Positions 1-64,000 of a DNA stretch of 64,000 bases are shown piece after piece. The notes under the pieces were generated by a model. That model did no database searches. It was not told where the DNA came from and was given only the letters and a program-made list of their open reading frames with translations. The DNA comes from Candidatus Campbellbacteria bacterium (lineage in GTDB: Bacteria > Patescibacteriota > Minisyncoccia > Phycocordibacterales > EsbW-18): positions 184,978 through 248,977 of the forward strand of contig BTUR01000001.1 in the NCBI GenBank assembly GCA_045863475.1, written 5' to 3'. Positions within the stretch are counted from its first letter, which is position 1, and each line of letters begins with the position of its first letter. A program made the translations under genes and the position numbers.

Positions 1-159
1 ATGAGCACATCCGTTTTGAGATTTGCGCGGTAGTCTGCGCCACGAGCAAACCATCGTGACTGCCAATCACGCAAGATACCGAGGCGGTGTGCAAATGGAT
101 GTACTCGATGTGTCATATAGATAGATAGGGATTGGGGAACGGGGACTAGTGAACAGTGA

Positions 160-555
160 TTAGGAAGATTTCTTTGTCGTTTTCTTTGCCGGAGACTTCT
201 TCGGGGCTGCTGCCTTCGCGTCCGCCTTTTTCACCTCAGACAAAACCAGTGTGATGTTGCTTGAGTGCTTATCGAAACGTGTTGCGCGTCCCTGCGCTCG
301 GGGCAAAATGCGGTGCAGTGTCACGCCCTTGTCGACGCGAACTTCAGCAACCTTAAGCGTCTGTGCCTCCGTCATCCCCTTCTGCTTGGCGTTTGCAAGC
401 GCGCTCTGGAGTGTTTTTTCAAACTGAACCGTCGCTCGTTTCGGCGTTGCGCGCAAAAGCTGGAGTGCCTGCGGGACGCTCTTGCCGCGGATGAGGTTCG
501 CAACGAGGCGGACTTTACGCGGAGATTGCCGGTAGTTTTTGAGGTACACGCGCAT
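160..555 (-). CDS. rplV: 50S ribosomal protein L22, with a Lys/Ala-rich C-terminal tail
   Basis: The translation MRVYLKNYRQSPRKVRLVANLIRGKSV... matches the L22 family; it sits downstream of S19 as in the S10 operon. Confidence 0.9.
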   Translation of the reverse strand: MRVYLKNYRQSPRKVRLVANLIRGKSVPQALQLLRATPKRATVQFEKTLQSALANAKQKGMTEAQTLKVAEVRVDKGVTLHRILPRAQGRATRFDKHSSNITLVLSEVKKADAKAAAPKKSPAKKTTKKSS

Positions 556-557
556 AC

Positions 558-902
558 TTATTTCTTAGCTGCATCTGACGCTGCCGCCTTGGCTGCGTGT
601 GCTGCTGCAATTTCTGCCTCTTTCTTGGCGGTGTCGAGCGCCTTTTGCATCTGACCTCCGTGCTTGCGGAACGTCTTGCTCGGAGAAAACTCGCCGAGGC
701 GGTGTCCCACCATCTCTTCAGTTACGAACACGTCGATAAACGTCTTGCCGTTATGCACCGCAAAGGTGTAGCCGACCATTTCAGGGGTGATAACTGAGGC
801 ACGAGCCCACGTGCGGATAGCCGGTCCTCCCGGCTTCTGCTTGCCCACCTTCGCCATGAGTTTGACGTTGAGATATGGTCCTTTTTTGAGCGATCGTGTC
901 AT
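558..902 (-). CDS. rpsS: 30S ribosomal protein S19, with an Ala/Lys-rich C-terminal extension
   Basis: [12 protein letters not shown]...[18 protein letters not shown] is the canonical S19 core. Confidence 0.9.
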
Positions 903-928
903 GTGACTGATTTTTAACGAGTATAGCG

Positions 929-1060
929 AGTATAAAAATCGTTACCCCGCCCTCTCTAGTTCCCTGCTATAACTGGCATAAACCTAATACCCTATCGCTC
1001 TCTACTTTGGCACGAAACAGGGATATCGTGCTTGAGAGGGCGGGGTTCTCGAAAAATACA
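929..1060. repeat. MITE-like element, copy 1, with terminal inverted repeats CCCCGCCCTCT ... AGAGGGCGGGG
   Basis: CCCCGCCCTCT lies at 945-955 and its reverse complement AGAGGGCGGGG at 1035-1045. Both ends are flanked by TAT(A/T)4TCG-like extended inverted repeats. The same architecture occurs at 3022-3150, 20470-20600 and 22030-22125. Confidence 0.6.
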
Positions 1061-1226
1061 GTCGTCAGAAACTCCTTATTTTTCGGAAAAAAATCGGCCC
1101 CTTGGCCTCGGGGCATAATACCAGAAGCGTCTTACGTGGTCAAATATATAGCTGACACAGAGGCTTCGCCTCTCAGTGCACTGAGAGGCGAAGCCTCCTG
1201 AAATCCACACATAATGCACAGGGGTA

Positions 1227-1535
1227 TTGCAAAGCATGAAGAAAGTATGTAGAATCAGCTGTGGAGTGAATGTTTTCCACCCGGACGCATCCTTCCGGCA
1301 AACACGCCGGCAGGTTCTCGCTGAGGGAGAAGTATCGATGGAAGACGCAGATGTCGGCAGAAAGGTCTGTTGCGTCAAGCGCGACGGCGACAAGGTCCAG
1401 GGCACGGTCTGCAAGTGCACGAGGAGAGGCATCGGCGTGAAGACGCCGCACCGCTTCTACCCGTCCGAGCAGTTCTCGGAGTTCTTCCGGGCCCTCGAGT
1501 ACCTCACGCCGCGACTGGCGCCGGCCGAGCTGTAA
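1227..1535 (+). CDS. hypothetical Cys-containing small protein (ORFan) inserted between rplB and rpsS
   Basis: 102-aa ORF on the opposite strand to the ribosomal genes; high GC; followed by a terminator hairpin. The frame is uncertain because alternative overlapping ORFs exist. Confidence 0.3.
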   Translation: MQSMKKVCRISCGVNVFHPDASFRQTRRQVLAEGEVSMEDADVGRKVCCVKRDGDKVQGTVCKCTRRGIGVKTPHRFYPSEQFSEFFRALEYLTPRLAPAEL

Positions 1536-1593
1536 CCAGGCAGCACCAATGGAACGGGTTTGAGCCCTCGCACGGCTCGAATCCACCAAGAAA

Positions 1594-1663
1594 GGCAGGT
1601 CCCTCGCAAGACCTGCCTTTTTTCTTTACAAAAAACCGCCCCGGCAGAGAGCCGGGGCGGTTT
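1594..1663. terminator. pair of convergent rho-independent terminators
   Basis: GGCAGGTCCCTCGCAAGACCTGCC followed by a T-tract on the + strand, and CCGCCCCGGCAGAGAGCCGGGGCGG with an A-tract (a T-tract on the - strand) immediately downstream of rplB. Confidence 0.6.
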
Positions 1664-1674
1664 AGCATTATCTG

Positions 1675-2523
1675 TTAGACCTTCCGCTTCTTGCCAACGC
1701 GACGGCGTTCGACAATGAGGAAGTTTGAATATTTCTTCGGACGGCGCGTCTTGTGTCCCTTGCCGACGTTCTTTCCGTGGCGGGTGCGAGCTCTGCGGTG
1801 ACCGCGTCCCTGGCGTCCTTCACCACCTCCGTGCGGGTGGTCAACCGGGTTCATCGCGGTGCCGCGGACCTTCGGCTTCTTTCCGAGCCAGCGCTTGCGG
1901 CCGGCCTTGCCGAGGTTCACGAGCTTGTTCTCAGGATTGGAAACTTCGCCGATGGAACCCCATGCTTTCTCAGAAACCTTTCGGATTTCCGTTGACGGCA
2001 TCTTCAGGAGCGTGTAGCCGCCGTCATGCGCGACCACTTCCGCGTAGTTGCCTGCTGAGCGGGCGATTTTTGCGCCGCCGTCGGGCTTCACTTCAATGTT
2101 GTAGACGAATGTACCGACAGGAATCTTTGCGAGCGGGAGCCGGTTGCCGGGAATGAGCGGTGCTTTTTCTGATGCGAGGAACGTGCCACCGACTTTCATG
2201 GACTGCGGTGCAAGGATGTAGCGGCGCGAGCCGTCTGCAAACACGAGCAGCGCGATGAAGCCGGTGCGGTTCGGGTCGTACTCAACTGATTCAACGCGCG
2301 CCGGAATATCTTTCTTCGTGTACGCAAAATCAATGTCTCGGAAACGGCGCTTGTGTCCGCCGCCGCGAGAGAGCGTCGTGAGGCGGCCGAATGAGTTGCG
2401 GCCCGTTGCCCGCTTAAATCCGCCGGTGAGCGGCTTGTGCGGGCGGCTGTGCGTAATGTGCTTCCGGAATTCAATGCCGGTCATGCCGCGACGTCCTTTG
2501 GTTGTAGGTTTGTATTTCTTCAT
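1675..2523 (-). CDS. rplB: 50S ribosomal protein L2
   Basis: MKKYKPTTKGRRGMTG... with GGGHKRR and HPHGGGEG motifs. The start is taken at the internal Met so that it does not overlap rplW. Confidence 0.9.
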   Translation of the reverse strand: MKKYKPTTKGRRGMTGIEFRKHITHSRPHKPLTGGFKRATGRNSFGRLTTLSRGGGHKRRFRDIDFAYTKKDIPARVESVEYDPNRTGFIALLVFADGSRRYILAPQSMKVGGTFLASEKAPLIPGNRLPLAKIPVGTFVYNIEVKPDGGAKIARSAGNYAEVVAHDGGYTLLKMPSTEIRKVSEKAWGSIGEVSNPENKLVNLGKAGRKRWLGKKPKVRGTAMNPVDHPHGGGEGRQGRGHRRARTRHGKNVGKGHKTRRPKKYSNFLIVERRRVGKKRKV

Positions 2524-2533
2524 GGCTGTAGTG

Positions 2534-2992
2534 TTACACGAGCTCGATGGTGTCTCCCTTCTTGAGCTGTACGTATGCCTTCTTGCCACCGCCGGTTTCA
2601 ATCGGCGTGCCGCGGCGCGACGTCTTCGTTTTCTTCGGAACGTTCACAACGCGAACACGAACCGGTGTGACACCGTAGACGTCTTTGACTGCCGATGCGA
2701 TGAGCTTCTTGTTTGCCGATGTCGCAACATCAAATGCGTAGACGTTGTGCGCCGAGAGCAGCGTTCCCTTCTCGGTAACGCGCGGGTTGCGCAGGATGTT
2801 CGGGTTCACGCGTCCGGCGGCAACCGTCTGCTTGAGGCTCTTCTTCTCCTCTGCGCGTGACGCACCCTTCGCAACCGGAAGCTCCTTTGCCTCTTCCTCT
2901 TTCACCTCCTGGACTTCCTTTGTCGCACGCTTCGCAAACAGCGAGGTCTTCGCTTTTGCACCGCTTGAGTTGTCTTTTTTACGAAACAGCAT
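2534..2992 (-). CDS. rplW: 50S ribosomal protein L23, with a roughly 60-aa Lys/Ala/Glu-rich N-terminal extension
   Basis: L23 core ILRNPRVTEKGTLLSAHNVYAFDV...KKAYVQLKKGDTIE; lies between L4 and L2. Confidence 0.8.
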   Translation of the reverse strand: MLFRKKDNSSGAKAKTSLFAKRATKEVQEVKEEEAKELPVAKGASRAEEKKSLKQTVAAGRVNPNILRNPRVTEKGTLLSAHNVYAFDVATSANKKLIASAVKDVYGVTPVRVRVVNVPKKTKTSRRGTPIETGGGKKAYVQLKKGDTIELV

Positions 2993-3021
2993 ATGTCTGA
3001 TTTTATTAGCGAGCGTTAGCG

Positions 3022-3150
3022 AGATTTATAAAATCGGCACCCCGCCCTCTACCCACAAAGACACCTGGAAGTTCAGTCTGAATATTCATGTTTTTTTGTA
3101 TCTGTGATTTTGTCATGGTGTTAGAGGGCGGGGTCTTCGAAAATATACTC
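3022..3150. repeat. MITE-like CCCCGCCCTCT terminal-inverted-repeat element, copy 2
   Basis: CCCCGCCCTCT at 3040-3050 and AGAGGGCGGGG at 3123-3133; flanks match copy 1. Confidence 0.6.
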
Positions 3151-3167
3151 ACTTCGTTCGTTATTTT

Positions 3168-3947
3168 CTAAGAGTTCAATTTTGATTCAAACGCTTTCAG
3201 TGACGCATCCGGGTCGACAATCACAACGTACGTGTATGAGAGCGCGGAAAGCGCATTGAGGTTGCGCGCCTCTTCAACTCCGGTTGTCGCGATATTGCGG
3301 AAGCTTTTCTTTACTGCCTCGCTGTTTGAAGGCATCACGAACAGCGCAGCGTTGCCTGATTTGCGCGCAAGCTTCTCAAAGCCTGAAATCTTTGCGAGAT
3401 TTGTGAGCGCAGTTTTCGCCTCGGCGGTTTTCGGAGCGTTCATGGGAAGCGTATCAACAAACAGCACCTCGCCGTCTGAAAGTTTCTTTGAAAGCACTGA
3501 GAACAACGCCTTCGCGCGCATCTTCTTCGGGATGCGAACACCGTACTCCTTCGAAGCAATCGGGCCGTGCGTTACACCACCGCCGCGCCATATCGGCGAG
3601 CGAATAGAACCGTGTCGGGCGCGTCCCGTTCCCTTCTGGCGCCACGGCTTCTTACCACCACCACGAACTTCGCCGCGTCCTTTCGTGTGTGCACGGCCGC
3701 GTCCTGCGCGTGCATTGTTTTGCATGCCGGATACCACCTGGTGCACCAAGTCCGCATTCCAAGAAACACCGAAGATGCCTGCCGGGAGTGTTACCGTACC
3801 TGACTCTTTTCCTGCGACTGTGAAGATGGGGGCTGAGAGACCGTCCGCTGATTTCTTCACCGCGACCTTCTTTTCAGCCTTCGGTGCAGCCGCCTTCTTC
3901 GGCGCTGCCTTCTTCACTGTTTTCTTTTGTGCGACTTTCTTTTCCAT
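3168..3947 (-). CDS. rplD: 50S ribosomal protein L4, with a Lys/Ala-rich N-terminus
   Basis: GRGRAHTKGRGEVRGGGKKPWRQKGTGRARHGSIRSPIWRGGGVTHGP is an L4 signature. The start is taken at MEKKVAQKK, just after the rplC stop. Confidence 0.85.
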   Translation of the reverse strand: MEKKVAQKKTVKKAAPKKAAAPKAEKKVAVKKSADGLSAPIFTVAGKESGTVTLPAGIFGVSWNADLVHQVVSGMQNNARAGRGRAHTKGRGEVRGGGKKPWRQKGTGRARHGSIRSPIWRGGGVTHGPIASKEYGVRIPKKMRAKALFSVLSKKLSDGEVLFVDTLPMNAPKTAEAKTALTNLAKISGFEKLARKSGNAALFVMPSNSEAVKKSFRNIATTGVEEARNLNALSALSYTYVVIVDPDASLKAFESKLNS

Positions 3948-3954
3948 AGAAAAA

Positions 3955-4554
3955 TTATTGCGCGATGACTTCAACGACTGTGCCGCGACGTCCCGGAACC
4001 GCGCCTGAAACAACGAGGATGCCCGCTGACGGGTCAATCTGGAGCACGCGAAGGTTCTTTACGGTAATGCGCTCTCCGCCCATGCGTCCTGCCATGCGGC
4101 GGCCTTTCGGCACGCGCTGCACACCACCGGCGCCGATGGAGCCCGGCTCGCGCTCTGAGTGCTTCTGACCGTGCGTGCGGCGTCCGCCGTGGAATCCGTG
4201 CCGCTTCACCACACCCTGGAATCCTTTTGCCTTTGAAATACCCGAAACCGTAACCGTGTCACCGACCGCAAGCGAGTTGGGGTCAATAACCGTACCGACT
4301 GCAAAGTTTGCGATGTCACCGACTTGAAATTCTTTAAAATTCTGGAATGTCCCCTTCGCTTTCTGCGCGCGGTTTACTTTCGATTCCTTCTTTGTGCCAT
4401 AGCCAACCTGCACCGCGGTGTAGCCGTCGGTGTCTTGTGTTTTCACCTGTGTGACCGTCGCCGGAAACAGTGAAATGACCGTGCCCGGGTGCACGACGCC
4501 TTTTTCGTCGAAAATCTGCGTCATCTCTTGCTTTGTACCAATGAGAAATTTCAT
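3955..4554 (-). CDS. rplC: 50S ribosomal protein L3
   Basis: MKFLIGTKQEMTQIFDEKG...GFQGVVKRHGFHGG is an L3 signature. Confidence 0.9.
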   Translation of the reverse strand: MKFLIGTKQEMTQIFDEKGVVHPGTVISLFPATVTQVKTQDTDGYTAVQVGYGTKKESKVNRAQKAKGTFQNFKEFQVGDIANFAVGTVIDPNSLAVGDTVTVSGISKAKGFQGVVKRHGFHGGRRTHGQKHSEREPGSIGAGGVQRVPKGRRMAGRMGGERITVKNLRVLQIDPSAGILVVSGAVPGRRGTVVEVIAQ

Positions 4555-4749
4555 TTTTATTTTCTCCTGCGTTCCCGCAGGTTGAAAACTGATTCGCCCT
4601 GCCGGACACTGTGGTCCGGCAGGGCCGGTAGTGTCCAGTGGTCCCTATAGGGACGTGGAACGTAACGGGAGACACTATACACGAGCACTGTTTTGGATGC
4701 AAGACGCCCGCGACAAGTAGTCGCGGGCAAGAGGGGTATCAACAGGCAT

Positions 4750-4971
4750 TCAGAAGGAGTCGAGCGCCTTGAGCCACCCCTTGGGAAGCTCGTTGGGGTT
4801 GGACATCTGCGCACCGCAGTTCGGGCAGAAGCGCGGGTTCCGGTTGCCGTCTTGGTGACGAATCTGTCCCCCGCAGGAGCTGCACTTGAGGATCATTCCC
4901 TGGTACGGATGATAGTAGTCGGCGACCCACTCCGCGGTCTTGACCTGCGCCTGTTCACCAGCCATGTCCAT
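4750..4971 (-). CDS. small zinc-ribbon protein (CxxC...CxxC)
   Basis: The 73-aa product contains KCSSCGG...RFCPNCGAQM; the gene sits in an insertion island between rplC and rpsJ and has high GC. Confidence 0.45.
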   Translation of the reverse strand: MDMAGEQAQVKTAEWVADYYHPYQGMILKCSSCGGQIRHQDGNRNPRFCPNCGAQMSNPNELPKGWLKALDSF

Positions 4972-5122
4972 CTCCTTTCGGGAATCTACCCGCGACTATA
5001 CGCTGGCGGCAATACGAAGTCAAAGCGAGGCGTCCCTTAGGGACGATTGATGGCACTATTGCCACCGTGCACACATAAGAGTAAGGTGGCGAAAGAGTTG
5101 TTCCAACAAAAGGAGAACGGAC

Positions 5123-5773
5123 ATGCGGAAAGACAGGTTTCTCGATTTTCTCGGTGGAGCTGCGTTTTTCGGAGGGATATTCCTGAGTGCCTGGCACCAC
5201 GCCGCGTACCCTGGCCCTGTCACTTTCTGGTGGGGACTCATGCACGTGCCCTTGGTGGCTCTGTGGGTTTTTGGTCTTCGGAGGCTTTTCCACATCCTGA
5301 TGGGACCAAGTGTGGATGAGCTCGAGGCCGAAGACCGTCAGGCACGGGCAGGGAAATCCACCCCCGCCACGCTTGTGTCGGTCGTCGTTGTCGCGCTGCT
5401 CAGTGCCCCTGCGCTTGCGCAGGAAATCCCGAAGACGGACACTCCGCTGGTTTTCAAGTCAGTCGTGCGCGACGTCAACGTCAGAGAGTTCGTCCTCTCC
5501 CCGGAGGAGGAGGTTCGTTTCTTCAAGAGCAATGTGACACGACTGGAGCGAGAGGTCGTGGTCGCCGTCCTCCAGACGCGCATGAGCATGGAGACCGAAG
5601 AAGACGGGAGTATTGTCGCCCTGCTTCTTCGAGTTAAGACGGAAACCGCCTGTTACGGGTTCTGTTTCGAGCCCGAGGTACTGGAGCCGCCATCCTGCGT
5701 CGTTCCACTGGAGATGCCGAAGGCAACCGCCGCTGTCCCCGCAAGGGACGGCGGTTTTTTCATACAAAAGTAA
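5123..5773 (+). CDS. hypothetical membrane/secreted protein
   Basis: 216-aa ORF with N-terminal hydrophobic segments; terminator hairpin at 5726-5762. Confidence 0.35.
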   Translation: MRKDRFLDFLGGAAFFGGIFLSAWHHAAYPGPVTFWWGLMHVPLVALWVFGLRRLFHILMGPSVDELEAEDRQARAGKSTPATLVSVVVVALLSAPALAQEIPKTDTPLVFKSVVRDVNVREFVLSPEEEVRFFKSNVTRLEREVVVAVLQTRMSMETEEDGSIVALLLRVKTETACYGFCFEPEVLEPPSCVVPLEMPKATAAVPARDGGFFIQK

Positions 5774-5824
5774 AAGCCGCACCGAGAATCTCGGTACGGC
5801 TTCCACAGGAGATGGGAGCAGTGA

Positions 5825-6142
5825 TTAGCCGTACTGGACGGCCTTCTTCAGAAAATCCCGTGGGAAACCCTGCTCACAGAATCGAAGCACCTTCCCGCAA
5901 CTGCGACAAAATCGGGGTAGCCGTTGGACCGAAAACTCTGGAAACTGGTCGCCACAGCCGCCGCACTCGAACGTGCATCCCTTGATCGGGTTGAACTCAA
6001 CCGTGGTGATGTCGCACTCGTGTGCGCCATCCACGACCGTCACCCTTTCCGGTACAACCCCTTCACTCACGCATTCCTCCTGTTTCGAAAGAACAAGCTC
6101 CAAATCTATTTTCGGAGCGGAACTGGTGAAGATACCAAACAT
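5825..6142 (-). CDS. hypothetical Cys-rich (zinc-ribbon-like) protein
   Basis: The 105-aa product contains CGGCGDQF...FCRSCGK, a second zinc-ribbon-like protein in the same island. Confidence 0.4.
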   Translation of the reverse strand: MFGIFTSSAPKIDLELVLSKQEECVSEGVVPERVTVVDGAHECDITTVEFNPIKGCTFECGGCGDQFPEFSVQRLPRFCRSCGKVLRFCEQGFPRDFLKKAVQYG

Positions 6143-6227
6143 TTTTTAATGCGCAAGCGTTTGACACGGTTATACAAAAACTATAGATTGCTCCAAGATT
6201 CAAACGCTCAAGAAAGGAGTCCGCTTC

Positions 6228-6545
6228 ATGATCTTTGGCATCGTAGGCAATAAGGAGCGGGATGGCAGTTTGTTCCTGTATACCTGCTTCGTCGCGCGGA
6301 ACGAGAAGGAGTTCTTCGACCAGCATGCGCAGTACGGAACGGACGGCTTCCAAGTCCTTCGTGTCGAATCCCCGTGTACTTTCCTGGGGAGCGAGGAGGA
6401 GCTGCTCGAGCAACTCTGCAAACACATCGCCGAGAAAGGACCAATGGCCAGTCTGCTGCGTATGGCCTTGAAGGCCGGCGCGAAGGTCGGCTGGGAAGTG
6501 CGAACACAAGATATCGCACACCGCCTGCTCGGAATCGGTAGATAA
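6228..6545 (+). CDS. hypothetical protein
   Basis: 105-aa ORF followed by strong terminator hairpins at 6569-6595 and 6604-6628. Confidence 0.35.
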   Translation: MIFGIVGNKERDGSLFLYTCFVARNEKEFFDQHAQYGTDGFQVLRVESPCTFLGSEEELLEQLCKHIAEKGPMASLLRMALKAGAKVGWEVRTQDIAHRLLGIGR

Positions 6546-6568
6546 CAGGGCGGAAGCCATCTCTATAC

Positions 6569-6628
6569 CGCCGTCTTTCGGGACGGCGGTTTTTCCATAT
6601 GAAAACCCGCCCTTTCGGGTGGGTTTTG
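6569..6628. terminator. tandem/bidirectional rho-independent terminators
   Basis: CCGCCGTCTTTCGGGACGGCGG followed by TTTTT, and AACCCGCCCTTTCGGGTGGGTT followed by a T-run; these serve the + strand ORF and the downstream end of rpsJ. Confidence 0.6.
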
Positions 6629-6786
6629 TTACATCATCCGCGCACCGAAAATCTCATCTTCCGGTTTCATCTCATTTTGAGGAATGTACGGTCACCGACT
6701 CCTCAGTGATATTTTGAGTACGCTGATTTTGGTACGGGATTGATGAAAAATAAAGTCACCCGACCTTGCGGCCGGGCTCCTTATTT

Positions 6787-7149
6787 TTACATCATTTTGA
6801 CTTCAATGTTCACTCCTGACGGCAGTGACAGCGAGGTGAGCGACTCGATAACTTTCGGAGAGGGGTTCATGATGTCGAGTACTCGCTTGTGAATGCGCAT
6901 CTCGAATTGCTCTCGTGAGTTCTTGTCGATGAATGCGCCGCGGTTGACCGTGTAGGTCGAGCGCTCGGTCGGAAGCGGAATAGGACCAATGACCTCCGCG
7001 TCGTACTTCGTCGCCGTGTCGAGAATCTGCTTCATCGACTCGTCGAGCAGCTTGTGCTCGTAGGCGCGAACGCGGATGCGCAGCTTGTGCGGTGCGTCAT
7101 CGCCCGTTTTGGCTGCTTTCTTGGTTTTCGGTTTTTTCAACGTACTCAT
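6787..7149 (-). CDS. rpsJ: 30S ribosomal protein S10
   Basis: MSTLKKPKTKK...RIRVRAYEHKLLDESMKQILD...GPIPLPTERSTYTVNRGAFIDKNSREQFEMRIHKRVLDI is the S10 family. The start is taken at the internal Met rather than the extended ORF. Confidence 0.85.
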   Translation of the reverse strand: MSTLKKPKTKKAAKTGDDAPHKLRIRVRAYEHKLLDESMKQILDTATKYDAEVIGPIPLPTERSTYTVNRGAFIDKNSREQFEMRIHKRVLDIMNPSPKVIESLTSLSLPSGVNIEVKMM

Positions 7150-7255
7150 AGGTTCCGTGCGGGGATACTGTAGCGTATCGGGGTGTTTCTGTCTAGGAAT
7201 CCTCCTCACGTCGCCGAGCTCCAACGAAGTTGGAGCTCGGTACACGTGCCCAGGA

Positions 7256-8458
7256 TTACGCAACAATCTTTGTGACGACTCCTGCACCCACTGTCTTGCC
7301 ACCCTCGCGGATAGCGAAACGCTGCTGTGCTTCAAGCGCAATCGGCGCTGTGAGCTTCACTTTGAACGTTACGGTGTCACCCGGCATGACCATCTGAACG
7401 CCCTCAGCGAGTGTTACCTCTCCGGTGACGTCAGTCGTGCGGATGTAGAACTGCGGCTTGTAGCCGGAGACGAACGGCGTGTGGCGTCCGCCTTCATCCT
7501 TCGTGAGGATGAGGACCTCGGCCTCGAATTCCGTGTGCGGCGTAACCGAACCCGGAGCTGCGATGACCTGTCCGCGCGTCACGTCTTCTTTCTTGAGACC
7601 GCGGATGAGGATGCCTGCGTTGTCACCTGCCTGTCCTTCGTTGAGCGACTTGTTGAACATCTCAATGCCGGTAACGGTCGTCTTCTGCGTCGGCGCAAGT
7701 CCGACAACTTCAACGTCCTGACCAACTTTGATGATACCGCGCTCGATGCGGCCCGTTACCACGGTGCCACGTCCTTCAATTGAGAAGATGTCTTCAACCG
7801 GCATGAGGAACGGTTTGTCCGTTTCGCGAACCGGCTCGGTGATGTAGCTGTCGAGCGTGTTGACGAGCTCAAACACCTTCTGTGCCCACTCATCATCTGC
7901 TGACTTCGCTTCAAGCGCCTTAAGGCCTGAACCGCGGACGAACGGCGTCTCTTTGCCGTCGAATCCGTACTTCGTGAGCATTTCGCGAACCTCCTCTTCG
8001 ACGAGGTCGATGAGTTCGGCGTCGGCGACCATGTCACACTTGTTAAGGAAGACGATCATTTTCGGAACACCAACTTGCTTTGCAAGAAGGATGTGTTCAC
8101 GCGTCTGCGGCATCGCGCCGTCCGGAGCTGCAACCACGAGCACTGCGCCGTCCATTTGAGCGGCACCGGTGATCATGTTCTTGATGTAGTCGGCGTGACC
8201 AGGAGCGTCGATGTGCGCGTAGTGGCGGTTCGGCGTCCAGTACTCCGAGTGGTGGAGTGAAATAGTAATACCGCGCGCCTTCTCTTCGGGCGCTTTGTCG
8301 ATGTTGTCGATTGCCTCGACGCGGGCGCCGTATCCCTTGTCCTTGTTGAGGTCCAGGACGTGGAGGATAGCTGCGGTGAGAGTCGTCTTGCCGTGGTCAA
8401 CGTGGCCGATGGTTCCGACGTTGACGTGCGGCTTTGAACGATCAAATTCTGCTGCCAT
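7256..8458 (-). CDS. tuf: elongation factor Tu
   Basis: [22 protein letters not shown] and NKCD GTPase motifs; 400 aa. Confidence 0.95.
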
Positions 8459-8778
8459 ATGTATTAATGCTAAAAATTGCTAAAAAGTGGCTCTCTACTT
8501 TAACCCCTCGAGAAGCGCACACGCTTCCGACAAAAAATACGCTAAGCGCGCATTGTGTAAGCACGGCTCATACTATACGTGTACGCAAGAGGAGTCAATC
8601 CCGTTAGAGCTGTATTTTCAATGAACAGTGGAGAAACTGTGTATAGAAAAACCCTACGTGCCGCTGCGATTCGGATGATGGAATCTCTAACGGGATCAAC
8701 TTTTTCGGCACTTTTTGTGCATTACGCGTGGATAAGCGAAAGCCCCGTCCCGGCGTGCCGGAACGGGGTCTTCAAGAA

Positions 8779-9426
8779 CTACATCATGTCCAGAAAATCG
8801 TACTGTCGGGGAAGCTCGAGGTGATCCGGCACGCGGATGCGTTCGACGGGAACACGGTCCCCCAGTGCATCCAGAATGTGCTGTCCGATGAGAAACATCT
8901 GCGGACACATCTCGCGCGGCTCGTGTCCCGGTCGCAGATAGCATGCGACAATCACATGACTTCTGCGCGCGGACTCAATCATCGCCTCGACGCGCGCAAG
9001 CGATGCTCCGACGCGCAGTGCTGCAATCAGTATCTCTTCGCGCGAAGCGTGACTGCCGAGGTGCCGGTCCTTCCATCCGAAATCAATGACACGCAATTCA
9101 TCACCGGAGAGCTCGCCGTGGAGTACGAACAACAGTACGTTCGTGTTCTCGATAAGCTCATCGCGACGCTGTGACGCGTACATCTTGTTCGCCGCCGCTC
9201 CCCTGCTGTTGCTCTCCAGGAGCATCGCGGATGGCGCCACGATACACATCGACACCATCATGATGCCGCACCAGCGCAACATCGTTGCGTCACTCATGCT
9301 AAACCCCGCAATGAGCGCTCCGAAACTGATGATGCTGAGCATCACGCCTACGAACGACACTCCTGCAAGTACCGCGAGTTTGCTTCTCTGCCACCTGCTT
9401 TTTCGAGCGAGCTCTCCGTAGGTCAT
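8779..9426 (-). CDS. MTYGE-family membrane protein, paralog 1 (2 TM plus cytoplasmic domain)
   Basis: Begins MTYGEL, has two N-terminal TM helices, and shares LFxLxHGxL...VRxIxxxW and C-terminal PLDxF-like motifs with the two neighbouring genes. Confidence 0.55.
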   Translation of the reverse strand: MTYGELARKSRWQRSKLAVLAGVSFVGVMLSIISFGALIAGFSMSDATMLRWCGIMMVSMCIVAPSAMLLESNSRGAAANKMYASQRRDELIENTNVLLFVLHGELSGDELRVIDFGWKDRHLGSHASREEILIAALRVGASLARVEAMIESARRSHVIVACYLRPGHEPREMCPQMFLIGQHILDALGDRVPVERIRVPDHLELPRQYDFLDMM

Positions 9427-9557
9427 CGCACGTCCCTCCGCATGCGCCGTACCTTCGTTCCTTCTCTGTACTCAATGGTCGCACGGGAGGGTTCAAGCGC
9501 AAGTGGAAAACCCCCGCACGCTTTTTGCGTGCGGGGGTCGTGAGGAACGAAGAGCTG

Positions 9558-10178
9558 CTACTCGGAGAGGCCGATGTTGAGGGCCGAGAGCTTCGGCGGC
9601 TCGGGAACCGGGAAGTCGTCGAGGGGGTAGGCCTGTCTTGCGGCCTCGAAAACCCTCTGGCTGATGAAGAACTTACCATCACGAGCATCGATGACGCCAG
9701 CACCGATGGTTTCGAGAAGTCGTCGGTCGAAACTGTCCCTGTCAGACGCGTAAGCCTCGAAAAGCAGTTGGTCAGTCAACGGCATGGTGACCGGTGATGA
9801 GGTTTTGGGCGTCGACGACGCGGGTCCCGTCCAGAGAAGTCTCACGGTTTCCCAGTGGGTCGGGTGCAGTCCCGAATGACTGAGCAGGAAGAATAAATCA
9901 TCGAACTGCTTCTCCCACGCTTCGCGGATGGGACGGAGCACTCGATCTTCCACATGACGTTCGTAGACGAGCGAGCCAACTCCCACCAGACATCCGATCA
10001 GCGCCCCCGCGAGAAGCATCCATGCACCAAAGCCGGCGGTGCTAGCCTTGCCGACGAAAGCGGCTTCACCGTAGAAGATGAAGAAGGATGCAAAGCACAC
10101 GGCAGCGAGAAGCATCCCGCCGTAACCAACAGGAGAACACCAGCGGTCGAAACGCTTCTGCAACTCTCCATACGTCAT
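9558..10178 (-). CDS. MTYGE-family membrane protein, paralog 2
   Basis: MTYGELQKRF..., same architecture; the LFFLLSHSGL...VRLLW motif. Confidence 0.55.
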   Translation of the reverse strand: MTYGELQKRFDRWCSPVGYGGMLLAAVCFASFFIFYGEAAFVGKASTAGFGAWMLLAGALIGCLVGVGSLVYERHVEDRVLRPIREAWEKQFDDLFFLLSHSGLHPTHWETVRLLWTGPASSTPKTSSPVTMPLTDQLLFEAYASDRDSFDRRLLETIGAGVIDARDGKFFISQRVFEAARQAYPLDDFPVPEPPKLSALNIGLSE

Positions 10179-10283
10179 GGGAAATCCTTTCTCTGCCCTC
10201 AGGCAGCGTTATGTTCTGCGGCGACGATATAAGTAAAGCGCGGACGAGTCAAGCTCGTCCGCGCGGTGCAAGGAACACAGGAT

Positions 10284-10895
10284 TCAGGATCCGCAGAGTG
10301 TGTCGAGCTTCTGCCGGGTCTCTTCGACGCTCCGGTCGTCATTGCTGTTCGCTGAAAACTTGTCGAGAGGACACGCCGCCCGAACAACATCCCAGAGGTT
10401 CTCTCCGATGGAGAGTCGGTGGTAGCTCTTCTGCGAGATCTCGAGAAAACCCCTGGCCTGAAGACGGTACAGGTAGCGGAAGAATTGCAACTCACCCTCC
10501 TGAAAGCTGCGGGCCGCCCCCTCGACTTGCTCTTTGCTCCAGAACATCGACACATGTTGCGCCGAATCGGACGTCCAGAGGTGTCTGATGACGCGAACTC
10601 CCTCGGCCTTCAGAGGGCCGTGAGCGAGAAAAAGAAACGTGTCGATATTGTTGATTCGCTGCAACCATGCGGCTCTGATGTCCTCGCGCTCGTTGTACCA
10701 CCGTGCTGTCGAGAAAAAGAGTGCGGTGGCACCTGCGATCAAGAGCGCCAGGACGAGCACGATTTCCCAGGGAACGTCGTACCCCAGCGCAAAACGTGCT
10801 CCTATGCACATGAGCACCAAAATCGTGACGAGTGCGACAACGAAAAACGAATTGCGAAACATCCGGTAATTCTTATTCGCCACTCCGTACGTCAT
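10284..10895 (-). CDS. MTYGE-family membrane protein, paralog 3
   Basis: MTYGVANKNY..., same architecture; the LFLAHGPLKAEGVRVIRHLW motif. Confidence 0.55.
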   Translation of the reverse strand: MTYGVANKNYRMFRNSFFVVALVTILVLMCIGARFALGYDVPWEIVLVLALLIAGATALFFSTARWYNEREDIRAAWLQRINNIDTFLFLAHGPLKAEGVRVIRHLWTSDSAQHVSMFWSKEQVEGAARSFQEGELQFFRYLYRLQARGFLEISQKSYHRLSIGENLWDVVRAACPLDKFSANSNDDRSVEETRQKLDTLCGS

Positions 10896-10977
10896 GACGC
10901 CCTCCCTTTCTGAAAATCCTGCGGTTATTATCTTCTGCCACCATACGTCAAACCGCCCGCACTGTACAGTGCGGGCG

Positions 10978-11010
10978 GTTTCTGTTCCCTGTCGTCTGTT
11001 CCCTGTTCCC
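10978..11010. repeat. GGGAACAGGGAAC motif cluster (reverse complement on + strand) directly 3' of a TAG stop
   Basis: TGTTCCCTG at 10983-10991 and GTTCCCTGTTCCC at 10998-11010. In gene orientation the stop reads TAG AGCCAGGGAACAGGGAACAG. Confidence 0.5.
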
Positions 11011-11015
11011 TGGCT

Positions 11016-11711
11016 CTAGTCGTGCTTCATCTCGTTGCCCAAGTGCTCGAGGTAGCGAGCAGCTGCACTTTGTCCTCCCAAACCAAATGAGAGACCGAAT
11101 GCAAGTGCAAGTGCGATGACAACACCTGTGAAGAGCGTCTGCAAGAATGCAACGCCGATACCGAGGTGTGAGAGCGCAACCAAGAGTGCGAAGACCAAGA
11201 TTGACCAGCGTGAGAGTGCACCGAGGAAACCTGCCATCTTGATGTGCGTTGCCTTCGCCGATGCGATGACGAGCTTGCGGACTGCCTCTGCAATCACCAC
11301 CGCAACCAGCATGATGAGCACTGCGACGATGACCTGCGGCAAGTAGCCCAAGACCACGTTGCTCAAGAAGTCGGTCACCTGTGTGAGGTTGACGATTTCA
11401 AGTGCGGCAATCAAGAAGACTACGATAATGAACCAGCGAACGAGCTCGCCGATGAATTTGCCTGAGTTAAGCGAGAAACCGGCGCGTGCGAGCGTCTGTT
11501 CCATGCCTGCGCCCCGAAGCGCCGAGTCGAGCTTCATCGTCTTGAGAACCTGGTCCACAGCACGTGCCAAAAGCGACGCGATGATCCAGCCGACGATGAA
11601 CACGATGAGGGCAACGATGAATTTCGGCAAAAACGCGATAACTCCCGCCCATACAGACGCGAGTGATCCCGCTACCGTCATACCCGTTGTTCCAAGAATT
11701 GTTCCTTGCAT
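11016..11711 (-). CDS. polytopic membrane protein with repeated 'conserved TM helix'-like segments (MscS-associated type)
   Basis: 231 aa with about 5 TM helices; repeated motifs KFIVALIVFIVGWIIASLLARAVD and KFIGELVRWFIIVVFLIAALEIV. Confidence 0.5.
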   Translation of the reverse strand: MQGTILGTTGMTVAGSLASVWAGVIAFLPKFIVALIVFIVGWIIASLLARAVDQVLKTMKLDSALRGAGMEQTLARAGFSLNSGKFIGELVRWFIIVVFLIAALEIVNLTQVTDFLSNVVLGYLPQVIVAVLIMLVAVVIAEAVRKLVIASAKATHIKMAGFLGALSRWSILVFALLVALSHLGIGVAFLQTLFTGVVIALALAFGLSFGLGGQSAAARYLEHLGNEMKHD

Positions 11712-11934
11712 AGATTAGTTAGAATATAGTTCGAATTCGTTTTTTAATGTTGTTTTCAGGGTTTTTCCCCGAAAACATGCCCGAAGGCGCTATTTCGACT
11801 TTTAATGTCTTTAATGATAGCAACGGAGCAGGATGTCCTTTAACCCCCTTGTGGATAACCCTTCGTTCGCCTGAATCGCCCAAAAAGCGCGCGTCTCCGC
11901 CTGCTGGCGGAGCGCTCACTCTCGGGCTCTCGCC

Positions 11935-12066
11935 CTCCGAGAGTCTTTTTGCGCGACAGGCTCTCTGCGTGCGGGAAATAAGCTCGTTCCGTACGCAGGG
12001 AATACAAAATACGAGAGTCTTTTTGTGCGACAGGCTCTCTGCGCACGGGAAATAAGCTCGTTGCGC
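11935..12066. repeat. tandem direct repeat (2 copies of about 60 nt) followed by a perfect hairpin
   Basis: GAGTCTTTTTG(C/T)GCGACAGGCTCTCTGCG(T/C)(G/A)CGGGAAATAAGCTCGTT occurs twice; CCCCGCAGTGACCAAAGTCACTGCGGGG lies at 12068-12096. Confidence 0.5.
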
Positions 12067-12128
12067 ACCGCCCCGCAGTGACCAAAGTCACTGCGGGGCG
12101 TGTTGAGGTGAAGAAAAAATGAAGTACC

Positions 12129-12686
12129 CTACAATCCGAGTTTGTTGACGATGTTGCGGTGCGGATAGTCAAACACATCGCGCACGAGTCGGTCGTTCAT
12201 ATCCATGCGGTATCTGAAGTCCTTTGTGGAAAGCGTAACGTAGCGAATTTCCGTACCGCAGTCAGACTCAATACCTGCAATCGCGCGCTTGAGCGCCCGC
12301 TCGTTGATTCGGTCCCCGACGATGAGAATGTCTGTACGCGTGTCAAAGTCACCGTTCATGAAAATACCCGATGCCGATATAAGTTTTATGGTTCCTGTAC
12401 GCGCAACGCGCTCTTCAATATCAACATCCACAAGCATGTTGCCCAATAAAAGTTCACGCAACGAAACCATGTGAGGAAACGAAGCATCGAGTGTCCAGCC
12501 CTTAGCTTTTTTCTTCGCAAATCCGGCAGATTTCAGCCACGAGAGCGGACCCGTCAGTGTGCGTGCAGGAACGTGGAGGCGTTCAGAAAGTGTTTTCGGC
12601 ATAAAGACGCCGTCCGGGTGAAATAGAAAAAAACGCATCAATCGCACGAGCGTCGCATCCCCAAACAGTTTTGCCAGCAAATCCAT
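12129..12686 (-). CDS. hypothetical protein with a possible N-terminal winged-helix
   Basis: 185-aa ORF; N-terminus LVRLMRFFLFHPDGVFMPKTLSERLHVPARTL resembles wHTH regulators; C-terminal domain unknown. Confidence 0.4.
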   Translation of the reverse strand: MDLLAKLFGDATLVRLMRFFLFHPDGVFMPKTLSERLHVPARTLTGPLSWLKSAGFAKKKAKGWTLDASFPHMVSLRELLLGNMLVDVDIEERVARTGTIKLISASGIFMNGDFDTRTDILIVGDRINERALKRAIAGIESDCGTEIRYVTLSTKDFRYRMDMNDRLVRDVFDYPHRNIVNKLGL

Positions 12687-12878
12687 CCCGATAGTGGCAG
12701 GTCGCGGTCGTTGTAAACTTCCGAAACCAGCAAATTAAGTTTTAACAAAAATACAGCTCACCCCACGGAATCCGGAAAGCGACCGCGGTCACTATCGGGA
12801 TCCATGTCTAGATTATAGACGCATTTCTTCATAAAACAAAAACGCCCCCGTGGGGGTGTTTTTGTAATTGCTTGGATA

Positions 12879-15077
12879 TCAGGACAGTGCGGCTATTTGT
12901 TTTTGAAGCTCTTCGATGAGTTGCATGATGAGCGCGATGAGCGCCGTTTTAATCTCTTCAATCATGCGCGCCCGGTCTTCCGGCGAAAGCGCACTGATAT
13001 CGGTCACGTCCAAAGGACCTGTCACTTCCTCCGCTCGACGGCTACTACCACCTCCTCCACCTCCACCACCCCCGTCATCCTCCTCTTCTTCCTCTTCATC
13101 GGGTGTGAAATTAACGATAAGCGCTTGAGAACCGTAGTCGGATTGGTCGGTGTACCAACCATTCTCGTCATACGCACGCAGATAGATTGTGTACGAACCT
13201 TCTGCAAGTCCGGAAAGTGAGCATATGAACGCTTCGTTTGTTTCGTTGTATGCACCATCACCCGCATCACACGCGGTCCATGTGCCGTCGGGGTTGCTGC
13301 TGAATGCATATTCAACCCCCGCAATATCTGAAGCTGAGTTGGATGCATCCGCAGTTCCCGTCAAATCGTAGGAGGTGATGTCAGTTTCTGCTGAAGCGAC
13401 TGTTGGAGCAACTGTGTGCGGGAAGTTAAACACGATAAATGTTGAGCCCGCGTCCGTTCTGCCGCTAACATCAGCTGCGTATGCAACCATGGCTATGTCG
13501 GGACGACCGTCGTTGTTGAGATCACCTGCGGTCATGCCTTGTGCAAAGAATGAGCCGGAGATGCCCTCCCAGCGCGCCGCGTATGCGTCCGCATCGGTGA
13601 TGGTGATGTCATTGCCGGTTCCTGTGGTGCTTGCAAACGAATCATTGTCGATGTAGTACACCGCGCCGAGTGATTCGTTTGTCTCACCCTCAGGAAATCG
13701 TCCGGAGATAAAGAAGTCGTCAACGCCGTCGCGATCCATGTCGGCAACTGTCAGACTCGTGCCGAGGTGCTGCGTGAGGGACGCGCCAATGAAGCGGAGG
13801 TTGTAGTTCGTCGTGGGTGATGATGTGCCAAGCTCCACCACGTTGTCCGTGCCAACGTAATCATCAATGAGGTCATTGTTAATGAGGTACGTCCAGCCCG
13901 TACCGCGAACAGTGTTGCCGCCGTGGTCGGCGCCATTGGCGCCGACCAGAATATCCGTTGCACCATCATCGTCAAAATCACCCGCAGCGATGCTGCCGCC
14001 GAATACCGCGTGGCGCGAAATCATATCGTAACGAGTCGAAACAGTCGACGACGCATTAAGATCAACAATATTGCCGACACCAGCGTATGCGTCGAGTAGT
14101 TCATTGCGAATGAAATACACAGAACCACCATCGGCTTCAACATTGTCGCGGCCGTATGCAGGAAGCATGAGATCGAGTGTGTCGTTGCCGTCAAAATCTT
14201 CAATGATAAGCGGCCCGTTACCGAAAAGTTCCGTTGATTCACTGCCATCGAGCCGGATGTTGAACAGTGTTGTGGATGCGAGATCCACCGTGTTGCCGGT
14301 GCCAACATAGTCATCCAAGAGTGAGTCGTAGAAAATATAAATCGAACCGGAGTACGTGCGACCGTTGTTGTCCGCATCTCGTGCACCAATGAGCAAATCA
14401 TTGCCACCAACGCCGTCGAGATCGGCAACTGCCAGACCCTGCGTAAACGCGAGCATGTCGTTTGCGGCGGCACCTTCAAACCGGATGGTATAGCTTGAGG
14501 ATGCCGACATGTCCACGGTATTACCGGTACCAGTGAGGCCTGAAAAAATGCTGCTGTCGATAAGATAGAGCGCTCCTGCTGACGAGCGTCCGTTGGGATC
14601 AACACCGTATCCGGCAACAAGAAGATCCGGTGCGTCGTCGCCGTCGACGTCCGCAACTTTTGCGCCGCTGATTGAGAAGTAGTCGTCTGCCGCAGCACCG
14701 TCAAAACGAATGTTGTAGGAGGTTGATGCGAAAAGATCGATGGTGTTACCTGTCCCTGTGTAATCGTCCAGAAGTGAATCAAAAAGCACGTGGAGTGAGC
14801 CGGAATTCGACCGACCATTATTGTCGTCCCACCACGACTGGAGCAATATGTCGTTGCGTCCATTACCATCAAGGTCGGCAATGACCGGGTCGCTATAGCC
14901 GGTCCAGTCACCTTCTGTTGCACCGTCAATACGAATGTTCCATGCGGTTGCATCAGAGGTGATGTGCGTTGCTGCGGCAAATGCGGAGAGCGGTGCGACG
15001 AGTGTTGAGGCAGTAAAGACGACACCGGTAATGAGCGCGATCGGTTTGCAGATCACGGAATATTTTTTTAGCATATG
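12879..15077 (-). CDS. large secreted FG-GAP/VCBS-repeat protein with an acidic Gly-rich C-terminal region
   Basis: N-terminal signal/TM; at least seven FG-GAP-like repeats (DLDGNGRNDILL, DVDGDDAPDLLVAGYG, DLDGVGGNDLLIGA, DFDDDGATDILVGANG, DMDRDGVDDFFISG, DLNNDGRPDIAMVAY); EEEEEEDDGGGGGGGGG then an amphipathic C-terminal helix. Confidence 0.7.
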   Translation of the reverse strand, partial: HMLKKYSVICKPIALITGVVFTASTLVAPLSAFAAATHITSDATAWNIRIDGATEGDWTGYSDPVIADLDGNGRNDILLQSWWDDNNGRSNSGSLHVLFDSLLDDYTGTGNTIDLFASTSYNIRFDGAAADDYFSISGAKVADVDGDDAPDLLVAGYGVDPNGRSSAGALYLIDSSIFSGLTGTGNTVDMSASSSYTIRFEGAAANDMLAFTQGLAVADLDGVGGNDLLIGARDADNNGRTYSGSIYIFYDSLLDDYVGTGNTVDLASTTLFNIRLDGSESTELFGNGPLIIEDFDGNDTLDLMLPAYGRDNVEADGGSVYFIRNELLDAYAGVGNIVDLNASSTVSTRYDMISRHAVFGGSIAAGDFDDDGATDILVGANGADHGGNTVRGTGWTYLINNDLIDDYVGTDNVVELGTSSPTTNYNLRFIGASLTQHLGTSLTVADMDRDGVDDFFISGRFPEGETNESLGAVYYIDNDSFASTTGTGNDITITDADAYAARWEGISGSFFAQGMTAGDLNNDGRPDIAMVAYAADVSGRTDAGSTFIVFNFPHTVAPTVASAETDITSYDLTGTADASNSASDIAGVEYAFSSNPDGTWTACDAGDGAYNETNEAFICSLSGLAEGSYTIYLRAYDENGWYTDQSDYGSQALIVNFTPDEEEEEEDDGGGGGGGGGSSRRAEEVTGPLDVTDISALSPEDRARMIEEIKTALIALIMQLIEELQKQIAALS

Positions 15078-15168
15078 CAGACCATCATACCCTGTTTCTC
15101 CAACATCAAAAAACGCCCCCACAGGGGCGTTTTTCTTAGAAGTTGCGGCTGCGACCTAAAGTGACGCT

Positions 15169-15579
15169 TTATTTAAGCGTGACCTTACCTCCGGCTTCCT
15201 CAATCTTCTTCTTCATCTCCTCAGCATCTTCTTTCTTCACACCTTCTTTGATGATGCCCGGTGCACCGTCAACGAGATCCTTCGCCTCTTTGAGACCAAG
15301 ACCCGAGACTTCCTTCACCGCCTTGATGACTGCGATCTTGTTGTCGCCTGCTGCGGTAAGTTCGACGTTGTACTCAGACTTTTCATCTGCAACCGCCGCT
15401 GCCGCTGCCGGCGCTGCTGCTGCAACTGCCGAGACACCGAACTTCTTCTCGAGCACTTTGACGAGCTCGTTGAGTTCAATAACCGACATCTTCTCAACCT
15501 TCTCTACCAAATCTTTGAACTGCGCGGGAACTTCAACTTTTTCGTCAGCTCCCGGCTGTACTGTTGTTTCTTCTGACAT
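15169..15579 (-). CDS. rplL: 50S ribosomal protein L7/L12
   Basis: [32 protein letters not shown]...[23 protein letters not shown] is canonical L7/L12. Confidence 0.9.
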
Positions 15580-15674
15580 ATGTGTAGTTAATTAGTTTAT
15601 TAGTTGGTTAGTTGGTTAGTTGTGCTTGCCTAATAAACTAAAGCGAAGCGTGACCAACAAACTAACAACTGCCG

Positions 15675-16175
15675 CTATTCCTTCTTGCCTGCAATAGCAG
15701 CAAGCGCCACCACCAGACCCTGGATGGGTGAGTTAATGACGTTGACGAACATTCCGCGCAACGTATTCATTGACGGAATGGTTGCGATTTCAAGCATTTC
15801 TTCGCGGTTAAGCATCTTGCCTGAAAAGATACCTCCAAGAATCGCAATGCGGTTCTCAAATTTCTTCGTGAAGGCATGAATGCCGCGCGCCGGGGCGGTC
15901 GTATCCGCTCCCTCGCCGCTCACGTGCGCGATGGCTACTTCACCGGAAAGGTCCGGTGTCTCACCTTGTGCGCCCGATGTCGGCAACGCTTTTTTGATGA
16001 GCGTTTTCTTTGCAACGGTGTACCCCACGCCGTCTCCCTTGAGCGTCTTGCGCACTTCGGAAACGTCGTGAACAGTCAGTCCGTGAAAATTCACGAACAC
16101 TGCCGTTGCGGCGTTTTTGAAGATGCCTTCAAGTTTCTGAAGGACGTCTTCTTTTTTCTGTCGTGTGACTGCCAT
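15675..16175 (-). CDS. rplJ: 50S ribosomal protein L10
   Basis: MAVTRQKKEDVLQKLEGIFKNAATAVFVNFHGLTVHDVSEVRKTLK is L10; it lies immediately upstream of rplL. Confidence 0.85.
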   Translation of the reverse strand: MAVTRQKKEDVLQKLEGIFKNAATAVFVNFHGLTVHDVSEVRKTLKGDGVGYTVAKKTLIKKALPTSGAQGETPDLSGEVAIAHVSGEGADTTAPARGIHAFTKKFENRIAILGGIFSGKMLNREEMLEIATIPSMNTLRGMFVNVINSPIQGLVVALAAIAGKKE

Positions 16176-16376
16176 AGTTCTTTTTGTTTTTAAAACAAAA
16201 AATGACCGCACGGGCCACTCTAAAAGAGTTGTCGACCTCTACAGGACCTCTGCCTCTTGTGTATGTGAGACTGCCTGTGTTCTCTGGCCGTGCCCAAACA
16301 AGATACAAAAAAGAGCGCAAAAAAGCAAGAAGCCGAGTCCCGATGTGTCGGGACTCGGCTTCTTTTGTATCTTTTT

Positions 16377-16392
16377 CTGTTCCCTGTTCCCT
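16377..16392. repeat. GGGAACAGGGAAC motif (reverse complement) directly after a TAG stop
   Basis: CTGTTCCCTGTTCCCT; in gene orientation the stop reads TAG TTAGGGAACAGGGAACAG. Confidence 0.5.
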
Positions 16393-16394
16393 AA

Positions 16395-18881
16395 CTAGAT
16401 TTCCCGGATATCCGGATCGTCGGTTTCGCTCGGGTCAAGGGCGCTTTCACAACCCGGGTCGGGGAGCGTCTGACCGCCACCGTCATAGTCGATGACTCCA
16501 TCGCCATCATCATCAAGTCCGTTGTTACACTGTGTCACCGTCGTTGCCTGGTTGAGCTCGTCGTCATCTTGGGGACTTGAACAGCCGGGGTCATTCATGT
16601 CGATCAACTCGTCCTCAGGGTCGTCGTTGTCGATGTTGTCAGAACACTGTGTCGCGTTTGCCTCATCGTCATCATCCGCGGACTGACAACCGGGATCATT
16701 CGGGTAGTCCGTTTGTTTGTCGCCGTCGTTGTCTTCTCCGTCGGAACACTGCGGCGGACGTAAATCAACAATGACTGAGTCGGAAACCGTGCCAGACGCA
16801 CCACCAATACCTTCGCCACCACTTGGTACATCACACGTAATAATAAACGTTATCGGACCTGTAATGGTCGGCGACCATTCCGCACCATCGTCATCTTTAG
16901 GATTGCCGTTCCACGACGCTACACCTTTATTATTGCTCGTACCGACACAGGTGCCGGGTTCGATGTCAGATGACGTCCAGGTGAGATACGCCATCGGGTT
17001 TGCTTCCGAAACGTACACCGGACCGTCATCGCCGTTTGCTTTTATATCAACATCTGCCCCCGGAGCTGGCGGGTCTTGCGTGTACTCCAGCACAAAGACA
17101 ACTGTATCTCCCGCCTCGAGATACTGAGAATCTACCGGAGTTATGTCGGTAAGCGTGTAACCGTTTTTCGTGTCCGCTGGGTCAATAATGTACGTACCGA
17201 CCGGCATGGGCTCATAAATTTTTTCAGTTTGGTTCGAGAGTTCGTTGTTGTATCCGCCCGGAGGCCCGGAGAGTATCCACGTCGTCGCAAATGGATTACC
17301 GAGGTTATCGAACGATCTGACAATGACCGTACCCGTCGTCGGTGAAGGAGGATTGACTGTCACCGTACATGCTGTTCCTGTCATACCGTCTGACGAAACA
17401 GTAACTGTCTTCGTCCCTGAGGTTGTGTAAGAAACGAAAAACGCCCCGCCCGTATCAGATGACGGGGTACCACCCGTCGCGCTCCATGAATACGTTCCAT
17501 TGCCGCCGCGTGCAGTAAGCCCCGCCTGTTCGCCAATATCAACGGTCTGCCCTGCCGGCAAACACTCAGGTGTCACCTTCACTGTTGTTGTCGCACCAGC
17601 CGACCCACCGGATGTGTTGCCACAGTTCACCGCAAACACCGTGTTGTTGTGAAGCGGTGCGGTTGGACCAGCAGTACCTGACGGTTGCGTGCCGGTGAAA
17701 AACCCAACCGTCTGACCTTCAGGGTTTGCATAACAATATGTCGCATTCGTTGAACCCCATGTGATGGTTGTGCCCTGTCCGTAGGTAACTGGTGAAGGAG
17801 ATGCGGAGATTGTCGCGGTGACTGATGCGCCGGTGTTAAACGTCGCGGTCACCGAGCGGTTTTGTGTCATCGAAACAACACAAGAGCCTGTGCCGGAGCA
17901 CGCACCGCTCCATCCGGTAAATGTCGAACCTGTCGCAGGAGTTGCAGTTAGTGTTACTGATGTACCTGATGAATATCCTTGTGAGCAGTCGCTCCCACAC
18001 GAAATTCCCGCAGGAGCTGACGTCACCGTACCGCTCCCTGTTCCTGCTTTGGCGACAGTAAGCGTGAAGGAGGAGGCGGAAACCGTCACGGTATCCGTAC
18101 ACGTTCGTGTCACTGTGCCGTTGGTATTGTTGCGCCACTGCACACGCCCTTTTGCCGTGTAGGTTCCGTTTGAAGAGTACGGGGCGTTTGTCCAAGAGTT
18201 TGAGCCACTGCTAATCCATGCGGTCGTTGCGTCGTACGAGCCATTGTTTGTGTAATCAATTTCGTATTTGCGATTTGTTCCTGTTGAGCAATTTTGTGCG
18301 TTTTGTGTTGAAAGCGCGAAGGTGAAACTGCTGCCGGCGGGACCTGAAGACGGCGTGACGGCAAGATTACATGAGAATGAACATGGGTTGGGGCGGTTGA
18401 TGGTAAATGTTGTCGTTTTTTGATCTTGATTTTCAGGCGGATAACCGTAGAGACTCGTTGTGCGAACGATGAGTGTGTATGTGCCATTGGCAAGCGATGA
18501 AACGTTTATCGAACCGTTATACTCAAACGGAGGATTGGGAATCCCTTCGTAATCCCTCCACATCGTGGGCCCTACAAGTGATGTTCCTTGCACTAAAGCC
18601 CAGGTTTGTCCCTGAGTAACGATGTGCCCGTTTCCCTCAACACCTTCACACCTTCCTCCCGGAAGCCAGTCTGCACTGACGATGGTAAGAGTATTTTGAG
18701 CGGCATCGAGAGAAACTGTCCCCGTGTTATACGTATGAGGACCAAAACCATAATCACCCGGCACAGGGTTACAAAGTGCAAGTGCCGTTGACGGAGAAGA
18801 CAACGCTCCGAAGAGAACCAGCGCACTAAAGAGCACTGTTACCGAAAATGCAGAACGTGTAAAAGAGGTGGGGCGTTGCAT
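16395..18881 (-). CDS. giant secreted Thr/Ser/Gly-rich surface protein with an InlB-B-like repeat and C-terminal Cys/Asp-rich putative Ca2+/metal-binding repeats
   Basis: Signal peptide MQRPTSF...ALA. GSGTVTSAPAGISCGSDCSQGYSSGTSVTLTATPATGSTFTGWSGAC resembles the bacterial InlB B-repeat domain. Four C-terminal repeats of CxDGxDNDGDxxxDYxxDPGC. Confidence 0.65.
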   Translation of the reverse strand: MQRPTSFTRSAFSVTVLFSALVLFGALSSPSTALALCNPVPGDYGFGPHTYNTGTVSLDAAQNTLTIVSADWLPGGRCEGVEGNGHIVTQGQTWALVQGTSLVGPTMWRDYEGIPNPPFEYNGSINVSSLANGTYTLIVRTTSLYGYPPENQDQKTTTFTINRPNPCSFSCNLAVTPSSGPAGSSFTFALSTQNAQNCSTGTNRKYEIDYTNNGSYDATTAWISSGSNSWTNAPYSSNGTYTAKGRVQWRNNTNGTVTRTCTDTVTVSASSFTLTVAKAGTGSGTVTSAPAGISCGSDCSQGYSSGTSVTLTATPATGSTFTGWSGACSGTGSCVVSMTQNRSVTATFNTGASVTATISASPSPVTYGQGTTITWGSTNATYCYANPEGQTVGFFTGTQPSGTAGPTAPLHNNTVFAVNCGNTSGGSAGATTTVKVTPECLPAGQTVDIGEQAGLTARGGNGTYSWSATGGTPSSDTGGAFFVSYTTSGTKTVTVSSDGMTGTACTVTVNPPSPTTGTVIVRSFDNLGNPFATTWILSGPPGGYNNELSNQTEKIYEPMPVGTYIIDPADTKNGYTLTDITPVDSQYLEAGDTVVFVLEYTQDPPAPGADVDIKANGDDGPVYVSEANPMAYLTWTSSDIEPGTCVGTSNNKGVASWNGNPKDDDGAEWSPTITGPITFIITCDVPSGGEGIGGASGTVSDSVIVDLRPPQCSDGEDNDGDKQTDYPNDPGCQSADDDDEANATQCSDNIDNDDPEDELIDMNDPGCSSPQDDDELNQATTVTQCNNGLDDDGDGVIDYDGGGQTLPDPGCESALDPSETDDPDIREI

Positions 18882-19022
18882 GTATAGAAAGTATTTAGGA
18901 GTAATAGTTACGTGATTAAATGATAGCACGCAAAAAACGTAACAAAACGAATGTGTGGAAAAAGATACACCCCGCTCGGAGATGAAGTCCGAAACGGGGC
19001 GTGGTGCCATGCGGTGCGCGTA

Positions 19023-19523
19023 CTACGCGCCACCTCTGGACTTGCAGGTGATGTCGACGGGAAACTCCTGGGAAGCCAGAACTTCGTTGAAGGTAATGCC
19101 GGGCGACCACTTGTAGCCTCCCCTGCCAATTACGACTTTGACGAAGGCCACCTTCCCAGGAAGGTCACAGAAAGCGGGGAAGCTGAAGCCCCAGCGACCA
19201 ACACGCACCGGTTTGGCTCCTTGGCCACCGAGCGGCTGCATCGAACGATGGTTGCTGTCGAGGAAACCGGCGATAATGCCGCTGTCCTCAGGCCAACCGG
19301 GGAGATCTTCGAGCGCCGCGTACTCGCCCCTGATCTCGACACCGTGGCCGACGCTGATGGTCGAACCATCCGGTTGATCAACCGAATTCACCTGCACCGC
19401 CCAGCTCATGGGCGGCGGAGGGTCGATCTTCGGAGTCGTGGCGAGAGAACCACCACCGTCACCACACGCGGAAAGCGCGAGGGCGGCGGCCAGTACGAGA
19501 AGCGGCGAAACGTTGCGGTTCAT
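19023..19523 (-). CDS. putative lipoprotein
   Basis: MNRNVSPLLVLAAALALSACGDGG shows a signal peptide and lipobox; high GC. Confidence 0.45.
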   Translation of the reverse strand: MNRNVSPLLVLAAALALSACGDGGGSLATTPKIDPPPPMSWAVQVNSVDQPDGSTISVGHGVEIRGEYAALEDLPGWPEDSGIIAGFLDSNHRSMQPLGGQGAKPVRVGRWGFSFPAFCDLPGKVAFVKVVIGRGGYKWSPGITFNEVLASQEFPVDITCKSRGGA

Positions 19524-19708
19524 GACCGCCTCCTTTCTTCCCCTTTAGAGGGATACCTGCGATGCTCTTCGGTATTGAAGAGCGTCTTCTGTCGTACAGC
19601 ATTTCATACTTTATCAAAAAAGTCAAGTGGTTACGCCCCAAAAAGGGGAAAACGCGTGGACAACCAATTCTGGTTGTCCACGCGTCTCCAAAAACTTCAA
19701 AACCCTCC

Positions 19709-20245
19709 TTACTTCATTATGTACGCGATTTTCACCGAAACGGTGCCATCTTCATTTTCGGCAAGCGTGATATTTACCTCCGCGCTCTCTTTTGTAGCGT
19801 AAAAGTTCGTTCCCGCATCCTCCGTTTCAACAGCGTCTCGTTGAATAATCCAGCCCGTGTTCTGCAACATTCGCCGATATCCAGTCACATTCTCGAAAAA
19901 ACTCTTCGACGAGGTGTACTGGGCGTACGGCATGTTCCCTGCACCATTTTGATACGCAATGGTGTAGCTCGTCTCTATATCTGCATCCTGCTCCAAAAGA
20001 AGCTCTCTCGGAAACTCAGGCGTTAAACTTCCCTCCCGCGCGTGGTAAATAGGGTTGCCCGCTTCATCGTACGTCGTCTCAGGCGCGCTCATTTTGGTAA
20101 ACCACAGCGCAAGTCCGAGCAGAACGAGCACAATAACGACGGTGGTGATGAGCGCTTTGCGTGACTTGTGTTGCGCAGGAGCCGGCGCGGCACCTTGCGG
20201 CATGGTCGGATTTCCAGGAGTTTGGCGAATGTCTTGTAGGTCCAT
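19709..20245 (-). CDS. hypothetical single-pass membrane protein
   Basis: Start taken at MDLQDIRQ; TM segment ALITTVVIVLVLLGLALWF. Confidence 0.4.
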   Translation of the reverse strand: MDLQDIRQTPGNPTMPQGAAPAPAQHKSRKALITTVVIVLVLLGLALWFTKMSAPETTYDEAGNPIYHAREGSLTPEFPRELLLEQDADIETSYTIAYQNGAGNMPYAQYTSSKSFFENVTGYRRMLQNTGWIIQRDAVETEDAGTNFYATKESAEVNITLAENEDGTVSVKIAYIMK

Positions 20246-20469
20246 ATATAAATGTATTAGTGAATAGTGAGAAGAGGCGACGTGCCTTGTCCCCCAATAG
20301 TACGTTCTCTGATACGCGGGAACAATAAATCGTGTTGATAACAACGGCACACGCACGACATTTGACACCACCGAGTTCCACGTATATACTCACCTCATTA
20401 ATACTGTGCTGATTGGGTGCTGCGCCAGAAACGGACGCGGCTCTTTTAATTAAAAACAAGGAGTGAAGC

Positions 20470-20600
20470 GACTATGTTTTTATTAACCCCGCCCTCTGTG
20501 CTCTCAGGACATGCCCTAGAGAGAAGGGTGCCGAGAAAGAAAACATCGCGACAACCACACAATTAAAAACGTAGAGGGCGGGGTGAGATTTATAAAACTC
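20470..20600. repeat. MITE-like CCCCGCCCTCT terminal-inverted-repeat element, copy 3
   Basis: CCCCGCCCTCT at 20487-20497 and AGAGGGCGGGG at 20573-20583, flanked by GATTTATAAAACTCG; immediately upstream of nusA. Confidence 0.6.
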
Positions 20601-20624
20601 GCTTCGCTCATTAAATAAATCATC

Positions 20625-21908
20625 ATGACATTCGACCTTAAAACACTAACAACCGTTCTCGGCGAACTCGAAGAGGAGCGGGGTGTTGCAAAAGAAAAAG
20701 TACTCGACGCGATTGCAATTGCGCTCGCGACCGCATACAAAAAAGAGTACGGCAAGCGCGATCAGATTGTGCGCGCAACATTCGACCTCAACACGGGCGC
20801 AACTGAATTCGAACAGGTAAAAACTGTCGTTGATGAAACGACCGTTCGATTTAAAGAAGACGGCGAAGAAGAAGAGGAAACGTCTGACACGGAAACTGAA
20901 GACGGTGTGGTGAAGCTTCCTGTTTTCAATCCCGAAAAGCACATGCTCCTTCCCGACGCGCAAAAAATAAAGAAGGGAGCGAGCGTCGGTGATGAAGTCG
21001 TTTTCCCGCTTGAAGCGCACGATGACTTCGGACGCATTGCCGCACAAACCGCAAAGCAAGTTATCATCCAGAAAATCCGCGAGGCGGAGAAAGAGCACCT
21101 CTCTGCAGAATACGGACAGCGCGAGGGAGAAATTCTTTCCGGCTCCGTGCAGCGCATTGAGCGCGGCAACATTTTCGTTGACCTCGGCCGTGCCGTCGGC
21201 ATCCTGCCGTACGACGAACAAATTCCCGGCGAGCGTTACCGCCCCGGCGAGCGCATCCGCGCATACCTTTTCAAAGTTGAAGAGACGCCGCGCGGCGTGT
21301 TCCTTCGCCTCTCACGTTCGCACCCGCAGTTCCTCGCGGAACTCTTCGCAAACGAGTGCCCCGAAGTAGCGCAGGGCGTTGTTGAGATCAAAGCGATTGC
21401 ACGCGAACCCGGAAGCCGCTCGAAGGTCGCAGTGTGGTCAAACGACGATCACATTGACCCCGTCGGTGCCTTGGTGGGACAGCGCGGCGTGCGCGTCTCA
21501 ACCGTCATGAGTGAATTGGCCGGTGAAAAAATTGACGTCATTGAATGGTCTGAGACGCCGGAGCACTTCATCGAAGACGCGCTCTCACCCGCAAAGGTGC
21601 TCTCCGTCGAGATTATCGACGAAGAAAGTCACAGTGCAATCGTTCGCGTAACCGAGGACCAGCAGTCGCTCGCCATCGGCCGCGGCGGACAAAACGTTCG
21701 CCTCGCCGCGAAACTCACCGGCTGGCGCATCGACATCCAGTCAGCCGGCGGTGAATCGCTCGACGAAGAGTCACCTGAGGAATCTGTTGAACACGTCGCA
21801 ACCGAGATCGCTGATGAAACAGAATCACCGAAAGCTCCTGAAAAAACAGCCGATGAAACGGAAGCACCCGAAGAAACGGAGGGTACCAAAAAAGACGGGG
21901 AAGAATAA
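20625..21908 (+). CDS. nusA: transcription termination/antitermination factor NusA, with an acidic insertion in the N-terminal domain
   Basis: S1 and KH domains (GEILSGSVQRIERGNIFVDLG; IDPVGALVGQRGVRV; LAIGRGGQNVRLAAKLTGWRIDI). Confidence 0.9.
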   Translation: MTFDLKTLTTVLGELEEERGVAKEKVLDAIAIALATAYKKEYGKRDQIVRATFDLNTGATEFEQVKTVVDETTVRFKEDGEEEEETSDTETEDGVVKLPVFNPEKHMLLPDAQKIKKGASVGDEVVFPLEAHDDFGRIAAQTAKQVIIQKIREAEKEHLSAEYGQREGEILSGSVQRIERGNIFVDLGRAVGILPYDEQIPGERYRPGERIRAYLFKVEETPRGVFLRLSRSHPQFLAELFANECPEVAQGVVEIKAIAREPGSRSKVAVWSNDDHIDPVGALVGQRGVRVSTVMSELAGEKIDVIEWSETPEHFIEDALSPAKVLSVEIIDEESHSAIVRVTEDQQSLAIGRGGQNVRLAAKLTGWRIDIQSAGGESLDEESPEESVEHVATEIADETESPKAPEKTADETEAPEETEGTKKDGEE

Positions 21909-22029
21909 GGGCAATCCGGCGAGATAAAATCTAGATAAAGAAAAAATAAAGTTTTTCTAAAGTTTTTCACCACCTTTATAAAGTTCTCACCTGTTGCGTG
22001 AAACGTCCAAAAATCACCGAGTGAAACGA

Positions 22030-22125
22030 TGATGATTTTTGAGACCCCCGCCCTCTGTGCGGGCAACAGCGCAAGAAAAACCAAAGAAAATGTGCAAGGA
22101 GGGCGGGGCGATGATTTTGAAAGCT
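22030..22125. repeat. MITE-like CCCCGCCCTCT terminal-inverted-repeat element, copy 4
   Basis: CCCCGCCCTCT at 22046-22056 and GGAGGGCGGGG at 22098-22108, bracketed by GATGATTTTTGA and GATGATTTTGA direct repeats (possible target-site duplication). Confidence 0.55.
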
Positions 22126-22153
22126 CGCGCCGCTCGCTAACAAAACCAATCGT

Positions 22154-22699
22154 ATGAACTACTGGCACGACGTTCCGATAGGAGAAAATGCACCTGAGGA
22201 ATTCAACACCATCATCGAAATCCCGAAAGGGTCGAACAATAAATACGAGATTGACAAAGAGACCGGTCTCATCGCGCTGGACCGCGCGAACTTCAACGCA
22301 TCCGGATATCCGTTTGATTACGGATTCGTACCGCAGACACTGTGGGACGACGGCGACGCGCTCGACGTGGTCGTGCTCGCGACGTATCCCATTCCGTCGG
22401 GAATGCTGGCGGCCGTTCGCCCGGTCGGTTTCATGGACATGATTGACGGCGGCGACCCCGACCACAAAGTGATTGCGGTGCCCGTGCACGACAAACGCTG
22501 GGAGGACGTCCAGGATCTTGAGGACTTGAATAAGCACACACTGCGCGAAATTCAGCACTTCTTCGAAACGTACAAAGCTCTCAAAGATGACGACCCGGCA
22601 AAAAACGCGGTCATCATCAAAGGATTCACCGGCAAAGCAGATGCCATCAAAGCCGTCGAACGCGCCGCCCGCCTGTACCAGGAAAAAATGGAGCTCTAA
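22154..22699 (+). CDS. ppa: inorganic pyrophosphatase
   Basis: IIEIPKGSNNKYEIDKETG...DGDALDVVVL...DHKVIAV is family I PPase. Confidence 0.9.
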   Translation: MNYWHDVPIGENAPEEFNTIIEIPKGSNNKYEIDKETGLIALDRANFNASGYPFDYGFVPQTLWDDGDALDVVVLATYPIPSGMLAAVRPVGFMDMIDGGDPDHKVIAVPVHDKRWEDVQDLEDLNKHTLREIQHFFETYKALKDDDPAKNAVIIKGFTGKADAIKAVERAARLYQEKMEL

Positions 22700-22844
22700 G
22701 CGCGCTGGTTTCATAAACCGCCGCCAGGCCGTAACGGTCCGGCGGCGGTTTCGTATACCCTCTTTGCGGACTATTGGGGTGGTGTACAATAGTTGCTACA
22801 GTCAGAAATTTGTCGACCTTATCAATTTTTAACAATAACCACGT

Positions 22845-23459
22845 ATGAAGAAAACACTCATTGGCATCTCAGCAGCCCTTCTCCTTGCTGCTCCGATTGC
22901 ATTCGTTGCGGCAGAAAGCACAACAACGACGACAACCACGCGCGAACAGAAACGAGAGGAGATGAAAGCGCGCTGGGAAGAGCGCCGCGAAGCGCTGGAG
23001 CAGAAGCGCGAGGAAATTAAAAATCGTTTCGAAGAGAAACGCGCGGAATTCTCCGCAGACCGCCAGCAAAAGATTGCAAACATTCTTGAGCGCGTCATAA
23101 CGAGACTTCAAAGCGCAATCGACCGCCTGACCGGATTTGCAGATCGCATTGATGCACGTCTGACACTCCTTGAAGACGAGGGTCTGGACATGGATGTCCC
23201 GCAGGGTCACGTCGACGCTGCACGCGACACACTCGATGATGCGCAGGAGAAACTCAACGGCATCGACCCGTCAGAAATCCTCGAGGATTTGGGTACGACA
23301 ACTCCGCCGACCGCAATTGGCACACTCCGTGCAGAGCTTGTAGCGGTAAAAGAACTTCTCCGCGAAGCTCACGGACAGCTCATTGACGCAATCTCATCCA
23401 TCAAGGCAGGTCTCCAGAGAAACGACGATGATGAGGATGAGGACGAAGACGACGAATAA
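22845..23459 (+). CDS. secreted coiled-coil protein with poly-Thr and an acidic C-terminal tail
   Basis: Signal peptide, TTTTTTT, repeated (K/R)EE heptads, C-terminal DDDEDEDEDDE. Confidence 0.45.
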   Translation: MKKTLIGISAALLLAAPIAFVAAESTTTTTTTREQKREEMKARWEERREALEQKREEIKNRFEEKRAEFSADRQQKIANILERVITRLQSAIDRLTGFADRIDARLTLLEDEGLDMDVPQGHVDAARDTLDDAQEKLNGIDPSEILEDLGTTTPPTAIGTLRAELVAVKELLREAHGQLIDAISSIKAGLQRNDDDEDEDEDDE

Positions 23460-23500
23460 TAGCAACCGTATCTTTTATTTGATGTAACACCACACATAAT

Positions 23501-23752
23501 ATGGAACCCATGAACATGCAGACACCCGCTCCGCAGAAAAACAACGGACCGGTCGTCGGCATCATCGTTGTTATCATCGTGCTTGCAATCGGCGCGTACT
23601 ACTTGTTCACGCAACTGCAGGCGCAACAGGAAGCAAACCAGACCGATGAAGCGGCCGTCGAGAACATTGAGGGCGACCTCCAGCAAGAGGACTTCGCCGG
23701 GCTCGAGGCAGAAATGGAAGCAGACCTCCAGGAACTCGAGCAGACACAATAA
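23501..23752 (+). CDS. small single-TM protein with an acidic C-terminus
   Basis: 83 aa; TM segment VVGIIVVIIVLAIGAYYLF. Overlaps a longer alternative ORF in another frame. Confidence 0.35.
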   Translation: MEPMNMQTPAPQKNNGPVVGIIVVIIVLAIGAYYLFTQLQAQQEANQTDEAAVENIEGDLQQEDFAGLEAEMEADLQELEQTQ

Positions 23753-23831
23753 CCAACAACGAAAAAGACCGTCCGGGAAAACCTGGGCGGTCTTTTATTT
23801 TCGCCGGCAAACTGGTACACTCTTGCCGCGT

Positions 23832-24854
23832 ATGTACTCGAATTTTAAAATCACAAAAAATAAAAATGCAACCGTCACCATTGAGGGTGAGTTGCCGCAC
23901 GATGAGCTCTCCCGTCACCGCGCGCGCGTGTTGGGTGAATTGGGACGAGACATTGAACTCCCCGGATTCCGCAAGGGCCATGTCCCGGAAAAACTGCTTA
24001 TCTCCCACGTCGGCGAAGGGGCGCTCTTGCAGGGTATGGCGGAGCACGCACTTTCAGAACACTACCCGAAAATACTTTCGCACCACGGCATAGACGCTAT
24101 TGGTCGCCCGGCCGTCTCCCTCACGAAACTCGCGCCCGGCAATCCGCTCGGATTTAAAATTGAAACCGCGATTGTGCCAGTGCTCTCGCTTCCCGACTAC
24201 AAAGAGCTCGCGAAGAAACATGTTGCACAAAGCAAGAAAGAAGAAGTTGTTGTAACGGAAGACGAAATCTCAAAGTTTATTGAAACCGCGCTTAAAGAAA
24301 AAAATGAGCGTGCCGGCAAAAAAGACGAACCGCTGCCCGAAATAACCGATGAGCTTGTTAAGGAATTCGGCGCGTTCACCGATGTGGCCGATTTCAAGGC
24401 AAAAATTAAAGACGGATTACTGCACGATAAAAAGCACAAAGCGCGTGAGACACTGCGCATCACAATCCTTCAAGACATCACCGACCACACGAAGGTCGTC
24501 ATGCCGGACATCCTTGTTGAAGCCGAGCTCGACAAAATGTACTCGCAGTTTACGCACGATATTGAACGCTTCGGTCTCAAACCCGATGAGTACATGACGC
24601 ACATCAAGAAAACTCCGGAGGATTTGCGAAAAGAATGGCGTCCCGATGCGGAAAAGGCCGCGAAGCAGCAGCTCATTCTCCATGACATCTCCGTTGCTGA
24701 AAAAATTCAGCCGACAGCCGACGAAATCAAAAAAGAAGTCGACCACATTCTCTCGCACCACAAGGACGCGAAGCGCCCGCACGTCGAGGCGTACGTCGCC
24801 ACGGCGCTCGCCAATCAGAAGGTTTTGGAATTTTTAGAAAAACAGGATGCGTAG
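23832..24854 (+). CDS. tig: trigger factor-like chaperone (short form, apparently lacking the PPIase domain)
   Basis: N-terminal ribosome-binding motif PGFRKGHVP; 340 aa rather than about 430; lies upstream of clpP as in tig-clpP operons. Confidence 0.7.
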   Translation: MYSNFKITKNKNATVTIEGELPHDELSRHRARVLGELGRDIELPGFRKGHVPEKLLISHVGEGALLQGMAEHALSEHYPKILSHHGIDAIGRPAVSLTKLAPGNPLGFKIETAIVPVLSLPDYKELAKKHVAQSKKEEVVVTEDEISKFIETALKEKNERAGKKDEPLPEITDELVKEFGAFTDVADFKAKIKDGLLHDKKHKARETLRITILQDITDHTKVVMPDILVEAELDKMYSQFTHDIERFGLKPDEYMTHIKKTPEDLRKEWRPDAEKAAKQQLILHDISVAEKIQPTADEIKKEVDHILSHHKDAKRPHVEAYVATALANQKVLEFLEKQDA

Positions 24855-25366
24855 CGTCGTGCTTTTCTTTTAAATTCTTAATCCCGTTGTAATCTCAAGC
24901 GAGGTTTTGGAATTCCTGGAACAACAGCAATAAAAAGAAGGGACCCGGACGCGCAATGCGTCCGGGTCTTCGTCTCCCTCTCCTACCCTCTCCAGGCACG
25001 CCACATCATGTGCGCGTCCCTCGCTGCCTGCACCAGACTCGCCACCCCCGCCCCGAGAAACACGAGTCGGAAAAGCCCCGTCGGCAAGTAGGCCACGAAC
25101 AGCGCCGAAAGGAAGAGACTGAACGCGTTGAGGACATGCGTGAGCGTTACCGCATGTAATACCCGTCCGCACCGCGCACCGAAGTCCTCTTTCTGATGGT
25201 GCAGAAGCGTCAGAACCCCCTGAAGATTCACGTGCATCTGCCTCCCCCTTCCGTTGAAAGGCGTTCTTCTGCTTCTATGCATAGCAAACGTAGGCTCTAT
25301 GGTCAACGCATCGCGTTTTTGCTATGCTGTGCCCCGTTGAAGCTATCACCTAAGCACTCTACTTCT

Positions 25367-25957
25367 ATGCTTATCCCAACCGTCATTGAAAAAAGTCAGT
25401 TCGGCGAACGCGCGTACGATATCTACTCGCGCCTGCTCAAGGAGCGCATCATTTTCCTCGGCGGTCCGATTGACGACCACACCGCCAACATCGTCATCGC
25501 ACAACTTCTCCACCTCGAATCACAGGAAACGGAGAAAGATGTGTGGTTCTACATCAATTCCCCCGGTGGTTCTGTGTCGGCAGCATTCGCAATTATCGAT
25601 ACAATGAATCACATCAAGCCGAAAATATCGACAGTGTGCGTCGGTATGGCGGCGTCCGCTGCTGCATGGATTCTTTCGTCAGGTGAAAAAGGAAAACGCT
25701 ACGCGCTCCCCAACGCCGAAGTCATGATTCACCAACCACTCGGCGGCGCGGAAGGTCAGGCAACCGACATTGCAATCACCGCGGAGCACATTCTCAAAAT
25801 ACGCGATAAACTCGTCGACATTATGGCAAAAAACACCGGCCAGACGCGCGACCGAGTTGCGAAAGACATCGAGCGTGACTTCTTCATGTCCGCAGAGGAA
25901 GCCAAGAAATACGGTGTAATTGATGAAATCCTGACGAAAAAGAGCGGGAAGAAGTAG
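25367..25957 (+). CDS. clpP: ATP-dependent Clp protease proteolytic subunit
   Basis: [41 protein letters not shown]...MIHQPLGG shows the catalytic Ser/His/Asp context. Confidence 0.9.
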
Positions 25958-26007
25958 GAAAAGAAGACCGCCCGCCTCGGAAAATCCCGAGGCGGGCGCG
26001 TTTTCGT

Positions 26008-26358
26008 TCAGTCGGAAGCATCGCTTCCATAGGGTACTGGGCCACCGCCCCTGCACCCCAACACGATGGGTACCACGAGAATCCACAGGACGGTGTAGAC
26101 ACCGAGAACGATGAATCCCCACGGCTGCAATGGAGCGGCCAACAGAAGAACCGACCCCGCAAACGTCGTCCAGAAAAGAAGACGTGGAAACTGCTCTGTG
26201 AAAGCGCTCGCAATGACCGAACCAATGAGTGCATACAGATAGAGGCCAAAGATCATGTCCCAGTTTTCGGTCTCAAGCGCATCGGTCACACCCGAGTGGC
26301 ACACCACCGAGAGAACCATCACCAGAAATGCGATACTGAGCGCCTTCGCCATGAGCAT
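26008..26358 (-). CDS. hypothetical membrane protein
   Basis: 116 aa with 3-4 TM helices. Confidence 0.35.
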   Translation of the reverse strand: MLMAKALSIAFLVMVLSVVCHSGVTDALETENWDMIFGLYLYALIGSVIASAFTEQFPRLLFWTTFAGSVLLLAAPLQPWGFIVLGVYTVLWILVVPIVLGCRGGGPVPYGSDASD

Positions 26359-26640
26359 TTCCTCCCGAATCGAGTTGTTGAGAATTCAGAACGTTCTGGG
26401 CAAAAAATACGCTTTTTGGGTAACCCTGTCAATATCTCCTCGGGATACCGCTTGCCCAGAGCGAAGTCGAGGGGTATGATGTTGCTATTACAACACATAA
26501 ACCTGAAACTCGCTGAAACTTTTGGAAATTATATGAACGCCCACGAAACCATTGAACTGAAACGACGTTCTCCCCTGCCGTTCGACGACAGAGGCGTGTA
26601 AACACTCCAAAACTTTACTGCGGTTTCAAAAGAAACCGTT

Positions 26641-28170
26641 ATGGATCTAAAACTTGTAGCATTTCTGCTCGCGGCCGCCGGGTTAGTCGGCATCGCGCTC
26701 GGATACTTCCTGCGCTATCTCGTCTCGCTCGGCCAGCGCGGGTCTGTTGAACTTGAAATCAAGCGCAAACTCCTTGAGGCACAGGAGGAAGCAAACCGCA
26801 TTATTGAGAACGCGGAGAAAAAGGCCGACGCGAACCTTGAAGAAGCGCAGAAGGAAGCGGAGGAATTTGAAGAAAAACACAAAAAGACCGAGGAGCGCCT
26901 CATTAAAAAGGAAGAGTTCCTCGACAAACGCCAGGCCGACATCGACCACCTCGGTGAAGAGCTCAAAGAAAAGATGGAAGAGGTAGACGTACTGCGCACC
27001 GAGACCGAAACACTGAAGGAGAAGCGCGAACAAGAACTTCAGGCGGTATCGCGTCTCTCAGAAGAAGAAGCGAAAGATCTCTTTATAAAAGAAATTGAAA
27101 AGAAATACGAAGCAGATCTCATGGCACGCATGCACAAGCTTGAGGTCACCGGCAAAGAACAGCTTGAAAAGAAGGCGCAGGATATTCTCATCACCTCCAT
27201 TCACCGTCTCGGCAACAACGTGACGTCCGACATTATGTCGTCATCAATTGATTTGCCGTCTGACGACATGAAAGGAAAAATCATCGGTAAGGAAGGACGC
27301 AACATCAAAGCATTTGAGCGCGCATCCGGCGTTGAAGTCGTTGTTGATGACACACCGGGGCTCATCATCCTCTCGTCGTTTGATCCGGTTCGCCGCGCAG
27401 TCGCCAAATTGGCCTTGGAGCGCCTCATTAAAGACGGCCGTATCCAACCGGCGCGCATTGAAGAAGAAGTCGAGAAAGCACGACAGGACATCAATAACAT
27501 CATCAAAGAAAAAGGTGAACAGGCGGCATACGACGCAGGTGTATTCAATCTTGACCCGCGCGTCATCTCGATTTTGGGACGCCTCCACTTCCGCACGAGC
27601 TACGGACAAAATGTATTGCAGCACTCCGTTGAAATGGCGCACCTCGCCGGCATGCTTGCTGAAGAGCTGGGCGCTGACGTTGCGGTCGCGAAAGCAGGTG
27701 CCCTGGTTCACGACATCGGTAAAGCGGTTGACCACGAAATCCAAGGAACGCACGTTGAAATCGGACGACGTATTCTGCAAAAATTCGGCGCGGATGAGGC
27801 AATCATCAAAGCAATGCAGGCGCACCACGAAGAGTACCCGTACGAAACACTGGAAAGCATCATCGTGCAGGTCGCCGATGCGGTTTCCGGTTCTCGTCCC
27901 GGTGCACGCCGCGACACGGTTGAAAACTATCTCAAGCGTCTCTCAGACTTGGAGAACATCGCCACATCCTTCTCCGGTATTGATAAGGCGTACGCCATTC
28001 AGGCAGGTCGTGAGATTCGCATCTTCGTAAACCCTGAAGCAATTTCCGACATTGAAGCAAAAACACTCGCACGCGATATCGCCAACAAGATTGAAGCGGA
28101 GTTGAAGTATCCGGGCGAAATCAAAGTCAACGTCATCCGCGAAAACCGCATCATCGAATACGCGCGATAA
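26641..28170 (+). CDS. rny: ribonuclease Y
   Basis: N-terminal TM, coiled-coil, a KH domain (GKIIGKEGRNIKAFERASG) and an HD domain (HSVEMAHLAGMLAEE...LVHDIGK). Confidence 0.9.
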   Translation: MDLKLVAFLLAAAGLVGIALGYFLRYLVSLGQRGSVELEIKRKLLEAQEEANRIIENAEKKADANLEEAQKEAEEFEEKHKKTEERLIKKEEFLDKRQADIDHLGEELKEKMEEVDVLRTETETLKEKREQELQAVSRLSEEEAKDLFIKEIEKKYEADLMARMHKLEVTGKEQLEKKAQDILITSIHRLGNNVTSDIMSSSIDLPSDDMKGKIIGKEGRNIKAFERASGVEVVVDDTPGLIILSSFDPVRRAVAKLALERLIKDGRIQPARIEEEVEKARQDINNIIKEKGEQAAYDAGVFNLDPRVISILGRLHFRTSYGQNVLQHSVEMAHLAGMLAEELGADVAVAKAGALVHDIGKAVDHEIQGTHVEIGRRILQKFGADEAIIKAMQAHHEEYPYETLESIIVQVADAVSGSRPGARRDTVENYLKRLSDLENIATSFSGIDKAYAIQAGREIRIFVNPEAISDIEAKTLARDIANKIEAELKYPGEIKVNVIRENRIIEYAR

Positions 28171-28239
28171 AAGTCGTTACACAAGCAAGTGAAAAGGCCG
28201 TCCCGGAAAGCCGGGACGGCCTTGTTCGTTTGCGAGAAG

Positions 28240-28560
28240 TTACTGCTTCAAGCTCGCTCGCCAGTGTGTGTTGACGGACTCTCCCACCCACTTCTGAACG
28301 AGGTTCTCAAGCGCCTCGCGGCTGTTGCACTCCATCTTCTCTTCCTCCGTCCAGGTGTTGTCGGCGAGGAAGGTCTGACCACCGTACATCGGAAAGACCC
28401 GAATGTAGCGCGTTCTGATTGAGTCGAGCGGAAACATCCAGTGCCCGGCGAGACGTCGGTCGAGAACGTCTTCGTGAGCCGCGACCCAACAGAAGCTGCA
28501 GTCGGCAATAATCACCGACTCGCCTACCGGGAGAATTGGAGCCCCTGAGAGCTTGGTCAT
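28240..28560 (-). CDS. hypothetical protein
   Basis: 106 aa from MTKLSGAP; high GC; its 5' region overlaps the 3' end of the next small gene. Confidence 0.3.
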   Translation of the reverse strand: MTKLSGAPILPVGESVIIADCSFCWVAAHEDVLDRRLAGHWMFPLDSIRTRYIRVFPMYGGQTFLADNTWTEEEKMECNSREALENLVQKWVGESVNTHWRASLKQ

Positions 28561-28571
28561 AGTCTCCCCTT

Positions 28572-28751
28572 TCAGTGAACCCTGGGTGTGATCCAGTCCT
28601 CGGTCGTCTCGATGCACGCCTGGGCGGTGCAGATGACGTAGACGAAGTGACCGTTGATGTCCTTGTAGCCAAGGACGACCCCGGGGACCGATTCCCCGTG
28701 CATCTGGTACGTCACCTCGGTTCCACGCGGAATTGGACGATGATACGTCAT
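28572..28751 (-). CDS. hypothetical small protein
   Basis: 59 aa from MTYHRPIPRGTEVTYQMHG...; high GC; paired with the neighbouring ORF. Confidence 0.3.
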   Translation of the reverse strand: MTYHRPIPRGTEVTYQMHGESVPGVVLGYKDINGHFVYVICTAQACIETTEDWITPRVH

Positions 28752-28956
28752 GCGTCTCCTTTCGCTTTTCCTGCGTTTTTTGAAACGAATTTGGAACAAA
28801 CCTCGTGATTTTTTATCCTATTTTCAGTACCTTGTCAACTTTCTCTCGTATCCACATGAAACTAGCAGCCTATTGCCAAAAAAACGGCTTCATTGCTATA
28901 CTTTTCAGTACGGTCGAACCAAAACCATTATCAACCACTAGTGGTTACAAAAAATT

Positions 28957-29229
28957 ATGAACAAAGCAGCACTCGTTGAGCGCATTGCAGACCGCCACGG
29001 AGTTACGAAGGCAGACGCAGAGCGCATCATGGAGACACTCATCGATTCAATCACATCAACGCTCAAGGGCGGTGGTGAAGTTGCAATCGCAGGACTCGGA
29101 GCGTTCAAAGTTCGCGCACGCGCAGCACGAACGGCACGCAACCCGCGCACTGGCGCTATGGTTCAGGTTCCTGCAACAAAGGTACCGAAATTCACAGCAG
29201 CAAAGGCGCTCAAAGAAGCGGTCAAATAA
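28957..29229 (+). CDS. hup: DNA-binding protein HU
   Basis: MNKAALVERIADRHGVTKADAERIMETLIDSI...GAFKVRARAARTARNPRTGAMVQVPATKVPKFTAAKALKEAV. Confidence 0.85.
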   Translation: MNKAALVERIADRHGVTKADAERIMETLIDSITSTLKGGGEVAIAGLGAFKVRARAARTARNPRTGAMVQVPATKVPKFTAAKALKEAVK

Positions 29230-29320
29230 CCCTTCTTTGTCCCACATACAAAAACGCTCTGCTCTTGGCAGAGTGTTTTTGTTTACCACTTTTTTTGTTA
29301 CTATAACGCGTGTTTCCGAT

Positions 29321-29391
29321 GCGGGATTAGTTTAGTGGCAAAATGACTGCCTTCCAAGCAGTAGACGCCGGTCCGATTCCGGCATCCCGCA
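29321..29391 (+). tRNA. tRNA-Gly (anticodon UCC)
   Basis: Acceptor GCGGGAT/ATCCCGC, anticodon stem-loop ACTGC-CTTCCAA-GCAGT, T-arm GCCGG-TCCGATT-CCGGC; CCA is not encoded. Confidence 0.75.
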
Positions 29392-29399
29392 CTAATTTG

Positions 29400-29468
29400 C
29401 CTTCCAAGTAGATGGAGATGTGTTTGAACACATCTCCATGGAGTCCGATTCTCCCTGCCCGCACAGAG
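29400..29468 (+). pseudogene. tRNA-derived fragment: anticodon-arm-like segment, a perfect 11-bp hairpin, then a T-arm/acceptor 3' strand identical to tRNA-Gly(GCC)
   Basis: TTGCCTTCCAAG, then ATGGAGATGTGtttgaaCACATCTCCAT, then GAGTCCGATTCTCCCTGCCCGCA, which is identical to 33314-33336. No 5' acceptor strand or D-arm is present. Confidence 0.45.
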
Positions 29469-29503
29469 TTTTTAAAACAAGGACATAGTGGTTTCATACA
29501 AAA

Positions 29504-29531
29504 ACCCCGCCACATACGTGGCGGGGTTTTT
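29504..29531 (+). terminator. rho-independent terminator
   Basis: CCCCGCCACATACGTGGCGGGG followed by TTTTT. Confidence 0.6.
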
Positions 29532-29822
29532 GCTTTTGAGGAGTAATCCTCATTCTGCGTGCTATGCAGCAGATTCTTCACCTTGGGGCTGTGCCTCTCC
29601 TTCGGCAGGTGCCTCCGGCATCGGCTGGCCTTCTGCAGGCTGCTGACCCTCCGTCTCCGGCTGGTCAACCTGCGGATTTACATTTTGATCGGTCATATGC
29701 AAGATGAGTTAGCTGACAATTAAATCCGCAGAATGCGGATTTGTAACTTCATACTACCAGAAACAAGCACTTCGGGCAACAAAAATCGCCCCGCGGCTAC
29801 GGGGCGATTTTGTTTGAGAGAT

Positions 29823-30251
29823 CTAACTAAACCACTGACGAAATCCTCGTGCACGAGGCAGTAAAAGAAGCAGTGCAAGCGGCGCGCCCCAGTTTGCCCA
29901 TCGTTCGACGAAGTCCCAGATTGACTCACCCATAATAGGACGCACGAGCGCGGTCCATAATCCCCAAAACGCCATCCAGAGTAGTGCGATGCGAATTGGT
30001 TTCACCAAAATAATGAGTGCAAGAATAATATCCATCAAACCAATGAGCGTCAGGAGCGTCATCGCCGTCCCCTGCTCCACCTTCATCAACTCCTGAATCC
30101 AAATAACCCACTGTTCCTTTCCGTTGTACGCAAGTATGCCGTGTCCGAAGAACTCTCCGGCGACCGCAATGCGCAACACCCATTCCATTGCTTTTGTATT
30201 CATACAAAAATAAATTAAAAAATGACTGATACCCTCAGTGTACGGCATCAA
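29823..30251 (-). CDS. hypothetical membrane protein
   Basis: 142 aa with 4 predicted TM helices. Confidence 0.4.
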   Translation of the reverse strand: MMPYTEGISHFLIYFCMNTKAMEWVLRIAVAGEFFGHGILAYNGKEQWVIWIQELMKVEQGTAMTLLTLIGLMDIILALIILVKPIRIALLWMAFWGLWTALVRPIMGESIWDFVERWANWGAPLALLLLLPRARGFRQWFS

Positions 30252-30291
30252 TCATTTTTTACGAGAGACCATGTGTATTGTCTCAACCTAG

Positions 30292-30362
30292 TCGGGGCGC
30301 CGAGAATCGGACTCGGTCTACTTGGTCCCAAACCAAGCGTACTACCGGTATACTACGCCCCG
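30292..30362 (-). tRNA. tRNA-Pro (anticodon UGG)
   Basis: Reverse complement gives CGGGGCG-TAGTATACCGGTAGTAC-GCTTGG-TTTGGGA-CCAAGT...CCGAG-TCCGATT-CTCGG-CGCCCCG-A; CCA is not encoded. Confidence 0.7.
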
Positions 30363-30742
30363 CTTTTGCCCTCCAACCCTCTTCTTATCTCATCGTGAAT
30401 AATCCTGTGGCAGTTAGCACACACAACTATACACTTTTTTATCTCTTTTATAAGTTTTTCGGACCCCACCTCTCGACGAAGTCCCCCTATTGTGAATGAT
30501 TTTGTCCCCTCAATTTTGTGATGAAAATCAAGCACTCTCGAATCGGCGTTGCCACAACGGTAGCATCCCCGGCTTTGTTTATATTCAGAGATCCACCGAT
30601 AATGCTTTTCTATAAGTGATTGTTTCGTCGCGCGATAACAATCGCGACACTTTCTCCGCCTAAATACCTTGCGTGGTGTTGTTAGTGCAACGCCAAAATA
30701 GTCGTCCGGGAATGTTTTGCCACAGTATTTGCATTTTTTCAT
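30353..30742 (-). CDS. HNH endonuclease, small standalone
   Basis: CxxC...CxxC, the LDFHHKI and CANCHRIIH motifs; its last 10 nt overlap the tRNA-Pro(UGG) 5' end. Confidence 0.7.
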   Translation of the reverse strand: MKKCKYCGKTFPDDYFGVALTTPRKVFRRRKCRDCYRATKQSLIEKHYRWISEYKQSRGCYRCGNADSRVLDFHHKIEGTKSFTIGGLRREVGSEKLIKEIKKCIVVCANCHRIIHDEIRRGLEGKSGA

Positions 30743-30802
30743 GCCCCAATTCTAGGGCGTGGATATAAATTTGGGATAAAATCACACATCCCAAAGAACA
30801 GG

Positions 30803-30873
30803 TCGGGCTGCCGGGAATTGAACCCGGTCTACATCCACCCCATGGATGCGTACTACCGGTATACTACAGCCCG
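30803..30873 (-). tRNA. tRNA-Pro (anticodon GGG)
   Basis: Reverse complement gives CGGGCTG-TAGTATACCGGTAGTAC-GCATCC-ATGGGGT-GGATGT-AGA-CCGGG-TTCAATT-CCCGG-CAGCCCG-A. Confidence 0.65.
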
Positions 30874-30981
30874 AGTGAGGAAAATCAGGTTTTATGTTCA
30901 CATGAAAACTGATTTTCCGAGCGAGGGACGTATCGAGATGCGCAGCAGCGAAGATACGCCCGACGAACTAATCTAGCATTT

Positions 30982-31740
30982 TTACATTTTTTTCTCCACC
31001 GAACTTTTCTTTAAACTCTTCCACACAATCTCAAAAATCTCGCGCATCGTCTTTGTAATCGCCGGGTTCTCAATCACTAATCCTTGTAAATTAAGCGGAT
31101 CAAAAAATCGCACAAACGTCGGACCAATCTCTACGGCAATGTCCGACGAGTATTCTCCTGCAGGTGCTTCAACAAATTCGCGTCCATACTCGATATCTTT
31201 TGCCCGAAATTCTTTCAAAGAAGGATCTTTCGGAGCGATACCTTGCATTCGCACCCCTCTGTTTTTCAACTCTTCGTTGTATTCCTCATATCCGCCGAAT
31301 ATTTTCATAACCTCAGGCGATGTTTTGGCATAGAAACCTTTTACAATTCCTCCCTCAAGAGAATCCAGACCGTACCGCAAAACTTCTTTCGCACCCTCAG
31401 CACCGTCAAAAAACAGCACTTGCGGTTTTTCGGTACCAACTTTCTCCAACGCCTTGATTTCCGGAAGCGCCCGCTCAACCTGTTCCAACCTTTCACGCGC
31501 CTTTTCAATCAGGTTTTCCGGCGATATCGCACGATAGAGCCTCTTTTTTGTACGTGGAACCAAAACCGCCGCTCCTTTGCGTACAAGCTCGTTAAGAATC
31601 ACATATGCCGTCGGACGTTTAAGCCCGCTGACAACCGCCACGGAGTACGCAGATGTCGTCCCGCGCTTCAAAAGAGCAAGGTATACCGCCGCCTCTTTCT
31701 CGGAAAACCCCAAGCGTTGTATAAGCTCCTGAAATTCCAT
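30982..31740 (-). CDS. TrmB-family winged-helix transcriptional regulator
   Basis: N-terminus LGFSEKEAAVYLALLKRGTTSAYSVAVVSGLKRPTAYVILNELVRKG is TrmB-like HTH, followed by a C-terminal effector-like domain. Confidence 0.55.
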   Translation of the reverse strand: MEFQELIQRLGFSEKEAAVYLALLKRGTTSAYSVAVVSGLKRPTAYVILNELVRKGAAVLVPRTKKRLYRAISPENLIEKARERLEQVERALPEIKALEKVGTEKPQVLFFDGAEGAKEVLRYGLDSLEGGIVKGFYAKTSPEVMKIFGGYEEYNEELKNRGVRMQGIAPKDPSLKEFRAKDIEYGREFVEAPAGEYSSDIAVEIGPTFVRFFDPLNLQGLVIENPAITKTMREIFEIVWKSLKKSSVEKKM

Positions 31741-31949
31741 ACATGGGCAGTATATACGCAACAGAAATAATAGTCAATATTTTTGACAACCTAAAGTGAT
31801 GGACGCATTAAAACCTTATTCTCAGGCGTTTTTTGACGTTTCACTGCACTATTTTTAGTCATAGTATTTGACATTTTATTCAAACCCATGTACACTGTGT
31901 CCAGATGATGAGCAATAAAGCTCATCGAGATCTTTGAGGAGACACTCTC

Positions 31950-32432
31950 ATGTATATCGAGGTCATCGGTGACACTCGGAACGGCGGAGATGTTTGGGCT
32001 GAAGTGGTAATCGGCGAGTGGAGCGGCAAGCCCCACCTCGATTCCGAACAAGCCACCATCTTCTACACCCCACTCTCAGAGCCGGTCCGGCAGGTTCTCG
32101 ATTCGCTTGGTCACAAGCACATCGAGGCCTTCGAGCATCTCTTCCTGCAACTCTTCCGCGCAGGCATGGATGCCGAGCATGATTGTCCTGAGATTATTCA
32201 AAATATTCGGGACATCTGGGAGCTCGACGCCGAGCAAGAGCGAGAGAGGCTCTGGCAAGAGGAGCACCGGGCCGGAATTGAGTACTGGGGCTCTAGGGGA
32301 CCAAACACCATCGAAAAGGACGAGCTGCTCGGAAAACAAATCTGGCAGGGACTCTCGATTGATGGTGGTGGTAACGAGGAGACGGCCCAGGAGTCCGCGG
32401 AGGACTCAGAAACAGAACCTCCGAAGCCGTGA
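31950..32432 (+). CDS. hypothetical acidic protein
   Basis: 160-aa ORF with high GC. Confidence 0.35.
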   Translation: MYIEVIGDTRNGGDVWAEVVIGEWSGKPHLDSEQATIFYTPLSEPVRQVLDSLGHKHIEAFEHLFLQLFRAGMDAEHDCPEIIQNIRDIWELDAEQERERLWQEEHRAGIEYWGSRGPNTIEKDELLGKQIWQGLSIDGGGNEETAQESAEDSETEPPKP

Positions 32433-32487
32433 GGCCGAAGACTCACGCACAGCCAACGGGAAACCGGGGCTGTTTTTTTATAAGTTT

Positions 32488-32892
32488 CTAAAGGACATTC
32501 TCAATGACACCTATTCTGGCAGTTTTGTCCTTTAGATTTAACTTTACCGTAACCACGTCCAGTTGGAATTTTGTTTCACGTGGAACATCCTTATCTACCA
32601 GGTAGGTTTGAATTACCCGTGAAAGCCGCTTGAGCTTTTCACGTGTAACATGTTCCTCTGGTCTTATTTGATTTGTTTCACGTGAAACATTACTTGTTTC
32701 TGTTTCCCATGAAACACACTTTACCTCAACAAAGTGAACTACGGATTCTTTGCAAGCAACAACATCCAACTCACCCCATTTTCTAAGATAATTTCTTTCA
32801 ATTATTGAAAAACCCTGTTTCATGAGAAACCGGACAGCCAGATCTTCCCCGATTCTTCCTATTTTTGATGTTTTTGTACCTAATTGTTTCAC
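32488..32892 (-). CDS. YraN/UPF0102-family predicted endonuclease, with a repeat-derived insertion
   Basis: GEDLAVRFLMKQGFSIIERNYLRKWGELDVVACKESVVHFVEVK is the YraN core. The ORF also contains multiple GTTTCACGTGAAAC-type palindromes that encode a low-complexity insert. Confidence 0.55.
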   Translation of the reverse strand: MKQLGTKTSKIGRIGEDLAVRFLMKQGFSIIERNYLRKWGELDVVACKESVVHFVEVKCVSWETETSNVSRETNQIRPEEHVTREKLKRLSRVIQTYLVDKDVPRETKFQLDVVTVKLNLKDKTARIGVIENVL

Positions 32893-33265
32893 GTGAAACT
32901 ATATTTTATAAAAAGCCTTATTTTATAACGTTTTTCATAAACTAAAGGACTTCAAGGACTGGTGTCTTTTACACATATCCCCGTTGTTATCCCCATTTTA
33001 GTGTTGAAAAATAAAGTTTTCTTAAAGACTTTCCTTGCTGTCTTTTTCATCTGATGTTCAAAATTGATTTCTTAGAGGCCTTGCCACTAAGTGCTTAGTG
33101 GCGAGACCTCTTGGGTACAACTTGGAAAAAAGTGTATATACGCTATACTCCAAAGCGTGCTGAAAGCACACTTGCGGGCATATGCGGTAGGTAGCATATG
33201 TCGCTGCGTTTGGAAAAGATGGGACTGAAGATCTCCAATCTTCATTCCGCCTTATTCCTCATTTG

Positions 33266-33336
33266 CGGGCATGGTTTAGTGGTAGAACACGTCCTTGCCA
33301 AGGACGAGACGGGAGTCCGATTCTCCCTGCCCGCAC
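33266..33336 (+). tRNA. tRNA-Gly (anticodon GCC)
   Basis: GCGGGCA...CGTCC-TTGCCAA-GGACG...GGGAG-TCCGATT-CTCCC-TGCCCGC-A, followed by CCA at 33337-33339. Confidence 0.8.
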
Positions 33337-33361
33337 CAAGTTGGTTACCCAAAATACTACC

Positions 33362-33386
33362 GTAGTGTGCTCCCGGAGGGATTCGG
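33362..33386. repeat. duplicated tRNA-Arg 3'-end fragment (direct repeat of 33481-33500)
   Basis: TGTGCTCCCGGAGGGATTCG occurs at both sites; the intervening 95 nt contains further T-arm-like debris (GGCTTTCGAATCCCTCC). Confidence 0.5.
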
Positions 33387-33482
33387 TCACAGATACTTTT
33401 CTGCTGAAAAGTCCTTCGACCCCGCCTCGCACCGTCGTGCTCCGGCTTTCGAATCCCTCCGAAAACATCGTATTACAATTTG

Positions 33483-33554
33483 TGCTCCCGGAGGGATTCG
33501 AACCCCCAACAACAGGTTCGAAGCCTGTCGTGATATCCATTTCACCACGGGAGC
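33483..33554 (-). tRNA. tRNA-Arg (anticodon UCG)
   Basis: Reverse complement gives GCTCCCG-TG-GTGAAATGGATATCAC-GACAGG-CTTCGAA-CCTGT-TGTTG-GGGGG-TTCGAAT-CCCTC-CGGGAGC-A. Confidence 0.7.
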
Positions 33555-33620
33555 AGATACGGTCGTATCATAATCTGATTCTTCGCTTTTTGCTACGGAT
33601 TTTCAATATACAATCAATGT

Positions 33621-35084
33621 ATGAAACCCATCCCTAAAGAAGTTCGCGGCGTTGTCGCACTGCTTCAGCACGGAGGCTACGAGGCATACCTTGTCGGCGG
33701 ATGTGTTCGGGACATCTACCTCAACCGAACACCCAAAGACTGGGACGTGACGACAAACGCAACGCCGGAGCAAATCCAGGCGGTTTTTCCGCACACGTTC
33801 TATGAAAATGATTTTGGAACCGTTGGTGTGGTCAACGACGACACGGAAGACCCGACACTAAAAAATATTGAGGTAACACCGTACCGAAAAGAAGGGAAGT
33901 ACACCGACAAACGCCGCCCTGACGAGGTTGTCTTCGGCGCAACGCTTGCAGAAGACCTCGCGCGTCGCGACTTCACCGTCAACGCACTTGCGTACGACCC
34001 CGCAACGGAGACACTGGTTGACCTCTACGACGGGGAAGAGGATCTCGCAAAGGGAGTTATTCGCGCGGTGGGCAATCCTGATGAACGTTTTGAGGAAGAT
34101 GCACTGCGATTGCTGCGTGCCGTGCGCCTTGCAACCGAACTTTCCTTCGAGATCGAAGAAAAAACGGCAACCGCCATCAAGCAACGCGCAAAAAACCTCG
34201 GTGAGATTTCCGGCGAGCGCATTCGCGAAGAACTCAGCAAAATTCTTATGTCTGACGCGCCGTTCCGTGGCCTGGAAATTCTCCATGAACACGGACTGCT
34301 CCGTTTTGTCGTTCCCGAACTCTCCGAAGGAGTCGGCGTGGGTCAGAATCAGGCCCATTCTTTCACGGTTTTTGAGCACATCGGTCGCACCGTGCAGGCG
34401 GCGGCGGATAAAAAGTTTCCGCTTGAAGTCCGGCTCGCGTGTCTCTTCCATGACATTGCAAAACCGCACACAAAAGCGATGGATACGAAGAAAAACGACT
34501 GGTCATTCCACGGGCACGAGGTTGTCGGAAGCCGTATCGCACGAAAACGCCTCCAGGAACTCCGATTTTCCAACGATGTCATTGATACGGTGATAAAACT
34601 TGTGCGTTGGCACATGTTTTTCTCCGACACTGAGCAAATCACGCACTCCGCGGTGCGCCGGCTCATACGAAACGTCGGACGGGAGAACGTGGAAAACATT
34701 TTAAACGTCCGCATCTGCGATCGCATCGGCACCGGACGTCCGAAAGAGCAGCCGTACCGGCTCCGCAAGTACAAAGCAATGATTGATGAGGTGATGCGCG
34801 ACCCGGTGTCCGTCTCGATGCTTGCAATTGACGGCCGCGGACTCATGCAACTGCTTGATGAGAAACCCGGACCGCGCGTGGGGTGGATTTTGCACGCACT
34901 CTTAGAAGATGTGCTTGATGATCCGACACGCAACGAGCTCTCCTATTTGGAAAAACGCGCGTTTGAACTCGCCGGTATGCCTGAAAAAGAACTGCGCGCA
35001 CTCGGTGAAAAGGGAAAGGACGCACGTGAAGAAGCGGAGGAAAAGGAAGTCAAAAAGATCCGCTCAAAGCACCACGTGCAGTAG
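33621..35084 (+). CDS. cca: CCA-adding enzyme / poly(A) polymerase-family tRNA nucleotidyltransferase with an HD domain
   Basis: GGCVRD...DWD nucleotidyltransferase head, the RDFTVNAL motif, and HD-domain motifs HSFTVFEH and LFHDIAKP. Confidence 0.85.
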   Translation: MKPIPKEVRGVVALLQHGGYEAYLVGGCVRDIYLNRTPKDWDVTTNATPEQIQAVFPHTFYENDFGTVGVVNDDTEDPTLKNIEVTPYRKEGKYTDKRRPDEVVFGATLAEDLARRDFTVNALAYDPATETLVDLYDGEEDLAKGVIRAVGNPDERFEEDALRLLRAVRLATELSFEIEEKTATAIKQRAKNLGEISGERIREELSKILMSDAPFRGLEILHEHGLLRFVVPELSEGVGVGQNQAHSFTVFEHIGRTVQAAADKKFPLEVRLACLFHDIAKPHTKAMDTKKNDWSFHGHEVVGSRIARKRLQELRFSNDVIDTVIKLVRWHMFFSDTEQITHSAVRRLIRNVGRENVENILNVRICDRIGTGRPKEQPYRLRKYKAMIDEVMRDPVSVSMLAIDGRGLMQLLDEKPGPRVGWILHALLEDVLDDPTRNELSYLEKRAFELAGMPEKELRALGEKGKDAREEAEEKEVKKIRSKHHVQ

Positions 35085-35504
35085 AACGCAAAAAGCCGCC
35101 CTACAAAGCGTGATCGTTGCATTGTGCGGGATGCACCATGTTGATCTGTGCCCTGTGAAAGCGGCTTGTCGTGGAACGCCCAGCAGGCAATTCCAGTTTG
35201 GATGTGGGGTAAAAATCGCATAAGGACTATTGATTGGAGGTATGCGTGCATACGAACTCCGGAATCTTGCGACACCTCAAAGAGAGATGTGGCTATCCTT
35301 GATGAAACGACTCTTCATTCCCTCATCACGACAAAGAACAAATCCTCGGGGAGAGGGCAAGGAGACATGTGGGGTTTTGATTTGTAGACCCCCTCAACTC
35401 CGACTCTGGTATCAATTCTAAAGGACACAGTTTCAATGTAAAGGACACAATGGTGGATAACCGTGCTTTCCGATGTCCTTTATAAAGGACATCGGAAAAA
35501 ACCC

Positions 35505-36269
35505 TTACAAAACAAGCTCAACAGGGCAGTGGTCAGAACCGTAAACAGTAGGTATGATTTCCGACTTCTTCACACGACTAAGTAAATCAGGTGTTACAAA
35601 AAAGTAATCCAAGCGCCAGCCGACATTGCGATCGCGTGCGCGCGTTTTGAGATCCCAGTACGTATACGCGTCACGTTTGTTGGGATAGAAATTACGAAAC
35701 GTGTCAACGAACCCCTCCGCTATCACCTCATCCATCCATGCACGTTCTTCCGGAAGGAATCCGACGTGGTCCTCGTTTTCCTTGGGCCGGGCAATGTCTA
35801 TCTCCTCATGGGCGACGTTCACGTCCCCGCAGAAAATGACGCTTTTGCCTTGTTTTTTAAGCCCCTTTACGTATTCCAGAAAGGCGTCGTAGAAATCAAG
35901 CTTGTGTTTGAGTCTCTCGGGAGCACCGCCACCATTGGGAAAATAGACGTTTAAAAGCACAAAATCCTCAAAAACAGCCTCAATAAGCCTTCCTTGGGAG
36001 TTGAACCGCTCCGGCAGAACGTCAAAATTCACCTTTTTTGGCTCAATCTTGCTGTAGAGGGCAACACCACTGTGACCCTTGCGCTCTTTTGAGGAGTTGA
36101 AGTAAGCGAAATATCCCTCCGGTTTTCGGACCTCTGGCGGGAGTTGTAACTCCTCGGCTTTCGTCTCCTGCAGGCAGAAAATGTCGGGTTTTTCGTGCTC
36201 AAACCACTCCCAATATCCCTGGTTATAGAGCGAGCGGAGGCCGTTAACATTCCACGAAACGATGCGCAT
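35505..36269 (-). CDS. xth: exodeoxyribonuclease III
   Basis: MRIVSWNVNGLRS...CLQETK...SDHCPV is the ExoIII/APE family. Confidence 0.9.
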   Translation of the reverse strand: MRIVSWNVNGLRSLYNQGYWEWFEHEKPDIFCLQETKAEELQLPPEVRKPEGYFAYFNSSKERKGHSGVALYSKIEPKKVNFDVLPERFNSQGRLIEAVFEDFVLLNVYFPNGGGAPERLKHKLDFYDAFLEYVKGLKKQGKSVIFCGDVNVAHEEIDIARPKENEDHVGFLPEERAWMDEVIAEGFVDTFRNFYPNKRDAYTYWDLKTRARDRNVGWRLDYFFVTPDLLSRVKKSEIIPTVYGSDHCPVELVL

Positions 36270-36376
36270 GAAGAAATAATACCATCTGTTGTGCTATGCA
36301 CAGCATGCGTTCCCCGGCAAAACACCCTTGCTACAATGAAGGAAACATTATTAGAAACGTAATTAACAAACGCACT

Positions 36377-36649
36377 ATGATGAAAGGAAAATGCTCGACG
36401 GCGGGGATTGCATGGATTCTCGTTCTCGTCGGCGCAATCAACTGGGGCTTGGTGGGACTCGGCTACTTCTTCGGAGGTAACTGGAACGTCGTCAACTTGC
36501 TCTTGGGAAACTGGATGTGGCTTGAAGCAGTCGTCTACGTCCTCGTCGGCGTTGCCGGCGTCTACTCAATCTGGGGTTGCAAGTGCCACACCTGCAGCAG
36601 CGGCAAAATGGAGATGAAGAGTGCCGCACCGATGGGCGGACAAATGTAA
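36377..36649 (+). CDS. DUF378-like small membrane protein
   Basis: IAWILVLVGAINWGLVGL...VYVLVGVAGVYSIW shows two TM helices with the INWGLVG motif. Confidence 0.55.
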   Translation: MMKGKCSTAGIAWILVLVGAINWGLVGLGYFFGGNWNVVNLLLGNWMWLEAVVYVLVGVAGVYSIWGCKCHTCSSGKMEMKSAAPMGGQM

Positions 36650-36831
36650 CTCTCCGCTTGCATTTTATTTCGGGAACACGCGTAATTGTCTGCTGACAAT
36701 TCACTCGCACTCGCCCTCATCGGGCTCCGTGAGTTTCCCGAAATAAAAAGCTCGCTACGTACGAAACCCCGGCCGTAAGGCCGGGGTTTCACGTTCTAAT
36801 TTTCTGCAAGTACCGCGTAAAGTGGGGGCCC

Positions 36832-36859
36832 TTGACAAACAATTTTAGCTTGCTATAAT
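36832..36859 (+). promoter_or_regulatory. near-consensus sigma70 promoter
   Basis: TTGACA at 36832-36837, a 16-nt spacer, TATAAT at 36854-36859; the predicted +1 is about 36865-36866. Confidence 0.6.
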
Positions 36860-36864
36860 GCCCT

Positions 36865-37021
36865 CGTCACATAGCTCAACGTAAGGTAGAGCGGCGGTCA
36901 AAAAACCGCGTCAGACCGAAGGGGAAAAGAGGCAGTGCTGGCGAGCACAGAAGCCCTCAGAACCTAGGTCGCAGAGATACGCATCTCTGTTGTGTGGGTC
37001 GAATCCCACTGTGGCACCCGA
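36865..37021 (+). ncRNA. tRNA-like structured RNA with a roughly 100-nt insertion in the variable-loop position, an initiator-like C1·A72 mismatch and an encoded CCA; identity unresolved
   Basis: 7-bp acceptor (CGTCACA/TGTGGCA), U8-A9, D-arm GCTC-AACGTAAGGTA-GAGC, anticodon-like stem GCGG(T)-loop TCAAAAA-(A)CCGC with no standard anticodon. A roughly 95-nt multi-hairpin insert follows, then T-arm GTGGG-TCGAAT-CCCAC, then C73-CCA. A downstream hairpin and terminator lie at 37022-37100. Confidence 0.4.
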
Positions 37022-37073
37022 GCCGCTGGTACACCCGGCGGCTTCTTCATTTCACAAATTCACAAAAATAAAA

Positions 37074-37100
37074 CCCCTCACACGAGGGGTTTTATTTTTT
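37074..37100. terminator. bidirectional rho-independent terminator
   Basis: CCCCTCACACGAGGGG with an A-run on one side and a T-run on the other; serves the ncRNA on + and the Xer gene on -. Confidence 0.6.
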
Positions 37101-38000
37101 CCCGTGAAAGTTTTTATGCACGTCGCGCAGGTGTTTGTCGGTGACGTGCGTGTAAATCTGCGTCGTCGTGATGTTCGCGTGACCTAAGAGCGCCTGCACC
37201 GAACGCAGATCCGCGCCGTTTTCCAGCAAGTCGGTGGCAAACGAGTGACGCACGACGTGCGGTGTTACTTTTTTTGAAATACCCGCTTTCACGGCGTACC
37301 GTTTCACGAGGCGTTCGACAGAACGTGCAGATAACCGCAAATCTGAACGGCTTTTTGAGGACGGCCCCGCCTGTACAAACATCGCATCATCAAGATCGGC
37401 ACGCTTTGCAAGATAACTTTCAACCGCGGCGCGTGCGGTGGGGGAGACAAACACGACACGCACCTTATCTCCCTTGCCACGAATGGAGAATTCTCCGCGC
37501 GAAAGATCAATATCGCGCGGCAACGACACGAGTTCAGAAACGCGCATGCCGGTGGAGAACAAGAGTGCAAGAATCGCGCGGTCGCGCAGGGCAGTCAGTG
37601 AGTCGCCCTCGGGTGCACGCATGAGACGTGCAAGTTCTGAGGACGTAATGAGATCCAAATCGCGGTCACCGACTTTCGCAAGTTCAATCGCCTCCGGCTG
37701 AAGACTCTCTACGCCGCGTTTGCGCAAAAATTTCAGAAATGCGCGCAGTGCGATGAGATAGTAGTTCTGCGTTTTCTTCTTCAGCGTCTCGCCGCTTTTT
37801 CCTCCGGCATCCTGACGGTTCAGCCACAGGCGGAACTCACGCACCACCGTCTCAGTGATGTCCTTCGGTTTCGAGACTTTGGAGAAGGTGATGAAGCGGG
37901 AGAGGTACCGGTCGTAATTTTCAACCGTCTTCAGCGAGCGGCCGCGCTCGATTTCAAGATACTCGAGGAATTCGCGCTTGAGTGTTTCAACATCTTTCAT
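37092..38000 (-). CDS. xerC: tyrosine recombinase, XerC/XerD family
   Basis: N-terminal SAM-like domain (LEYLEIERGRSLKTVENYDRYL) and the catalytic region ...HVVRHSFATDLLENGADLRSVQALLGHANITTTQIYTHV with R...HxxR...Y. Confidence 0.85.
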   Translation of the reverse strand: MKDVETLKREFLEYLEIERGRSLKTVENYDRYLSRFITFSKVSKPKDITETVVREFRLWLNRQDAGGKSGETLKKKTQNYYLIALRAFLKFLRKRGVESLQPEAIELAKVGDRDLDLITSSELARLMRAPEGDSLTALRDRAILALLFSTGMRVSELVSLPRDIDLSRGEFSIRGKGDKVRVVFVSPTARAAVESYLAKRADLDDAMFVQAGPSSKSRSDLRLSARSVERLVKRYAVKAGISKKVTPHVVRHSFATDLLENGADLRSVQALLGHANITTTQIYTHVTDKHLRDVHKNFHGKK

Positions 38001-38123
38001 ACTCCTATTGTGCCTCCTTTTTAGTGTCGCACAATATTGTCAACCAATCGCAATTGACATACATAGACGGTGTTGCTATTACTCTTGCAGAACGAACGAA
38101 AAAACGACCTGAAAGGAGTGCCC

Positions 38124-38390
38124 ATGTTCCTGTACATCCTGATTGCCGTCGGAGCGTACATACTGCTGGGGGGCATCTACGTGTGGTCCCTCAGGAAGAT
38201 CTACGCACGGAGGCCGGCCTGGGAACCAAGATCTGACGACACCTGGTTCATGAGAGTATTTCTCGAACCGGATGTCCGTGCCGGTCTCTGCTGGCCGATA
38301 CCCGTAGTGGCGATGACGGTGACGGCCGTAATCGTGGTCGTTGTAACCTCGATTGCCGCGGTGCTCAACGGCTTCAAGTTCACCAACTAG
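38124..38390 (+). CDS. hypothetical small membrane protein
   Basis: MFLYILIAVGAYILLGGIYVW plus a second TM segment; high GC. Confidence 0.35.
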   Translation: MFLYILIAVGAYILLGGIYVWSLRKIYARRPAWEPRSDDTWFMRVFLEPDVRAGLCWPIPVVAMTVTAVIVVVVTSIAAVLNGFKFTN

Positions 38391-38439
38391 CAATCCCAGC
38401 CCGCCCGCACAAAAATTTCTGTGTGCGGGCGTAGTACTT

Positions 38440-38660
38440 GCAAAAACTCTAACACGTGCTATAGTTGCATCGGCTCGACGAAGTAACTTCCGAAGGTTTC
38501 CGCTCTCTGGGGCACCTCGCCAGAGACCCTTGTAGCTGTGCACGGACAGGGGCTCACACAAAAACGGCCCTGGAGTATGCCGAGAAACTGGGTGAAAACA
38601 TCGAGCCATGGGGTGCCCACAAGCACCCCATCATTTTGTAAAAAGCATTAGGAGCAGGTA
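38440..38660 (+). promoter_or_regulatory. putative promoter plus a roughly 170-nt structured leader/attenuator upstream of rpsO (candidate S15 autoregulatory leader or independent small RNA)
   Basis: TTGCAA, a 16-nt spacer, TATAGT at about 38441-38468. GGCTCGACG at about 38470 pairs with CATCGAGCC at about 38605. Terminator-like ATGGGGTGCCCACAAGCACCCCAT followed by CATTTTGT at 38609-38640. Confidence 0.4.
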
Positions 38661-38673
38661 TACTCTTTGCATC

Positions 38674-38937
38674 ATGGCATTAACAAAGAAGAAAAAGGTA
38701 CGTGTTATCAAGGAAACCGCGCGTCACGACAGTGACACCGGCTCTCCTGAAGTACAGATTGCGCTTTTGAATAAGCGCATTGACGAACTTGCGAAGCATC
38801 TCAAAGGCAACCGCAAAGACAAGCACTCCCGACGCGGACTGCTCGGTTTGGTCGCACAACGACGCTCACATCTCAACTACCTGAAAAAAAAGAGCCCAGC
38901 AAAATACGCTGAGCTTCTCAAGCAGATTAAGGAGTAG
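38674..38937 (+). CDS. rpsO: 30S ribosomal protein S15
   Basis: MALTKKKKVRVIKETARHDSDTGSPEVQIALLNKRIDELAKHLKGNRKDKHSRRGLLGLVAQRRSHLNYL. Confidence 0.9.
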   Translation: MALTKKKKVRVIKETARHDSDTGSPEVQIALLNKRIDELAKHLKGNRKDKHSRRGLLGLVAQRRSHLNYLKKKSPAKYAELLKQIKE

Positions 38938-38954
38938 CAACTCCTACAATTATT

Positions 38955-39569
38955 ATGTCTATCATCAAACAAAAGGCACAACGCGTTGCCGTTTTTATTG
39001 ACGCGCAAAACATCTATCACAGCGCACGCAACCTCTACAATGCGCGTGCAAACTTCGGCCAAATCGTTGACGACGCGGTTGACGGCCGTCCGCTCATACG
39101 CTCTATCGCGTATGTCATCTCCACTGAAGAGGGGAGTGAAAAAACATTTTTCGAAGCACTTGAAAAAGCCGGCATTGAAACAAAAACAAAAGACCTCCAA
39201 ATTTTTGCCGGCGGTCAGAAGAAAGCCGACTGGGACGTCGGACTCGCAATTGATGCGGTAAAGCTCGCGCCCAAACTCGACGGAGTTATTTTGGTCTCCG
39301 GTGACGGCGACTTCATTCCGCTCGTGAAATATCTCCAGGTCAACGAAGGGTGTCAGGTGGAGGTTGTCTCATTCGGACGCTCAACATCCGCAAAGCTTAT
39401 TGAAGCCGCGGACCACTTCACCGATCTCGACGAGAATCCCCGCAAATATCTTTTGGGATACCGTGGCGGCAAAATACAACGACGCGAGCAAGGAGCCGCA
39501 CCGCGCGAACAGCAGAAAAACGAACCGTCTTCAAACGGTCCGAAAACTGTCCGCCGACGCTTGGACTAA
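38955..39569 (+). CDS. NYN-domain (LabA-like, PIN-related) predicted ribonuclease
   Basis: VAVFIDAQNIYHSA...DVGLAIDAVKLAPKLDGVILVSGDGDFIPLV shows the NYN acidic motifs; it lies between rpsO and pnp. Confidence 0.65.
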   Translation: MSIIKQKAQRVAVFIDAQNIYHSARNLYNARANFGQIVDDAVDGRPLIRSIAYVISTEEGSEKTFFEALEKAGIETKTKDLQIFAGGQKKADWDVGLAIDAVKLAPKLDGVILVSGDGDFIPLVKYLQVNEGCQVEVVSFGRSTSAKLIEAADHFTDLDENPRKYLLGYRGGKIQRREQGAAPREQQKNEPSSNGPKTVRRRLD

Positions 39570-39708
39570 CAACACGAACATAAAAACCTCCCGCATCTCG
39601 GGAGGTTTTTTATATCAGAACAGAAGATGTTGACTAAACCAATAAAATTGTTATAATACTCTCAGATGCTAATCACTGACGTCTCTGCTTTCCCACAAGG
39701 AGAACGCG

Positions 39709-40266
39709 ATGTTGGAGTGGATCATGCAAGTCGCACAGAGTCATCCGTTCATCGTGATGCCCATCGTGCTGTTCGCCGCGGCCGTCGTAGTGCTGGTGCT
39801 CATCGCCTTCGGCTACGACCTCACCCGTCCCTACCGGGATCGGAAGAAGGGGGAGAGTATCCCCTACAAGAAGGCGGTCGTCGCACTCTTCGCCCTCAGC
39901 ATCCTCTCGGGGTGTGCCAAAGAGATGACCGCGGAAGAGCGCGCGTTCGTCGCATCCATGGAAGACCGCATCGTGGCCGCTCAACCAGACACGATGATTC
40001 TGACCTGGAACAACAACCTCGGACGAATCGTTCGGGTGGAAGTTCTCGGGGAGAAAGATGAGCGGTCAAGGATGCAAGTGCACGTCGAGTGGCCGGATGG
40101 CACCCACACGTGGTACGCCCCTCGTGCTCTCGCCCGAACCACCAAGCGAATCGCTGACGGTAGCAGCAGCACGGAGATGACGGGCGTCCTCTTGGAGTGG
40201 TGGTTGCAGAGCTCGCTCCAACGAGATACCCCGCAGCCGCCGGCTCGATCCGGCCCGACACCGTAA
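39709..40266 (+). CDS. hypothetical membrane-anchored protein
   Basis: 185-aa ORF with two N-terminal TM helices; high GC. Confidence 0.4.
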   Translation: MLEWIMQVAQSHPFIVMPIVLFAAAVVVLVLIAFGYDLTRPYRDRKKGESIPYKKAVVALFALSILSGCAKEMTAEERAFVASMEDRIVAAQPDTMILTWNNNLGRIVRVEVLGEKDERSRMQVHVEWPDGTHTWYAPRALARTTKRIADGSSSTEMTGVLLEWWLQSSLQRDTPQPPARSGPTP

Positions 40267-40432
40267 CCCAGCCCCGCCCGTCTTGGCACAAAGCCAGACG
40301 AGGCGGGGCTTCTTCATTTCTCGGGTGCGCGGTGCTACAGTACAAGCGTTACTAGTAGCGTCTTTAGCCCTCAGATGGCTAGGTTTGAAGTCTCTTCAAA
40401 TCTAAGATCTGGGGACTAGGCATCAGTCCCAC

Positions 40433-42661
40433 ATGCAGAAAAAAATTTTTACTACGGAAGTAGGCGGCAAAACACTGACCGCCGAGTTCAACGACCTTGC
40501 AATGCAGGCAAACGGCTCGTGCTTGGTCTCGTACGGCAACACAACCGTCTTGGCAACCGCCGTCATGGGCTCTCAGGAGCGCGAGGGATTGGATTACTTT
40601 CCGCTCACCGTTGATTACGAAGAAAAATTCTACGCCGCAGGAGCGATTTTGGGCAGTAAGTACGTGCGCCGCGAAGGCAGACCGTCTGACGAAGCAATTC
40701 TCTCGGGCCGCGCCGTTGACCGCACCGTACGACCGCTCTTTGATGCACGCCTTCGCGTTGAAGTGCAGGTCGTCATCACCATACTTTCAATCGGCGAAGA
40801 TGACCCGGATGTCGTCTCCGTGCTTGCCGCATCACTGGCACTCGCAACATCCGACATTCCGTGGGCAGGACCGGTGGGCGCCGTTCGTCTCGGCCTCGAC
40901 ACGCAGAAAAACTGGATCGTAAACCCGACGTACGACACGCGCGAGACAAACGTGATGGATATTCTGGTGTGCGGACAAAACGGACTGATCAACATGATTG
41001 AAACCGGCGCGCTCCAAATCCCGGAAGAAACAATTATTGAGGCGCTCACGAAGGCCTCTGCCGAAATCACCGCGCTTGAAGCATTCCAAAACAAGGTCAT
41101 CAAAGAAATCGGAAAAGAAAAGAAAGTGTTTTCATTCCCGGAACTCTCAACAGAAGCACGCGACCTCTTTGCAAAAGAAATCGAACCGAAGCTTGCAAGC
41201 GCGGTGTTCACCGGCATCTCCGGAGGCGAAGCAACCGGCGAGTTGCACACAACGTGGAAAACACTTCTCAAAGAGCAGTTGCCTGATGAAAACCGCGGTT
41301 TGGCAGATCTGTACTTCGAAGAGAAAGTTGAAAGCGCATTTGACGAAGGTGTGCTCGAAGGCCGCCGCCCCGACGGCCGTGACTTCGATGAGGTGCGTGC
41401 CATTTACGCGCAAGCAGGCGGTGTAGCACCAATGCTCCACGGTGCCGGCATCTTCTACCGCGGCGAGACACACATCTTTGCCGCACTCACGCTCGGCGGT
41501 CCCGACGACATTCAGGAACTGGAAGGTATGGAGGTACAGCGCAAAAAACATTTCATGCTCCACTACAACTTCCCGCCGTACTCAACAGGGGAGACGGGAC
41601 GCATGGGTGGCACCAACCGCCGCATGATTGGTCACGGCGCACTTGCTGAAAAAGCACTTCTGGCTGTTATCCCGCCGAAGGAGTTGTTCCCGTACACCAT
41701 TCGTTTGGTTTCGGAAGTTATGTCGTCCAACGGCAGCTCATCAATGGGTTCCGTCTGTGGCGGCACCTTGGCCTTGCTCGACGGTGGTGTTCCGATTGCA
41801 TCCCCGGTTGCAGGTATCGCGATGGGTGTCGTTATCGGAGAGAACAACGCGTACAAAGTGCTCACCGACATCCAGGGACCTGAGGATCACTACGGCGACA
41901 TGGACTTCAAAGTTGCAGGAACGCGCGACGGCGTCACCGCAATGCAAATGGACGTGAAAGTTGCCGGTGTTCCGCTCTCGGTATTCCCGGAAGCGTTTGA
42001 GAAAGCGAAGCGTGCGCGCCTGCACATTCTTGAGAAAATCACCGAAGCAATTCCTGAGGCACGCGCCGACATCTCACCGCTTGCACCGAAGATTCTCGTG
42101 ACGAAGATTAAGAAAGACCAGATTGGGCTCGTCATCGGCGGCGGCGGCAAGACCGTCAACCAAATCCGCGACCTCACCGGCGCTGAAATCTCCATTGAAG
42201 AAGACGGTACGGTCTTCGTCACCGGCAAAAACGGCGCGGCAGAGAAGGCGCTCAAGATTATTGAAGCTATCACGCGCGAATTCCACGCAGGCGAGACATT
42301 CCAGGGAGAGGTAACGCGCATCGCCGAGTTCGGTGCATTCGTGCGCCTCGGTGAAGACACGGGCATCTCAGGTATGAAAGGAACGGAAGGGTTGGTGCAC
42401 ATCTCGGAGATTGCACCGTTCCGCATCGGAAACGTAGAAGATGTTTTGAAAGAAGGTGAAATCGTTCCCGTCGTCATCAAAGAGATGGGGGAGGAAGGGC
42501 GCATTCGACTCTCCATCAAAGATATCGACCCTGAATTCGCATCGCGCAAGGGAGTTGCACCGTTTGAAGGCCCGCTTCCGCAAAACGACCACCCGCGCAG
42601 ATCCGGTAGCAGTGACCGGCCACGACGATTCGGCGGAGGCCACGGCGGCCCGCGACACTAA
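40433..42661 (+). CDS. pnp: polyribonucleotide nucleotidyltransferase (PNPase)
   Basis: Two RNase PH domains, a KH domain (IGLVIGGGGKTVNQIRDLTGAEI), an S1 domain, and a Gly/Arg-rich tail. Confidence 0.95.
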   Translation: MQKKIFTTEVGGKTLTAEFNDLAMQANGSCLVSYGNTTVLATAVMGSQEREGLDYFPLTVDYEEKFYAAGAILGSKYVRREGRPSDEAILSGRAVDRTVRPLFDARLRVEVQVVITILSIGEDDPDVVSVLAASLALATSDIPWAGPVGAVRLGLDTQKNWIVNPTYDTRETNVMDILVCGQNGLINMIETGALQIPEETIIEALTKASAEITALEAFQNKVIKEIGKEKKVFSFPELSTEARDLFAKEIEPKLASAVFTGISGGEATGELHTTWKTLLKEQLPDENRGLADLYFEEKVESAFDEGVLEGRRPDGRDFDEVRAIYAQAGGVAPMLHGAGIFYRGETHIFAALTLGGPDDIQELEGMEVQRKKHFMLHYNFPPYSTGETGRMGGTNRRMIGHGALAEKALLAVIPPKELFPYTIRLVSEVMSSNGSSSMGSVCGGTLALLDGGVPIASPVAGIAMGVVIGENNAYKVLTDIQGPEDHYGDMDFKVAGTRDGVTAMQMDVKVAGVPLSVFPEAFEKAKRARLHILEKITEAIPEARADISPLAPKILVTKIKKDQIGLVIGGGGKTVNQIRDLTGAEISIEEDGTVFVTGKNGAAEKALKIIEAITREFHAGETFQGEVTRIAEFGAFVRLGEDTGISGMKGTEGLVHISEIAPFRIGNVEDVLKEGEIVPVVIKEMGEEGRIRLSIKDIDPEFASRKGVAPFEGPLPQNDHPRRSGSSDRPRRFGGGHGGPRH

Positions 42662-42813
42662 TAAATCAGGCATCGTTACTTAACCCAACTACCCGCCGTG
42701 CGCGGGTAGTTTTGTATATTGACAAATGTTATTTATATGCTATTCTGTTCACTAGCAAGTTCGTTGTTGGGGCTTGCCAACACATACACGGCCCTAGGCC
42801 GAAGGAGAAGACA

Positions 42814-43143
42814 GTGAACAATCCGAAAGAGATGTTTCCTGTGTTGGAGGCAGAAATCACGCACGTCGTGGAACCAACCAAGGTCCCCGCCAGCAGTGTG
42901 ATCAGATTCTGCGTGTTCGATGTCGGCCACTACGACGTTTCGAACCCGTTGTTCAAAGAAGGATCCCCAGAGTTCGGTGGAAAGAGGATGACCGGCAGCG
43001 AGCTGATGGAGATGCTCCTTCGGAACGACTGGGTTCTTCTCTCCCTCTGCTGGATCCGAAAGGACGGACACACGAACTACGGTCACGAGCCCACTGTCAA
43101 CCACGAGCTCGTGGCCACAATGGCGAAGATCAAGGCCAGCTAG
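42814..43143 (+). CDS. hypothetical protein
   Basis: GTG start 6 nt after GAAGGAG; high GC; followed by a terminator at 43160-43200 and a perfect 18-bp hairpin at 43218-43262. Confidence 0.3.
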   Translation: MNNPKEMFPVLEAEITHVVEPTKVPASSVIRFCVFDVGHYDVSNPLFKEGSPEFGGKRMTGSELMEMLLRNDWVLLSLCWIRKDGHTNYGHEPTVNHELVATMAKIKAS

Positions 43144-43217
43144 CCATCCGCATCACCGCCCGAAGAAAGCCGCTGCTTTCTGAGGGCGGTTTTCTTTTTC
43201 ATACAACTCATCCACTA

Positions 43218-43262
43218 CTGATATCGAACCAAAACTACTCTCAAGTTCTTAAGAACTTGAGA
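43218..43262. terminator. perfect 18-bp inverted repeat hairpin
   Basis: AAAACTACTCTCAAGTTC-tta-GAACTTGAGAGTAGTTTT, followed by TTTCATCC. Confidence 0.5.
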
Positions 43263-43328
43263 GTAGTTTTTTCATCCACTAACTTTTTTGTCGCAACATT
43301 TTTTATCCGCTATGCTGTACCTATGAGT

Positions 43329-43446
43329 CCCGTTAGAAGCCACGGTCGTAACAAACGGGAATCGAAAACTTTGATGAAATACTATTACGCAAAAGTAATC
43401 ACACAGGTTTACTGGCGGTCGTTGACCGCGACCTGCTTCTAACGGG
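43329..43446 (+). promoter_or_regulatory. conserved cis-regulatory element, copy A; ends exactly at an ATG
   Basis: CCCGTTAGAAGCCACGGTCG...core TTGATGAAATACTATTACGCAAAAGTAATCACACAGG...CGACCGCGACCTGCTTCTAACGGG|ATG. The 20-bp termini are inverted repeats. Copy B lies at 59760-59878. Confidence 0.55.
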
Positions 43447-45084
43447 ATGAGCGATACACCACTTCCGGGGTACAGCGGCATGCCGCCGGAGCCGTCACCA
43501 AAAGACGGCTCGGTTCCGCCGAGTACGGCTCCACAACTGGCACCGACGTTTGGTCTCCCGCCAGAGACACCGATTATGCCGGGAACTGTTGACCATCACA
43601 TTGAGCCGTCCGCACCCGTGCAACCGACCCCAGCTGCGGCGCCCGCTTCTGAACCCTTGCAGTCAAAACCGCAACCAATCCCTGGCGTCATCATGCCGCA
43701 ACACACCACACCCCAAACACCGACGCCTGCACCAGCAGCAACTCCTGCTCCCACACCCGCGGCTCCAACCGTTCCCAAAATTCCGCTAGTAGCCATCCCG
43801 CAACAAAAACCACCCGCCAGAACGAGCATGTATGACGCGGACGTCCGTGGTGTCGCGGGCGCTTCACCGAAAGATTACGGCATCGTCGGCCCTACCAACC
43901 GCACGAGTACACCTCCATCGCGACCCCAAACAATCCCGCAGGAACCTGCCCGTCTCTCGGCACAAGACGCGCTGTATCAAAGCGCTCTGGGAAAACCGCT
44001 TGAAGGTCCCGTCATTCCTTCCACACGGCCGCAACTCCCGCCGACACCTCCGTCTCCGGTTGCAATGTCCCCGGTTCCCGCACCGACACCTGCAGAAACG
44101 GCAAACGAAATGGCACGGCGCACCGCCATTCGCACACTTGAAGGCGACGTCGCATCAACCATCGCAAAGAATCAACTCACCGTCGGCGGCATTGCACTCG
44201 CACAACAAAAAAAGATGGCGGAAGAAGCCATCAGCAGCGTTTCGGAAGAAAAGAAATTCTCGTGGTGGGCAGTGTCCGGTATCATCCTTGCACTCTTAGG
44301 TGCGGGTATCGTCACCGTTGCATACCTCATGCAACTTAACGCACCGGAACCGAATGAACCGGTGCTCACAACGCAAGACGCGCTCATTCCCGCCGTGCCC
44401 GAAGCGACACTCGACATCACCGACATGACGCGCACGTCCATCCTGCGCGCACTCTCTGAACTCTCCGGACAATACGCATCGCGTCCGGGTATCTCACTGG
44501 TACGTCTCATCTCATACCGCGAAGAAATTGTTGAATCAGAAACCGTGCGCGTGCAGGCGGATGTATCCGCAGAACAATTCTTCACGCAAATCTCCGCACA
44601 TGCACCGAGCCGGCTTATCCGCGCACTCGGAAAACAAACCTACTTCGGCATCACAACCGTTGAAGGGCGCGCGCTGCCGTTCCTCGCGTTTGAAACGACC
44701 TCATACGACTCGTCATTTGCGGGCATGCTTGAATGGGAGCAGTTCCTTCTCGCCGATTTGCCGTTTCTCGCGTACACACCGGCACTCATTCCCACACCGG
44801 AGCCGACAACAAGCACGACAACGGCAACAAGCACACCGGTCTCGACAACGACACCAGCAACGACAACGCCCGCCGCACCGAGTACGGGAGTTCCTGTCGT
44901 GGAGATTCCCGTATTCGTTGACATCGTCGTAAAAAATCACGACGCGCGCGCGGTGAAGAATCAGGACGGTTCCGTAAGATTCCTCTACGCATTCCCGACA
45001 CCGACATTCCTACTTATCGCGCAGAATGAGGTCGTACTCGGAGCCCTCATCGACCACCTCAACACGGCGCGATTTACCCGGTAG
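43447..45084 (+). CDS. Pro/Thr-rich membrane protein (N-terminal proline-rich region, one TM helix, C-terminal globular domain)
   Basis: 545 aa; about 250 aa of P/T/A-rich low complexity; TM segment WWAVSGIILALLGAGIVTVAYLM; C-terminal domain of unknown function. Confidence 0.5.
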   Translation: MSDTPLPGYSGMPPEPSPKDGSVPPSTAPQLAPTFGLPPETPIMPGTVDHHIEPSAPVQPTPAAAPASEPLQSKPQPIPGVIMPQHTTPQTPTPAPAATPAPTPAAPTVPKIPLVAIPQQKPPARTSMYDADVRGVAGASPKDYGIVGPTNRTSTPPSRPQTIPQEPARLSAQDALYQSALGKPLEGPVIPSTRPQLPPTPPSPVAMSPVPAPTPAETANEMARRTAIRTLEGDVASTIAKNQLTVGGIALAQQKKMAEEAISSVSEEKKFSWWAVSGIILALLGAGIVTVAYLMQLNAPEPNEPVLTTQDALIPAVPEATLDITDMTRTSILRALSELSGQYASRPGISLVRLISYREEIVESETVRVQADVSAEQFFTQISAHAPSRLIRALGKQTYFGITTVEGRALPFLAFETTSYDSSFAGMLEWEQFLLADLPFLAYTPALIPTPEPTTSTTTATSTPVSTTTPATTTPAAPSTGVPVVEIPVFVDIVVKNHDARAVKNQDGSVRFLYAFPTPTFLLIAQNEVVLGALIDHLNTARFTR

Positions 45085-45178
45085 ATTTTTTAGAAAAACC
45101 TGGTACACCCCGTGAGATAGTGAACGAATGTTGCGCGTATATTGAAATTATGTATCTCATGGGGTACACTCACGTGGT

Positions 45179-45541
45179 ATGAAACACCTCACACCCGAAC
45201 AAATTGCGTCGTTTAAGCAGAAATTGCTTGACGAAAAAGCCCGCCTGGAGGCGGAACTTTCAGACGTCGGCGTTAAAAACCCCGACCGTGCGGACGACTG
45301 GAACGCAGTCGTTGATGAAGGAAAAGACGTATCAACGGCGGACAAAAACGAACTCGCTGATGCCTTTGAAGACCTCGAAGAGAATAACGCGATTGTCTCT
45401 GAGCTTGAGACCCAGTACCGCGATGTTACTGCGGCACTTGCACGCATGGAAGAGGGAACGTACGGTATGGACGAAAAGACCGGTGAACCGATTCCTGTTG
45501 AGCGCCTAGAGGCAAACCCGGCCGCGCGAGAAAATATCTAA
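45179..45541 (+). CDS. DksA/TraR-like protein lacking the C4 zinc finger
   Basis: Coiled-coil N-terminus FKQKLLDEKARLEAEL; C-terminus GTYGMDEKTGEPIPVERLEANPAARENI resembles the DksA C-terminus without cysteines. Confidence 0.45.
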   Translation: MKHLTPEQIASFKQKLLDEKARLEAELSDVGVKNPDRADDWNAVVDEGKDVSTADKNELADAFEDLEENNAIVSELETQYRDVTAALARMEEGTYGMDEKTGEPIPVERLEANPAARENI

Positions 45542-45599
45542 CTACTACAACACCGTCCCGGCCAAGCCGGGACGGTGTTTTTGTTTTGGAAATAAAAAA

Positions 45600-45850
45600 A
45601 CGCGCCGTACTAGGGGAGGCCTAGCACGGCGTATACCTACACTCTCGATACGAAGCAGGGGGGACAGCGGATGTCTGTGCCGCCGCGGACGAGCTCGTCC
45701 GCATGCGGGCAACAGGCGGGCACTGCGCAAGGGAAGTGAAGACGATGAGAGCGATGCTCGCCCATCGCTCGTACCACGATCCTTGGCGTGCTCAACACGC
45801 GCACATCACACCTCCGCAGCCCACGCTCCGTATCGAGAGCAAACCTAATC
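45600..45850. other. GC-rich structured convergent intergenic region (candidate ncRNA)
   Basis: CTCTCGATACG (about 45640) pairs with CGTATCGAGAG (about 45828), enclosing about 190 nt rich in palindromes (GGACGAGCTCGTCC, CGCATGCG). No convincing ORF. Confidence 0.25.
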
Positions 45851-45936
45851 TGCTTGAGAGTTTATCACGTTTATAAATAAAGTCAAATTGAAAACCGCCC
45901 CGGCGTACCGGGACGGCTGTAAGGCAAAGGAGTAGT

Positions 45937-46353
45937 TCAGAAACCACGCCTCGCAGGGCGCGGATTCTGTCGGTCCCTTTGCTTCATGAGCCGATAGAGC
46001 TGGTGCGGAGCCTCGAATGACTGCCAGACATTGACGCCCGGTACGCCGCGCGTTTGGGCAAGCTCCTCGCGATCAGAAGTCATGAGACAAATTGGCACAT
46101 CGGCACGGTCAGCCAGGGAACGAAACTCCTGAGAAAGCGCCGAGATGATGAGCCCAGCCATGCCACGTACCCCGGGAACATTAGGATAGTCCGCCACAAG
46201 AATGGCAATGAGCCCCTTTTGGGATCGCGCGATTTGAATCCCCTCGAACTCGTGTCCGGTCTCTACAACTTCAACGTCGGGAAAAAGTTCCCGAAGTCGC
46301 CTGACAACATGCTCCCTCGAGGAATCAACCTGGTCAATGACAAGAATTTTCAC
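45937..46353 (-). CDS. single-domain response-regulator receiver (CheY-like) protein
   Basis: MKILVIDQVDSS...ILVADYP...ICLMTSD. Confidence 0.5.
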   Translation of the reverse strand: MKILVIDQVDSSREHVVRRLRELFPDVEVVETGHEFEGIQIARSQKGLIAILVADYPNVPGVRGMAGLIISALSQEFRSLADRADVPICLMTSDREELAQTRGVPGVNVWQSFEAPHQLYRLMKQRDRQNPRPARRGF

Positions 46354-46432
46354 TTGAAGCTCCTTTCTGTTCTGCGAGCACCTTACCTGTCGCCCTCACC
46401 GGTGTCAATTTATTTTTCTTTGATGTTGTGGT

Positions 46433-47983
46433 GTGCATACTCTCTCCGTGTCATTCGCAAAAACATACGGAGCACAGACCAATCTTTTGTCTGCACACAT
46501 AGTCGCTGCGGAAGTAGACGTCTCCGGTGGACTCCACGCATTTTCCATCGTGGGACTTCCCGACAAAGCAGTTGAAGAGTCACGCGACCGCGTGTCCGCC
46601 GCGATAAAAAATTCCGGATTCGAGTCGCCAAAAAGCAGGAATCAAAAAATCGTCATCTCACTTGCGCCTGCTGACATAAAAAAGGAGGGGCCATCGTTTG
46701 ATCTTGCTATTGCACTCTCCTATCTGCTCTCGCAAGACGACATTCGTTTCACTCCTGACAAAAAATTATTCCTCGGCGAACTCTCCCTTGATGGTGCGGT
46801 GCGCCGCGTCTCCGGCGTGCTCCCGTGCGTGCTCCACGCAAAACGCTCGGGATTTACTGAAGTATTCGTCCCAAAAGAAAACGTTCGCGAGGCGGCGCTG
46901 GTACACGGTATCGCTGTCTACGGTGTTGCAACACTGAAAGAACTCATCCAACACCTTGATGAAAAACAAAAAGAGCGCGTGCTCATTACACCGTCGGAAG
47001 AAACCCGCGTAGAAAGCACACCTCCCGCATATGCGGTGGACTTCCAAGACATACGCGGACAAGAAACAGGGAAACGCGCACTTGAAATCGCCGCAGCCGG
47101 AGGACACAACGTCGCACTCTGGGGACCGCCTGGCACCGGCAAGACACTTCTGGCACGCGCCCTCGCCGGCATTCTACCAACGCTGTCATTTGATGAGATG
47201 CTTGAGGTAACGAGTATTCACTCCGTTGCAGGAATACTCCGCGACGATGTCATAACCCACCCGCCGCTGCGCTCTCCGCACCACACGAGCTCGTACGTAT
47301 CACTAATAGGCGGCGGCGCATTCCCCAAACCCGGTGAGATAACACTCGCACACCGCGGCATCCTCTTTCTTGATGAATTTCCAGAGTTTGACCGTAGAGT
47401 CATCGAAGCACTGCGGCAACCGCTTGAAGAACGCGTTGTCTCGGTGTCGCGCGCAAAGGGGTCTGCACTCTTTCCGGCAGATACACTCACCGTTGTTGCG
47501 TTCAACCCGTGCCCGTGCGGCAAGTGGGGGAGCGCAACTGCGTGCACGTGCTCACCGCTCGTGCTTTCACGGTATCAGCGCAAGATGTCCGGACCCGTTA
47601 TGGATCGCATTGATTTGTGGGTTGAGATTCCGCCCGTTGAACACGCAACACTCGGCGAAACGGCAAGCGGTGAAAAAAGCGAGACGGTTCGTGCACGCGT
47701 AAACTCGGCACGTGAATTGCAACGAAACCGGCTTGCATCGTTTGAAAAAAGAAAAAACAGCGAGATGTCGGTGCGTGATCTCGACGCGCTCGTCCCGCTG
47801 AATGCGGAGACGCGCGCACTCCTCAACGAGTCAGCCGAAACACTGGGACTCTCCGCGCGCGGATATCACCGCGTTATCAAAACAGCGCGCACTATTGCCG
47901 ACTTGGACGGTTCAGAAAATGTCGAGACACGTCATATTCTGGAAGCGCTTCAGTACCGGCCGAAGTCACTGTTCTCGGTATAA
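46433..47983 (+). CDS. comM: YifB/ComM-family Mg-chelatase-like AAA+ ATPase
   Basis: N-terminal Lon-protease-like domain; Walker A GPPGTGKT; ILFLDEFPEF; C-terminal LSARGYHRVIKTARTIADL. Confidence 0.85.
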   Translation: MHTLSVSFAKTYGAQTNLLSAHIVAAEVDVSGGLHAFSIVGLPDKAVEESRDRVSAAIKNSGFESPKSRNQKIVISLAPADIKKEGPSFDLAIALSYLLSQDDIRFTPDKKLFLGELSLDGAVRRVSGVLPCVLHAKRSGFTEVFVPKENVREAALVHGIAVYGVATLKELIQHLDEKQKERVLITPSEETRVESTPPAYAVDFQDIRGQETGKRALEIAAAGGHNVALWGPPGTGKTLLARALAGILPTLSFDEMLEVTSIHSVAGILRDDVITHPPLRSPHHTSSYVSLIGGGAFPKPGEITLAHRGILFLDEFPEFDRRVIEALRQPLEERVVSVSRAKGSALFPADTLTVVAFNPCPCGKWGSATACTCSPLVLSRYQRKMSGPVMDRIDLWVEIPPVEHATLGETASGEKSETVRARVNSARELQRNRLASFEKRKNSEMSVRDLDALVPLNAETRALLNESAETLGLSARGYHRVIKTARTIADLDGSENVETRHILEALQYRPKSLFSV

Positions 47984-48076
47984 AACAAAACACCCCGGCA
48001 TGCCGGGGTGTTTTGCGGTCTCGGATATCTCTAGATCAAAACCCGTAGTACGCTTGCGCGCGCTACCGGCTCTTTC

Positions 48077-49087
48077 CTAGAACGGATTGGCTGCACCACG
48101 CACTTCAAAGTGTACGTGTGAACCCGTCGAGCGTCCTGTTGAACCGACGTAACCGATGACATCTCCCTGTGCAACCGTCTGTCCGACTGTTACCGCGTTA
48201 CTGCTGTTGTGCGCATACAACGTCTGTGTGCCATTGCCGTGTTTAATAACGACATAGTTGCCGTATCCTCCGCTCCAACCGCCCGTGCTTGCAATGATGA
48301 CTTCACCTGCAGCCGCAGCATAGATAGGTGTACCCGCACGTGCCGCAATATCAATACCGTTGTGTCCGTGCAATCCTTGTGAGCGCGTACCGTTAACCGG
48401 GCGCAGGTAGTACCCCGCGTAGGATGGTCCTGCGTACGAGCGTGAACCACCGGACGAACTCGACGGTGCCGGTGCCGCAATCTCACCGTCCGGAATAATA
48501 ACTTCTTCTCCGACGGTCAGTGACGCACCTTTCTCCAAACCGTTGTATGACAGAATTTCATCGGCATCACCTTTGTATTTCTTGGCGATTGAGGCAACGG
48601 TGTCACCCTTCTTCACCACGTGTCGAATGCCGGTAACAGGAAGAATAACGAGCGTCTGTCCGGGACGAATGGTTGATTTACCAATCATGTCGTTTGCCCA
48701 GCGAATGGTGTTGATGGAAACGGAGAACATTTCGGCAATCTGGGACAGTGTGTCACCTTCGCGCACAACGTATACGGAAATCTGGTCTGACGACGCCTTA
48801 CGCGCCTCAGCAGCCATTGGGTTCTCATCCGCCGCAAGCGCATCACCCCCGACAATAGAGGACGGGGAAGCAACGGCAAGCTTTGGGTTCGGGTTTTCCG
48901 TGCTTTGGAGTAGCGGCATGGAAATGGAGGTGAGGTGAACGTTTGAAAACTGCTCCTGAGCGCCTACGGACGGCAGTGCACCATACATACCGATAAGCCC
49001 TCCGTACGAGACGAAGGGGAGAACGGTCGCTGCGAAACGGAAAGCAAGGTGCTTCCAAAAACGTCCCGAGAGAGCCCTATCTTTCAT
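48077..49087 (-). CDS. M23-family peptidase with two LysM domains
   Basis: LysM motifs (DTLSQIAEMFSVSINTIRWAN; DTVASIAKKYKGDADEILSYNGL) and the M23 core GIDIAARAGTPIYAAAAGEV...HVHFEV. Confidence 0.8.
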   Translation of the reverse strand: MKDRALSGRFWKHLAFRFAATVLPFVSYGGLIGMYGALPSVGAQEQFSNVHLTSISMPLLQSTENPNPKLAVASPSSIVGGDALAADENPMAAEARKASSDQISVYVVREGDTLSQIAEMFSVSINTIRWANDMIGKSTIRPGQTLVILPVTGIRHVVKKGDTVASIAKKYKGDADEILSYNGLEKGASLTVGEEVIIPDGEIAAPAPSSSSGGSRSYAGPSYAGYYLRPVNGTRSQGLHGHNGIDIAARAGTPIYAAAAGEVIIASTGGWSGGYGNYVVIKHGNGTQTLYAHNSSNAVTVGQTVAQGDVIGYVGSTGRSTGSHVHFEVRGAANPF

Positions 49088-49490
49088 TCGGCCAGCAAAA
49101 TGCGACGCTGAAGAACCGAAATCCCGATAAAAATGTATTATATGACTGCGTTAGGTTGTAATGCCCCCGTTTCAGCAAGTGGGACCGCCCTTTTGGAGAG
49201 GTCCGAGAATCATCCACTTCAGAACACCTTCAATTCTACGTGTCCGACACTCCATGGGCAACGGCTTGGTGGATAAACTGAGGAATGCGCGTGGAGTCAA
49301 AAACGGCTTATTAGAGCCGTTTTTTGTCTCTCATGGTCACCACAAACCCTTGTCTAAATGCCAGTTTTATTGTAAAAAACAAATGAATGTAACCTTTCAT
49401 CGATTGACAAATTCTAAAAAACAACACAAAATCAACGCAGATAGTCCTGAATCGGCGCATTTGAGCGCCAACACTTCAAAAGGAGGGTGC

Positions 49491-49673
49491 ATGACCAGTA
49501 TTCCCGGATTTTTCATCGGCCTAGCAATACTCATCGCGTCACTGGCGGTGGGTCTGAAGAACGGGAACGAAGTCGTCTTCGGCCTCTGCCTGGTTGCCGC
49601 CTTCGTGGGTCTCGGGGTGGCCATCGCCAGTTCGACGCCGGAGGCGGAGGTTCTCTCACGGGATAGCATCTGA
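49491..49673 (+). CDS. small two-TM membrane protein
   Basis: AAAGGAGGG ribosome-binding site; MTSIPGFFIGLAILIASLAVGL...LCLVAAFVGLGVAIA. Confidence 0.4.
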   Translation: MTSIPGFFIGLAILIASLAVGLKNGNEVVFGLCLVAAFVGLGVAIASSTPEAEVLSRDSI

Positions 49674-49675
49674 CC

Positions 49676-50119
49676 ATGGAGACCTTCGTGCAGGTCGCCG
49701 TTCTGTCTCTCATCGCCCTTTTCCTCGTCGCGTTCTTCTGGGTCATCGCCATGTTCATCTGCAATGGCGCTAAGGGGGATGATTATGGCCCGGAAGAGCA
49801 GGGGGCGGGGAGGCTCGACGACGTCCTTCCGGAGGACACCGCCGGCTGGGAAGCGCTCCCGTTCGGGGTGACGTGCCGCATCCTCTACCAGATGATTGAC
49901 TGCGAGCGGGGGAAGTGGGACTGGTACATCACACTGCGGTGGATGGAGGAAGACGAGTATCTAGAGCAGACCTTCCTCATTCCGAATGCGGTGATGTCTG
50001 AGGAGTCACCCGCCTTCGGCGCAATCCTCCCGAACTTCGCGGACAAGTGCATCGTCTTCGAGAAGGTTCCGGAGACCAAGTTGCACTACGTCGTCTTTAA
50101 GGTCTTTCCGTGCCCATAA
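49676..50119 (+). CDS. hypothetical membrane-anchored protein
   Basis: 147-aa ORF with N-terminal TM; high GC; terminator at about 50126-50160. Confidence 0.4.
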   Translation: METFVQVAVLSLIALFLVAFFWVIAMFICNGAKGDDYGPEEQGAGRLDDVLPEDTAGWEALPFGVTCRILYQMIDCERGKWDWYITLRWMEEDEYLEQTFLIPNAVMSEESPAFGAILPNFADKCIVFEKVPETKLHYVVFKVFPCP

Positions 50120-50188
50120 GGGCCCACGCCGTCCCGGCATCTCGGGACGGCGGTTCTTTTTAGGTGCGTGGTATCATGCCAGGCAACC

Positions 50189-52114
50189 ATGTCACACCTC
50201 GACGGTCTTAATCCGGCACAAAAAAGAGCAGTGGAGCATATGAGCGGTCCGCTTTTGATTATCGCCGGCGCCGGAACGGGTAAAACGCGCGTCATCACAC
50301 ATCGCATCCTCAATCTCATCAACGCAGGTGTCCTGCCGGAGAAAATTCTTGCCATCACATTCACCAATAAAGCCGCCGGCGAGATGCGCGAGCGCGTTTT
50401 TAAACTCCTGCCGCCGGGAAGTCCCGCGCCGTTCATCGGCACGTTTCATGCGCTTGGCGTGAAAATCCTCCGGGAAAATCACCGTCTCCTCAACATTCCG
50501 AAGTTTTTCTCGATTTTCGACCGCGACGATTCAATTTCTACGATTAAGCGCATACTCCGCGACCTCGGACTAGACCCAAAACAGCATTCGCCCTCCGCGT
50601 TCCTCTCCGTTATTTCAAAAAATAAAAACGAAGCGCGTCCGCTCTCTGAATTCCGTGAGAAAGCGAACACGCTGTTTGAACGCATGACGGTTCCCGTGTG
50701 GGAGCGGTACAGCGAAGCACTCGCTCAGGAAAAAGCATTCGACTTTGACGATCTTTTACTTGCAACACTCTCGCTTTTCAAAAAGTATCCCGACATTTTG
50801 CGGGAGTATCAAAACCGCTGGTCGCACATCCACGTTGATGAGTACCAAGACACGAACACCGTGCAGTACGAACTCACACAACTCCTCTCCGGTGCGCACA
50901 AAAATATCTGCGTGGTCGGTGACCACGATCAGTGCATCTACACATGGCGCTCAGCCGACATGCGCAACCTCTCACGCTTTGAAGAAGATTTCCGTGACGT
51001 CACGGTTGTGACACTCGAAGAAAATTACCGCTCAACACAAACCATCCTCACCGCCGCAAACCGCGCCATTTCGCAAAACGAAATGCGCAAAGAAAAAAAT
51101 CTGTTCACCAGCGGGTCGGAAGGGGAGAAAATTGAGCTGTACACCGCCGCATCTGAGACCGATGAAGCACAATGGGTGGCGTCACGCGCACAGGAACTCA
51201 TTGACGCAGGTGTTCCGGAAAATGAAATTGCCGTGTTGTTCCGCGCAAACTTCCAATCACGCGCGCTTGAAGAGGCGTTTCTCAACGCGCGTGTTTCGTA
51301 TCAAGTGCTCGGCACACGGTTCTTTGAACGCCGTGAAGTAAAAGACGTGCTCTCATACATCGTCGCGGCGCTTAATCCCGACAACACAACCGCACTAGCA
51401 CGCATCATCAATGTCCCTGCGCGCGGCATCGGAAAAACAACACTTCTCAAAATATTTTCCGGGCAAGAGCACCTGCTCCCCCCAAAAATGAAAGAGAAAG
51501 TGACCGCATTTCGAACTCTTCTGTCGCGCATCGCCGACTTCTCGCACGCACACAAGCCGTCTGATGTCGTGAAATTCGTCGTGAAAGAAAGCGGTATCGA
51601 GCACGAACTCGCACACGGCACCGACGACGAACACGAGCGCCTTGGCAACATCCGTGAATTGGCAACGCTTGCCGTGCGCTACGACGCACTGCCCGCAGAC
51701 GAAGGCCTGCATACGTTTTTGGAAACCGCACTCCTAGCCGGTGACCAGGATTCACTGAAAAACGACGAGGCCTCGGTAAAACTTATGACCATTCACGCGG
51801 CAAAAGGTTTAGAGTTTGCGCACGTGTTTATTACGGGACTTGAAGAAGGATTGTTCCCCGATGAGCGCAGTACTCTGCGCGAAACACCGGAAGAGCGCGA
51901 GGAAGAGCGCCGGCTCTTCTATGTCGCGCTCACCCGCGCAAAGAAACAAGCACACCTCTCGCACGCCCTCATGCGCACCATCTTCGGTACGCCATCAATG
52001 AACGTTCCGTCGCAATTCATCACCGAACTCGACGCCGAGCTTGTGCGCGACGTTACGCCGCAGGATTCGTGGCGACCCGGAAGCGGAAAGGGGCTGCTTG
52101 ATATTGAGTTTTAG
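50189..52114 (+). CDS. pcrA: ATP-dependent DNA helicase, UvrD/PcrA family
   Basis: LNPAQKRAVEHMSGPLLIIAGAGTGKTRVITHRI, DEYQDTN, ...ATLAVRYDAL...MTIHAAKGLEF... are superfamily 1 helicase motifs. Confidence 0.85.
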   Translation: MSHLDGLNPAQKRAVEHMSGPLLIIAGAGTGKTRVITHRILNLINAGVLPEKILAITFTNKAAGEMRERVFKLLPPGSPAPFIGTFHALGVKILRENHRLLNIPKFFSIFDRDDSISTIKRILRDLGLDPKQHSPSAFLSVISKNKNEARPLSEFREKANTLFERMTVPVWERYSEALAQEKAFDFDDLLLATLSLFKKYPDILREYQNRWSHIHVDEYQDTNTVQYELTQLLSGAHKNICVVGDHDQCIYTWRSADMRNLSRFEEDFRDVTVVTLEENYRSTQTILTAANRAISQNEMRKEKNLFTSGSEGEKIELYTAASETDEAQWVASRAQELIDAGVPENEIAVLFRANFQSRALEEAFLNARVSYQVLGTRFFERREVKDVLSYIVAALNPDNTTALARIINVPARGIGKTTLLKIFSGQEHLLPPKMKEKVTAFRTLLSRIADFSHAHKPSDVVKFVVKESGIEHELAHGTDDEHERLGNIRELATLAVRYDALPADEGLHTFLETALLAGDQDSLKNDEASVKLMTIHAAKGLEFAHVFITGLEEGLFPDERSTLRETPEEREEERRLFYVALTRAKKQAHLSHALMRTIFGTPSMNVPSQFITELDAELVRDVTPQDSWRPGSGKGLLDIEF

Positions 52115-52200
52115 GGAACAGGGAACAGATGACGGGGAACAGGAGCGAGAAAGGAAACCTGCTATCATATTCCTAATCACCGTTCCCCGTTCCCCGTACC
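52114..52200. repeat. GGGAACAGGGAAC motif in inverted-repeat configuration between pcrA and rsmA
   Basis: TAG|GGAACAGGGAACAGATGACGGGGAACAGG at 52114-52143, and CCGTTCCCCGTTCCCCG (reverse complement) at 52181-52197. Confidence 0.5.
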
Positions 52201-52208
52201 CTACTCTC

Positions 52209-52994
52209 ATGGCCCACCGCGCAAAAAAACACCTCGGACAAAACTTTCTAAAATCAAAAGTGGTTGTTGCAAAAATGGTTGCCGCCGCGGATATCCTTGA
52301 AGGTGATGTTGTGCTTGAAATCGGACCGGGGAAGGGGGTACTGACTGAAGCACTCTTACAAACCGGATGCGTCGTCGTTGCAATTGAGAAAGACCGCGAG
52401 CTTCTGCCTCTCTTGCAGGAAAAATTTCAAAAAGAAATCGCCGCAAACAAACTTCATCTCATTGAAGACGACATACTGCAGTTTTCTCCTGAAAAAAACA
52501 CCTTGCTCTCGCACGGATACAAGCTCGTCGCTAATATTCCGTACTACATCACCGGAGAAATACTGGAAAAGTTCCTCTCAAATCAGCACGCGCCTTCGTG
52601 TGCGGTGCTTTTGGTTCAAAAAGAAGTTGCACAACGCGTGGTCGCGCGTGACGGACGCGAAAGCATTCTCTCAATCTCGGTGAAAGCATTCGGTACGCCG
52701 AAAATCGTGACCGCCGTTCCGAAAAAATATTTCTCACCCGCGCCAAAAGTTGACTCCGCTGTACTTCTCATCAACAACATCACCAAAAACAATTTCAAAG
52801 ACATGTCCGAAAAAAGATTTTTTGAAATCGTAAAAACCGGGTTCGCGCACAAACGCAAGGTGCTGACCTCAAACCTCTCGTCGCTTTTTCCAAAAGAGAC
52901 GCTCGGAGCATTTTTCAAAGAACACGGACGCCCATTGAGCGTCCGTGCGGAAGAGTTGTCTTTGTCTGACTGGTTGTCACTTAGCCGTCGCTGA
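52209..52994 (+). CDS. rsmA: 16S rRNA (adenine1518/1519-N6)-dimethyltransferase
   Basis: AKKHLGQNFL...VLEIGPGKGVLTEALL...NIPYYIT. Confidence 0.85.
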   Translation: MAHRAKKHLGQNFLKSKVVVAKMVAAADILEGDVVLEIGPGKGVLTEALLQTGCVVVAIEKDRELLPLLQEKFQKEIAANKLHLIEDDILQFSPEKNTLLSHGYKLVANIPYYITGEILEKFLSNQHAPSCAVLLVQKEVAQRVVARDGRESILSISVKAFGTPKIVTAVPKKYFSPAPKVDSAVLLINNITKNNFKDMSEKRFFEIVKTGFAHKRKVLTSNLSSLFPKETLGAFFKEHGRPLSVRAEELSLSDWLSLSRR

Positions 52995-53451
52995 GCAGTG
53001 ATGTTCCCATGTTGAGCAGGTAGCCGTCACCGGCGCCGGTGACCGGCGAGCATCCGGTTGAACTAATTGCCCAGCACGTCGCACCGCCCGTATACGGAAT
53101 GTAATTGCCGACGACATTCGCCTGTGATCCCGGCCATATTGCGTAGTATTCGTAGATGCGCGGAATACCCATGGACAACCAGTCGGGAAAGCCGATACCG
53201 AGTTTCTCAAGAAACTGCAGGAGATAAAAGTAAATAATGCGGTACTCCGTATATGTTGTCTTGTCGTACACCGTAAAAATGATGAATCCGCACGTGCATG
53301 TTTGATAGTCCACGTTCACGATATAGCCACCAAACGGCCTGACGAACTGCGCTTCGGCCCTACGGGAGAAAAACGGAGAGAATGAGGTGAGCAAAACCAA
53401 CGAAAGCGTGGCGAGGGAGATAAGTGTTCGTTGTACTGGTGCGGAATTCAT
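52981..53451 (-). CDS. hypothetical secreted protein
   Basis: Start taken at MNSAPVQRTLISLATLSLVLLTSFSPFFSRRAEA (signal peptide). Confidence 0.4.
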   Translation of the reverse strand: MNSAPVQRTLISLATLSLVLLTSFSPFFSRRAEAQFVRPFGGYIVNVDYQTCTCGFIIFTVYDKTTYTEYRIIYFYLLQFLEKLGIGFPDWLSMGIPRIYEYYAIWPGSQANVVGNYIPYTGGATCWAISSTGCSPVTGAGDGYLLNMGTSLLSDG

Positions 53452-53455
53452 ATAT

Positions 53456-54133
53456 TTAGAAGATAAACGAGAAGGGGATAAAGTTGCTCCGCTCATTCCG
53501 TCCGTTGATAACACCGATTTGGTATTCCATCGTTCCGGCCGCATCTCTGAAAAAGTCCCCGTGCTCTTCCAAAAAATCCTCAGGAAACGGCCCTTGTACA
53601 GTAAACGTAAGTGTTTCACCGTCCGGCGAGTCAATCAAACCCCACTCCTCAAACGCAGAGCCAACACGGTTTCCTGTGGCGGTGAACCCCGTGCCATATA
53701 TTGTCACTTCCGTGCCCACACCACCGCTTTTTGGTTCAATACCCAGTATTTTCAACACATAACGCTCATCCGGGCGCTTTGAATCAGTAACTTGAGATGC
53801 CAGTAGATGTGCACGAGTCGAGCGCCCAAAAAACCCCGTTCCGGCAAAAAGACCAAGTGGTGTAAGGATTTCTGAGGCGTGTGCCTCCTGATACCGGCGC
53901 ACGGCATCCGCCGTCAACAACCCAAAATACATTGTTTCGTTCCCCGGAGAGCCGGGGCCGAGCGCGGCAATTTGTGTTCGCTCATCTTCATTAAGCAGTC
54001 GCTGAAGTTCAAGCACATCCTGTCCGCTATCGCCAAGTGAGAGATCGCGAGAAAATGTTGCCGCAAAAACAAAAAGTGGGGCAAAAAACAAGAATACAGC
54101 TATACCCAGAAATCCTGAAAAAGAGGTGCGCAT
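53456..54133 (-). CDS. secreted protein with a peptidoglycan-binding-like domain and a C-terminal beta-rich domain
   Basis: Signal peptide; LSLGDSGQDVLELQRLLNE is PG_binding_1-like. Confidence 0.5.
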   Translation of the reverse strand: MRTSFSGFLGIAVFLFFAPLFVFAATFSRDLSLGDSGQDVLELQRLLNEDERTQIAALGPGSPGNETMYFGLLTADAVRRYQEAHASEILTPLGLFAGTGFFGRSTRAHLLASQVTDSKRPDERYVLKILGIEPKSGGVGTEVTIYGTGFTATGNRVGSAFEEWGLIDSPDGETLTFTVQGPFPEDFLEEHGDFFRDAAGTMEYQIGVINGRNERSNFIPFSFIF

Positions 54134-54193
54134 AGGAATAGTATAACGTAAAATAAACGGTAAAGAACCCGCACGTCGTGCGGGTGGGGATGT

Positions 54194-55189
54194 ATGGATA
54201 CCACACGAACCACACCAAGCAGTAAGATTGTCGCGCTCGCCATCATTGTCGTCGCTGTTGTGGTTGCGTCGTGGCTCATCAAATTCGGAGGGAAGACCGA
54301 AGGAGTTGCCGATACGCGCTTTACGACCTCAGACGCTCAAAAAACATACGTGAATGAAACCGACACCGATGGGGACGGACTAAAGGATTGGGAAGAGTCG
54401 CTGTGGGGATTTAATCCAAAAAATGCTGACTCCGACGGGGATGGCATCAATGACGGCGCCGAAAAACAGGAACTACAGGCACAGATACTCACGCAACAAG
54501 AAGCATTTGCACAGCTTCTCGACCCCACACAGGACCCGAATTGGGAATCGCTCTCGTACACCGAACAGGTGACCGGACGACTCCTTGCTGACTACCTCAC
54601 ATTCAAACAGACCGGTCGTGCGCTCACCGAGAAAGACGCTGCCGCGCTCGTTGAAAATCTTCCGACATATGAGATTCCAACCAAGGCGGCACCGCGCGTG
54701 TACTCACTCACCGAACTGCGTCTCTCAAATGCAGCAGGAGAAGGCGCGTTGTACGCGTACGGAAACGAAGTTGGTTCCGTGCTTTCAGTTCCCGAGAATG
54801 AAACCGCTCCAAACGAACTCCTCGTGCTCGTGTCATTCATGCGTTCGGGTGACGACGCGGTATTTGTACGCGACCTGCAAATCGTTATTACTCAATACAA
54901 CACGGTAATTTCCGAACTGCTTGCCATCACAGTTCCAAAAAGCATTGTCGTCGAACACCTTGGTGTCATCAACGCGCTGTCTGCAGTACAAAATGATCTT
55001 CGTTCTTTCTACAGCTTTACGGAAGATCCATTCCTCGCGCTTTCAGTGTTCACTGCATATAATGAAAGTACGACGCAACGCGACGAGGCGTTCGACGCAT
55101 TGCGCGCGGCCCTCGCGGATGAGGGTGTTGCATACCCAGAAACGGAACCGGGATACGTACTTATGAGCGCCGCTTCTCTATCACTATGA
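54194..55189 (+). CDS. membrane-anchored protein with thrombospondin-type-3-like Ca2+-binding repeats
   Basis: N-terminal TM; DTDGDGLKDWEE and DSDGDGINDGAE repeats. Confidence 0.5.
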   Translation: MDTTRTTPSSKIVALAIIVVAVVVASWLIKFGGKTEGVADTRFTTSDAQKTYVNETDTDGDGLKDWEESLWGFNPKNADSDGDGINDGAEKQELQAQILTQQEAFAQLLDPTQDPNWESLSYTEQVTGRLLADYLTFKQTGRALTEKDAAALVENLPTYEIPTKAAPRVYSLTELRLSNAAGEGALYAYGNEVGSVLSVPENETAPNELLVLVSFMRSGDDAVFVRDLQIVITQYNTVISELLAITVPKSIVVEHLGVINALSAVQNDLRSFYSFTEDPFLALSVFTAYNESTTQRDEAFDALRAALADEGVAYPETEPGYVLMSAASLSL

Positions 55190-56904
55190 TTTCCCTTTTT
55201 CGAACAACAACTACCCAAAAATGCTTCGCTGTCGTCCTTCTTGTTATCTTCTCCTTCGGCGTTATATCCTCCGCATACCCGCATCCCGCCTACGCACAGA
55301 GCACGGAGGAAGAAACTACGTACTACGACGGTCCGTCATTTGATGAACTGTTTGAGAAATACGCTGAACAGTGCGCGACCGCAGCGGCCATCGACCTTGT
55401 TCTGGGCGCAGTGCTAAGTGTGATACCGACATCGGTACCAACTGCTCCTTGGCCAACTATCATCAAAGAAAGCATAAAAGACTGTCTCGTGTCTGCGACA
55501 AAGTTTGCACTGCTTGAACTCATCACCGGACAAGCCGTCGGCTGGGCGCAACGCGGGTACGGCGGTAATCCGTCATTCGTACAAAATATCTCGCAGTATC
55601 TTCTCTCTATCGCCGACTCCGTCGCCGGAAGTTACATTGAACGCACAACCGCCGGACAATTTCTCTGCTCGCCATTCCGCGCCGAGATTCAACTCGCACT
55701 TACGCGCTACTACCAGGCACAGTCAGGGCGTGCATTTCCGTACGGACAATCAAGTTGCACCTTAACCGGTATCGCAAGTAACGTTGACGCGTTTCTCGCC
55801 GGTGACTTTTATTCCGGTGGTTGGGAATCATGGATAGAGTTGTCCACCAATTCATATCTCACGCCGTACGGCGCATACCTCGAGTCAGCCGCTGCACTTG
55901 AAAAAGAGGTTGAGGAGGCGACCACAGAAGCTGAAAAGAAACTCGAATTTGGAAGCGGTTTCTTGAGTAAAGAAACCCAGAACTGCTACGAGACACAAGA
56001 GACTCTTGAAGACGGTACCGTCGTTACGTTCCAGGAGTGCGATCCACCGCAAGTGGTCACCCCGGGTGAGACGGTGAAATCCAGTTTGGAAAAAGCATTC
56101 GGTGTAAAACTTGACGCAATCGTCGCAGCCGACGAGCTCAACGAGATCATCTCGCTCGTCGCCGTCTACCTCCTGACCGACGTTCTCACCCAAGATGAGG
56201 GTCTCACCGGCTACAACTACACCGAGGAGTTTGAAGAACCACTCGTTGATGTCGAGGACCCGAACACCTATCCGGGTGGAGGCGGCGGGCAGTGCACACC
56301 AACAGACCCAGAACCCGGCACACTCGGATCAAGTATCACCTATACGCCATCAGCGATAAACGATTTCTTTGCCGGCAACATACCGCTTCCCTCGGGTAAA
56401 CGCTGGGGTGATTACCGGCGCGTTGCAATTACCTTTGACCTTACCGTAGGCGCGTGGAACGGGCCCGGAGAGCAGTACAACGTTGTGTGGCTCAACCGCG
56501 GCGGTAATGATTGGGGCGGTGGCGCAAACCGCGTTATAGAGGTAGCGGCGGTGCACACAACTGGTACCAATCTGCGCGCCGTCACGCAAGTAGACAGCTG
56601 TACGATAGACAGCAGCAACCGTAAGTCTCAGCGCATAGCACTACAACCTGGAGAGACGTATGCCTTTACGATTGACTACGAGCCGGGAGCAAATCGTGCA
56701 CGACTTACCGTGCATCGAGGCAACAATCAAATACTGTCTATGAATCTTGACCCGACCGTAGACTTTCTCTCAAGCACAAACTCAGAAAACCAAACGGGGT
56801 ACTATCTCCAACTTGGCGCGGAAGGAAGCGTGCAGGGGAATGAGGGAAACACGGACGGTTGGAGATGGAGTGATATCACTGTTGAGTTTGAACCGGGGAA
56901 CTAA
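55186..56904 (+). CDS. large secreted hypothetical protein
   Basis: 572 aa; signal peptide ending AYA; 4-nt overlap with the upstream gene (operon). Confidence 0.5.
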   Translation: MISLFRTTTTQKCFAVVLLVIFSFGVISSAYPHPAYAQSTEEETTYYDGPSFDELFEKYAEQCATAAAIDLVLGAVLSVIPTSVPTAPWPTIIKESIKDCLVSATKFALLELITGQAVGWAQRGYGGNPSFVQNISQYLLSIADSVAGSYIERTTAGQFLCSPFRAEIQLALTRYYQAQSGRAFPYGQSSCTLTGIASNVDAFLAGDFYSGGWESWIELSTNSYLTPYGAYLESAAALEKEVEEATTEAEKKLEFGSGFLSKETQNCYETQETLEDGTVVTFQECDPPQVVTPGETVKSSLEKAFGVKLDAIVAADELNEIISLVAVYLLTDVLTQDEGLTGYNYTEEFEEPLVDVEDPNTYPGGGGGQCTPTDPEPGTLGSSITYTPSAINDFFAGNIPLPSGKRWGDYRRVAITFDLTVGAWNGPGEQYNVVWLNRGGNDWGGGANRVIEVAAVHTTGTNLRAVTQVDSCTIDSSNRKSQRIALQPGETYAFTIDYEPGANRARLTVHRGNNQILSMNLDPTVDFLSSTNSENQTGYYLQLGAEGSVQGNEGNTDGWRWSDITVEFEPGN

Positions 56905-56907
56905 CGT

Positions 56908-59094
56908 ATGTTTACGTGGCTTAAAAAAAACCTGAAATACATCCTACCCATCGCGTGTGTGGCACTCTTTTTACTCTTGCCTGAAAGCTTATACGCCCAA
57001 GGATTTCTTCGATACCTCCACCCAAAAACATGGATTGAAGAATTGCTCAAACTCGTTCTCCAACTCGGTGGGCTTATCCTCGGATTTGCCGGCATCGTGC
57101 TTGAGATGACCATTCAGTACACGATAGTTAAGATGAAGGATTTTGTGAACGGTATTCCTTCCATTGATTTGGCGTGGCGCACTATCCGCGATGTTGCCAA
57201 CATTCTTTTCATCTTTGTTCTTCTCCTCATCTCCATCAACATCATTCTTGGTTCGTGGGGAAGCGGACCATACAACAAATCGCTTATTCCGAAGGTCATC
57301 ATTGCCGCGCTTCTTATCAACTTCAGTTTGTTTTTTACAAAAGTTGTTATTGATGTTTCCAACATCATTACCTTCGAGTTTTATGAAACAGCGAAAAGCG
57401 TCCGTAGTAGCGGCACCATAGATCTCCCCGGAGGCGTCACAATAGACACCGGACTCACAAGCTCATTCATGCAAGGGCTTGGCGTGTCAAAGATTGCAAC
57501 CGACAAAGCGGCGGCAACATTCGCGCAGTCATCATATCCGGTCTTCAGCCTCACCATGGGTATCATCACAACGCTGGTGGCGGCGTTTGTTTTTCTTGTG
57601 ATAGCAGCATTGCTTATCGTCCGGTTCGTCTTGTTTATCTTCTTGATGATAACTTCGCCTATTGCATTCCTTGGTGAACTGCTACCACAACTTCGAACAC
57701 ATTCAAAAAAATGGTGGGAAACTCTTTCTGCTCAGGCTGCGTTTGCCCCCATATTCTTCGTCCTTATTCTCATCGTCGTGCTCATTATTAACGATGACCA
57801 ATTCGGTGCGCTTGTTACCGCGCCGCCGGGAACATTCGGACAAAACGTCAACACTGCACTTATACAGATGGTGGCAATTCTGTTTCAGTACGCAATTGTC
57901 ATCGGCATGATTGTCGCCGCACTTGTCGCCGCGAAACAAACTTCGAATAAAGCCGGCGAAGGATTTGTAAAATGGGGTTCAAAGTGGGCGGGCAAAGCGG
58001 TATTCGGAGGTACCGCAGCACTTGGACGCAACACCCTAGGTCGCCTCGGGGAAAAAATCGCCCAGTCGGGGACGCTTGGAACAGCGGTCGAGAAAGGTGG
58101 CTTCCGTGGTTCTCTTGCAAAAGGCCTTATTCTTGCAGGAGATAAGGGGAGAAGTTGGACGTATGACGCACGTGCTTTCAAGGATGTTTCAGGTGGTGAC
58201 TTCAGTGCTGGCGATGTTGGCATTAAGGGAGGGCTCGTTGGTGCACGTGAAGCACGTCAAAAACTAATCCAGGAGCGTGCTGGTAAATATGCAACAGCAG
58301 CAGGTATTGGCGGCTTGGAAGAGGAACTCCAAAAAGCGGAAGCCGCTGGTGATCAGAAGAAAGCGGCGGAGATTAAAGAACAAATCGCGAAACTAAAAGG
58401 AACCAGAACATCATCACAAGAAGCACTCGAAAAAGAGACGAAAAAGTTAACTGCCGCACAACGGGAGGAAGCGCAGACCGCAATACGTGTTATTGACGCA
58501 CAGGAAGCATATATTGAAGGCCTACAGCGTGACTTCAGACTTGAGCAGGATCCGAAGAAAAAAGCAGAGCTGGGAGCAAAGATACAAGCCACAGTCAGTG
58601 AACTGAATACCTACAAGGGAACGGTGGCTCAGTACAATGCTTACATGGATGCCCACAAGAGAGCGGAAAGTGTTGCAAAGGGCGCGTCCGGTGCTGTGAC
58701 GAGAGCGAAAGGAAAATACGCTGATACTCTTGCCTCAGGCGGTGCATTCATCTCAACCAGAAATGCTGGAGATGCTCTACGGGCTGAGATGAAGAAGGAC
58801 AGTGGTGATGCTGCAAAAGAAGTAATCAAAGCAATGAAAGCTGCTGCACAAGCACAAGTGAGACAGGCTGGTGGTGGGCAAGCAGGAGGTGGTGCTGGAG
58901 GAAGAGTACGAAGAGGAGCGGGGCAACCCCCCCAAGGACAACCCGCGGGCGGAGGAGGTGGGCCGCAAAACCCGGCTCCTCCTCAACCCCCGCGGCAAGC
59001 AGGCGGCGCAATCCTTAATCCTCAAGGACAACCCGTAAACGCACAGGGAACTACTGTTCCACCAAATAATCCTCCGAACATAATAACCCCGTAA
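56908..59094 (+). CDS. VirB6/TrbL-like polytopic membrane protein with a long Gly/Pro/Gln-rich C-terminal tail (type IV secretion-like)
   Basis: Signal sequence, then at least 6 TM helices with large loops, a Lys/Glu coiled-coil region, and a C-terminal GGGQAGGGAGG...PPQPP tail. Confidence 0.5.
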   Translation: MFTWLKKNLKYILPIACVALFLLLPESLYAQGFLRYLHPKTWIEELLKLVLQLGGLILGFAGIVLEMTIQYTIVKMKDFVNGIPSIDLAWRTIRDVANILFIFVLLLISINIILGSWGSGPYNKSLIPKVIIAALLINFSLFFTKVVIDVSNIITFEFYETAKSVRSSGTIDLPGGVTIDTGLTSSFMQGLGVSKIATDKAAATFAQSSYPVFSLTMGIITTLVAAFVFLVIAALLIVRFVLFIFLMITSPIAFLGELLPQLRTHSKKWWETLSAQAAFAPIFFVLILIVVLIINDDQFGALVTAPPGTFGQNVNTALIQMVAILFQYAIVIGMIVAALVAAKQTSNKAGEGFVKWGSKWAGKAVFGGTAALGRNTLGRLGEKIAQSGTLGTAVEKGGFRGSLAKGLILAGDKGRSWTYDARAFKDVSGGDFSAGDVGIKGGLVGAREARQKLIQERAGKYATAAGIGGLEEELQKAEAAGDQKKAAEIKEQIAKLKGTRTSSQEALEKETKKLTAAQREEAQTAIRVIDAQEAYIEGLQRDFRLEQDPKKKAELGAKIQATVSELNTYKGTVAQYNAYMDAHKRAESVAKGASGAVTRAKGKYADTLASGGAFISTRNAGDALRAEMKKDSGDAAKEVIKAMKAAAQAQVRQAGGGQAGGGAGGRVRRGAGQPPQGQPAGGGGGPQNPAPPQPPRQAGGAILNPQGQPVNAQGTTVPPNNPPNIITP

Positions 59095-59098
59095 CCCA

Positions 59099-59734
59099 AT
59101 GATGAACCCGGAAATACAACAATTGATAAACAAACAGGTTGGGGCTATGCCACCGAAGGTGCGCGAGGCGTTTTTGCACATTGATGCATCAAAATATATC
59201 GGCACCTTGGCCAAGAAACACGACCTTCGCACGGATCAGGCCGGTGTCCTCGAAAACGAGATAATGATTATTATGCTGGGCCTCGAAAACCCACGCACAT
59301 TCATGAATAACCTGACACAGAAGGGAAATATTTCTCGGGATACCGCAGCCGCTATCGTAGAAGATATCAACCGGGATGTGTTCGATAAAATTCGTCACGA
59401 CCTTGCAACTTTTCTTGAACAGAGTGAAAAACAGTATGGCCCTGGAGAGCCGGAAAAAACAGATTCGCCCGCTCCTGCTGTTATTATGCCCCAGCCGCAA
59501 ACAGCCCCTACAACACCTGTCGCACCTGTTATCACCCCCGCGGCACCGACATCTCCAACAGCACCAGCGCAGGGAAGTGGTGCGCGCACACTCAACACCG
59601 ACTTTGCAAAAGAGAGAATGGAGCGTCAGTTCCGCATGCCGACTGAAACGAAACAGGTGACCGAAAAGCCGGTTTCCGGGGAAGAGGGGAAAAAGTACCC
59701 GGGCGTTGATCCGTACCGCGAACCGACGAAGTAG
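59099..59734 (+). CDS. hypothetical protein with a Pro/Thr-rich linker
   Basis: 211 aa; the stop TAG is followed by TTGGGAACAGGGAACGGTCAT. Confidence 0.4.
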   Translation: MMNPEIQQLINKQVGAMPPKVREAFLHIDASKYIGTLAKKHDLRTDQAGVLENEIMIIMLGLENPRTFMNNLTQKGNISRDTAAAIVEDINRDVFDKIRHDLATFLEQSEKQYGPGEPEKTDSPAPAVIMPQPQTAPTTPVAPVITPAAPTSPTAPAQGSGARTLNTDFAKERMERQFRMPTETKQVTEKPVSGEEGKKYPGVDPYREPTK

Positions 59735-59759
59735 TTGGGAACAGGGAACGGTCATGAAT

Positions 59760-59878
59760 CCCGTTTAGAAGCCGCGGTCGCTACTCTCAGAAATCAACAA
59801 CCATGATAAAACGTTATTACACAAACATAATTTCGCAGGTTCAGAAGCGGACAGTGACCGCGACCTGCTTCTAACGGG
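59760..59878 (+). promoter_or_regulatory. conserved cis-regulatory element, copy B; ends exactly at an ATG
   Basis: CCCGTTTAGAAGCCGCGGTCGC...core ATGATAAAACGTTATTACACAAACATAATTTCGCAGG...GTGACCGCGACCTGCTTCTAACGGG|ATG. Its 27-nt 3' end is identical to copy A. Confidence 0.55.
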
Positions 59879-60292
59879 ATGAAATTTGAAGTACCGCAGT
59901 TTATCGACGTCGAAGACAAGGTGTTCGGACCGTTCACCTTTAAGCAGTTCGTGTACCTCGCCGGAGGAGCGGGTCTTTCAGTTGTCATCTGGCTTTTTGT
60001 GCCGCGCTTCATCGGCATTTTTCTCATTGCCGCGGTTCTGGGGCTCGCCGTTGCGCTCGCATTCTACAAGGTAAATGAGAAACCGTTCGTGAATTTCCTG
60101 GAATCCATGCTGCGCTTCTTCGTTTCAAAAAAACTCTACATCTGGAAGAAGGAGGCTCGAAAAGTCGAACACAAAACGGCGGCGGAGGCACAGGTAGAGG
60201 GCGTCGTCGTGCCGCGCCTGTCTGACAGCAAGCTTCGTGACCTGGCCTGGAGCCTTGATGTGCACGATTCACTGTACGACGAACAAAAGTAG
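59879..60292 (+). CDS. PrgI/VirB3-like small membrane protein (type IV secretion)
   Basis: MKFEVPQFIDVEDKVFGPFTFKQFVYLAGGAGLSVVIWLF has the VPxxxxxxDKxxGxxTxxQxxYL N-terminus and two TM helices typical of Gram-positive VirB3-like proteins. Confidence 0.45.
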   Translation: MKFEVPQFIDVEDKVFGPFTFKQFVYLAGGAGLSVVIWLFVPRFIGIFLIAAVLGLAVALAFYKVNEKPFVNFLESMLRFFVSKKLYIWKKEARKVEHKTAAEAQVEGVVVPRLSDSKLRDLAWSLDVHDSLYDEQK

Positions 60293-60309
60293 GGAACAGG
60301 GAACGGTCA

Positions 60310-60714
60310 TCAGGGGACAGGAGGAAAGGACTTGCGGCAATACCTAATGATGCCGTTAAGGAGTTTGAGGGTTTTTATCACCCTTTCACAAAGCAGGAAA
60401 AAAGCATCGTCTTGTAAATACCCGACGTCACGGGCCAGGAGAAGCTGGTTTTGCACCTCAACCAAAGAACCTCGTGCAACAAGGTAGAATCGGAGTTTCT
60501 CTTTATGAGACACCCTTCCGTGTGCTTCGGCCACATTAGAGGTCACTGAAACTGCCGCCCGCCGTATTTGGTTTGTTAATCCGAATATTTCATCCCCGGG
60601 AAATTCTTTTGTGCAAAGGTAAATTGCCTTTGCAAGGCCGTGTCCCTCCTTCCAAACCTGTAAATCGGTAAAATCTAGAGCCTTACTCATACCGCCACGG
60701 TACACAAACTGCAT
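60310..60714 (-). CDS. four-helix-bundle protein (the family found in 23S rRNA intervening sequences), bracketed by inverted repeats
   Basis: LDFTDLQVWKEGHGLAKAIYLCTKEFPGDEIFGLTNQIRRAAVSVTSNVAEAHGR...LRFYLVARGSLVEVQNQLLLARDVGYL. Flanked by GGGAACAGGGAACGGTCAT (60292-60310) and its imperfect inverse GTTCACCGTTCCCGGTTCCCAGTTCCC (60737-60763). Confidence 0.7.
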   Translation of the reverse strand: MQFVYRGGMSKALDFTDLQVWKEGHGLAKAIYLCTKEFPGDEIFGLTNQIRRAAVSVTSNVAEAHGRVSHKEKLRFYLVARGSLVEVQNQLLLARDVGYLQDDAFFLLCERVIKTLKLLNGIIRYCRKSFPPVP

Positions 60715-60766
60715 AAAGCCCTCCTAAACCGTTCTGTTCACCGTTCCCGGTTCCCAGTTCCCTAAT

Positions 60767-61444
60767 ATGCGTTACAATGTAACGCATATGGCGCAACAAA
60801 AAGCGCAGAGCGCGCAGGTATTCGTTCCCATCAAAGAGATCCGCAGCGGTGTCGTCATCCTCAAGGACGGTTCCATGCGATCCGTGCTCCTCTGTAGCTC
60901 GCTGAACTTCGCTCTGAAGTCCGAAGATGAGCAGTCGGCAATCATCATGCAGTTTCAGAACCTCCTCAACTCGGTGGAGTTTCCCATACAGATATTCATT
61001 CAGTCACGCGAGCTGGACATCCGTCCGTACATCGCGCTTTTAGAAAACCAGATAAAAGTGCAGGAGATTAATCTCATCAAAATGCAGACGCGCGAGTATA
61101 TCGAGTTCATCAAAGGGTTCATGGAGAACGTCAATATCATGTCCAAGAGTTTCTTCGTTGTTGTCCCGTATTCTCCGGCGGTTATCTCTGCAGCGAAGGG
61201 AGGTGTGAAGGGCGCACTTGGTGGCATCCTCTCGGGCAAAAAAGAAAACCCTGAGCAGAAAATCATCGCGTTTGAGGAACACCGCAGTCAGCTCGAACAA
61301 CGCATCGCGGTTGTATCACAGAATCTTGCACGCACCGGCATTCGCGCAGTCCAGCTGCAGACGGAGGAACTCGTTGAACTGTACTACAAACTGTTCAACC
61401 CGGGCGACTCCGAAAAACCGATTGCACTCTCCGCAGTTAAATAA
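60767..61444 (+). CDS. VirB4-like protein, N-terminal domain ORF
   Basis: QVFVPIKEIRSGVVILKDGSMRSVL matches the N-terminus of Gram-positive VirB4/TrsE/PrgJ ATPases. It ends at TAA, 3 nt before the ATG of the ATPase ORF. Confidence 0.5.
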   Translation: MRYNVTHMAQQKAQSAQVFVPIKEIRSGVVILKDGSMRSVLLCSSLNFALKSEDEQSAIIMQFQNLLNSVEFPIQIFIQSRELDIRPYIALLENQIKVQEINLIKMQTREYIEFIKGFMENVNIMSKSFFVVVPYSPAVISAAKGGVKGALGGILSGKKENPEQKIIAFEEHRSQLEQRIAVVSQNLARTGIRAVQLQTEELVELYYKLFNPGDSEKPIALSAVK

Positions 61445-61447
61445 TCT

Positions 61448-63391
61448 ATGGGAATTTTTGACTTCATCACAGGAAAAAAGAACAACGACGCACCGCAAAT
61501 CTCCCCGGTGTTGCCAAAAGACATCTACGAAGCCGGTGTGCTTGAGTTGCAAGACATCATTGCGCCGTCGGCACTCAAAGTAACACCGCGCGCACTGAAC
61601 CTTGGTGACAAAGTTGTTCGCACGTTTTTCGCCATTTCGTATCCTCGCTTCCTGCCTGACAACTGGCTCTCGCCGATTATCAACCTCGACAAAGTATTTG
61701 ATATCTCAATTTCCATCATTCCGGTAGACACAGCGCAGGTACTCAAAGAATTTCGAAAACGCGTTGCCGAAGTACAAAGTCAGATTCATATTCGTGAAGA
61801 AAAGGGGCTCGTGCGCGATCCGATGCTTGATGCCGCATACCAAAACCTTGAAAATCTCCGCGACCAGCTCCAGCAGGCAACTGAGAAGCTTTTTGACGTC
61901 GGTCTCTACATATCAATCTACGCCGATAAAGAAGAGGACTTGGATAAACTTGAGTCTGAAATCCGCTCACTCCTGGAAAGCCGCCTTATTTACCTCAAAC
62001 CCGCACTCTTCCAACAAGAGCAAGGGTTCCGCAGTGTTCTGCCGATACAGAGCGACGAGCTCGGCGTGCACAGCAAGCTCAACACCTCGCCGCTTTCCTC
62101 ATTCTTCCCGTTTGTGTCATTTGACCTCACGTCCGACAAGGGAATCCTCTACGGCATCAACCGGCACAACGCGGGGCTCATCCTCTTTGACCGTTTCTCC
62201 ATGCCGAACTACAACTCGGTGACCTTCGCTACCTCCGGTGCCGGAAAATCATACGCAACGAAGCTCGAGATTCTGCGCACACTCATGTTTGATACCGACG
62301 TTATTGTGATTGACCCGGAGCGTGAATACGAGCACATGAGTGAAGCGATGGGCGGGCGTTACTTCAACATCTCACTGACAAGCGAACACCACATCAATCC
62401 GTTTGATTTGCCGCCCGTGCGCGAAGACGAAACACCCGCAAACGTTTTGCGCTCACAAATCGTCACCTTGGTGGGACTCTTCCGCATCATGTTCGGCGGA
62501 CTCACCCCTGAAGAAGACGCCATCATTGACCGCGCCATCACCGAGACGTACGCACTCAAAGACATCACCGGCGAGCGTGATTTCTCCGGAACCGAACCGC
62601 CGCTGTTGTCTGACTTTGAACTGGTCCTCGCCGGCATGGAAGGAGGGGAGTCTCTGGTGCAACGACTCACAAAGTACACAAAGGGTACCTGGTCCGGATT
62701 CATCAACATGCCGACGAACGTCGACATCAATAAGAAGTTTATTGTCTTTTCCGTGCGCGACATGGAAGACGAACTCAAGCCGGTTGCGATGTACCTCATC
62801 ACACACTACATCTGGGGCGCGGTACGACGCACGCTGAAAAAACGCCTGCTCGTTGTTGATGAGGCATGGTGGATGATGAAAGAAGAAGACACCGCGTCAC
62901 TTCTCTTCGGATTGGCCAAGCGCGGACGCAAATACTACCTCGGCATCGCAACCATCACCCAAGACGTCGGCGACTTCTTGCGTTCTCCCTACGGACTGCC
63001 GATTATCACAAACTCATCCATCCAGATGCTCTTGAAGCAGTCGCCGTCGGCTATCGATTTGGTGCAACAGACATTCAACCTCACCGACGAGGAGAAGTAT
63101 CTGCTTCTGGAATCAGAACAAGGAGAGGGCATCTTCTTTGCGGGACTCAAGCATGTTGCCATCAAAGTCATCTCGTCATATACGGAAAACCAAATCATCA
63201 CCTCAGATCCATCAGAACTGCTTTCCATTAAAAAATCGCGTGAACAGCTCCGTTCCGCAAAAAGTGACGATGCGGAGCCTCTCCAGGAGAAAATCTATTC
63301 CAACAGAAGGGTTCCGGACGGCGATACCACAGCACCCGTTGCACCCGGAGCAGGAATCGCCGGCAACGTGGAGCTTAGGAACGTAGAATAA
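61448..63391 (+). CDS. virB4: VirB4/TrbE-like type IV secretion ATPase (C-terminal ATPase portion)
   Basis: Walker A TFATSGAGKSYATK, Walker B LLVVDEAWWMM, and the conserved RKY..G.....QD motif (KRGRKYYLGIATITQDVGDF). Confidence 0.85.
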   Translation: MGIFDFITGKKNNDAPQISPVLPKDIYEAGVLELQDIIAPSALKVTPRALNLGDKVVRTFFAISYPRFLPDNWLSPIINLDKVFDISISIIPVDTAQVLKEFRKRVAEVQSQIHIREEKGLVRDPMLDAAYQNLENLRDQLQQATEKLFDVGLYISIYADKEEDLDKLESEIRSLLESRLIYLKPALFQQEQGFRSVLPIQSDELGVHSKLNTSPLSSFFPFVSFDLTSDKGILYGINRHNAGLILFDRFSMPNYNSVTFATSGAGKSYATKLEILRTLMFDTDVIVIDPEREYEHMSEAMGGRYFNISLTSEHHINPFDLPPVREDETPANVLRSQIVTLVGLFRIMFGGLTPEEDAIIDRAITETYALKDITGERDFSGTEPPLLSDFELVLAGMEGGESLVQRLTKYTKGTWSGFINMPTNVDINKKFIVFSVRDMEDELKPVAMYLITHYIWGAVRRTLKKRLLVVDEAWWMMKEEDTASLLFGLAKRGRKYYLGIATITQDVGDFLRSPYGLPIITNSSIQMLLKQSPSAIDLVQQTFNLTDEEKYLLLESEQGEGIFFAGLKHVAIKVISSYTENQIITSDPSELLSIKKSREQLRSAKSDDAEPLQEKIYSNRRVPDGDTTAPVAPGAGIAGNVELRNVE

Positions 63392-63393
63392 CC

Positions 63394-63828
63394 ATGGACG
63401 GGCAACAAGAAGCAAAAAAGCCGCGCATCAGCAAGACGAGTGCGGTCCTGATGGTCGCAACCGCAATTATTCTCGACCTTGTGAGTATCATACCCGCTGT
63501 CGGACAGGCTCTCGCCGATGTTGGGTCATTCGTTATATTTCTCCTTTGGTTCCTCATTCTAGGAGTTCCGCTTGTCACACCAAAAAAACTCCTAACAACA
63601 GGACTTGCGTATGTGATTGAAGTTATCCCGGCCATTAGCGCACTGCCGGCAATCACTGCGGGTGTTATAATTATGATAGTGCTGACCAGGGCGGAGGACG
63701 CAACAGGACTCACACTTCTGGATTCAAAAGGTATTGTTAATCCGCTCAATGTCACCAAATCCTTGGGTAAAAATACTGTTTCAAACGCCACCCCTCGTAT
63801 GAATGACATACTCACCCCATCAGCCTAA
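63394..63828 (+). CDS. small polytopic membrane protein (possible T4SS pilin/VirB2-like or accessory protein)
   Basis: 144 aa with 3-4 TM helices; 3-nt gap after virB4. Confidence 0.4.
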   Translation: MDGQQEAKKPRISKTSAVLMVATAIILDLVSIIPAVGQALADVGSFVIFLLWFLILGVPLVTPKKLLTTGLAYVIEVIPAISALPAITAGVIIMIVLTRAEDATGLTLLDSKGIVNPLNVTKSLGKNTVSNATPRMNDILTPSA

Positions 63829-63835
63829 GACATAT

Positions 63836-64000
63836 GAAGAAAACCCTTTCCACAACACTCTTACTCTCACTTCTCGCCACACCCCTCCTTTCTCTTGCGC
63901 AGGTTAACGTTGCAACATCCGTCATTCAATCCTCAGTTGAGCTTATTTGGGAATCGCACGCATACCTGCCACCGCTGTATCCGGGCAAGGCGTTATATCC
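63836..64000 (+). CDS. secreted protein (5' fragment, truncated by the window end)
   Basis: MKKTLSTTLLLSLLATPLLSLAQ is a signal peptide. Confidence 0.3.

Follow-up and report, generated by a model that had tools for sequence, protein, structure and literature searches.

What kind of RNA would be made from the intergenic region between a DUF378 gene and a xer gene in Candidatus Campbellbacteria, a bacterium of the candidate phyla radiation that is represented here by a metagenome-assembled genome (MAG)? A preliminary description, prepared from a stretch of 64,000 nucleotides (64 kb) that we refer to in the following as the window, had proposed an independently transcribed tRNA-like RNA at this site. 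We found the region to hold a private module of about 260–270 bp (roughly 36795–37060), present in one Candidatus Campbellbacteria lineage and bordered on each side by a terminator. Its parts, listed in Table 1, are a promoter of consensus sequence, the 153-nt RNA, whose cloverleaf is expanded by 84 nt, and a hairpin in the trailer. There were no other genes within the module, and a search of the RNA region for small ORFs gave none that was convincing.

The proteins encoded nearby are the CCA-adding enzyme gene product of cca, exonuclease III, the DUF378 membrane protein, a Xer-type recombinase, S15, a NYN-domain protein and PNPase. The DUF378 and exonuclease III proteins had exact (100%) counterparts in a Candidatus Campbellbacteria MAG (AMXMBFR44), and the best relatives of Xer came throughout from Patescibacteria/Parcubacteria MAGs. 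The Xer-type recombinase gene that had been described as adjoining the RNA gene was present, as was cca nearby.

Table 1. Features of the RNA gene and its surroundings. Coordinates are those of the window; RNA positions are numbered with C36865 as 1.
Feature	Window coordinates	RNA positions	Strand	Remarks
cca	33621-35084			
Upstream terminator hairpin	36763..36790		+	Insulation between the DUF378 gene and the RNA unit; counterpart in L171
Sigma-70 promoter, TTGACA-16 nt-TATAAT, TG (extended -10), GC-rich discriminator GCCCTC	36832..36859		+	12/12 consensus match
tRNA-shaped RNA, C1 to discriminator C73, 153 nt	36865..37017		+	Cloverleaf core with 84-nt expansion
Acceptor stem 5' strand, CGUCACA	36865..36871		+	Pairs with 37010-37016; C1/A72 unpaired
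Acceptor stem, RNA numbering		2-7 / 146-151		G2-A7/U66-C71; positions 1 (C) and 152 (tRNA A72) unpaired
Junction U8 A9		8-9		
D arm, GCUC / AACGUAAGGUA / GAGC	36874..36892	10-28	+	Follows U8 A9
Junction G		29		tRNA position 26
Anticodon-position arm, GCGGU / CAAAAA / ACCGC	36894..36909	30-45	+	
Linker, 4 nt		46-49		
Hairpin A, 57 nt, 17 pairs	36914..36970	50-106	+	5x5 purine-rich internal loop GGAAA/CAGAA
Hairpin B, 20 nt, 8 perfect pairs	36971..36990	107-126	+	ACGC loop
Linker UGU		127-129		
T arm, GUGGG / UCGAAU / CCCAC	36994..37009	130-145	+	
Acceptor 3' strand, UGUGGCA, then C73, C, C	37010..37019		+	Next base G
3' trailer hairpin, 10 pairs	37020..37044		+	Followed by CUUCAUUUCA
Bidirectional intrinsic terminator, 16-bp stem	37064..37099		.	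Common to the RNA and convergent xer
Xer-type recombinase	37092-38000		-	Convergent with the RNA gene

The preliminary description had placed a TTGACA-16-TATAAT promoter upstream of a start at about 36865. Our scan bore this out and showed the promoter to be the sole 12/12 sigma-70 site on either strand of the window, where two further sites matched at 11/12; the calculated chance expectation for a 12/12 site in 64 kb is about 0.02. The distance from promoter to RNA is 5–6 nt, and the predicted start site (36865–36867) includes the first base of the cloverleaf, 36865. Transcription is predicted to begin there, essentially without a 5' leader. The 16-bp spacer and GC-rich discriminator may recall stable-RNA promoters, for instance rrnB P1 of E. 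coli. The perfect match of the promoter and its exact placement speak for a working RNA.

The downstream hairpin and bidirectional terminator of the earlier account were both present. The trailer hairpin is possibly a weak terminator or a processing signal, and the bidirectional terminator also occurs in relatives that do not have the RNA. Because there are terminators on both sides, the RNA is a separate transcription unit, and its gene is a stand-alone unit running from promoter to terminator.

When residues 36865–37020 were folded with RNAfold, the minimum free energy (MFE) and centroid structures were the same, with an energy of −61.6 kcal/mol (z = −4.2; 0 of 200 shuffled sequences as stable), and the MFE structure accounted for 23% of the ensemble. 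The cloverleaf was retained in the fold of the full 237-nt transcript (z = −6.9). As had been proposed, the fold is that of a tRNA: in both the MFE and the centroid structure, the helices follow the standard order of acceptor, D, anticodon-position and T. All 45 base pairs in the six helices are intact, 25 of them in the inserted hairpins. The canonical U8-A9 and D arm were also as described, with an 11-nt D loop that holds a GG within GGUA. A14, A15, the D-loop GG and A21 occupy their standard tRNA places, and, judging from the sequence, several positions of tertiary pairs are filled as in a tRNA (U8/A14, A15/U48, A9 with U12-A23, and the D-loop GG).

The two remaining loops deviate from a tRNA. 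The GC-rich stem without a standard anticodon and the T arm with a 6-nt loop, both noted previously, were found again. The loop at the anticodon position, CAAAAA, has 6 nt, without U33 and without a readable anticodon; in a canonical tRNA (RF00005) this loop has 7 nt, position 33 is U and position 37 is a purine, and such a loop is absent. The T loop, UCGAAU, is one base short of the canonical 7, and a UUCRANY-type 7-nt loop is likewise absent. We infer that the RNA cannot decode. In favor of a working RNA, the defects are limited to two loops that are important for ribosomal use, while the helices are intact.

The extra hairpins at the place of the variable loop, previously put at about 95–100 nt, are there, but the insertion is smaller. 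It comprises 84 nt (36910–36993) between the anticodon-like stem and the T stem, with z = −3.0 when folded alone. Hairpin A (z = −2.1 alone) is the part without a counterpart in any tRNA. Its symmetric, purine-rich internal loop may count in favor of a working RNA, since such loops often fold into structured motifs that bind protein or RNA. Hairpin B (z = −4.0 alone) sits where type II tRNAs have their long variable arm and is taken by ARAGORN as the variable arm.

At the 3' end, the sequence departs from the preliminary description, which had reported a genomically encoded C73-CCA. The end reads A72-C73-C-C-G, giving at most C73 followed by CC. It had also been stated that no bona fide tRNA in the window encodes CCA; yet among the five true tRNAs, tRNA-Gly(GCC) at 33265–33338 is followed by CCA, and tRNA-Pro(GGG) by CC. 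The supposed contrast with the other tRNAs in the window falls, because CCA follows tRNA-Gly(GCC) and is absent from the RNA. The initiator-like C1/A72 mismatch held up in part: it requires a transcription start no later than 36865, G36866 being an equally likely start, and the likeness to an initiator is weak. A bacterial initiator tRNA was considered as an identity and rejected, since the RNA has an elongator-like D stem with C11:G24 rather than A11:U24, no CAU anticodon, and C rather than A as the discriminator. Two of the three G-C pairs of the initiator anticodon stem are present (29-41 and 30-40 are G-C; 31-39 is U-A).

Could the RNA be a divergent member of a known family? At the Rfam 15 gathering score, the whole window yielded only the five ordinary tRNAs and nothing at the RNA, so that the check for a confident match to a known family came out negative. 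At E ≤ 10, searches of 501 nt and 166 nt around the RNA gave no tRNA (RF00005), tmRNA, SRP, 6S, RNase P or Y RNA; the only matches were terminator look-alikes and two chance-level partial fragments. The earlier statement that tmRNA and SRP features are not evident agrees with Rfam and, for tmRNA, with the tmRNA mode of ARAGORN. A tmRNA was rejected for these negative results and for the presence of U3/G70 rather than G3/U70 and the lack of a tag reading frame. The glycine riboswitch (RF00504) was also rejected. Its partial match, between hairpin A and the P3 region (ACCGAAGGGGAAA...CCCUCAG), covered only model positions 40–72 with 13.7 bits (32 needed; E = 2.7) and was taken as chance; a riboswitch would lie upstream of a regulated gene, and downstream of the RNA there is a terminator and a convergent gene. 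This partial match is all that would favor a highly divergent tmRNA, SRP RNA, 6S RNA, bacterial Y RNA or glycine-riboswitch-like aptamer, an identity that we find scarcely credible. Moreover, an essential housekeeping RNA would not be expected to be missing from the orthologous sites of all relatives unless it had been relocated.

Another way to account for a split cloverleaf would be a real tRNA gene with a removable intron or other intervening sequence. ARAGORN made no call at its default threshold in tRNA, intron, tmRNA or mitochondrial mode. When the threshold was lowered to 80%, it offered a tRNA-Phe(AAA) with a 60-nt intron, which is implausible. We also carried out an in silico deletion scan with 1080 constructs, removing each interval that starts at 31–60 and ends at 94–129. 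Some of the constructs were called as tRNAs. With hairpin A deleted, ARAGORN at its default settings called a tRNA that has a long variable arm and an anticodon of 2 bases, which is unreadable. Where the deletion imitated an intron in the anticodon loop, the loops had 7 nt, all with A at position 33, and the anticodons were CCU, ACU, AAU or AAA. None of the 1080 single-deletion constructs had a canonical anticodon loop; U33 was never restored, and the T loop stayed at 6 nt.

These calls, including the low-threshold 60-nt intron, lend the intron reading some support, but we consider it very improbable. An insert of 60–84 nt is too small for a group I core. The group I intron model (RF00028) found no match at E ≤ 10 in either the 501-nt or the 166-nt sequence, and a bulge-helix-bulge at the base of hairpin A was not visible in the fold. 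Group I introns are indeed common in the tRNA genes of Patescibacteria and escape standard annotation (PMC13011429). The published introns, however, lie in the anticodon loop after U and are found by group I covariance models (PMC13011429), which detected nothing here.

We then turned to the distribution of the module. The 443-bp DUF378-xer spacer, including the RNA, was identical base for base in the Logan assemblies DRR491768 and DRR491769, whose DNA comes from communities of anammox-type reactors. Because it is 100% identical in two further independent assemblies, the RNA sequence is real and not an assembly artefact. By contrast with these copies, the xth-DUF378-xer interval of each relative that was examined lacks the module; the Xer proteins of these relatives are 82–86% identical. 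A short spacer with terminators only is found in L001 (Xer 86%), in L002 (82%), in L171 (85%), where it measures 140 nt, and in L175/L176, where it measures 37 nt, and L170 (86%) has a different gene at the orthologous site. An intact tRNA was also looked for at that site, and the relatives examined carry no tRNA there. In a four-way alignment, the window showed a 3'-UTR element and terminator like those of L171 (36660–36790), followed by about 260–270 private bases and then a terminator shared with L001.

Homologs were sought in the genome collection by xer synteny, and in metagenomes by one ill-suited D-arm pattern. A single-sequence covariance model of the RNA (R1, 45 pairs) matched only itself in the 64-kb window. 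In 80 syntenic xer loci, it gave only weak matches, with E values of 0.16 (an ordinary tRNA-Arg) and 8.3, and in the other fetched loci it found only the identical copies L172 and L173 and ordinary tRNAs. There was no tRNA downstream of xer in the 80 GTDB-species xer loci, and nhmmer was likewise negative. Contigs that carry the closest relatives of Xer, DUF378 and exonuclease III either had no module or stopped short of it. The metagenome pattern, TAGCTCA-N5-11-TAGAGC-N85-115-GGTCGAATCC, returned 87 loci, which were adjacent tRNA pairs or archaeal-looking intron-bearing tRNAs. Pattern scans of viral sequences gave nothing but one chance match, and BLAST against phage, plasmid and E. coli collections gave no match. 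From these comparisons, the RNA gene is a recent gain that is private to one species-level lineage. This restriction to one species would equally fit a neutral recent insertion, and the known copies are all 100% identical.

An insertion next to a tyrosine recombinase gene raises the question of a mobile element, as a tRNA-like attachment site or as a mini-element that the neighboring enzyme integrated, for instance at a site resembling dif. In favor of this, a tandem duplication of TTCACAAA marks the right edge of the module, and in SRR13959604, from a 97–98% related population, the two contigs stop at positions equivalent to 36637 and 37083, at the edges of the spacer. The recombinase itself, however, is syntenic in at least 80 Patescibacteria species at 65–86% identity, with cca, tRNA-Arg(TCG) and tRNA-Gly(GCC) close by, and its synteny with rpsO-pnp is fixed across more than 80 species, among them relatives without the RNA. 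By this synteny, the adjacent Xer is a conserved chromosomal housekeeping recombinase and not an island integrase. Because xer is kept in the same place in so many species, its adjacency to the RNA carries no mobile-element meaning. Furthermore, no second copy of the tRNA-like 3' half was found in the window, a search for direct or terminal inverted repeats bounding the module gave none that was convincing, and the module carries no other genes. A mobile-element footprint is accordingly an improbable explanation.

Where, then, does the cloverleaf come from? Because ARAGORN calls a tRNA at its default threshold once hairpin A is removed, and because the D-arm and T-arm sequences are those of a textbook tRNA, the core is tRNA-derived rather than a chance fold. 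Among 330 tRNAs from the fetched loci, the closest were of class I (Arg, Thr, Phe), and the similarity was merely generic. At an unrelated metagenome locus, one tRNA-Phe(GAA) shares the anticodon stem of the RNA; its loop reads CUGAAAA compared with CAAAAA here, which hints at descent from a tRNA-Phe-like gene. The parental tRNA was not found; the local tRNA-Arg(TCG), Gly and Pro genes are unrelated.

This possible descent bears on a serious rival, a dead relic that may be transcribed or silent. In such a case, the variable region of a tRNA copy that arrived with its promoter would have taken up an insertion, each of the two loops would have lost one base, and the copy would now be neutral and without a role. 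The anticodon arm does look like that of tRNA-Phe(GAA) with U33 lost and G34 changed to A, and the module is confined to a single lineage, and absent from all relatives examined, and none of the sets searched contained a homolog. A decaying tRNA gene would equally be expected to show non-canonical loops of 6 nt in the anticodon and T arms and a terminal mismatch such as C1/A72. Decay, however, should strike stems and promoter as readily as loops, and here the promoter is perfect and every helix is whole, down to the 25 pairs that make up the inserted hairpins. The missing parental tRNA is a further point against a relic, as is the description of Patescibacteria genomes in PMC13011429 as small and compact. 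We regard a relic as possible, though on balance doubtful.

The explanation that we favor, at about even chances, is that the module is a young, lineage-private, tRNA-derived gene for an expressed, non-decoding tRNA-shaped RNA. The RNA would be strongly transcribed from about 36866, essentially without a leader. Its acceptor/T minihelix is intact, so that the enzymes that process tRNA 3' ends and add CCA would accept it; because of this minihelix, 3' maturation and CCA tailing are probable. Processing of the RNA by tRNA enzymes is nevertheless uncertain, and the short T loop may disturb the D/T elbow that is recognized by RNase P, RNase Z and the CCA-adding enzyme. The ribosome would be unable to read the RNA. 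The extra arm formed by hairpins A and B would likely be its business end, a platform on the tRNA scaffold to which protein or RNA binds, or the RNA would act as a decoy. The compactness of the host genome is another observation on the side of a working RNA.

A more ambitious proposal, which we think unlikely, is that the RNA is the first seen member of a natural class of tRNA-scaffold non-coding RNAs in Patescibacteria that are strongly transcribed and that the tRNA enzymes mature and tail with CCA, with hairpin A binding a protein, an RNA or a small ligand. In that event, an anticodon-independent synthetase might charge the RNA via its variable arm or acceptor stem, as bacterial SerRS and LeuRS do, and the 6-nt loops would keep it off the ribosome.

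Taken by itself, the RNA is a tRNA-derived, tRNA-like RNA and nothing categorically new. Its anatomy is unusual, its unit is cleanly delimited, and it is a singleton. If expressed and stable, it would be a natural case, in a minimal-genome bacterium, of a foreign structured domain borne by a tRNA body, an addition to the few known non-decoding tRNA mimics (tmRNA, Y RNAs, pseudo-tRNAs), and a way to probe what the tRNA-processing enzymes of Patescibacteria tolerate. If it is a relic, it would record a tRNA-derived gene arising and beginning to decay within a compact Patescibacteria genome, and would illustrate that a cloverleaf with a perfect promoter is no proof of function. On either reading, this is for now an observation in a single lineage.

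Among known systems, a type II bacterial tRNA offers the most direct structural comparison. The RNA shares with it the helix order, U8, A14, the D-loop GG, A15/U48 and a hairpin (B) in the place of the long variable arm, and ARAGORN calls exactly such an architecture when hairpin A is deleted. It differs in its 6-nt loop without U33 or anticodon, its 6-nt T loop, the additional hairpin of 57 nt that separates its anticodon stem from the variable arm, and its 4-bp D stem, which is typical of class I. In addition, it fails both the Rfam tRNA model and default ARAGORN, and it lacks three of the four defining features of a tRNA.

Patescibacteria also have tRNA genes in which self-splicing group I introns interrupt the anticodon loop after U (PMC13011429). 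As in those genes (PMC13011429), inserted RNA causes standard tools to miss the gene, in the same group of bacteria. Here, however, the insert follows the anticodon stem, is 84 nt long and has no group I signal, and its removal does not give a normal tRNA.

Closer in kind is the Bacillus cereus pseudo-tRNA tRNA-Other, outlined in PMC3399842 as a chromosomal tRNA-like gene that is non-translational and yet has a physiological effect. According to the same outline (PMC3399842), tRNA-Other has the size of an ordinary tRNA and flanks a pathogenicity island. The RNA described here differs by its 84-nt expansion and its own consensus promoter, and it has no island adjacent.

Bacterial Y RNAs provide a second comparison. 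The 5' and 3' ends of a Y RNA form a Ro-binding stem rather than an acceptor stem, and its gene lies near rsr (Ro). The ends of the present RNA do form an acceptor stem, and it matched no Rfam family. A likeness lies in the tRNA-like domain of YrlA, which is presented in PMC4201824 as that of a non-coding RNA mimicking tRNA, with extra helices for protein binding. The RNA would share with YrlA, as portrayed there (PMC4201824), the tRNA mimicry, and hence an interaction with tRNA-handling enzymes, together with the extra helices.

With the tRNA-like domain of tmRNA, finally, the RNA shares an acceptor/T-arm minihelix that lacks an anticodon and is joined to a large extra domain. Unlike tmRNA, it has a full D arm, carries U3/G70 in place of the alanine identity pair G3/U70, and measures 153 nt compared with about 350 nt, with no tag reading frame and no pseudoknots. 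By the definitions of these groups, the RNA belongs to none of them; the RNAs that it most resembles are the non-decoding tRNA mimics, namely tRNA-Other as outlined in PMC3399842, the Y RNAs as presented in PMC4201824, and tmRNA.

The DUF378-xer spacer, which carries the tRNA-shaped RNA next to the convergent Xer-type recombinase gene, also contains a long hairpin and its terminator downstream of DUF378 (see table), which fold together with a z of -7.0. In L171, a relative's locus lacking the tRNA-shaped RNA module, this element is 92% identical across 107 nt (Xer 85% identical); among the loci compared, L001 and L175 lack it. Its outer stem carries few substitutions, and these are apparently non-compensatory. 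This is a conserved, separate 3'-UTR element.

The SRR13959604 population is 97–98% identical to the window at Xer and exonuclease III. Here, one contig (L169) ends and another (L177) starts where the spacer between DUF378 and xer is bounded, at the window equivalents of 37083 and 36637, respectively. These breaks could be caused by low coverage or by a presence/absence polymorphism of the module.

Hairpin A, the 57-nt extra hairpin within the tRNA-shaped RNA, partially matched the glycine riboswitch in its P3 region (36917-36960, + strand; 13.7 bits, E = 2.7), the aligned segment being ACCGAAGGGGAAA...CCCUCAG. GGUAGAGC and a hairpin precede the match, in loose co-linearity with the aptamer's P1 and P2. 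The match was judged to have arisen by chance.

A second near-consensus promoter precedes ≈800 nt between an NYN-domain gene and pnp; ORFs within this region had no Pfam match, and no Rfam match was found there at the gathering score.

Coordinates of additional features in the window
Feature	Position	Strand	Remarks
Three-way-junction hairpin	36660-36751	+	directly 3' of DUF378 stop codon
Terminator	36763-36790	+	belongs to the DUF378 3' hairpin
Promoter and region downstream	39630-40430	+	TTGACT-16-TATAAT with TG, 11/12
tRNA-Gly(UCC)	29321-29391		T loop UCCGAUU
tRNA-Pro(UGG)	30292-30362		T loop UCCGAUU
tRNA-Gly(GCC)	33265-33335		T loop UCCGAUU

The G+C content falls to 0.455–0.48 at 30001-34000, around the tRNA-Pro and TrmB-regulator region, compared to 0.51–0.57 in the rest of the window. 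A CCA is encoded directly after tRNA-Gly(GCC), at 33336-33338, and a CC directly after tRNA-Pro(GGG); the remaining three of the five window tRNAs have neither. U55, the site of pseudouridine 55, is nearly universal in tRNA T loops. The tabulated T loop, shared by three of the five, has C at this position, as do only 4 of the 29 tRNA-Gly(GCC) genes in the fetched Patescibacteria loci, a count that includes the window and its two identical assemblies.

Follow-up and report, generated by a model that had tools for sequence, protein, structure and literature searches.

The window analysed here, a 64-kb stretch of DNA from a Candidatus Campbellbacteria (Patescibacteria) MAG, contains the ribosomal protein gene rpsO, a gene for a NYN-type predicted nuclease (NYN in the following), a small open reading frame (ORF185) and pnp. 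They follow each other in this order on the + strand, and all features given below are located on this strand unless stated otherwise. rpsO (38674–38937) encodes ribosomal protein S15 (PF00312, E 1.1e-29; TIGR00952, 101 bits). Its start was placed at 38674, and the resulting length of 87 aa was also returned by an independent gene call on a separate assembly. A consensus scan yielded a candidate rpsO promoter, TTGTAA-17-TATACT, at 38636–38664 (9/12 matches), which is weak evidence. Because this candidate stops 9 nt before the ATG, the leader of rpsO would be very short or absent. Divergent from rpsO, a XerC/D-type tyrosine recombinase is encoded on the - strand (37092–38000; Pfam Phage_integrase, E 6.7e-42, and a SAM-like N-domain). 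Of 80 related loci, 63 have a homologue upstream on the opposite strand, and the recombinase belongs to a conserved synteny block of Paceibacteria-type relatives.

The NYN ORF (38955–39569) encodes a stand-alone LabA-like NYN (LK-nuclease) protein of 204 aa. A preliminary description of this DNA had located it directly after rpsO with a gap of 18 nt; the adjacency was confirmed, while the gap between the end of rpsO (38937) and the start of NYN (38955) is 17 nt. An intrinsic-terminator-like hairpin with a 12-bp stem, a 5-nt loop and A-run/U-run arms is located behind NYN at 39582–39610. Its RNA fold has a free energy of -18.2 kcal/mol (z -6.1), and none of 200 shuffled sequences was as stable. 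The consensus terminator scan missed this hairpin, since its U-run is part of the stem. The rpsO-NYN unit closes at this strong predicted terminator and, considering also the 17-nt gap, both genes would be co-transcribed in this genome.

ORF185 (39709–40266) encodes 185 aa and is preceded by the sequence GGAGAA 5 nt before its ATG. We found no match to a Pfam, NCBIfam or PADLOC family, and no homologue in 160 related loci. Its GC content is 61% (GC3 77%) versus 49–56% GC in the flanking genes. In the separate Logan assembly of run DRR491769 ORF185 was likewise called as a gene within the same gene order. The protein shows one strong hydrophobic (TM) segment at aa 13–36, so that the previous label of a hypothetical membrane protein preceding pnp is a fair one. 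The best promoter of the region, a sigma-70-like TTGACT-16-TATAAT with TG (11/12 matches), is predicted upstream of ORF185 at 39630–39657. By folding and by terminator scan a terminator consisting of a long GC-rich hairpin and a U-rich stretch was assigned to 40267–40310: the segment 40262–40330 folds with a minimum free energy of -39.6 kcal/mol (z -5.9), and the scan gave a partial match at 40300–40312. Judged by its sequence, ORF185 encodes a lineage-unique small membrane protein and is probably a recent insertion between NYN and pnp. Since a foreign small gene is inserted here, pnp would form a separate unit in this genome, and altogether two terminators and two promoters, all predicted from sequence, separate NYN and pnp.

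pnp (40433–42661) encodes polynucleotide phosphorylase (PNPase) of 742 aa (NF008805, 786 bits) with two RNase_PH domains, a KH and an S1 domain and a basic Arg/Gly-rich C-terminal tail of pI 11.6. A terminator-like hairpin follows at 42687–42711 (10-bp stem with 6 GC pairs, T-rich tail). Reading the sequence upstream we noticed a candidate pnp promoter of the extended -10-like type, TGCTACAGT, at 40333–40341, about 22 nt before a structured leader RNA; transcription would then start near 40348.

This leader RNA (40363–40420) is a covarying hairpin of about 23 bp that ends 12 nt before the pnp ATG. It consists of a 13-bp helix P1, a 3-nt/2-nt internal loop, a 10-bp helix P2 starting with YAG...CUR, and a variable tip. 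A hairpin finder allowing no mismatch returned 12 true and 18 unrelated matches, and we used a covariance model (R1) instead. It scored 59.7 bits at the window locus, and its matches were confined to pnp leaders of 52 loci, all of which also carry NYN. Across these loci the hairpin stops 7–162 nt (median 15) before the start codon of pnp, and unpaired purines are conserved. Compensatory changes occur at 21 of the 23 pairs, and 92.6% of the cells are paired, versus 70.8% in shuffled sequences and 28–48% in slid controls. Many of the 52 hairpins, that of the window included, have the pattern TGnTAn[A/C]nT at a distance of up to 60 nt upstream, in a regex count that includes reverse-strand echoes. 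The spacers between NYN and pnp are strongly structured in general (median z -5.6; z < -2 in 40 of 43). Of 84 pnp loci, 34 are leaderless or have no hairpin. No Rfam family matches the leader hairpin: at gathering thresholds the whole window gave five tRNAs and nothing else, and a permissive search of 38300–40500 gave only weak matches caused by the terminator hairpin and no known S15 or pnp leader family. This covarying hairpin represents a new candidate cis-regulatory RNA, a motif specific to Patescibacteria.

NYN matches the Pfam family PF01936 (NYN) with an E-value of 9.5e-37 and 127.1 bits versus a gathering cutoff of 24.2, residues 10–159 covering the whole model (positions 1–145 of 145). 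An acidic nuclease core (aa 1–169, pI 5.2) is followed by a basic disordered tail (aa 170–204, pI 11.6). A C-terminal peptide, PK(T/I)V(R/K)R(R/K)L, is conserved and may be a docking site. An alignment with 24 close homologues contains 79 invariant columns, among them D16, D92, D94, D100, D117 and D119; 10 distant homologues share these six Asp residues without exception. Five of these acids (D16, D92, D94, D117, D119) are carried by the motifs FIDxQN, DWDVG and SGDGDF, which are in register with the closest solved relative, PDB 2QIP (E 1.4e-27 / 1.6e-33, 153 residues aligned, ~31–35% identity). Metal-binding acids are predicted for this family at the end of strand 1, in the DWD stretch and in the GDGD stretch, and NYN has all of them. 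Their positions agree with strands E9–16 and E110–115 and helix H92–104 of an AF2 model of moderate confidence (pLDDT 65 overall, 70–88 in the core), in which the fold is PIN-like alpha/beta. When this model was submitted to Foldseek the top matches were 2QIP (E 1e-13, TM 0.59–0.71) and the NYN domain of MARF1 (E 6e-6 to 6e-4, 14–16% identity). The full-model match and the intact acids support the previous assignment of a 204-aa NYN/LabA-type predicted nuclease with conserved acidic motifs.

At E ≤ 0.01 PF01936 was the only Pfam family reported, with no match to PF05991 (Rae1/YacP). TIGR00288, an archaeal-type NYN hypothetical equivalog, stayed below its cutoff (19.5 bits vs 178.45) and aligned with the C-terminal half only. 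A full-length match to the 310-position PADLOC model PDLC01154 (“LabA-like NYN nuclease”, a defence candidate) was absent; the partial match (E 1.8e-12) covers model positions 222–297, i.e. 76 positions of the shared NYN core. NYN is present once in the 64-kb window, its neighbors are housekeeping genes outside any defence-system context, and we saw no antitoxin-like partner. We therefore give a defence or toxin role low weight.

We compared the gene order in two independent samples. Among 80 GTDB species representatives rpsO is located directly upstream of NYN in 78. The second sample consists of metagenome loci picked with a distant query, counting bacterial loci with room upstream: here rpsO precedes NYN on the same strand at every one of the 40 loci (Falkowbacteria, Portnoybacteria), and pnp follows in 35 of them, usually directly; the flanking genes differ. 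In Falkowbacteria the order is S20-S15-NYN-PNP-S16-KhpA-TrmD. In the first sample pnp was not found within 6 kb downstream of NYN in 35 of 80 loci. Wherever both rpsO and pnp flank the gene, NYN is always located between them. Insertions are common on either side of the rpsO-NYN pair, but no more than 3 of 78 loci have one between the two genes. About half of the relatives carry a terminator-like hairpin and/or an extended -10 promoter of NYN’s own in the rpsO-NYN spacer, indicating that rpsO and NYN are often separate transcription units. In Paceibacteria-type relatives the locus is embedded in a syntenic block of 10 or more unrelated genes, so that the conserved order partly reflects phylogenetic inertia. 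The position of NYN after rpsO and before pnp, which the preliminary description had suggested checking in relatives, is thus strongly conserved and recurs in well over 100 of them. This points to a so far unstudied RNase with a housekeeping role rather than a peculiarity of one assembly. As the acidic site is intact and the position conserved, neither of the two observations that would have spoken against that description, a loss of the catalytic acids or an arrangement unique to one assembly, was made. Searching the literature on NYN, Patescibacteria and COG1432/DUF88 we found no description of the rpsO-NYN-pnp gene order.

Where a locus carries all three genes, the conservation of NYN exceeds that of S15 and PNPase in most cases: this holds for 39 of 42 such loci in one set and for 25 of 28 in another. 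The median identities of NYN, S15 and PNPase are 72, 60 and 58% in the former set and 59, 49 and 45% in the latter. Together with the invariant columns these values indicate that NYN is under very strong purifying selection. In an NJ tree the NYN sequences linked to S15 group together in a single block. Homologues without linkage to rpsO were found in Woesearchaeota, Nanoarchaeota, Thermoplasmatota and one Aminicenantes bacterium; the latter two rule out that all unlinked homologues belong to DPANN. Cores in DPANN and Thermoplasmatota archaea are about 57% identical to NYN, and long tails rich in Lys and Arg are present in many distant homologues. At three archaeal loci uL15-SecY-Adk follows directly downstream of the homologue, whereas most archaeal and Aminicenantes homologues have no ribosomal neighbors.

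The rpsO-pnp operon of E. coli and Streptomyces is known for PNPase autoregulation via a pnp leader hairpin cleaved by RNase III. The locus described here shares with it rpsO upstream and pnp downstream on one strand, an own pnp promoter and a long hairpin just before the pnp coding region (~23 bp at 40363–40420, with counterparts in the 52 loci); many relatives also share a terminator between rpsO and pnp. In the classical arrangement pnp follows rpsO directly, whereas here, with strand and order retained, a nuclease gene is embedded between them together with the inserted ORF185. The hairpin is also a different motif. On the protein level, PDB 2QIP is the structure of VPA0982 from Vibrio parahaemolyticus and serves as the structural type for the LabA-like NYN/LK-nuclease/DUF88/COG1432 proteins. 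VPA0982 belongs to the same Pfam family as NYN but has no basic tail and no assigned function. NYN also lacks the OST-HTH domains present on most bacterial relatives (PMC2848206). The NYN domain of MARF1 (PDB 5YAA, 6FDL) has the fold and the kind of acidic cluster in common with NYN, and its endoribonuclease activity, stimulated by Mn/Mg and directed at a single-stranded oligonucleotide, is proven; ribonuclease activity has been demonstrated within this fold group for MARF1 alone (PMC6294520). MARF1 itself, however, is a mammalian protein built from several domains, RRM and LOTUS among them, and works together with decapping factors in the decay of mRNA, while NYN stands alone. The likeness supports a similar way of working, not orthology. 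LabA/LalA of Synechococcus elongatus falls into the COG1432 group like NYN (PMC5499597); it is known from genetics alone, as a modifier of circadian KaiC feedback, and no link to rpsO or pnp is known. For the bacterial COG1432 group as a whole no member with demonstrated nuclease activity or substrate is reported (PMC5499597). A role as protein-only RNase P, by analogy to PRORP/HARP, was dropped, as the context gives no pointer to tRNA genes.

The reading that we favor, with roughly even confidence, is that NYN is an active divalent-metal-dependent endoribonuclease with a housekeeping function, functionally coupled to PNPase and/or the ribosome. As a LabA-like NYN protein (LK-nuclease, COG1432) it would serve Parcubacteria-type Patescibacteria as an RNA-processing or decay enzyme, with the basic disordered tail probably holding the RNA. 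Internal cuts would provide ends for the 3’-5’ exonuclease PNPase on mRNA and/or rRNA precursors. The gene may have become fixed between rpsO and pnp in the ancestor of these lineages and been retained since, most likely because of joint expression and joint action with PNPase. Nuclease activity, RNA substrate and cooperation with PNPase are what we infer for NYN. The lack of a demonstrated activity in the bacterial COG1432 group, the often separate transcription units of rpsO and NYN, the distance of pnp in 35 of 80 loci, the phylogenetic inertia and the moderate AF2 model argue against this reading. It is possible, if somewhat unlikely, that the function is tied to the ribosome instead, with NYN processing rRNA or tRNA precursors (e.g. 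the 16S 3’ end or the intervening sequences common in CPR rRNA genes) or cleaving mRNA on the ribosome. The latter is known from the small stand-alone NYN-type nuclease Rae1/YacP of Bacillus subtilis, which is likewise encoded among translation-related genes and cleaves mRNA ribosome-dependently. In that case rpsO and not pnp would be the constant partner, in line with the invariant rpsO adjacency of a gene whose pnp neighbor is often elsewhere, with its conservation at the level of core translation proteins and with the three homologues next to uL15-SecY-Adk. Bacterial NYN genes have earlier been tied to tRNA/rRNA processing neighborhoods, according to PMC5499597, which cites Anantharaman and Aravind 2006, and CPR have about half of the usual ribosome biogenesis factors (PMC12641178). 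However, Rae1/YacP belongs to another Pfam family (PF05991), which NYN does not match, and to another gene context, S15 is not a known nuclease partner, and most archaeal and Aminicenantes homologues lack ribosomal neighbors.

The preliminary description had proposed an alternative processing or regulatory nuclease for the S15/PNPase transcripts. A dedicated cis-regulator of this kind, replacing RNase III or acting beside it, would process the rpsO-NYN-pnp transcripts and set PNPase and S15 levels, e.g. by cutting a single-stranded internal loop or the tip of the pnp leader hairpin. NYN does occupy the exact place of the E. coli rpsO-pnp regulatory region, the 52 loci with the covarying hairpin and its conserved unpaired purines also carry NYN, and the NYN-pnp spacers are structured. 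Nevertheless we regard this role as very unlikely, and the replacement of RNase III is not supported. A double-stranded helix such as the ~23-bp pnp leader is the kind of substrate that RNase III cuts, whereas the NYN domain of MARF1 degraded a single-stranded oligonucleotide (PMC6294520). In this genome the terminator at 39582–39610, ORF185 with its own promoter and terminator, and the own pnp promoter separate NYN from pnp. NYN stays beside rpsO where pnp is leaderless or has no hairpin (34/84) or is located elsewhere (35/80), and a regulator with a single target would not usually be conserved to this extreme. In the 64-kb window no RNase III signature motif turned up when all six frames were scanned, and Pfam assigned no RNase III domain to any of the 48 larger window ORFs; signature motifs of YbeY, RNase J, RnpA and RNase III likewise gave no match in a six-frame scan covering the window and the 160 loci. 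CPR genomes generally retain rnc: a study of 505 high-quality CPR genomes reports retention of rnc, rnj and pnp in 90% or more of them (PMC12641178). Two CPR genome papers and the CPR protein-family paper do not mention RNases. Improbable, too, is a merely historical adjacency, in which NYN hitch-hikes in a slowly rearranging region and has an unrelated role, be it as a DNA nuclease, as a toxin or part of a defence system, or, like LabA of cyanobacteria, as a regulator without catalytic activity. The large syntenic block of unrelated genes, the frequent independent promoter and terminator of NYN, the partial PADLOC match and the unrelated contexts of the archaeal and Aminicenantes homologues would agree with it. 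Yet the rpsO-NYN-pnp trio is kept in lineages with different flanks and insertions avoid the rpsO-NYN junction. Neither a single copy in the window nor a conservation higher than in S15 and PNPase is typical of toxin or defence genes, the PADLOC match is limited to the shared core, and an antitoxin-like partner is missing. An extension of the favored reading, which we consider unlikely, is that NYN is an unrecognised core endoribonuclease of ultra-small prokaryotes, with close archaeal relatives, which throughout the Parcubacteria-type Patescibacteria initiates decay or maturation as the partner of PNPase and also cuts the conserved unpaired purines of the pnp leader to set PNPase levels.

A large part of bacterial diversity belongs to the Patescibacteria, whose gene sets for RNA processing and ribosome biogenesis are pared down. 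To our knowledge their RNases are known almost only by homology, and we know of no member with an established biochemical function among the thousands of the bacterial LabA-like NYN family. With a nuclease core of 170 aa that surpasses S15 and PNPase in conservation, and with a gene locked between theirs in many lineages, NYN is a strong candidate for the role of a missing housekeeping RNase. The locus gives the family a concrete, testable context consisting of PNPase, S15 and a defined leader RNA. From the pnp leader hairpin one could learn whether autoregulation of PNPase is an ancient trait and what its circuit looks like in these organisms. If NYN were both a core endoribonuclease and the enzyme cutting the leader, rpsO-NYN-pnp would be a self-contained RNA-turnover module unlike the RNase III circuit of E. 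coli.

The 204-aa NYN protein (38955–39569, + strand) gave an end-to-end match to the Pfam family NYN (PF01936, E 9.5e-37) and is identical to the NCBI protein AMXMBFR44_2500 of Candidatus Campbellbacteria bacterium, encoded on a 253-kb contig; the window stems from a metagenome-assembled genome of this patescibacterial group. The gene directly follows rpsO (38674–38937, + strand), which was identified by S15 family matches and whose product comprises 87 aa in an independent gene call; a reading of 109 aa was therefore rejected as an artefact of the ORF caller. pnp is located on the same strand at 40433–42661 (PNPase equivalog, 786 bits), and in between lies an ORF of 185 aa (ORF185, 39709–40266, + strand) with one strong transmembrane segment and no family match in Pfam, NCBIfam or PADLOC. 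The same locus including ORF185 was recovered in a separate Logan assembly. The preliminary description, which placed a NYN-domain protein directly after rpsO and a hypothetical membrane protein before pnp, is correct in its factual content; the gap between rpsO and NYN is as short as described, at 17 nt instead of 18 nt.

The transcription layout was predicted from sequence. No terminator was found in the 17-nt gap between rpsO and NYN; it holds just a weak hairpin of 6 bp that overlaps the rpsO stop codon and lacks a following U-run. NYN is followed by a terminator-like hairpin (39582–39610, + strand, 12 bp, arms with A/U-runs, −18.2 kcal/mol, z −6.1) and pnp by a terminator at 42687–42711 (+ strand). 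An extended −10-like element, TGCTACAGT, was read from the sequence in front of pnp (40333–40341, + strand). The lack of a terminator in the gap, the hairpin after NYN and a candidate promoter of pnp itself point to two predicted transcription units in the window, one comprising rpsO and NYN and the other pnp. The best sigma-70-like promoter of the region is found at 39630–39657 (+ strand, 11 of 12 matches, with TG) and would serve ORF185. ORF185 has the ribosome-binding site GGAGAA and is followed by a hairpin (40267–40310, + strand) and then a U-rich stretch, a predicted terminator of this ORF, the hairpin dominating a fold of −39.6 kcal/mol. With 61% GC and 77% GC3, compared to 49–56% GC in its neighbors, and with no homologue in the 160 related loci, ORF185 was, on the best reading, inserted recently into an insertion-prone site between NYN and pnp. 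Unrelated inserted ORFs occupy this interval in many relatives.

Among the relatives, the spacer between rpsO and NYN contains a terminator-like hairpin in 39 of 72 cases and its own TGnTAnnnT element in 34 of 72, so that gene order is conserved and transcription units are variable. Much like this, in E. coli the terminator of rpsO and the promoter of pnp are located between the two genes. Many of these spacers combine a terminator hairpin, a TGnTATAAT promoter and a recurring AUUUUAAUAA element approximately 25–35 nt before the NYN start, which itself lies in a U-rich UUUUAUAUG context without a Shine-Dalgarno sequence (related loci L006, L013, L025, L035, L044, L049, L055, L066, L074, L075, L079 and others).

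By sequence, the nearest solved structure is VPA0982 of Vibrio parahaemolyticus (2QIP; residues 8–160, E 1.4e-27; E 1.6e-33 with a profile search). An AlphaFold2 model of NYN from 24 homologues was of moderate confidence (pLDDT 65, core blocks 70–88). Compared against the PDB with Foldseek, this predicted model had its best matches in 2QIP (E 1e-13) and in the MARF1 NYN domains from mouse and human (E 6e-6 to 6e-4). MARF1 NYN has experimentally been shown to be a Mn/Mg-stimulated endoribonuclease that degrades a single-stranded oligonucleotide, with a cluster of four aspartates as active site (PMC6294520). The FIDxQN, DWDVG and SGDGDF motifs of NYN are in alignment with 2QIP. D16 is located in FIDAQN at the end of strand 9–16, D92, D94 and D100 at the start of helix 92–104, and D117 and D119 in SGDGDF after strand 110–115. 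All six aspartates are invariant in 24 of 24 close and 10 of 10 distant homologues, which bears out the conserved acidic motifs noted earlier. The bacterial COG1432/LabA-like group is classed as “function unknown”, and a nuclease test is reported for no bacterial member (PMC5499597; PMC2848206).

An acidic NYN core (aa 1–169, pI 5.2) is followed by 35 residues (aa 170–204) that are basic (pI 11.6) and predicted to be disordered, and distant homologues often carry far longer Lys/Arg-rich tails. Such tails would be suited to holding nucleic acid, a role in which they are common. Long-tailed variants have a variable low-complexity stretch and then a shared terminal peptide of approximately PK(T/I)V(R/K)R(R/K)L (window 39463–39566; homologues P0003, P0004, P0026, P0027 and P0056), which may be a docking motif. 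The basic Arg/Gly-rich C-terminal extension of PNPase (aa 700–742, window 42530–42658, pI 11.6) resembles the NYN tail in character.

A GTDB scan with one genome per species yielded at least 592 loci encoding a relative, the best 80 of which were analysed (first sample). In 78 of these 80 loci the gene immediately before NYN, in the same orientation, encodes S15; the other two have little or no upstream sequence. The spacer between rpsO and NYN has a median of 105 nt (range −4 to 485, plus one of 1199 nt). In 45 of the 80, a PNPase gene of the same orientation follows NYN within 6 kb, and in 16 loci the NYN-pnp spacer measures at most 340 nt. The relatives show a wider block of YraN<, CCA>, Xth<, XerC<, S15>, NYN>, (PNP>), Pro-rich membrane protein>, DksA-like protein>, ComM> and M23<, and some of the linkage is therefore plain shared ancestry. 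Extra ORFs are frequent between XerC and rpsO as well as between NYN and the next conserved gene; inside the rpsO-NYN junction they occur in just 3 of 78 loci. A second sample consisted of metagenome loci found with distant NYN homologues. Here, S15 is located upstream in all 40 bacterial loci with usable upstream sequence (38 within 700 nt, two behind an insertion), and pnp downstream in 35 of 40, usually 90–280 nt past NYN, the misses being mostly at contig ends. These loci, named Candidatus Falkowbacteria, Portnoybacteria and “Parcubacteria group” in the database, encode PNPases 40–50% identical to that of the window, mostly lack XerC and have different flanks; seven show the order holA ... 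S20-S15-NYN-PNP-S16-KhpA-TrmD. The arrangement is thus not unique to this assembly, and the sparing of the junction by insertions together with the order in the second sample argue for more than inertia.

In the remaining 34 loci of the second scan neither S15 nor PNPase was found nearby. Named members belong to Woesearchaeota (e.g. L084, L089, L107), Nanoarchaeota (e.g. L151), Thermoplasmatota (e.g. L090, L102) and one Aminicenantaceae bacterium (L117), and among the neighboring genes are archaeal types, e.g. those for family B DNA polymerase and Sec61-type SecY. The cores of these stand-alone NYN proteins of DPANN, Thermoplasmatota archaea and Aminicenantes are approximately 57% identical to those of Patescibacteria, a level across domains that points to horizontal transfer or very strong constraint. 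A neighbour-joining tree of the core groups all S15-linked sequences in one block, separate from the unlinked ones. From this and the second-sample order, the trio appears to have arisen once, long ago, in Parcubacteria-type Patescibacteria and to have been retained; in this one large bacterial clade NYN holds a fixed position between rpsO and pnp.

NYN matches more than 8000 clusters (90% identity) at E ≤ 1e-5, the best 120 being 65–100% identical, and 176 representatives of a 50% clustering at E ≤ 1e-30. An alignment of 24 homologues (64–82% identity) has 79 invariant columns, the initiator Met among them. In 39 of 42 first-sample loci carrying all three genes, NYN is better conserved than S15 and PNPase (median identity to the window: NYN 72%, S15 60%, PNPase 58%), a comparison biased by the ranking of this sample by NYN similarity. 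The bias is much smaller in the second sample, ranked on a different, distant query, and NYN is still the most conserved in 25 of 28 loci (59%, 49% and 45%, respectively). We regard family membership, an intact acidic site, the PIN-like fold of the AlphaFold2 model and extreme purifying selection as established. The only duplication seen was in L144, a contig assigned to an Aminicenantes-like group by tree and N-terminal sequence, with two copies (4977–5504 and 7352–7879) 2.4 kb apart that have the same first 40 residues.

The spacers between NYN and pnp are unusually structured (median z −5.6; 40 of 43 below −2), and many have sequence in common. In an alignment of 27 hand-picked pnp leaders, an outer helix of 13 bp and an inner helix of 10 bp starting YAG...CUR flank a purine-rich internal loop (3 nt, RRN, over 2 nt, NA), and the hairpin ends in a variable tip. 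Compensatory changes occur at 21 of 23 pairs, and 92.6% of cells are paired, compared to 70.8% in column shuffles (0 of 500 reaching the observed value) and 28–48% with partners slid by 1–3 columns. A covariance model searched against the window and all 160 loci (1.45 Mb, both strands) gave 52 plus-strand matches, one per locus: 50 precede a pnp gene of the same orientation by 7–162 nt (median 15), and two occupy the corresponding position at contig ends that cut off pnp. Elsewhere in the 1.45 Mb there were none, save weaker reverse-strand echoes of the same hairpins. As the seeds were chosen from pnp leaders, independent evidence comes only from this absence elsewhere and from the 25 non-seed matches, in which 89.6% of cells are paired. 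The window copy is at 40363–40420 (+ strand, 59.7 bits); examples among the 51 related loci are L061:5684–5740 and L119:3409–3467. Rfam 15 contains no matching family. In many loci approximately 7–15 nt separate the 3’ arm from the start codon, so that the ribosome-binding region is probably covered by the helix. The hairpin is a candidate autoregulatory element of PNPase. At E ≤ 0.1 the motif is absent in 34 of 84 pnp loci, many of which have a TGnTAnAnT extended −10-like element approximately 7–10 nt upstream of the pnp ATG. This points to leaderless pnp mRNAs in such relatives, with pnp being expressed in two alternative ways within the clade. Examples are L009, L023, L026, L051, L012, L043, L039 and L068 (10–40 nt before pnp).

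Other genes of RNA metabolism near the locus encode NusA (20625–21908), RNase Y (26641–28170) and a CCA-adding/poly(A) polymerase-family enzyme (33621–35084), the last belonging to the conserved block in front of rpsO in 44 of the 80 first-sample relatives. A lower-GC stretch (29300–33600; 45.5% at 30–32 kb, 50–57% elsewhere) contains five tRNA genes, a TrmB-like regulator (30982–31761) and a YraN/UPF0102 gene (32488–32892). Large unannotated proteins cluster at 54194–63391 with PrgI-like (59879–60292) and TraG/VirB4-like ATPase (61448–63391) genes, which points to a type IV secretion system or a conjugation-like machinery.

In E. coli, RNase III cuts a long pnp leader hairpin, and the equivalent hairpin here offers a double-stranded target of approximately 23 bp, the kind handled by RNase III. 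The 64-kb window contained no RNase III signature motif in six frames and no RNase III domain in its 48 larger ORFs searched against Pfam; in 505 high-quality CPR genomes, rnc, rnj and pnp are among the ribonuclease genes retained in at least 90% (PMC12641178). NYN is present with or without the leader hairpin and with or without a nearby pnp. Taken together, its retention irrespective of both, the RNase III-type helix and the retention of rnc in CPR make it unlikely that NYN is limited to regulating rpsO/pnp transcripts or that it replaces RNase III; the preliminary description had suggested an alternative processing or regulatory nuclease for these transcripts. We consider a dedicated cis-regulator very improbable. 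NYN may still contribute to transcript regulation, e.g. by a cut in the conserved unpaired purines of the leader.

With about even confidence we propose that NYN is an active metal-dependent housekeeping endoribonuclease whose position reflects co-expression and cooperation with PNPase: NYN would make endonucleolytic entry cuts in RNA that feed PNPase, a 3’-5’ exonuclease. This proposed mechanism is derived from gene context. In the main rival reading, which we hold to be a distinctly lesser possibility, NYN would act with the ribosome, either in the maturation of rRNA/tRNA or in cleavage coupled to translation. This reading is favored by rpsO being the invariant neighbor, by three archaeal homologues in front of uL15-SecY-Adk and by the few ribosome biogenesis factors described for CPR (PMC12641178). 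In these archaeal loci, at the end of the ribosomal protein gene cluster, NYN is flanked by a small methyltransferase gene on one side and by uL15-SecY-adenylate kinase on the other (L101:1958–5219, L102:3659 onward, L106:4142–6771). Pure historical linkage with an unrelated role of NYN appears doubtful. As the PADLOC match covers the shared NYN core only and the context is housekeeping, a role in defence is unlikely.

The protein is already named “NYN domain-containing protein” in public records and belongs to a family that is known but functionally uncharacterised. Three features appear undescribed in the searchable literature: the conserved rpsO-NYN-pnp order of Patescibacteria, the unusual conservation of NYN and the pnp leader motif. 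The locus is an rpsO-pnp region in which a predicted nuclease is embedded and which has a leader RNA of its own; for biologists working on RNA decay or CPR it offers a good lead that is cheap to follow experimentally.

Follow-up and report, generated by a model that had tools for sequence, protein, structure and literature searches.

The region analysed covers positions 53456-64000 of a 64,000-nt window (the whole stretch of DNA studied) from a Candidatus Campbellbacteria MAG. The following features were located:

53456..54133, minus strand: secreted protein with a PG_binding_1 domain, 225 aa, divergent from the cluster
54194..55189, plus strand: TSP3-repeat membrane-anchored protein, 331 aa, first gene of the co-directional block
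55186..56904, plus strand: secreted protein, 572 aa, with a helical N-terminal domain and a concanavalin-A-like C-terminus
56908..59094, plus strand: VirB6-like polytopic membrane protein, 728 aa, with a TM domain, coiled-coil and tail
59099..59734, plus strand: Pro/Thr-rich protein, 211 aa, without a transmembrane segment
59759..59879, plus strand: hairpin element copy B, ending on the A of the prgI start codon
59879..60292, plus strand: PrgI family protein, 137 aa, a small membrane protein and the VirB3 equivalent of Gram-positive T4SSs
60290..60764, no strand assigned: IVP cassette with imperfect 31-nt inverted repeats (60290-60320 and 60734-60764)
60310-60714, minus strand: 23S_rRNA_IVP gene (23S-rRNA-IVS-protein, four-helix-bundle), 134 aa, Pfam E 6.3e-33
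60767..61444, plus strand: TrsD-like protein, 225 aa, counterpart of the canonical VirB4 N-terminal domain
61448..63391, plus strand: VirB4 ATPase, 647 aa, the energising component and T4SS signature protein
63394..63828, plus strand: polytopic membrane protein, 144 aa, without a signal peptide
63834..64000, plus strand: 5' end of an Ig-like secreted protein with a signal peptide, running past the window end

All ten gene products named in an earlier sequence-only reading are present where it placed them. Its description of the genes as co-directional applies to the block from 54194 and fails for the PG-binding gene on the minus strand; its list also left out the minus-strand 23S_rRNA_IVP gene between prgI and the VirB4 N-domain ORF. 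Within the block, a VirB4 ATPase whose P-loop is intact, a separate TrsD-like ORF, PrgI and a VirB6-like protein are surrounded by conserved secreted and membrane proteins.

The 647-aa ATPase scored 362.9 bits against the NCBIfam model NF045971 (CD1110 family; cut-off 325, model positions 185-733 of 752), and Pfam matched it to P-loop_TraG (E 1.5e-22) and AAA_10. A sequence search of the PDB returned VirB4 (4AG5, E 1.5e-41) as the top match and TrwK at E 8.6e-8. The Walker A motif, read by eye, is ATSGAGKS and Walker B is LLVVDE. All 8000 candidates scored in a wider search were relatives; the 120 listed among them are 75-89% identical to the query, and every organism named, where the source gives one, is a Patescibacteria lineage or simply 'bacterium'. 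The upstream TrsD-like ORF, 218 aa long if translation began at the alternative start 60788, matched VirB4_plasma (NF045975, E 5.8e-15, model 98-233 of 894) and, more weakly, the CD1110 family (E 1e-3, model 8-104 of 752) and TrsD/TraD (E 4e-3); its precomputed Pfam assignment is TraC-like (PF26593). The proposed split of VirB4 is borne out as far as two ORFs are concerned, but it is not a broken gene, since 44/44 related loci have a separate TrsD-like ORF upstream of virB4, usually with a gap of 1-9 nt.

PrgI, the membrane anchor of VirB4, scored 43.5 bits against Pfam PrgI (gathering score 27) and was found in 44/44 related loci with a median identity of 50%. The 728-aa protein comprises a transmembrane domain (residues ~1-360), a coiled-coil and a Gly/Pro/Gln-rich tail. 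Taken alone, it gave no significant match in a Pfam search and nothing in a profile search of PDB sequences; its orthologues match Pfam TrbL, and it weakly resembles the CD3337/EF1877 mobilome membrane protein. The top natural matches of its AlphaFold model were TrwI/VirB6 and DotA (Foldseek E 6e-3 to 8e-2), with a sequence identity to TrwI of only 11-16%. By transitive similarity and that of its predicted structure, we regard the protein as VirB6-like. Profile and structure searches thus kept the 647-aa ATPase in the VirB4 family and upheld the VirB6-like and VirB3-like assignments.

The genes upstream of prgI encode mainly secreted or membrane proteins. The PG-binding protein matched PG_binding_1 at 26.4 bits (gathering score 23), with a weak IPT/TIG match, and tblastn detected a homologue at the matching place and strand in 15 of the 44 full-length related loci; its membership of the T4SS is uncertain. 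As no catalytic domain was found, it does not qualify as a VirB1 equivalent. The TSP3 protein, at the matching position in 33/44 loci, carries bacterial thrombospondin type-3 (calcium-binding) repeats (TSP3_bac, 31.3 bits; gathering score 25). The 572-aa protein, present in 39/44 loci and 100% identical to a protein of a Ca. Campbellbacteria MAG, combines a conserved helical N-terminal domain of ~340 aa with a C-terminal concanavalin-A-like (lectin/glucanase) beta-sandwich. Orthologue alignment showed four conserved cysteines in the protein, C161, C191 and C267 being invariant and C285 nearly so. In its AlphaFold model, residues ~380-572 reached a pLDDT of 80-95, and Foldseek matched this part to PL7 alginate lyases, legume lectins, galectins and pentraxins (E ~1e-6); orthologues carry Ig-like, F5/8 type C, PKD or laminin G modules instead. 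The protein may be a surface component or bind the host; how it fits into the machine is conjecture, because the N-terminal domain was modelled with low confidence. In the 211-aa protein, which matched no Pfam family, a helical N-terminal domain is followed by a Pro/Thr-rich linker and, at the C-terminus, by an invariant DPYRE motif (D204, P205, Y206 and E208 invariant among 28 orthologues). In related loci, 36 of the 39 cases of DP[YF]RE within 12 residues of a stop codon fall at the position of this gene.

Downstream of virB4, alignment of 32 orthologues directly following that gene revealed a conserved D28, an NPKR loop and an E-IP...LP-WT motif in the 144-aa protein. The family showed no consistent Pfam assignment, and the protein was rejected as a recognisable pilin, matching neither T4SS_pilin nor TrbC. 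The ORF at 63834 encodes a signal peptide and the motif SSVELIWES..Y.PP.Y.GKAL, which agrees with the family consensus VDL.WEA..YTPPFYKGKAL, and is orthologous to a gene after virB4 in 44/44 relatives; among 30 orthologues, the matches were to BiPBP_C (11/30), Ig_3 (7/30) and PKD_3 (4/30). The VirB2-like pilin of relatives is the third gene after virB4 (T4SS_pilin in 41/42 orthologues, TrbC in 11/42) and is therefore expected past position 64000 here. No ORF inside the window was confirmed as a pilin, so the candidate proposed earlier within it is not retained.

Two features of the cluster stand apart from the T4SS genes. The regulatory element noted before prgI is real and pairs with a second copy at 43328-43447, to which it is 75% identical. 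A 13-14-bp stem, TCCCGTTTAGAAGC...GCTTCTAACGGGA, closes the hairpin, with the direct repeat ATGAA on either side; the RNA fold z-scores of the two copies are -4.5 and -5.3, and two related loci (L002 and L005) carry the element at the matching position with three compensatory stem pairs. The element family is widespread and sits exactly on start codons, one copy being that before prgI; we found no description of it in the literature. The IVP cassette, whose inverted repeats are built from GGGAAC units, is an insertion within the cluster and not a T4SS part. Its gene, between prgI and the TrsD-like ORF, is missing in L002; in relatives (7/44 full loci) IVP genes occupy another place or strand, in every case flanked by inverted arrays of short tandem repeats.

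Synteny was assessed in 44 full-length related loci from GTDB species genomes. The order uvrD-rsmA-[cluster]-yidC-rnpA-dnaA-dnaN is nearly invariant. PrgI, TrsD, VirB4 and the two downstream genes are present in 44/44 loci, the VirB6-like protein in 43/44, and the flanking genes YidC and DnaA in 43/44, DnaN in 41/44 and RsmA in 40/44. Beyond the point matching the window end, relatives encode four further cluster genes, one of them the VirB2-like pilin, followed by yidC-rnpA-(rpmH)-dnaA-dnaN, an end also seen in two long contigs (one complete 811-kb genome, CP064977.1), where no VirD4, relaxase or VirB11 was present downstream of the cluster. The reported lack of these three in the window was likewise reproduced: a domain scan of twenty other ORFs there (eighteen of at least 250 aa, two of ~200 aa) found none, and the ORFs scanned were housekeeping genes. 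Unlinked VirD4 homologues occur in many Patescibacteria (PMC12102498), and the source genome could carry a coupling-protein gene at another site.

Together, our results indicate, with a probability of about 0.88, that the region is a chromosomal, origin-proximal, non-conjugative T4SS characteristic of Patescibacteria (CPR). No result ran counter to this identification. The sequence-only reading of a T4SS-like cluster with VirB4, PrgI/VirB3 and a VirB6-like protein, free of conjugation-specific genes and typical of small-genome bacteria, was correct. The cluster originates from the conjugation machinery of Gram-positive bacteria (MPF-FATA class), with the DNA-processing parts lost. It is not new, as Patescibacteria T4SSs of such architecture were described in 2023-2025: nearly all ultra-small Patescibacteria carry a non-conjugative T4SS cluster adjoining the replication origin, and Quinonero-Coronel et al. 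2025 reported the matching architecture and origin-proximal place in more than 2,400 Patescibacteria genomes (PMC12102498).

In the proposed mechanism, VirB4 and TrsD, docked on PrgI and VirB6, would power assembly of a membrane channel and of a filament built from the VirB2-like pilin, whose gene is expected shortly after position 64000. The TSP3 protein, the Ig-like protein and the 572-aa protein, whose C-terminus is lectin-like and varies between lineages, may form the host-facing extracellular part of a machine that would link the epibiont to its host cell and be needed for growth on it. Given that the cluster lacks a linked coupling protein and relaxase, we favour the forming of a pilus or contact by which host material is taken up, or the export of cargo other than DNA; conjugation (a conjugation-like apparatus was one earlier suggestion) is unlikely on the same grounds. 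This functional reading is inferred by analogy with another class, Saccharimonadia, where Wang et al. 2023 found a homologous T4SS to be essential in the Saccharibacterium Southlakia epibionticum (PMC11665869; PMC12857230).

A tentative alternative, less probable than the favoured reading, is an effector translocator exporting proteins into or onto the host bacterium, as effector T4SSs, Ptl and Brucella VirB do. The Ptl and Brucella VirB systems are coupling-protein-less. Protein-exporting T4SSs without a linked coupling protein are a known type (PMC12102498), and delivery of effectors to host cells has been speculated (PMC11665869), but our analysis revealed no effector, chaperone or coupling protein. 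The invariant C-terminal DPYRE of the cytoplasmic 211-aa protein could, speculatively, be a recognition signal; the motif occurs once in the window, however, and so marks no substrate set there.

We consider it rather improbable that the cluster is a DNA-uptake (competence) machine importing environmental or host DNA, like Helicobacter pylori ComB or archaeal Ced. As in those systems, no coupling protein or relaxase is linked. A comM/yifB-type gene lies 13 kb upstream (46433-47983). Reviews have considered that the T4SS might serve to acquire nucleotides (PMC11665869), and a 2026 preprint proposes host-RNA feeding, with tubular structures that are possibly T4SS pili. The weak match of VirB4 to CedB, the DNA-import ATPase of archaea (E 1.3e-6), however, is limited to the P-loop region, the ComB outer-membrane parts VirB7, VirB9 and VirB10 are all missing, and the cluster yielded no component that binds DNA or acts as a nuclease. 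In S. epibionticum, the one organism with genetic tests, transformation needs ComEC, which is dispensable, whereas the T4SS is essential (PMC11665869; PMC12857230); these are different pathways, and the T4SS role is therefore something else or additional. The suggested competence function is speculative.

A chromosomally integrated conjugative element (ICE), whether still active or a remnant, is suggested by the Firmicutes conjugative elements behind the top-scoring CD1110 family and by a tyrosine recombinase gene at 37092-38000. It is effectively refuted by synteny, as the same housekeeping flanks in at least 40 species-level genomes are the opposite of a mobile island. VirB4, 75-89% identical across the relatives listed, tracks taxonomy (PMC12102498), GC shows no compositional break (0.50-0.52 in the cluster, 0.52-0.56 nearby), relaxase and coupling protein are missing from the window and downstream in relatives, and the recombinase lies 16 kb away among housekeeping genes.

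Compared with known systems, the favoured non-conjugative T4SS shares with ComB and Ced a T4SS derivation without a relaxase or linked coupling protein; both are import, not export, machines. ComB has VirB7-10 homologues, and Ced comprises CedA/CedA1/CedA2 and a HerA-like CedB; both gene sets are missing here, and the likeness seen to CedB is limited to the P-loop. With the inner-membrane complex and stalk of the R388/Agrobacterium VirB-type systems (MPF-T), the likeness lies in the VirB4 ATPase domain, which matches TrwK, and in the VirB6-like model, which matches the stalk-base protein TrwI, albeit at 11-16% sequence identity; VirB7, VirB9 and VirB10 of the outer-membrane core, VirB11 and a sequence-recognisable VirB5 are lacking here.

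The MPF-FATA systems (pCF10 Prg/Pcf, pGO1 Trs and the Clostridioides CTn/CD1110 family) offer further parallels: VirB4 exceeds the CD1110 family cut-off, PrgI and TrsD are signature proteins of the class, the VirB6-like protein weakly matches CD3337/EF1877, and an outer-membrane core is likewise absent. Unlike them, this cluster lacks a relaxase, a coupling protein, an oriT and a PrgB-type adhesin, and no clear VirB1 hydrolase or VirB8/PrgL was found in it; its relatives possess a VirB2-like pilin, which Gram-positive systems lack, and the cluster itself occupies a fixed place in the chromosome and is not mobile.

From the T4SS of the Patescibacteria clade there is no essential difference. Both have VirB4, an adjacent TrsD, PrgI/VirB3, VirB6, a nearby VirB2-like pilin and no linked relaxase (PMC12102498), and share the place beside dnaA, dnaN, rnpA, rpmH and ksgA (rsmA) reported for Paceibacteria (PMC12102498). 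Essentiality has been shown only in Saccharimonadia, which have an array of six pilin genes against one seen in the near relatives of this locus. The details particular to the present locus are the IVP cassette between prgI and trsD and the hairpin element on the prgI start codon.

ORF listing and profile searches of the 53456-64000 region confirmed every gene product that a sequence-only reading had listed there. Related loci were then sought in GTDB species genomes: 80 were obtained, of which 44 had complete 10-kb flanks, and the genes were mapped by tblastn. Gene order across these loci was found to be nearly invariant. The 5' part reads uvrD–rsmA–[PG-binding gene, minus strand]–TSP3 protein–~570-aa secreted protein–VirB6-like protein, followed by ~210-aa DPYRE protein–prgI–trsD–virB4–small polytopic protein–Ig-like secreted protein. 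The 3' part continues with VirB2-like pilin protein–~420-aa membrane protein–yidC(-)–rnpA(-)–(rpmH)–dnaA–dnaN. Gene calls gave the same order, and revealed no conjugation gene, on a 306-kb contig and in the complete 811-kb genome CP064977.1. The principal features of the window are as follows.

52209-52994: rsmA (ksgA)
56908-59094: VirB6-like polytopic protein, 728 aa, assigned from orthologue Pfam matches and fold comparison
59879-60292: PrgI family protein, the VirB3 equivalent, 137 aa (Pfam PrgI)
60767-61444: TrsD-like ORF, 225 aa, directly 5' of virB4 (VirB4_plasma, CD1110 and TrsD/TraD models)
61448-63391: VirB4 ATPase, 647 aa, the T4SS signature protein (NCBIfam NF045971)

Conservation of cluster and flanking genes among the 44 related loci with full 10-kb flanks
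PrgI, TrsD, VirB4, Ig-like protein, 420-aa protein: 44/44
VirB6-like protein, YidC, DnaA: 43/44
DnaN: 41/44
RsmA: 40/44
572-aa protein: 39/44
Pilin protein: 36/44
TSP3 protein: 33/44

The remainder of the window is occupied by housekeeping genes (rplB, rplD, tuf, nusA, tig, clpP, rny, cca, a tyrosine recombinase gene, pnp, comM/yifB, a LysM-M23 peptidase gene, uvrD and rsmA) plus two large secreted proteins. The latter are encoded at 12879-15074 (-) and 16395-19010 (-), among ribosomal and translation genes; one carries FG-GAP repeats and one a divergent InlB B-repeat domain. They may be the "large secreted proteins" among which the sequence-only reading placed the cluster; at a distance of 35-40 kb, no link between them and the T4SS genes was evident.

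The VirB4 assignment is carried by several searches. The protein scored 362.9 bits, against a cut-off of 325, with NF045971 ("VirB4-like conjugal transfer ATPase, CD1110 family"), aligning over positions 185-733 of the 752-position model, and it also matched Pfam P-loop_TraG and AAA_10. Among solved structures in the PDB, the VirB4 ATPase domain 4AG5 comes closest (E = 1.5e-41) and R388 TrwK second. The nucleotide-binding motifs are intact (Walker A, read from the translation as ATSGAGKS, and Walker B LLVVDE). The VirB4 search scored 8000 candidates, all of them relatives; the 120 listed show 75-89% identity, and wherever a source names the organism, the name is that of a Patescibacteria lineage or just "bacterium". 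Outside the CPR, the best-matching family model belongs to Firmicutes ICEs. As judged by profile match and pairwise identity, these results are consistent with a place of VirB4 in the monophyletic Patescibacteria clade within MPF-FATA.

The TrsD-like ORF covers the N-terminal part missing from VirB4, matching VirB4_plasma positions 98-233 (E = 5.8e-15) and CD1110 positions 8-104; its match to the TrsD/TraD family itself is weak (E = 4e-3). The earlier description of a "split" VirB4 is accurate as to the presence of two ORFs but not in the sense of a broken gene, since a separate TrsD-like ORF precedes virB4 in all 44 loci, mostly at a spacing of 1-9 nt and in varying frames. Members of this family normally have the two-ORF arrangement, which is no sign of disruption. 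Fusion of the two products by stop-codon read-through was considered, the ORFs being in frame here (TAA, one codon, ATG), and was rejected as a conserved feature because the spacing in relatives varies over 1-9 nt and all frames. A perfect 12-nt palindrome, ATATGCGTTACA/TGTAACGCATAT, at 60765-60789 spans both candidate starts of the TrsD-like ORF (60767 and 60788).

PrgI was recognized by Pfam with 43.5 bits (gathering score 27) and is present in 44/44 loci. In two close relatives whose VirB4 is 86% identical, prgI lies on the strand opposite to the rest of the cluster (L004:8751-9194 and L006:8871-9287), so that a core T4SS gene is locally inverted there.

For the VirB6-like protein, the Pfam search with the window protein alone gave no family match above threshold, and its sequence profile found no match in the PDB. 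Among 39 aligned orthologues from syntenic loci, eight matched Pfam TrbL/VirB6 (best E = 5.6e-8). Precomputed PF04610 or PF19590 annotations are attached to many database homologues, some of which NCBI names T4SS proteins, and comparison of the structural model returned TrwI and DotA as fold matches. Since no PDB sequence-profile match was obtained, the VirB6 assignment is supported as a matter of fold and family rather than of close homology.

The candidate pilin had been placed inside the window, where no ORF matched a pilin family in the Pfam search. In relatives, the pilin is instead the third gene 3' of virB4: T4SS_pilin was matched by 41 of 42 orthologues and TrbC by 11 of 42, which argues strongly for a VirB2-like pilin at that position. 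By synteny, the corresponding gene would fall ~0.8-1.8 kb past position 64000. The 144-aa product encoded immediately 3' of virB4 was rejected as a pilin, T4SS_pilin and TrbC being absent in 32 orthologues and no signal peptide being present; it is a conserved polytopic membrane protein without pilin signature. The ORF that starts at 63834 encodes the Ig-like secreted protein.

Several further neighbors are conserved. The 572-aa secreted protein (55186-56904) has a counterpart of 100% identity in a Candidatus Campbellbacteria MAG. Its N-terminal half is helical and conserved, as are four cysteines within it; its C-terminal domain was confidently modeled by AlphaFold, and identified by fold comparison, as a concanavalin-A-like β-sandwich. 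AlphaFold confidence for the N-terminal domain was too low for interpretation; a weak DUF4141 match in 2 of 32 orthologues offers a lead. In orthologues the C-terminus is exchanged for Ig-like, F5/8 type C, PKD or laminin-G modules, and this combination of a conserved anchor with an exchangeable binding module suggests a surface-exposed recognition protein. The 211-aa protein (59099-59734) ends in an invariant DPYRE motif located 5-8 residues before the stop codon; across the 44 related loci of 21 kb, 36 of the 39 C-terminal motifs of this type fall at this gene, so that they are nearly specific to its position. No VirB1 role is assigned to the PG-binding protein, in which the Pfam search identified no hydrolase domain.

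In a promoter and terminator scan of 52900-64000, counts did not exceed those of shuffled sequence, and no operon boundaries emerged. The window contains 12 copies of the motif GGGAACNGGGAAC, where 0.43 would be expected. Five of them, at 10998-11010 (-), 16379-16391 (-), 52114-52126, 59737-59749 and 60292-60304, lie a few bases past the stop codons of genes unrelated to one another, respectively those for a 231-aa ORF, an 871-aa secreted protein and UvrD, and the genes of the 211-aa protein and PrgI.

The cluster also harbors a 23S_rRNA_IVP (four-helix-bundle) gene, in a cassette at 60290-60764 enclosed by inverted arrays of GGGAAC units, which form tandem repeats of ~7 nt. A gene-less copy of the cassette stem is found in the uvrD–rsmA spacer (52112-52203). 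In relatives, IVP genes occupy other spacers of the same cluster, on either strand, and always lie between inverted short-tandem-repeat arrays whose repeat sequence differs from genome to genome (loci L005, L008, L013, L014, L016, L017, L029, L043, L046, L058, L062 and L077). Given these flanking inverted arrays, the IVP cassettes represent an IVS-like stem architecture outside rRNA.

The regulatory element that had been proposed 5' of prgI proved to be real and is one of three copies of a hairpin element in the window. Its form is TCCCGTTAGA-N(75-105)-TCTAACGGGA, 95-125 nt in length, with the last base being the A of the gene's ATG.

59759-59879 (+): hairpin element, copy at prgI
43328-43447 (+): hairpin element, of the subtype that resembles the copy at prgI most closely
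8597-8697 (-): hairpin element
L002:8718-8840 and L005:8278-8398: hairpin elements of two relatives, in the equivalent place

The elements of the two relatives show three compensatory stem pairs. The gene that shares the start-codon hairpin with prgI through the 43328-43447 copy encodes a 545-aa protein (43447-45084) with a long Pro-rich N-terminus, one transmembrane segment and an uncharacterized C-terminal domain, without a Pfam family.

A metagenome scan yielded at least 120 stretches with the element (L086-L205), and 126 elements were analyzed. Among the matches listed, an ORF of ≥80 codons (or running off the contig end) begins at the element-end ATG in 103 of 126 cases, compared with 21% for all ATGs, orientation having been chosen by the ORF; an exact 5-nt direct repeat, ATGNN, flanks 78 of the 126. 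The downstream genes listed are unrelated housekeeping genes, forming 91 clusters among 102 (hpf, ftsH, typA, proS and others). While the arms are fixed by the search pattern, stem positions outside it pair in 94-100 of 101 unique copies listed, with several pair types (shuffle control: mean 62-70, maximum 77). The CCT[AG] asymmetry of the element keeps one orientation with respect to the gene. No Rfam match was obtained at the gathering threshold or at E ≤ 1, and no description was found in the papers searched.

The element could be MITE-like, with duplication of an ATGNN target making insertions tolerable only at start codons; alternatively, it could be a processed 5' leader. A promoter cassette is unsupported, because the -10 box has no preferred position and the opposite strand gives equally many matches. 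An integron attC site was rejected by eye, the GTT and AAC core sites being in the opposite arrangement.

What is established for the cluster is its gene set, an intact ATPase and a fixed chromosomal place beside the origin. Mechanistically, VirB4 and TrsD, docked on PrgI and VirB6, would assemble a membrane channel and a VirB2-like filament, which the secreted neighbors may decorate, mediating contact with the host cell. We hypothesize that the system serves the uptake of host material, or contact only, with a rough probability of 0.4-0.5. Reviews call the role of this T4SS "completely unknown" (PMC11665869, PMC12857230). A 2026 preprint describes tubular structures, possibly T4SS pili, and a host-RNA feeding model. 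Export of effectors is a somewhat less likely function, ranking behind uptake or contact. Competence, as suggested by the sequence-only reading, stays among several open hypotheses, but is somewhat disfavored as the sole role: as summarized in the same two reviews, Southlakia epibionticum cannot grow epibiotically without the homologous genes (Wang et al. 2023), while ComEC-dependent competence is dispensable there.

Conjugation is highly improbable. The absence of relaxase, VirD4 and VirB11 from the window was borne out by scanning the cluster and 20 other ORFs: no relaxase domain was detected in these or in the 10-kb flanks of relatives, no VirB11 domain in the window ORFs scanned, and no coupling protein of the VirD4 or TcpA family in the window or syntenic flanks; an unlinked coupling protein may be encoded elsewhere in the genome. 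The region past the window end was followed in syntenic relatives, and gene calls for L002 and L003 showed no relaxase or coupling protein up to dnaN.

Uptake can be combined with the neighboring features into a joint reading, which we regard as quite doubtful as a whole. It would comprise an import-directed, pilus-bearing conduit feeding on host macromolecules, the 572-aa protein, whose lectin-like C-terminus varies between lineages, as its host-recognition tip, and the membrane-core gene prgI under the control of an element of an undescribed, Patescibacteria-wide hairpin family placed exactly on start codons and duplicating ATGNN.

Few machines are conserved and apparently essential in the huge, uncultivated Patescibacteria radiation, and the T4SS is among them. 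As a modest addition, the present analysis supplies a gene-by-gene conservation table, in which some "hypothetical" neighbors are as conserved as the core. The lectin-fold modular C-terminus on a conserved secreted protein 5' of VirB6 provides a concrete host-recognition candidate. The start-codon hairpin and the IVS-like IVP cassette in the operon, both seemingly undescribed, may affect expression.

Compared with known systems, a conjugative T4SS (MPF-FATA, CONJScan definition) needs a relaxase (MOB) and a coupling protein, neither of which was found in the window and syntenic flanks. The ComB-type DNA-uptake T4SS is defined by demonstrated DNA import and has a VirB7, VirB9, VirB10 core plus VirB2-4, VirB6 and VirB8, whereas no cluster protein gave a family match to VirB7, VirB8, VirB9 or VirB10 in profile searches. 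The closest likeness is to the Patescibacteria-clade T4SS, for which Quinonero-Coronel et al. 2025 (PMC12102498) reported results for 2,417 of 3,035 genomes: a monophyletic VirB4 nested in MPF-FATA, abundant adjacent TrsD, PrgI/VirB3, VirB6 and VirB2-like pilins, nearly absent relaxases and, in Paceibacteria, proximity to dnaA, dnaN, rnpA, rpmH and ksgA. Shared features here are the intact VirB4, the adjacent TrsD-like ORF, PrgI, the VirB6-like protein and the lack of a linked relaxase or coupling protein. The position agrees likewise, with rsmA (ksgA) in the window and yidC–rnpA–(rpmH)–dnaA–dnaN after the cluster in relatives. Because gene set and position equal those published, the locus is a correct rediscovery of an already known system; it introduces no novel system type but illustrates the published architecture cleanly, in a form typical of Paceibacteria/Campbellbacteria.
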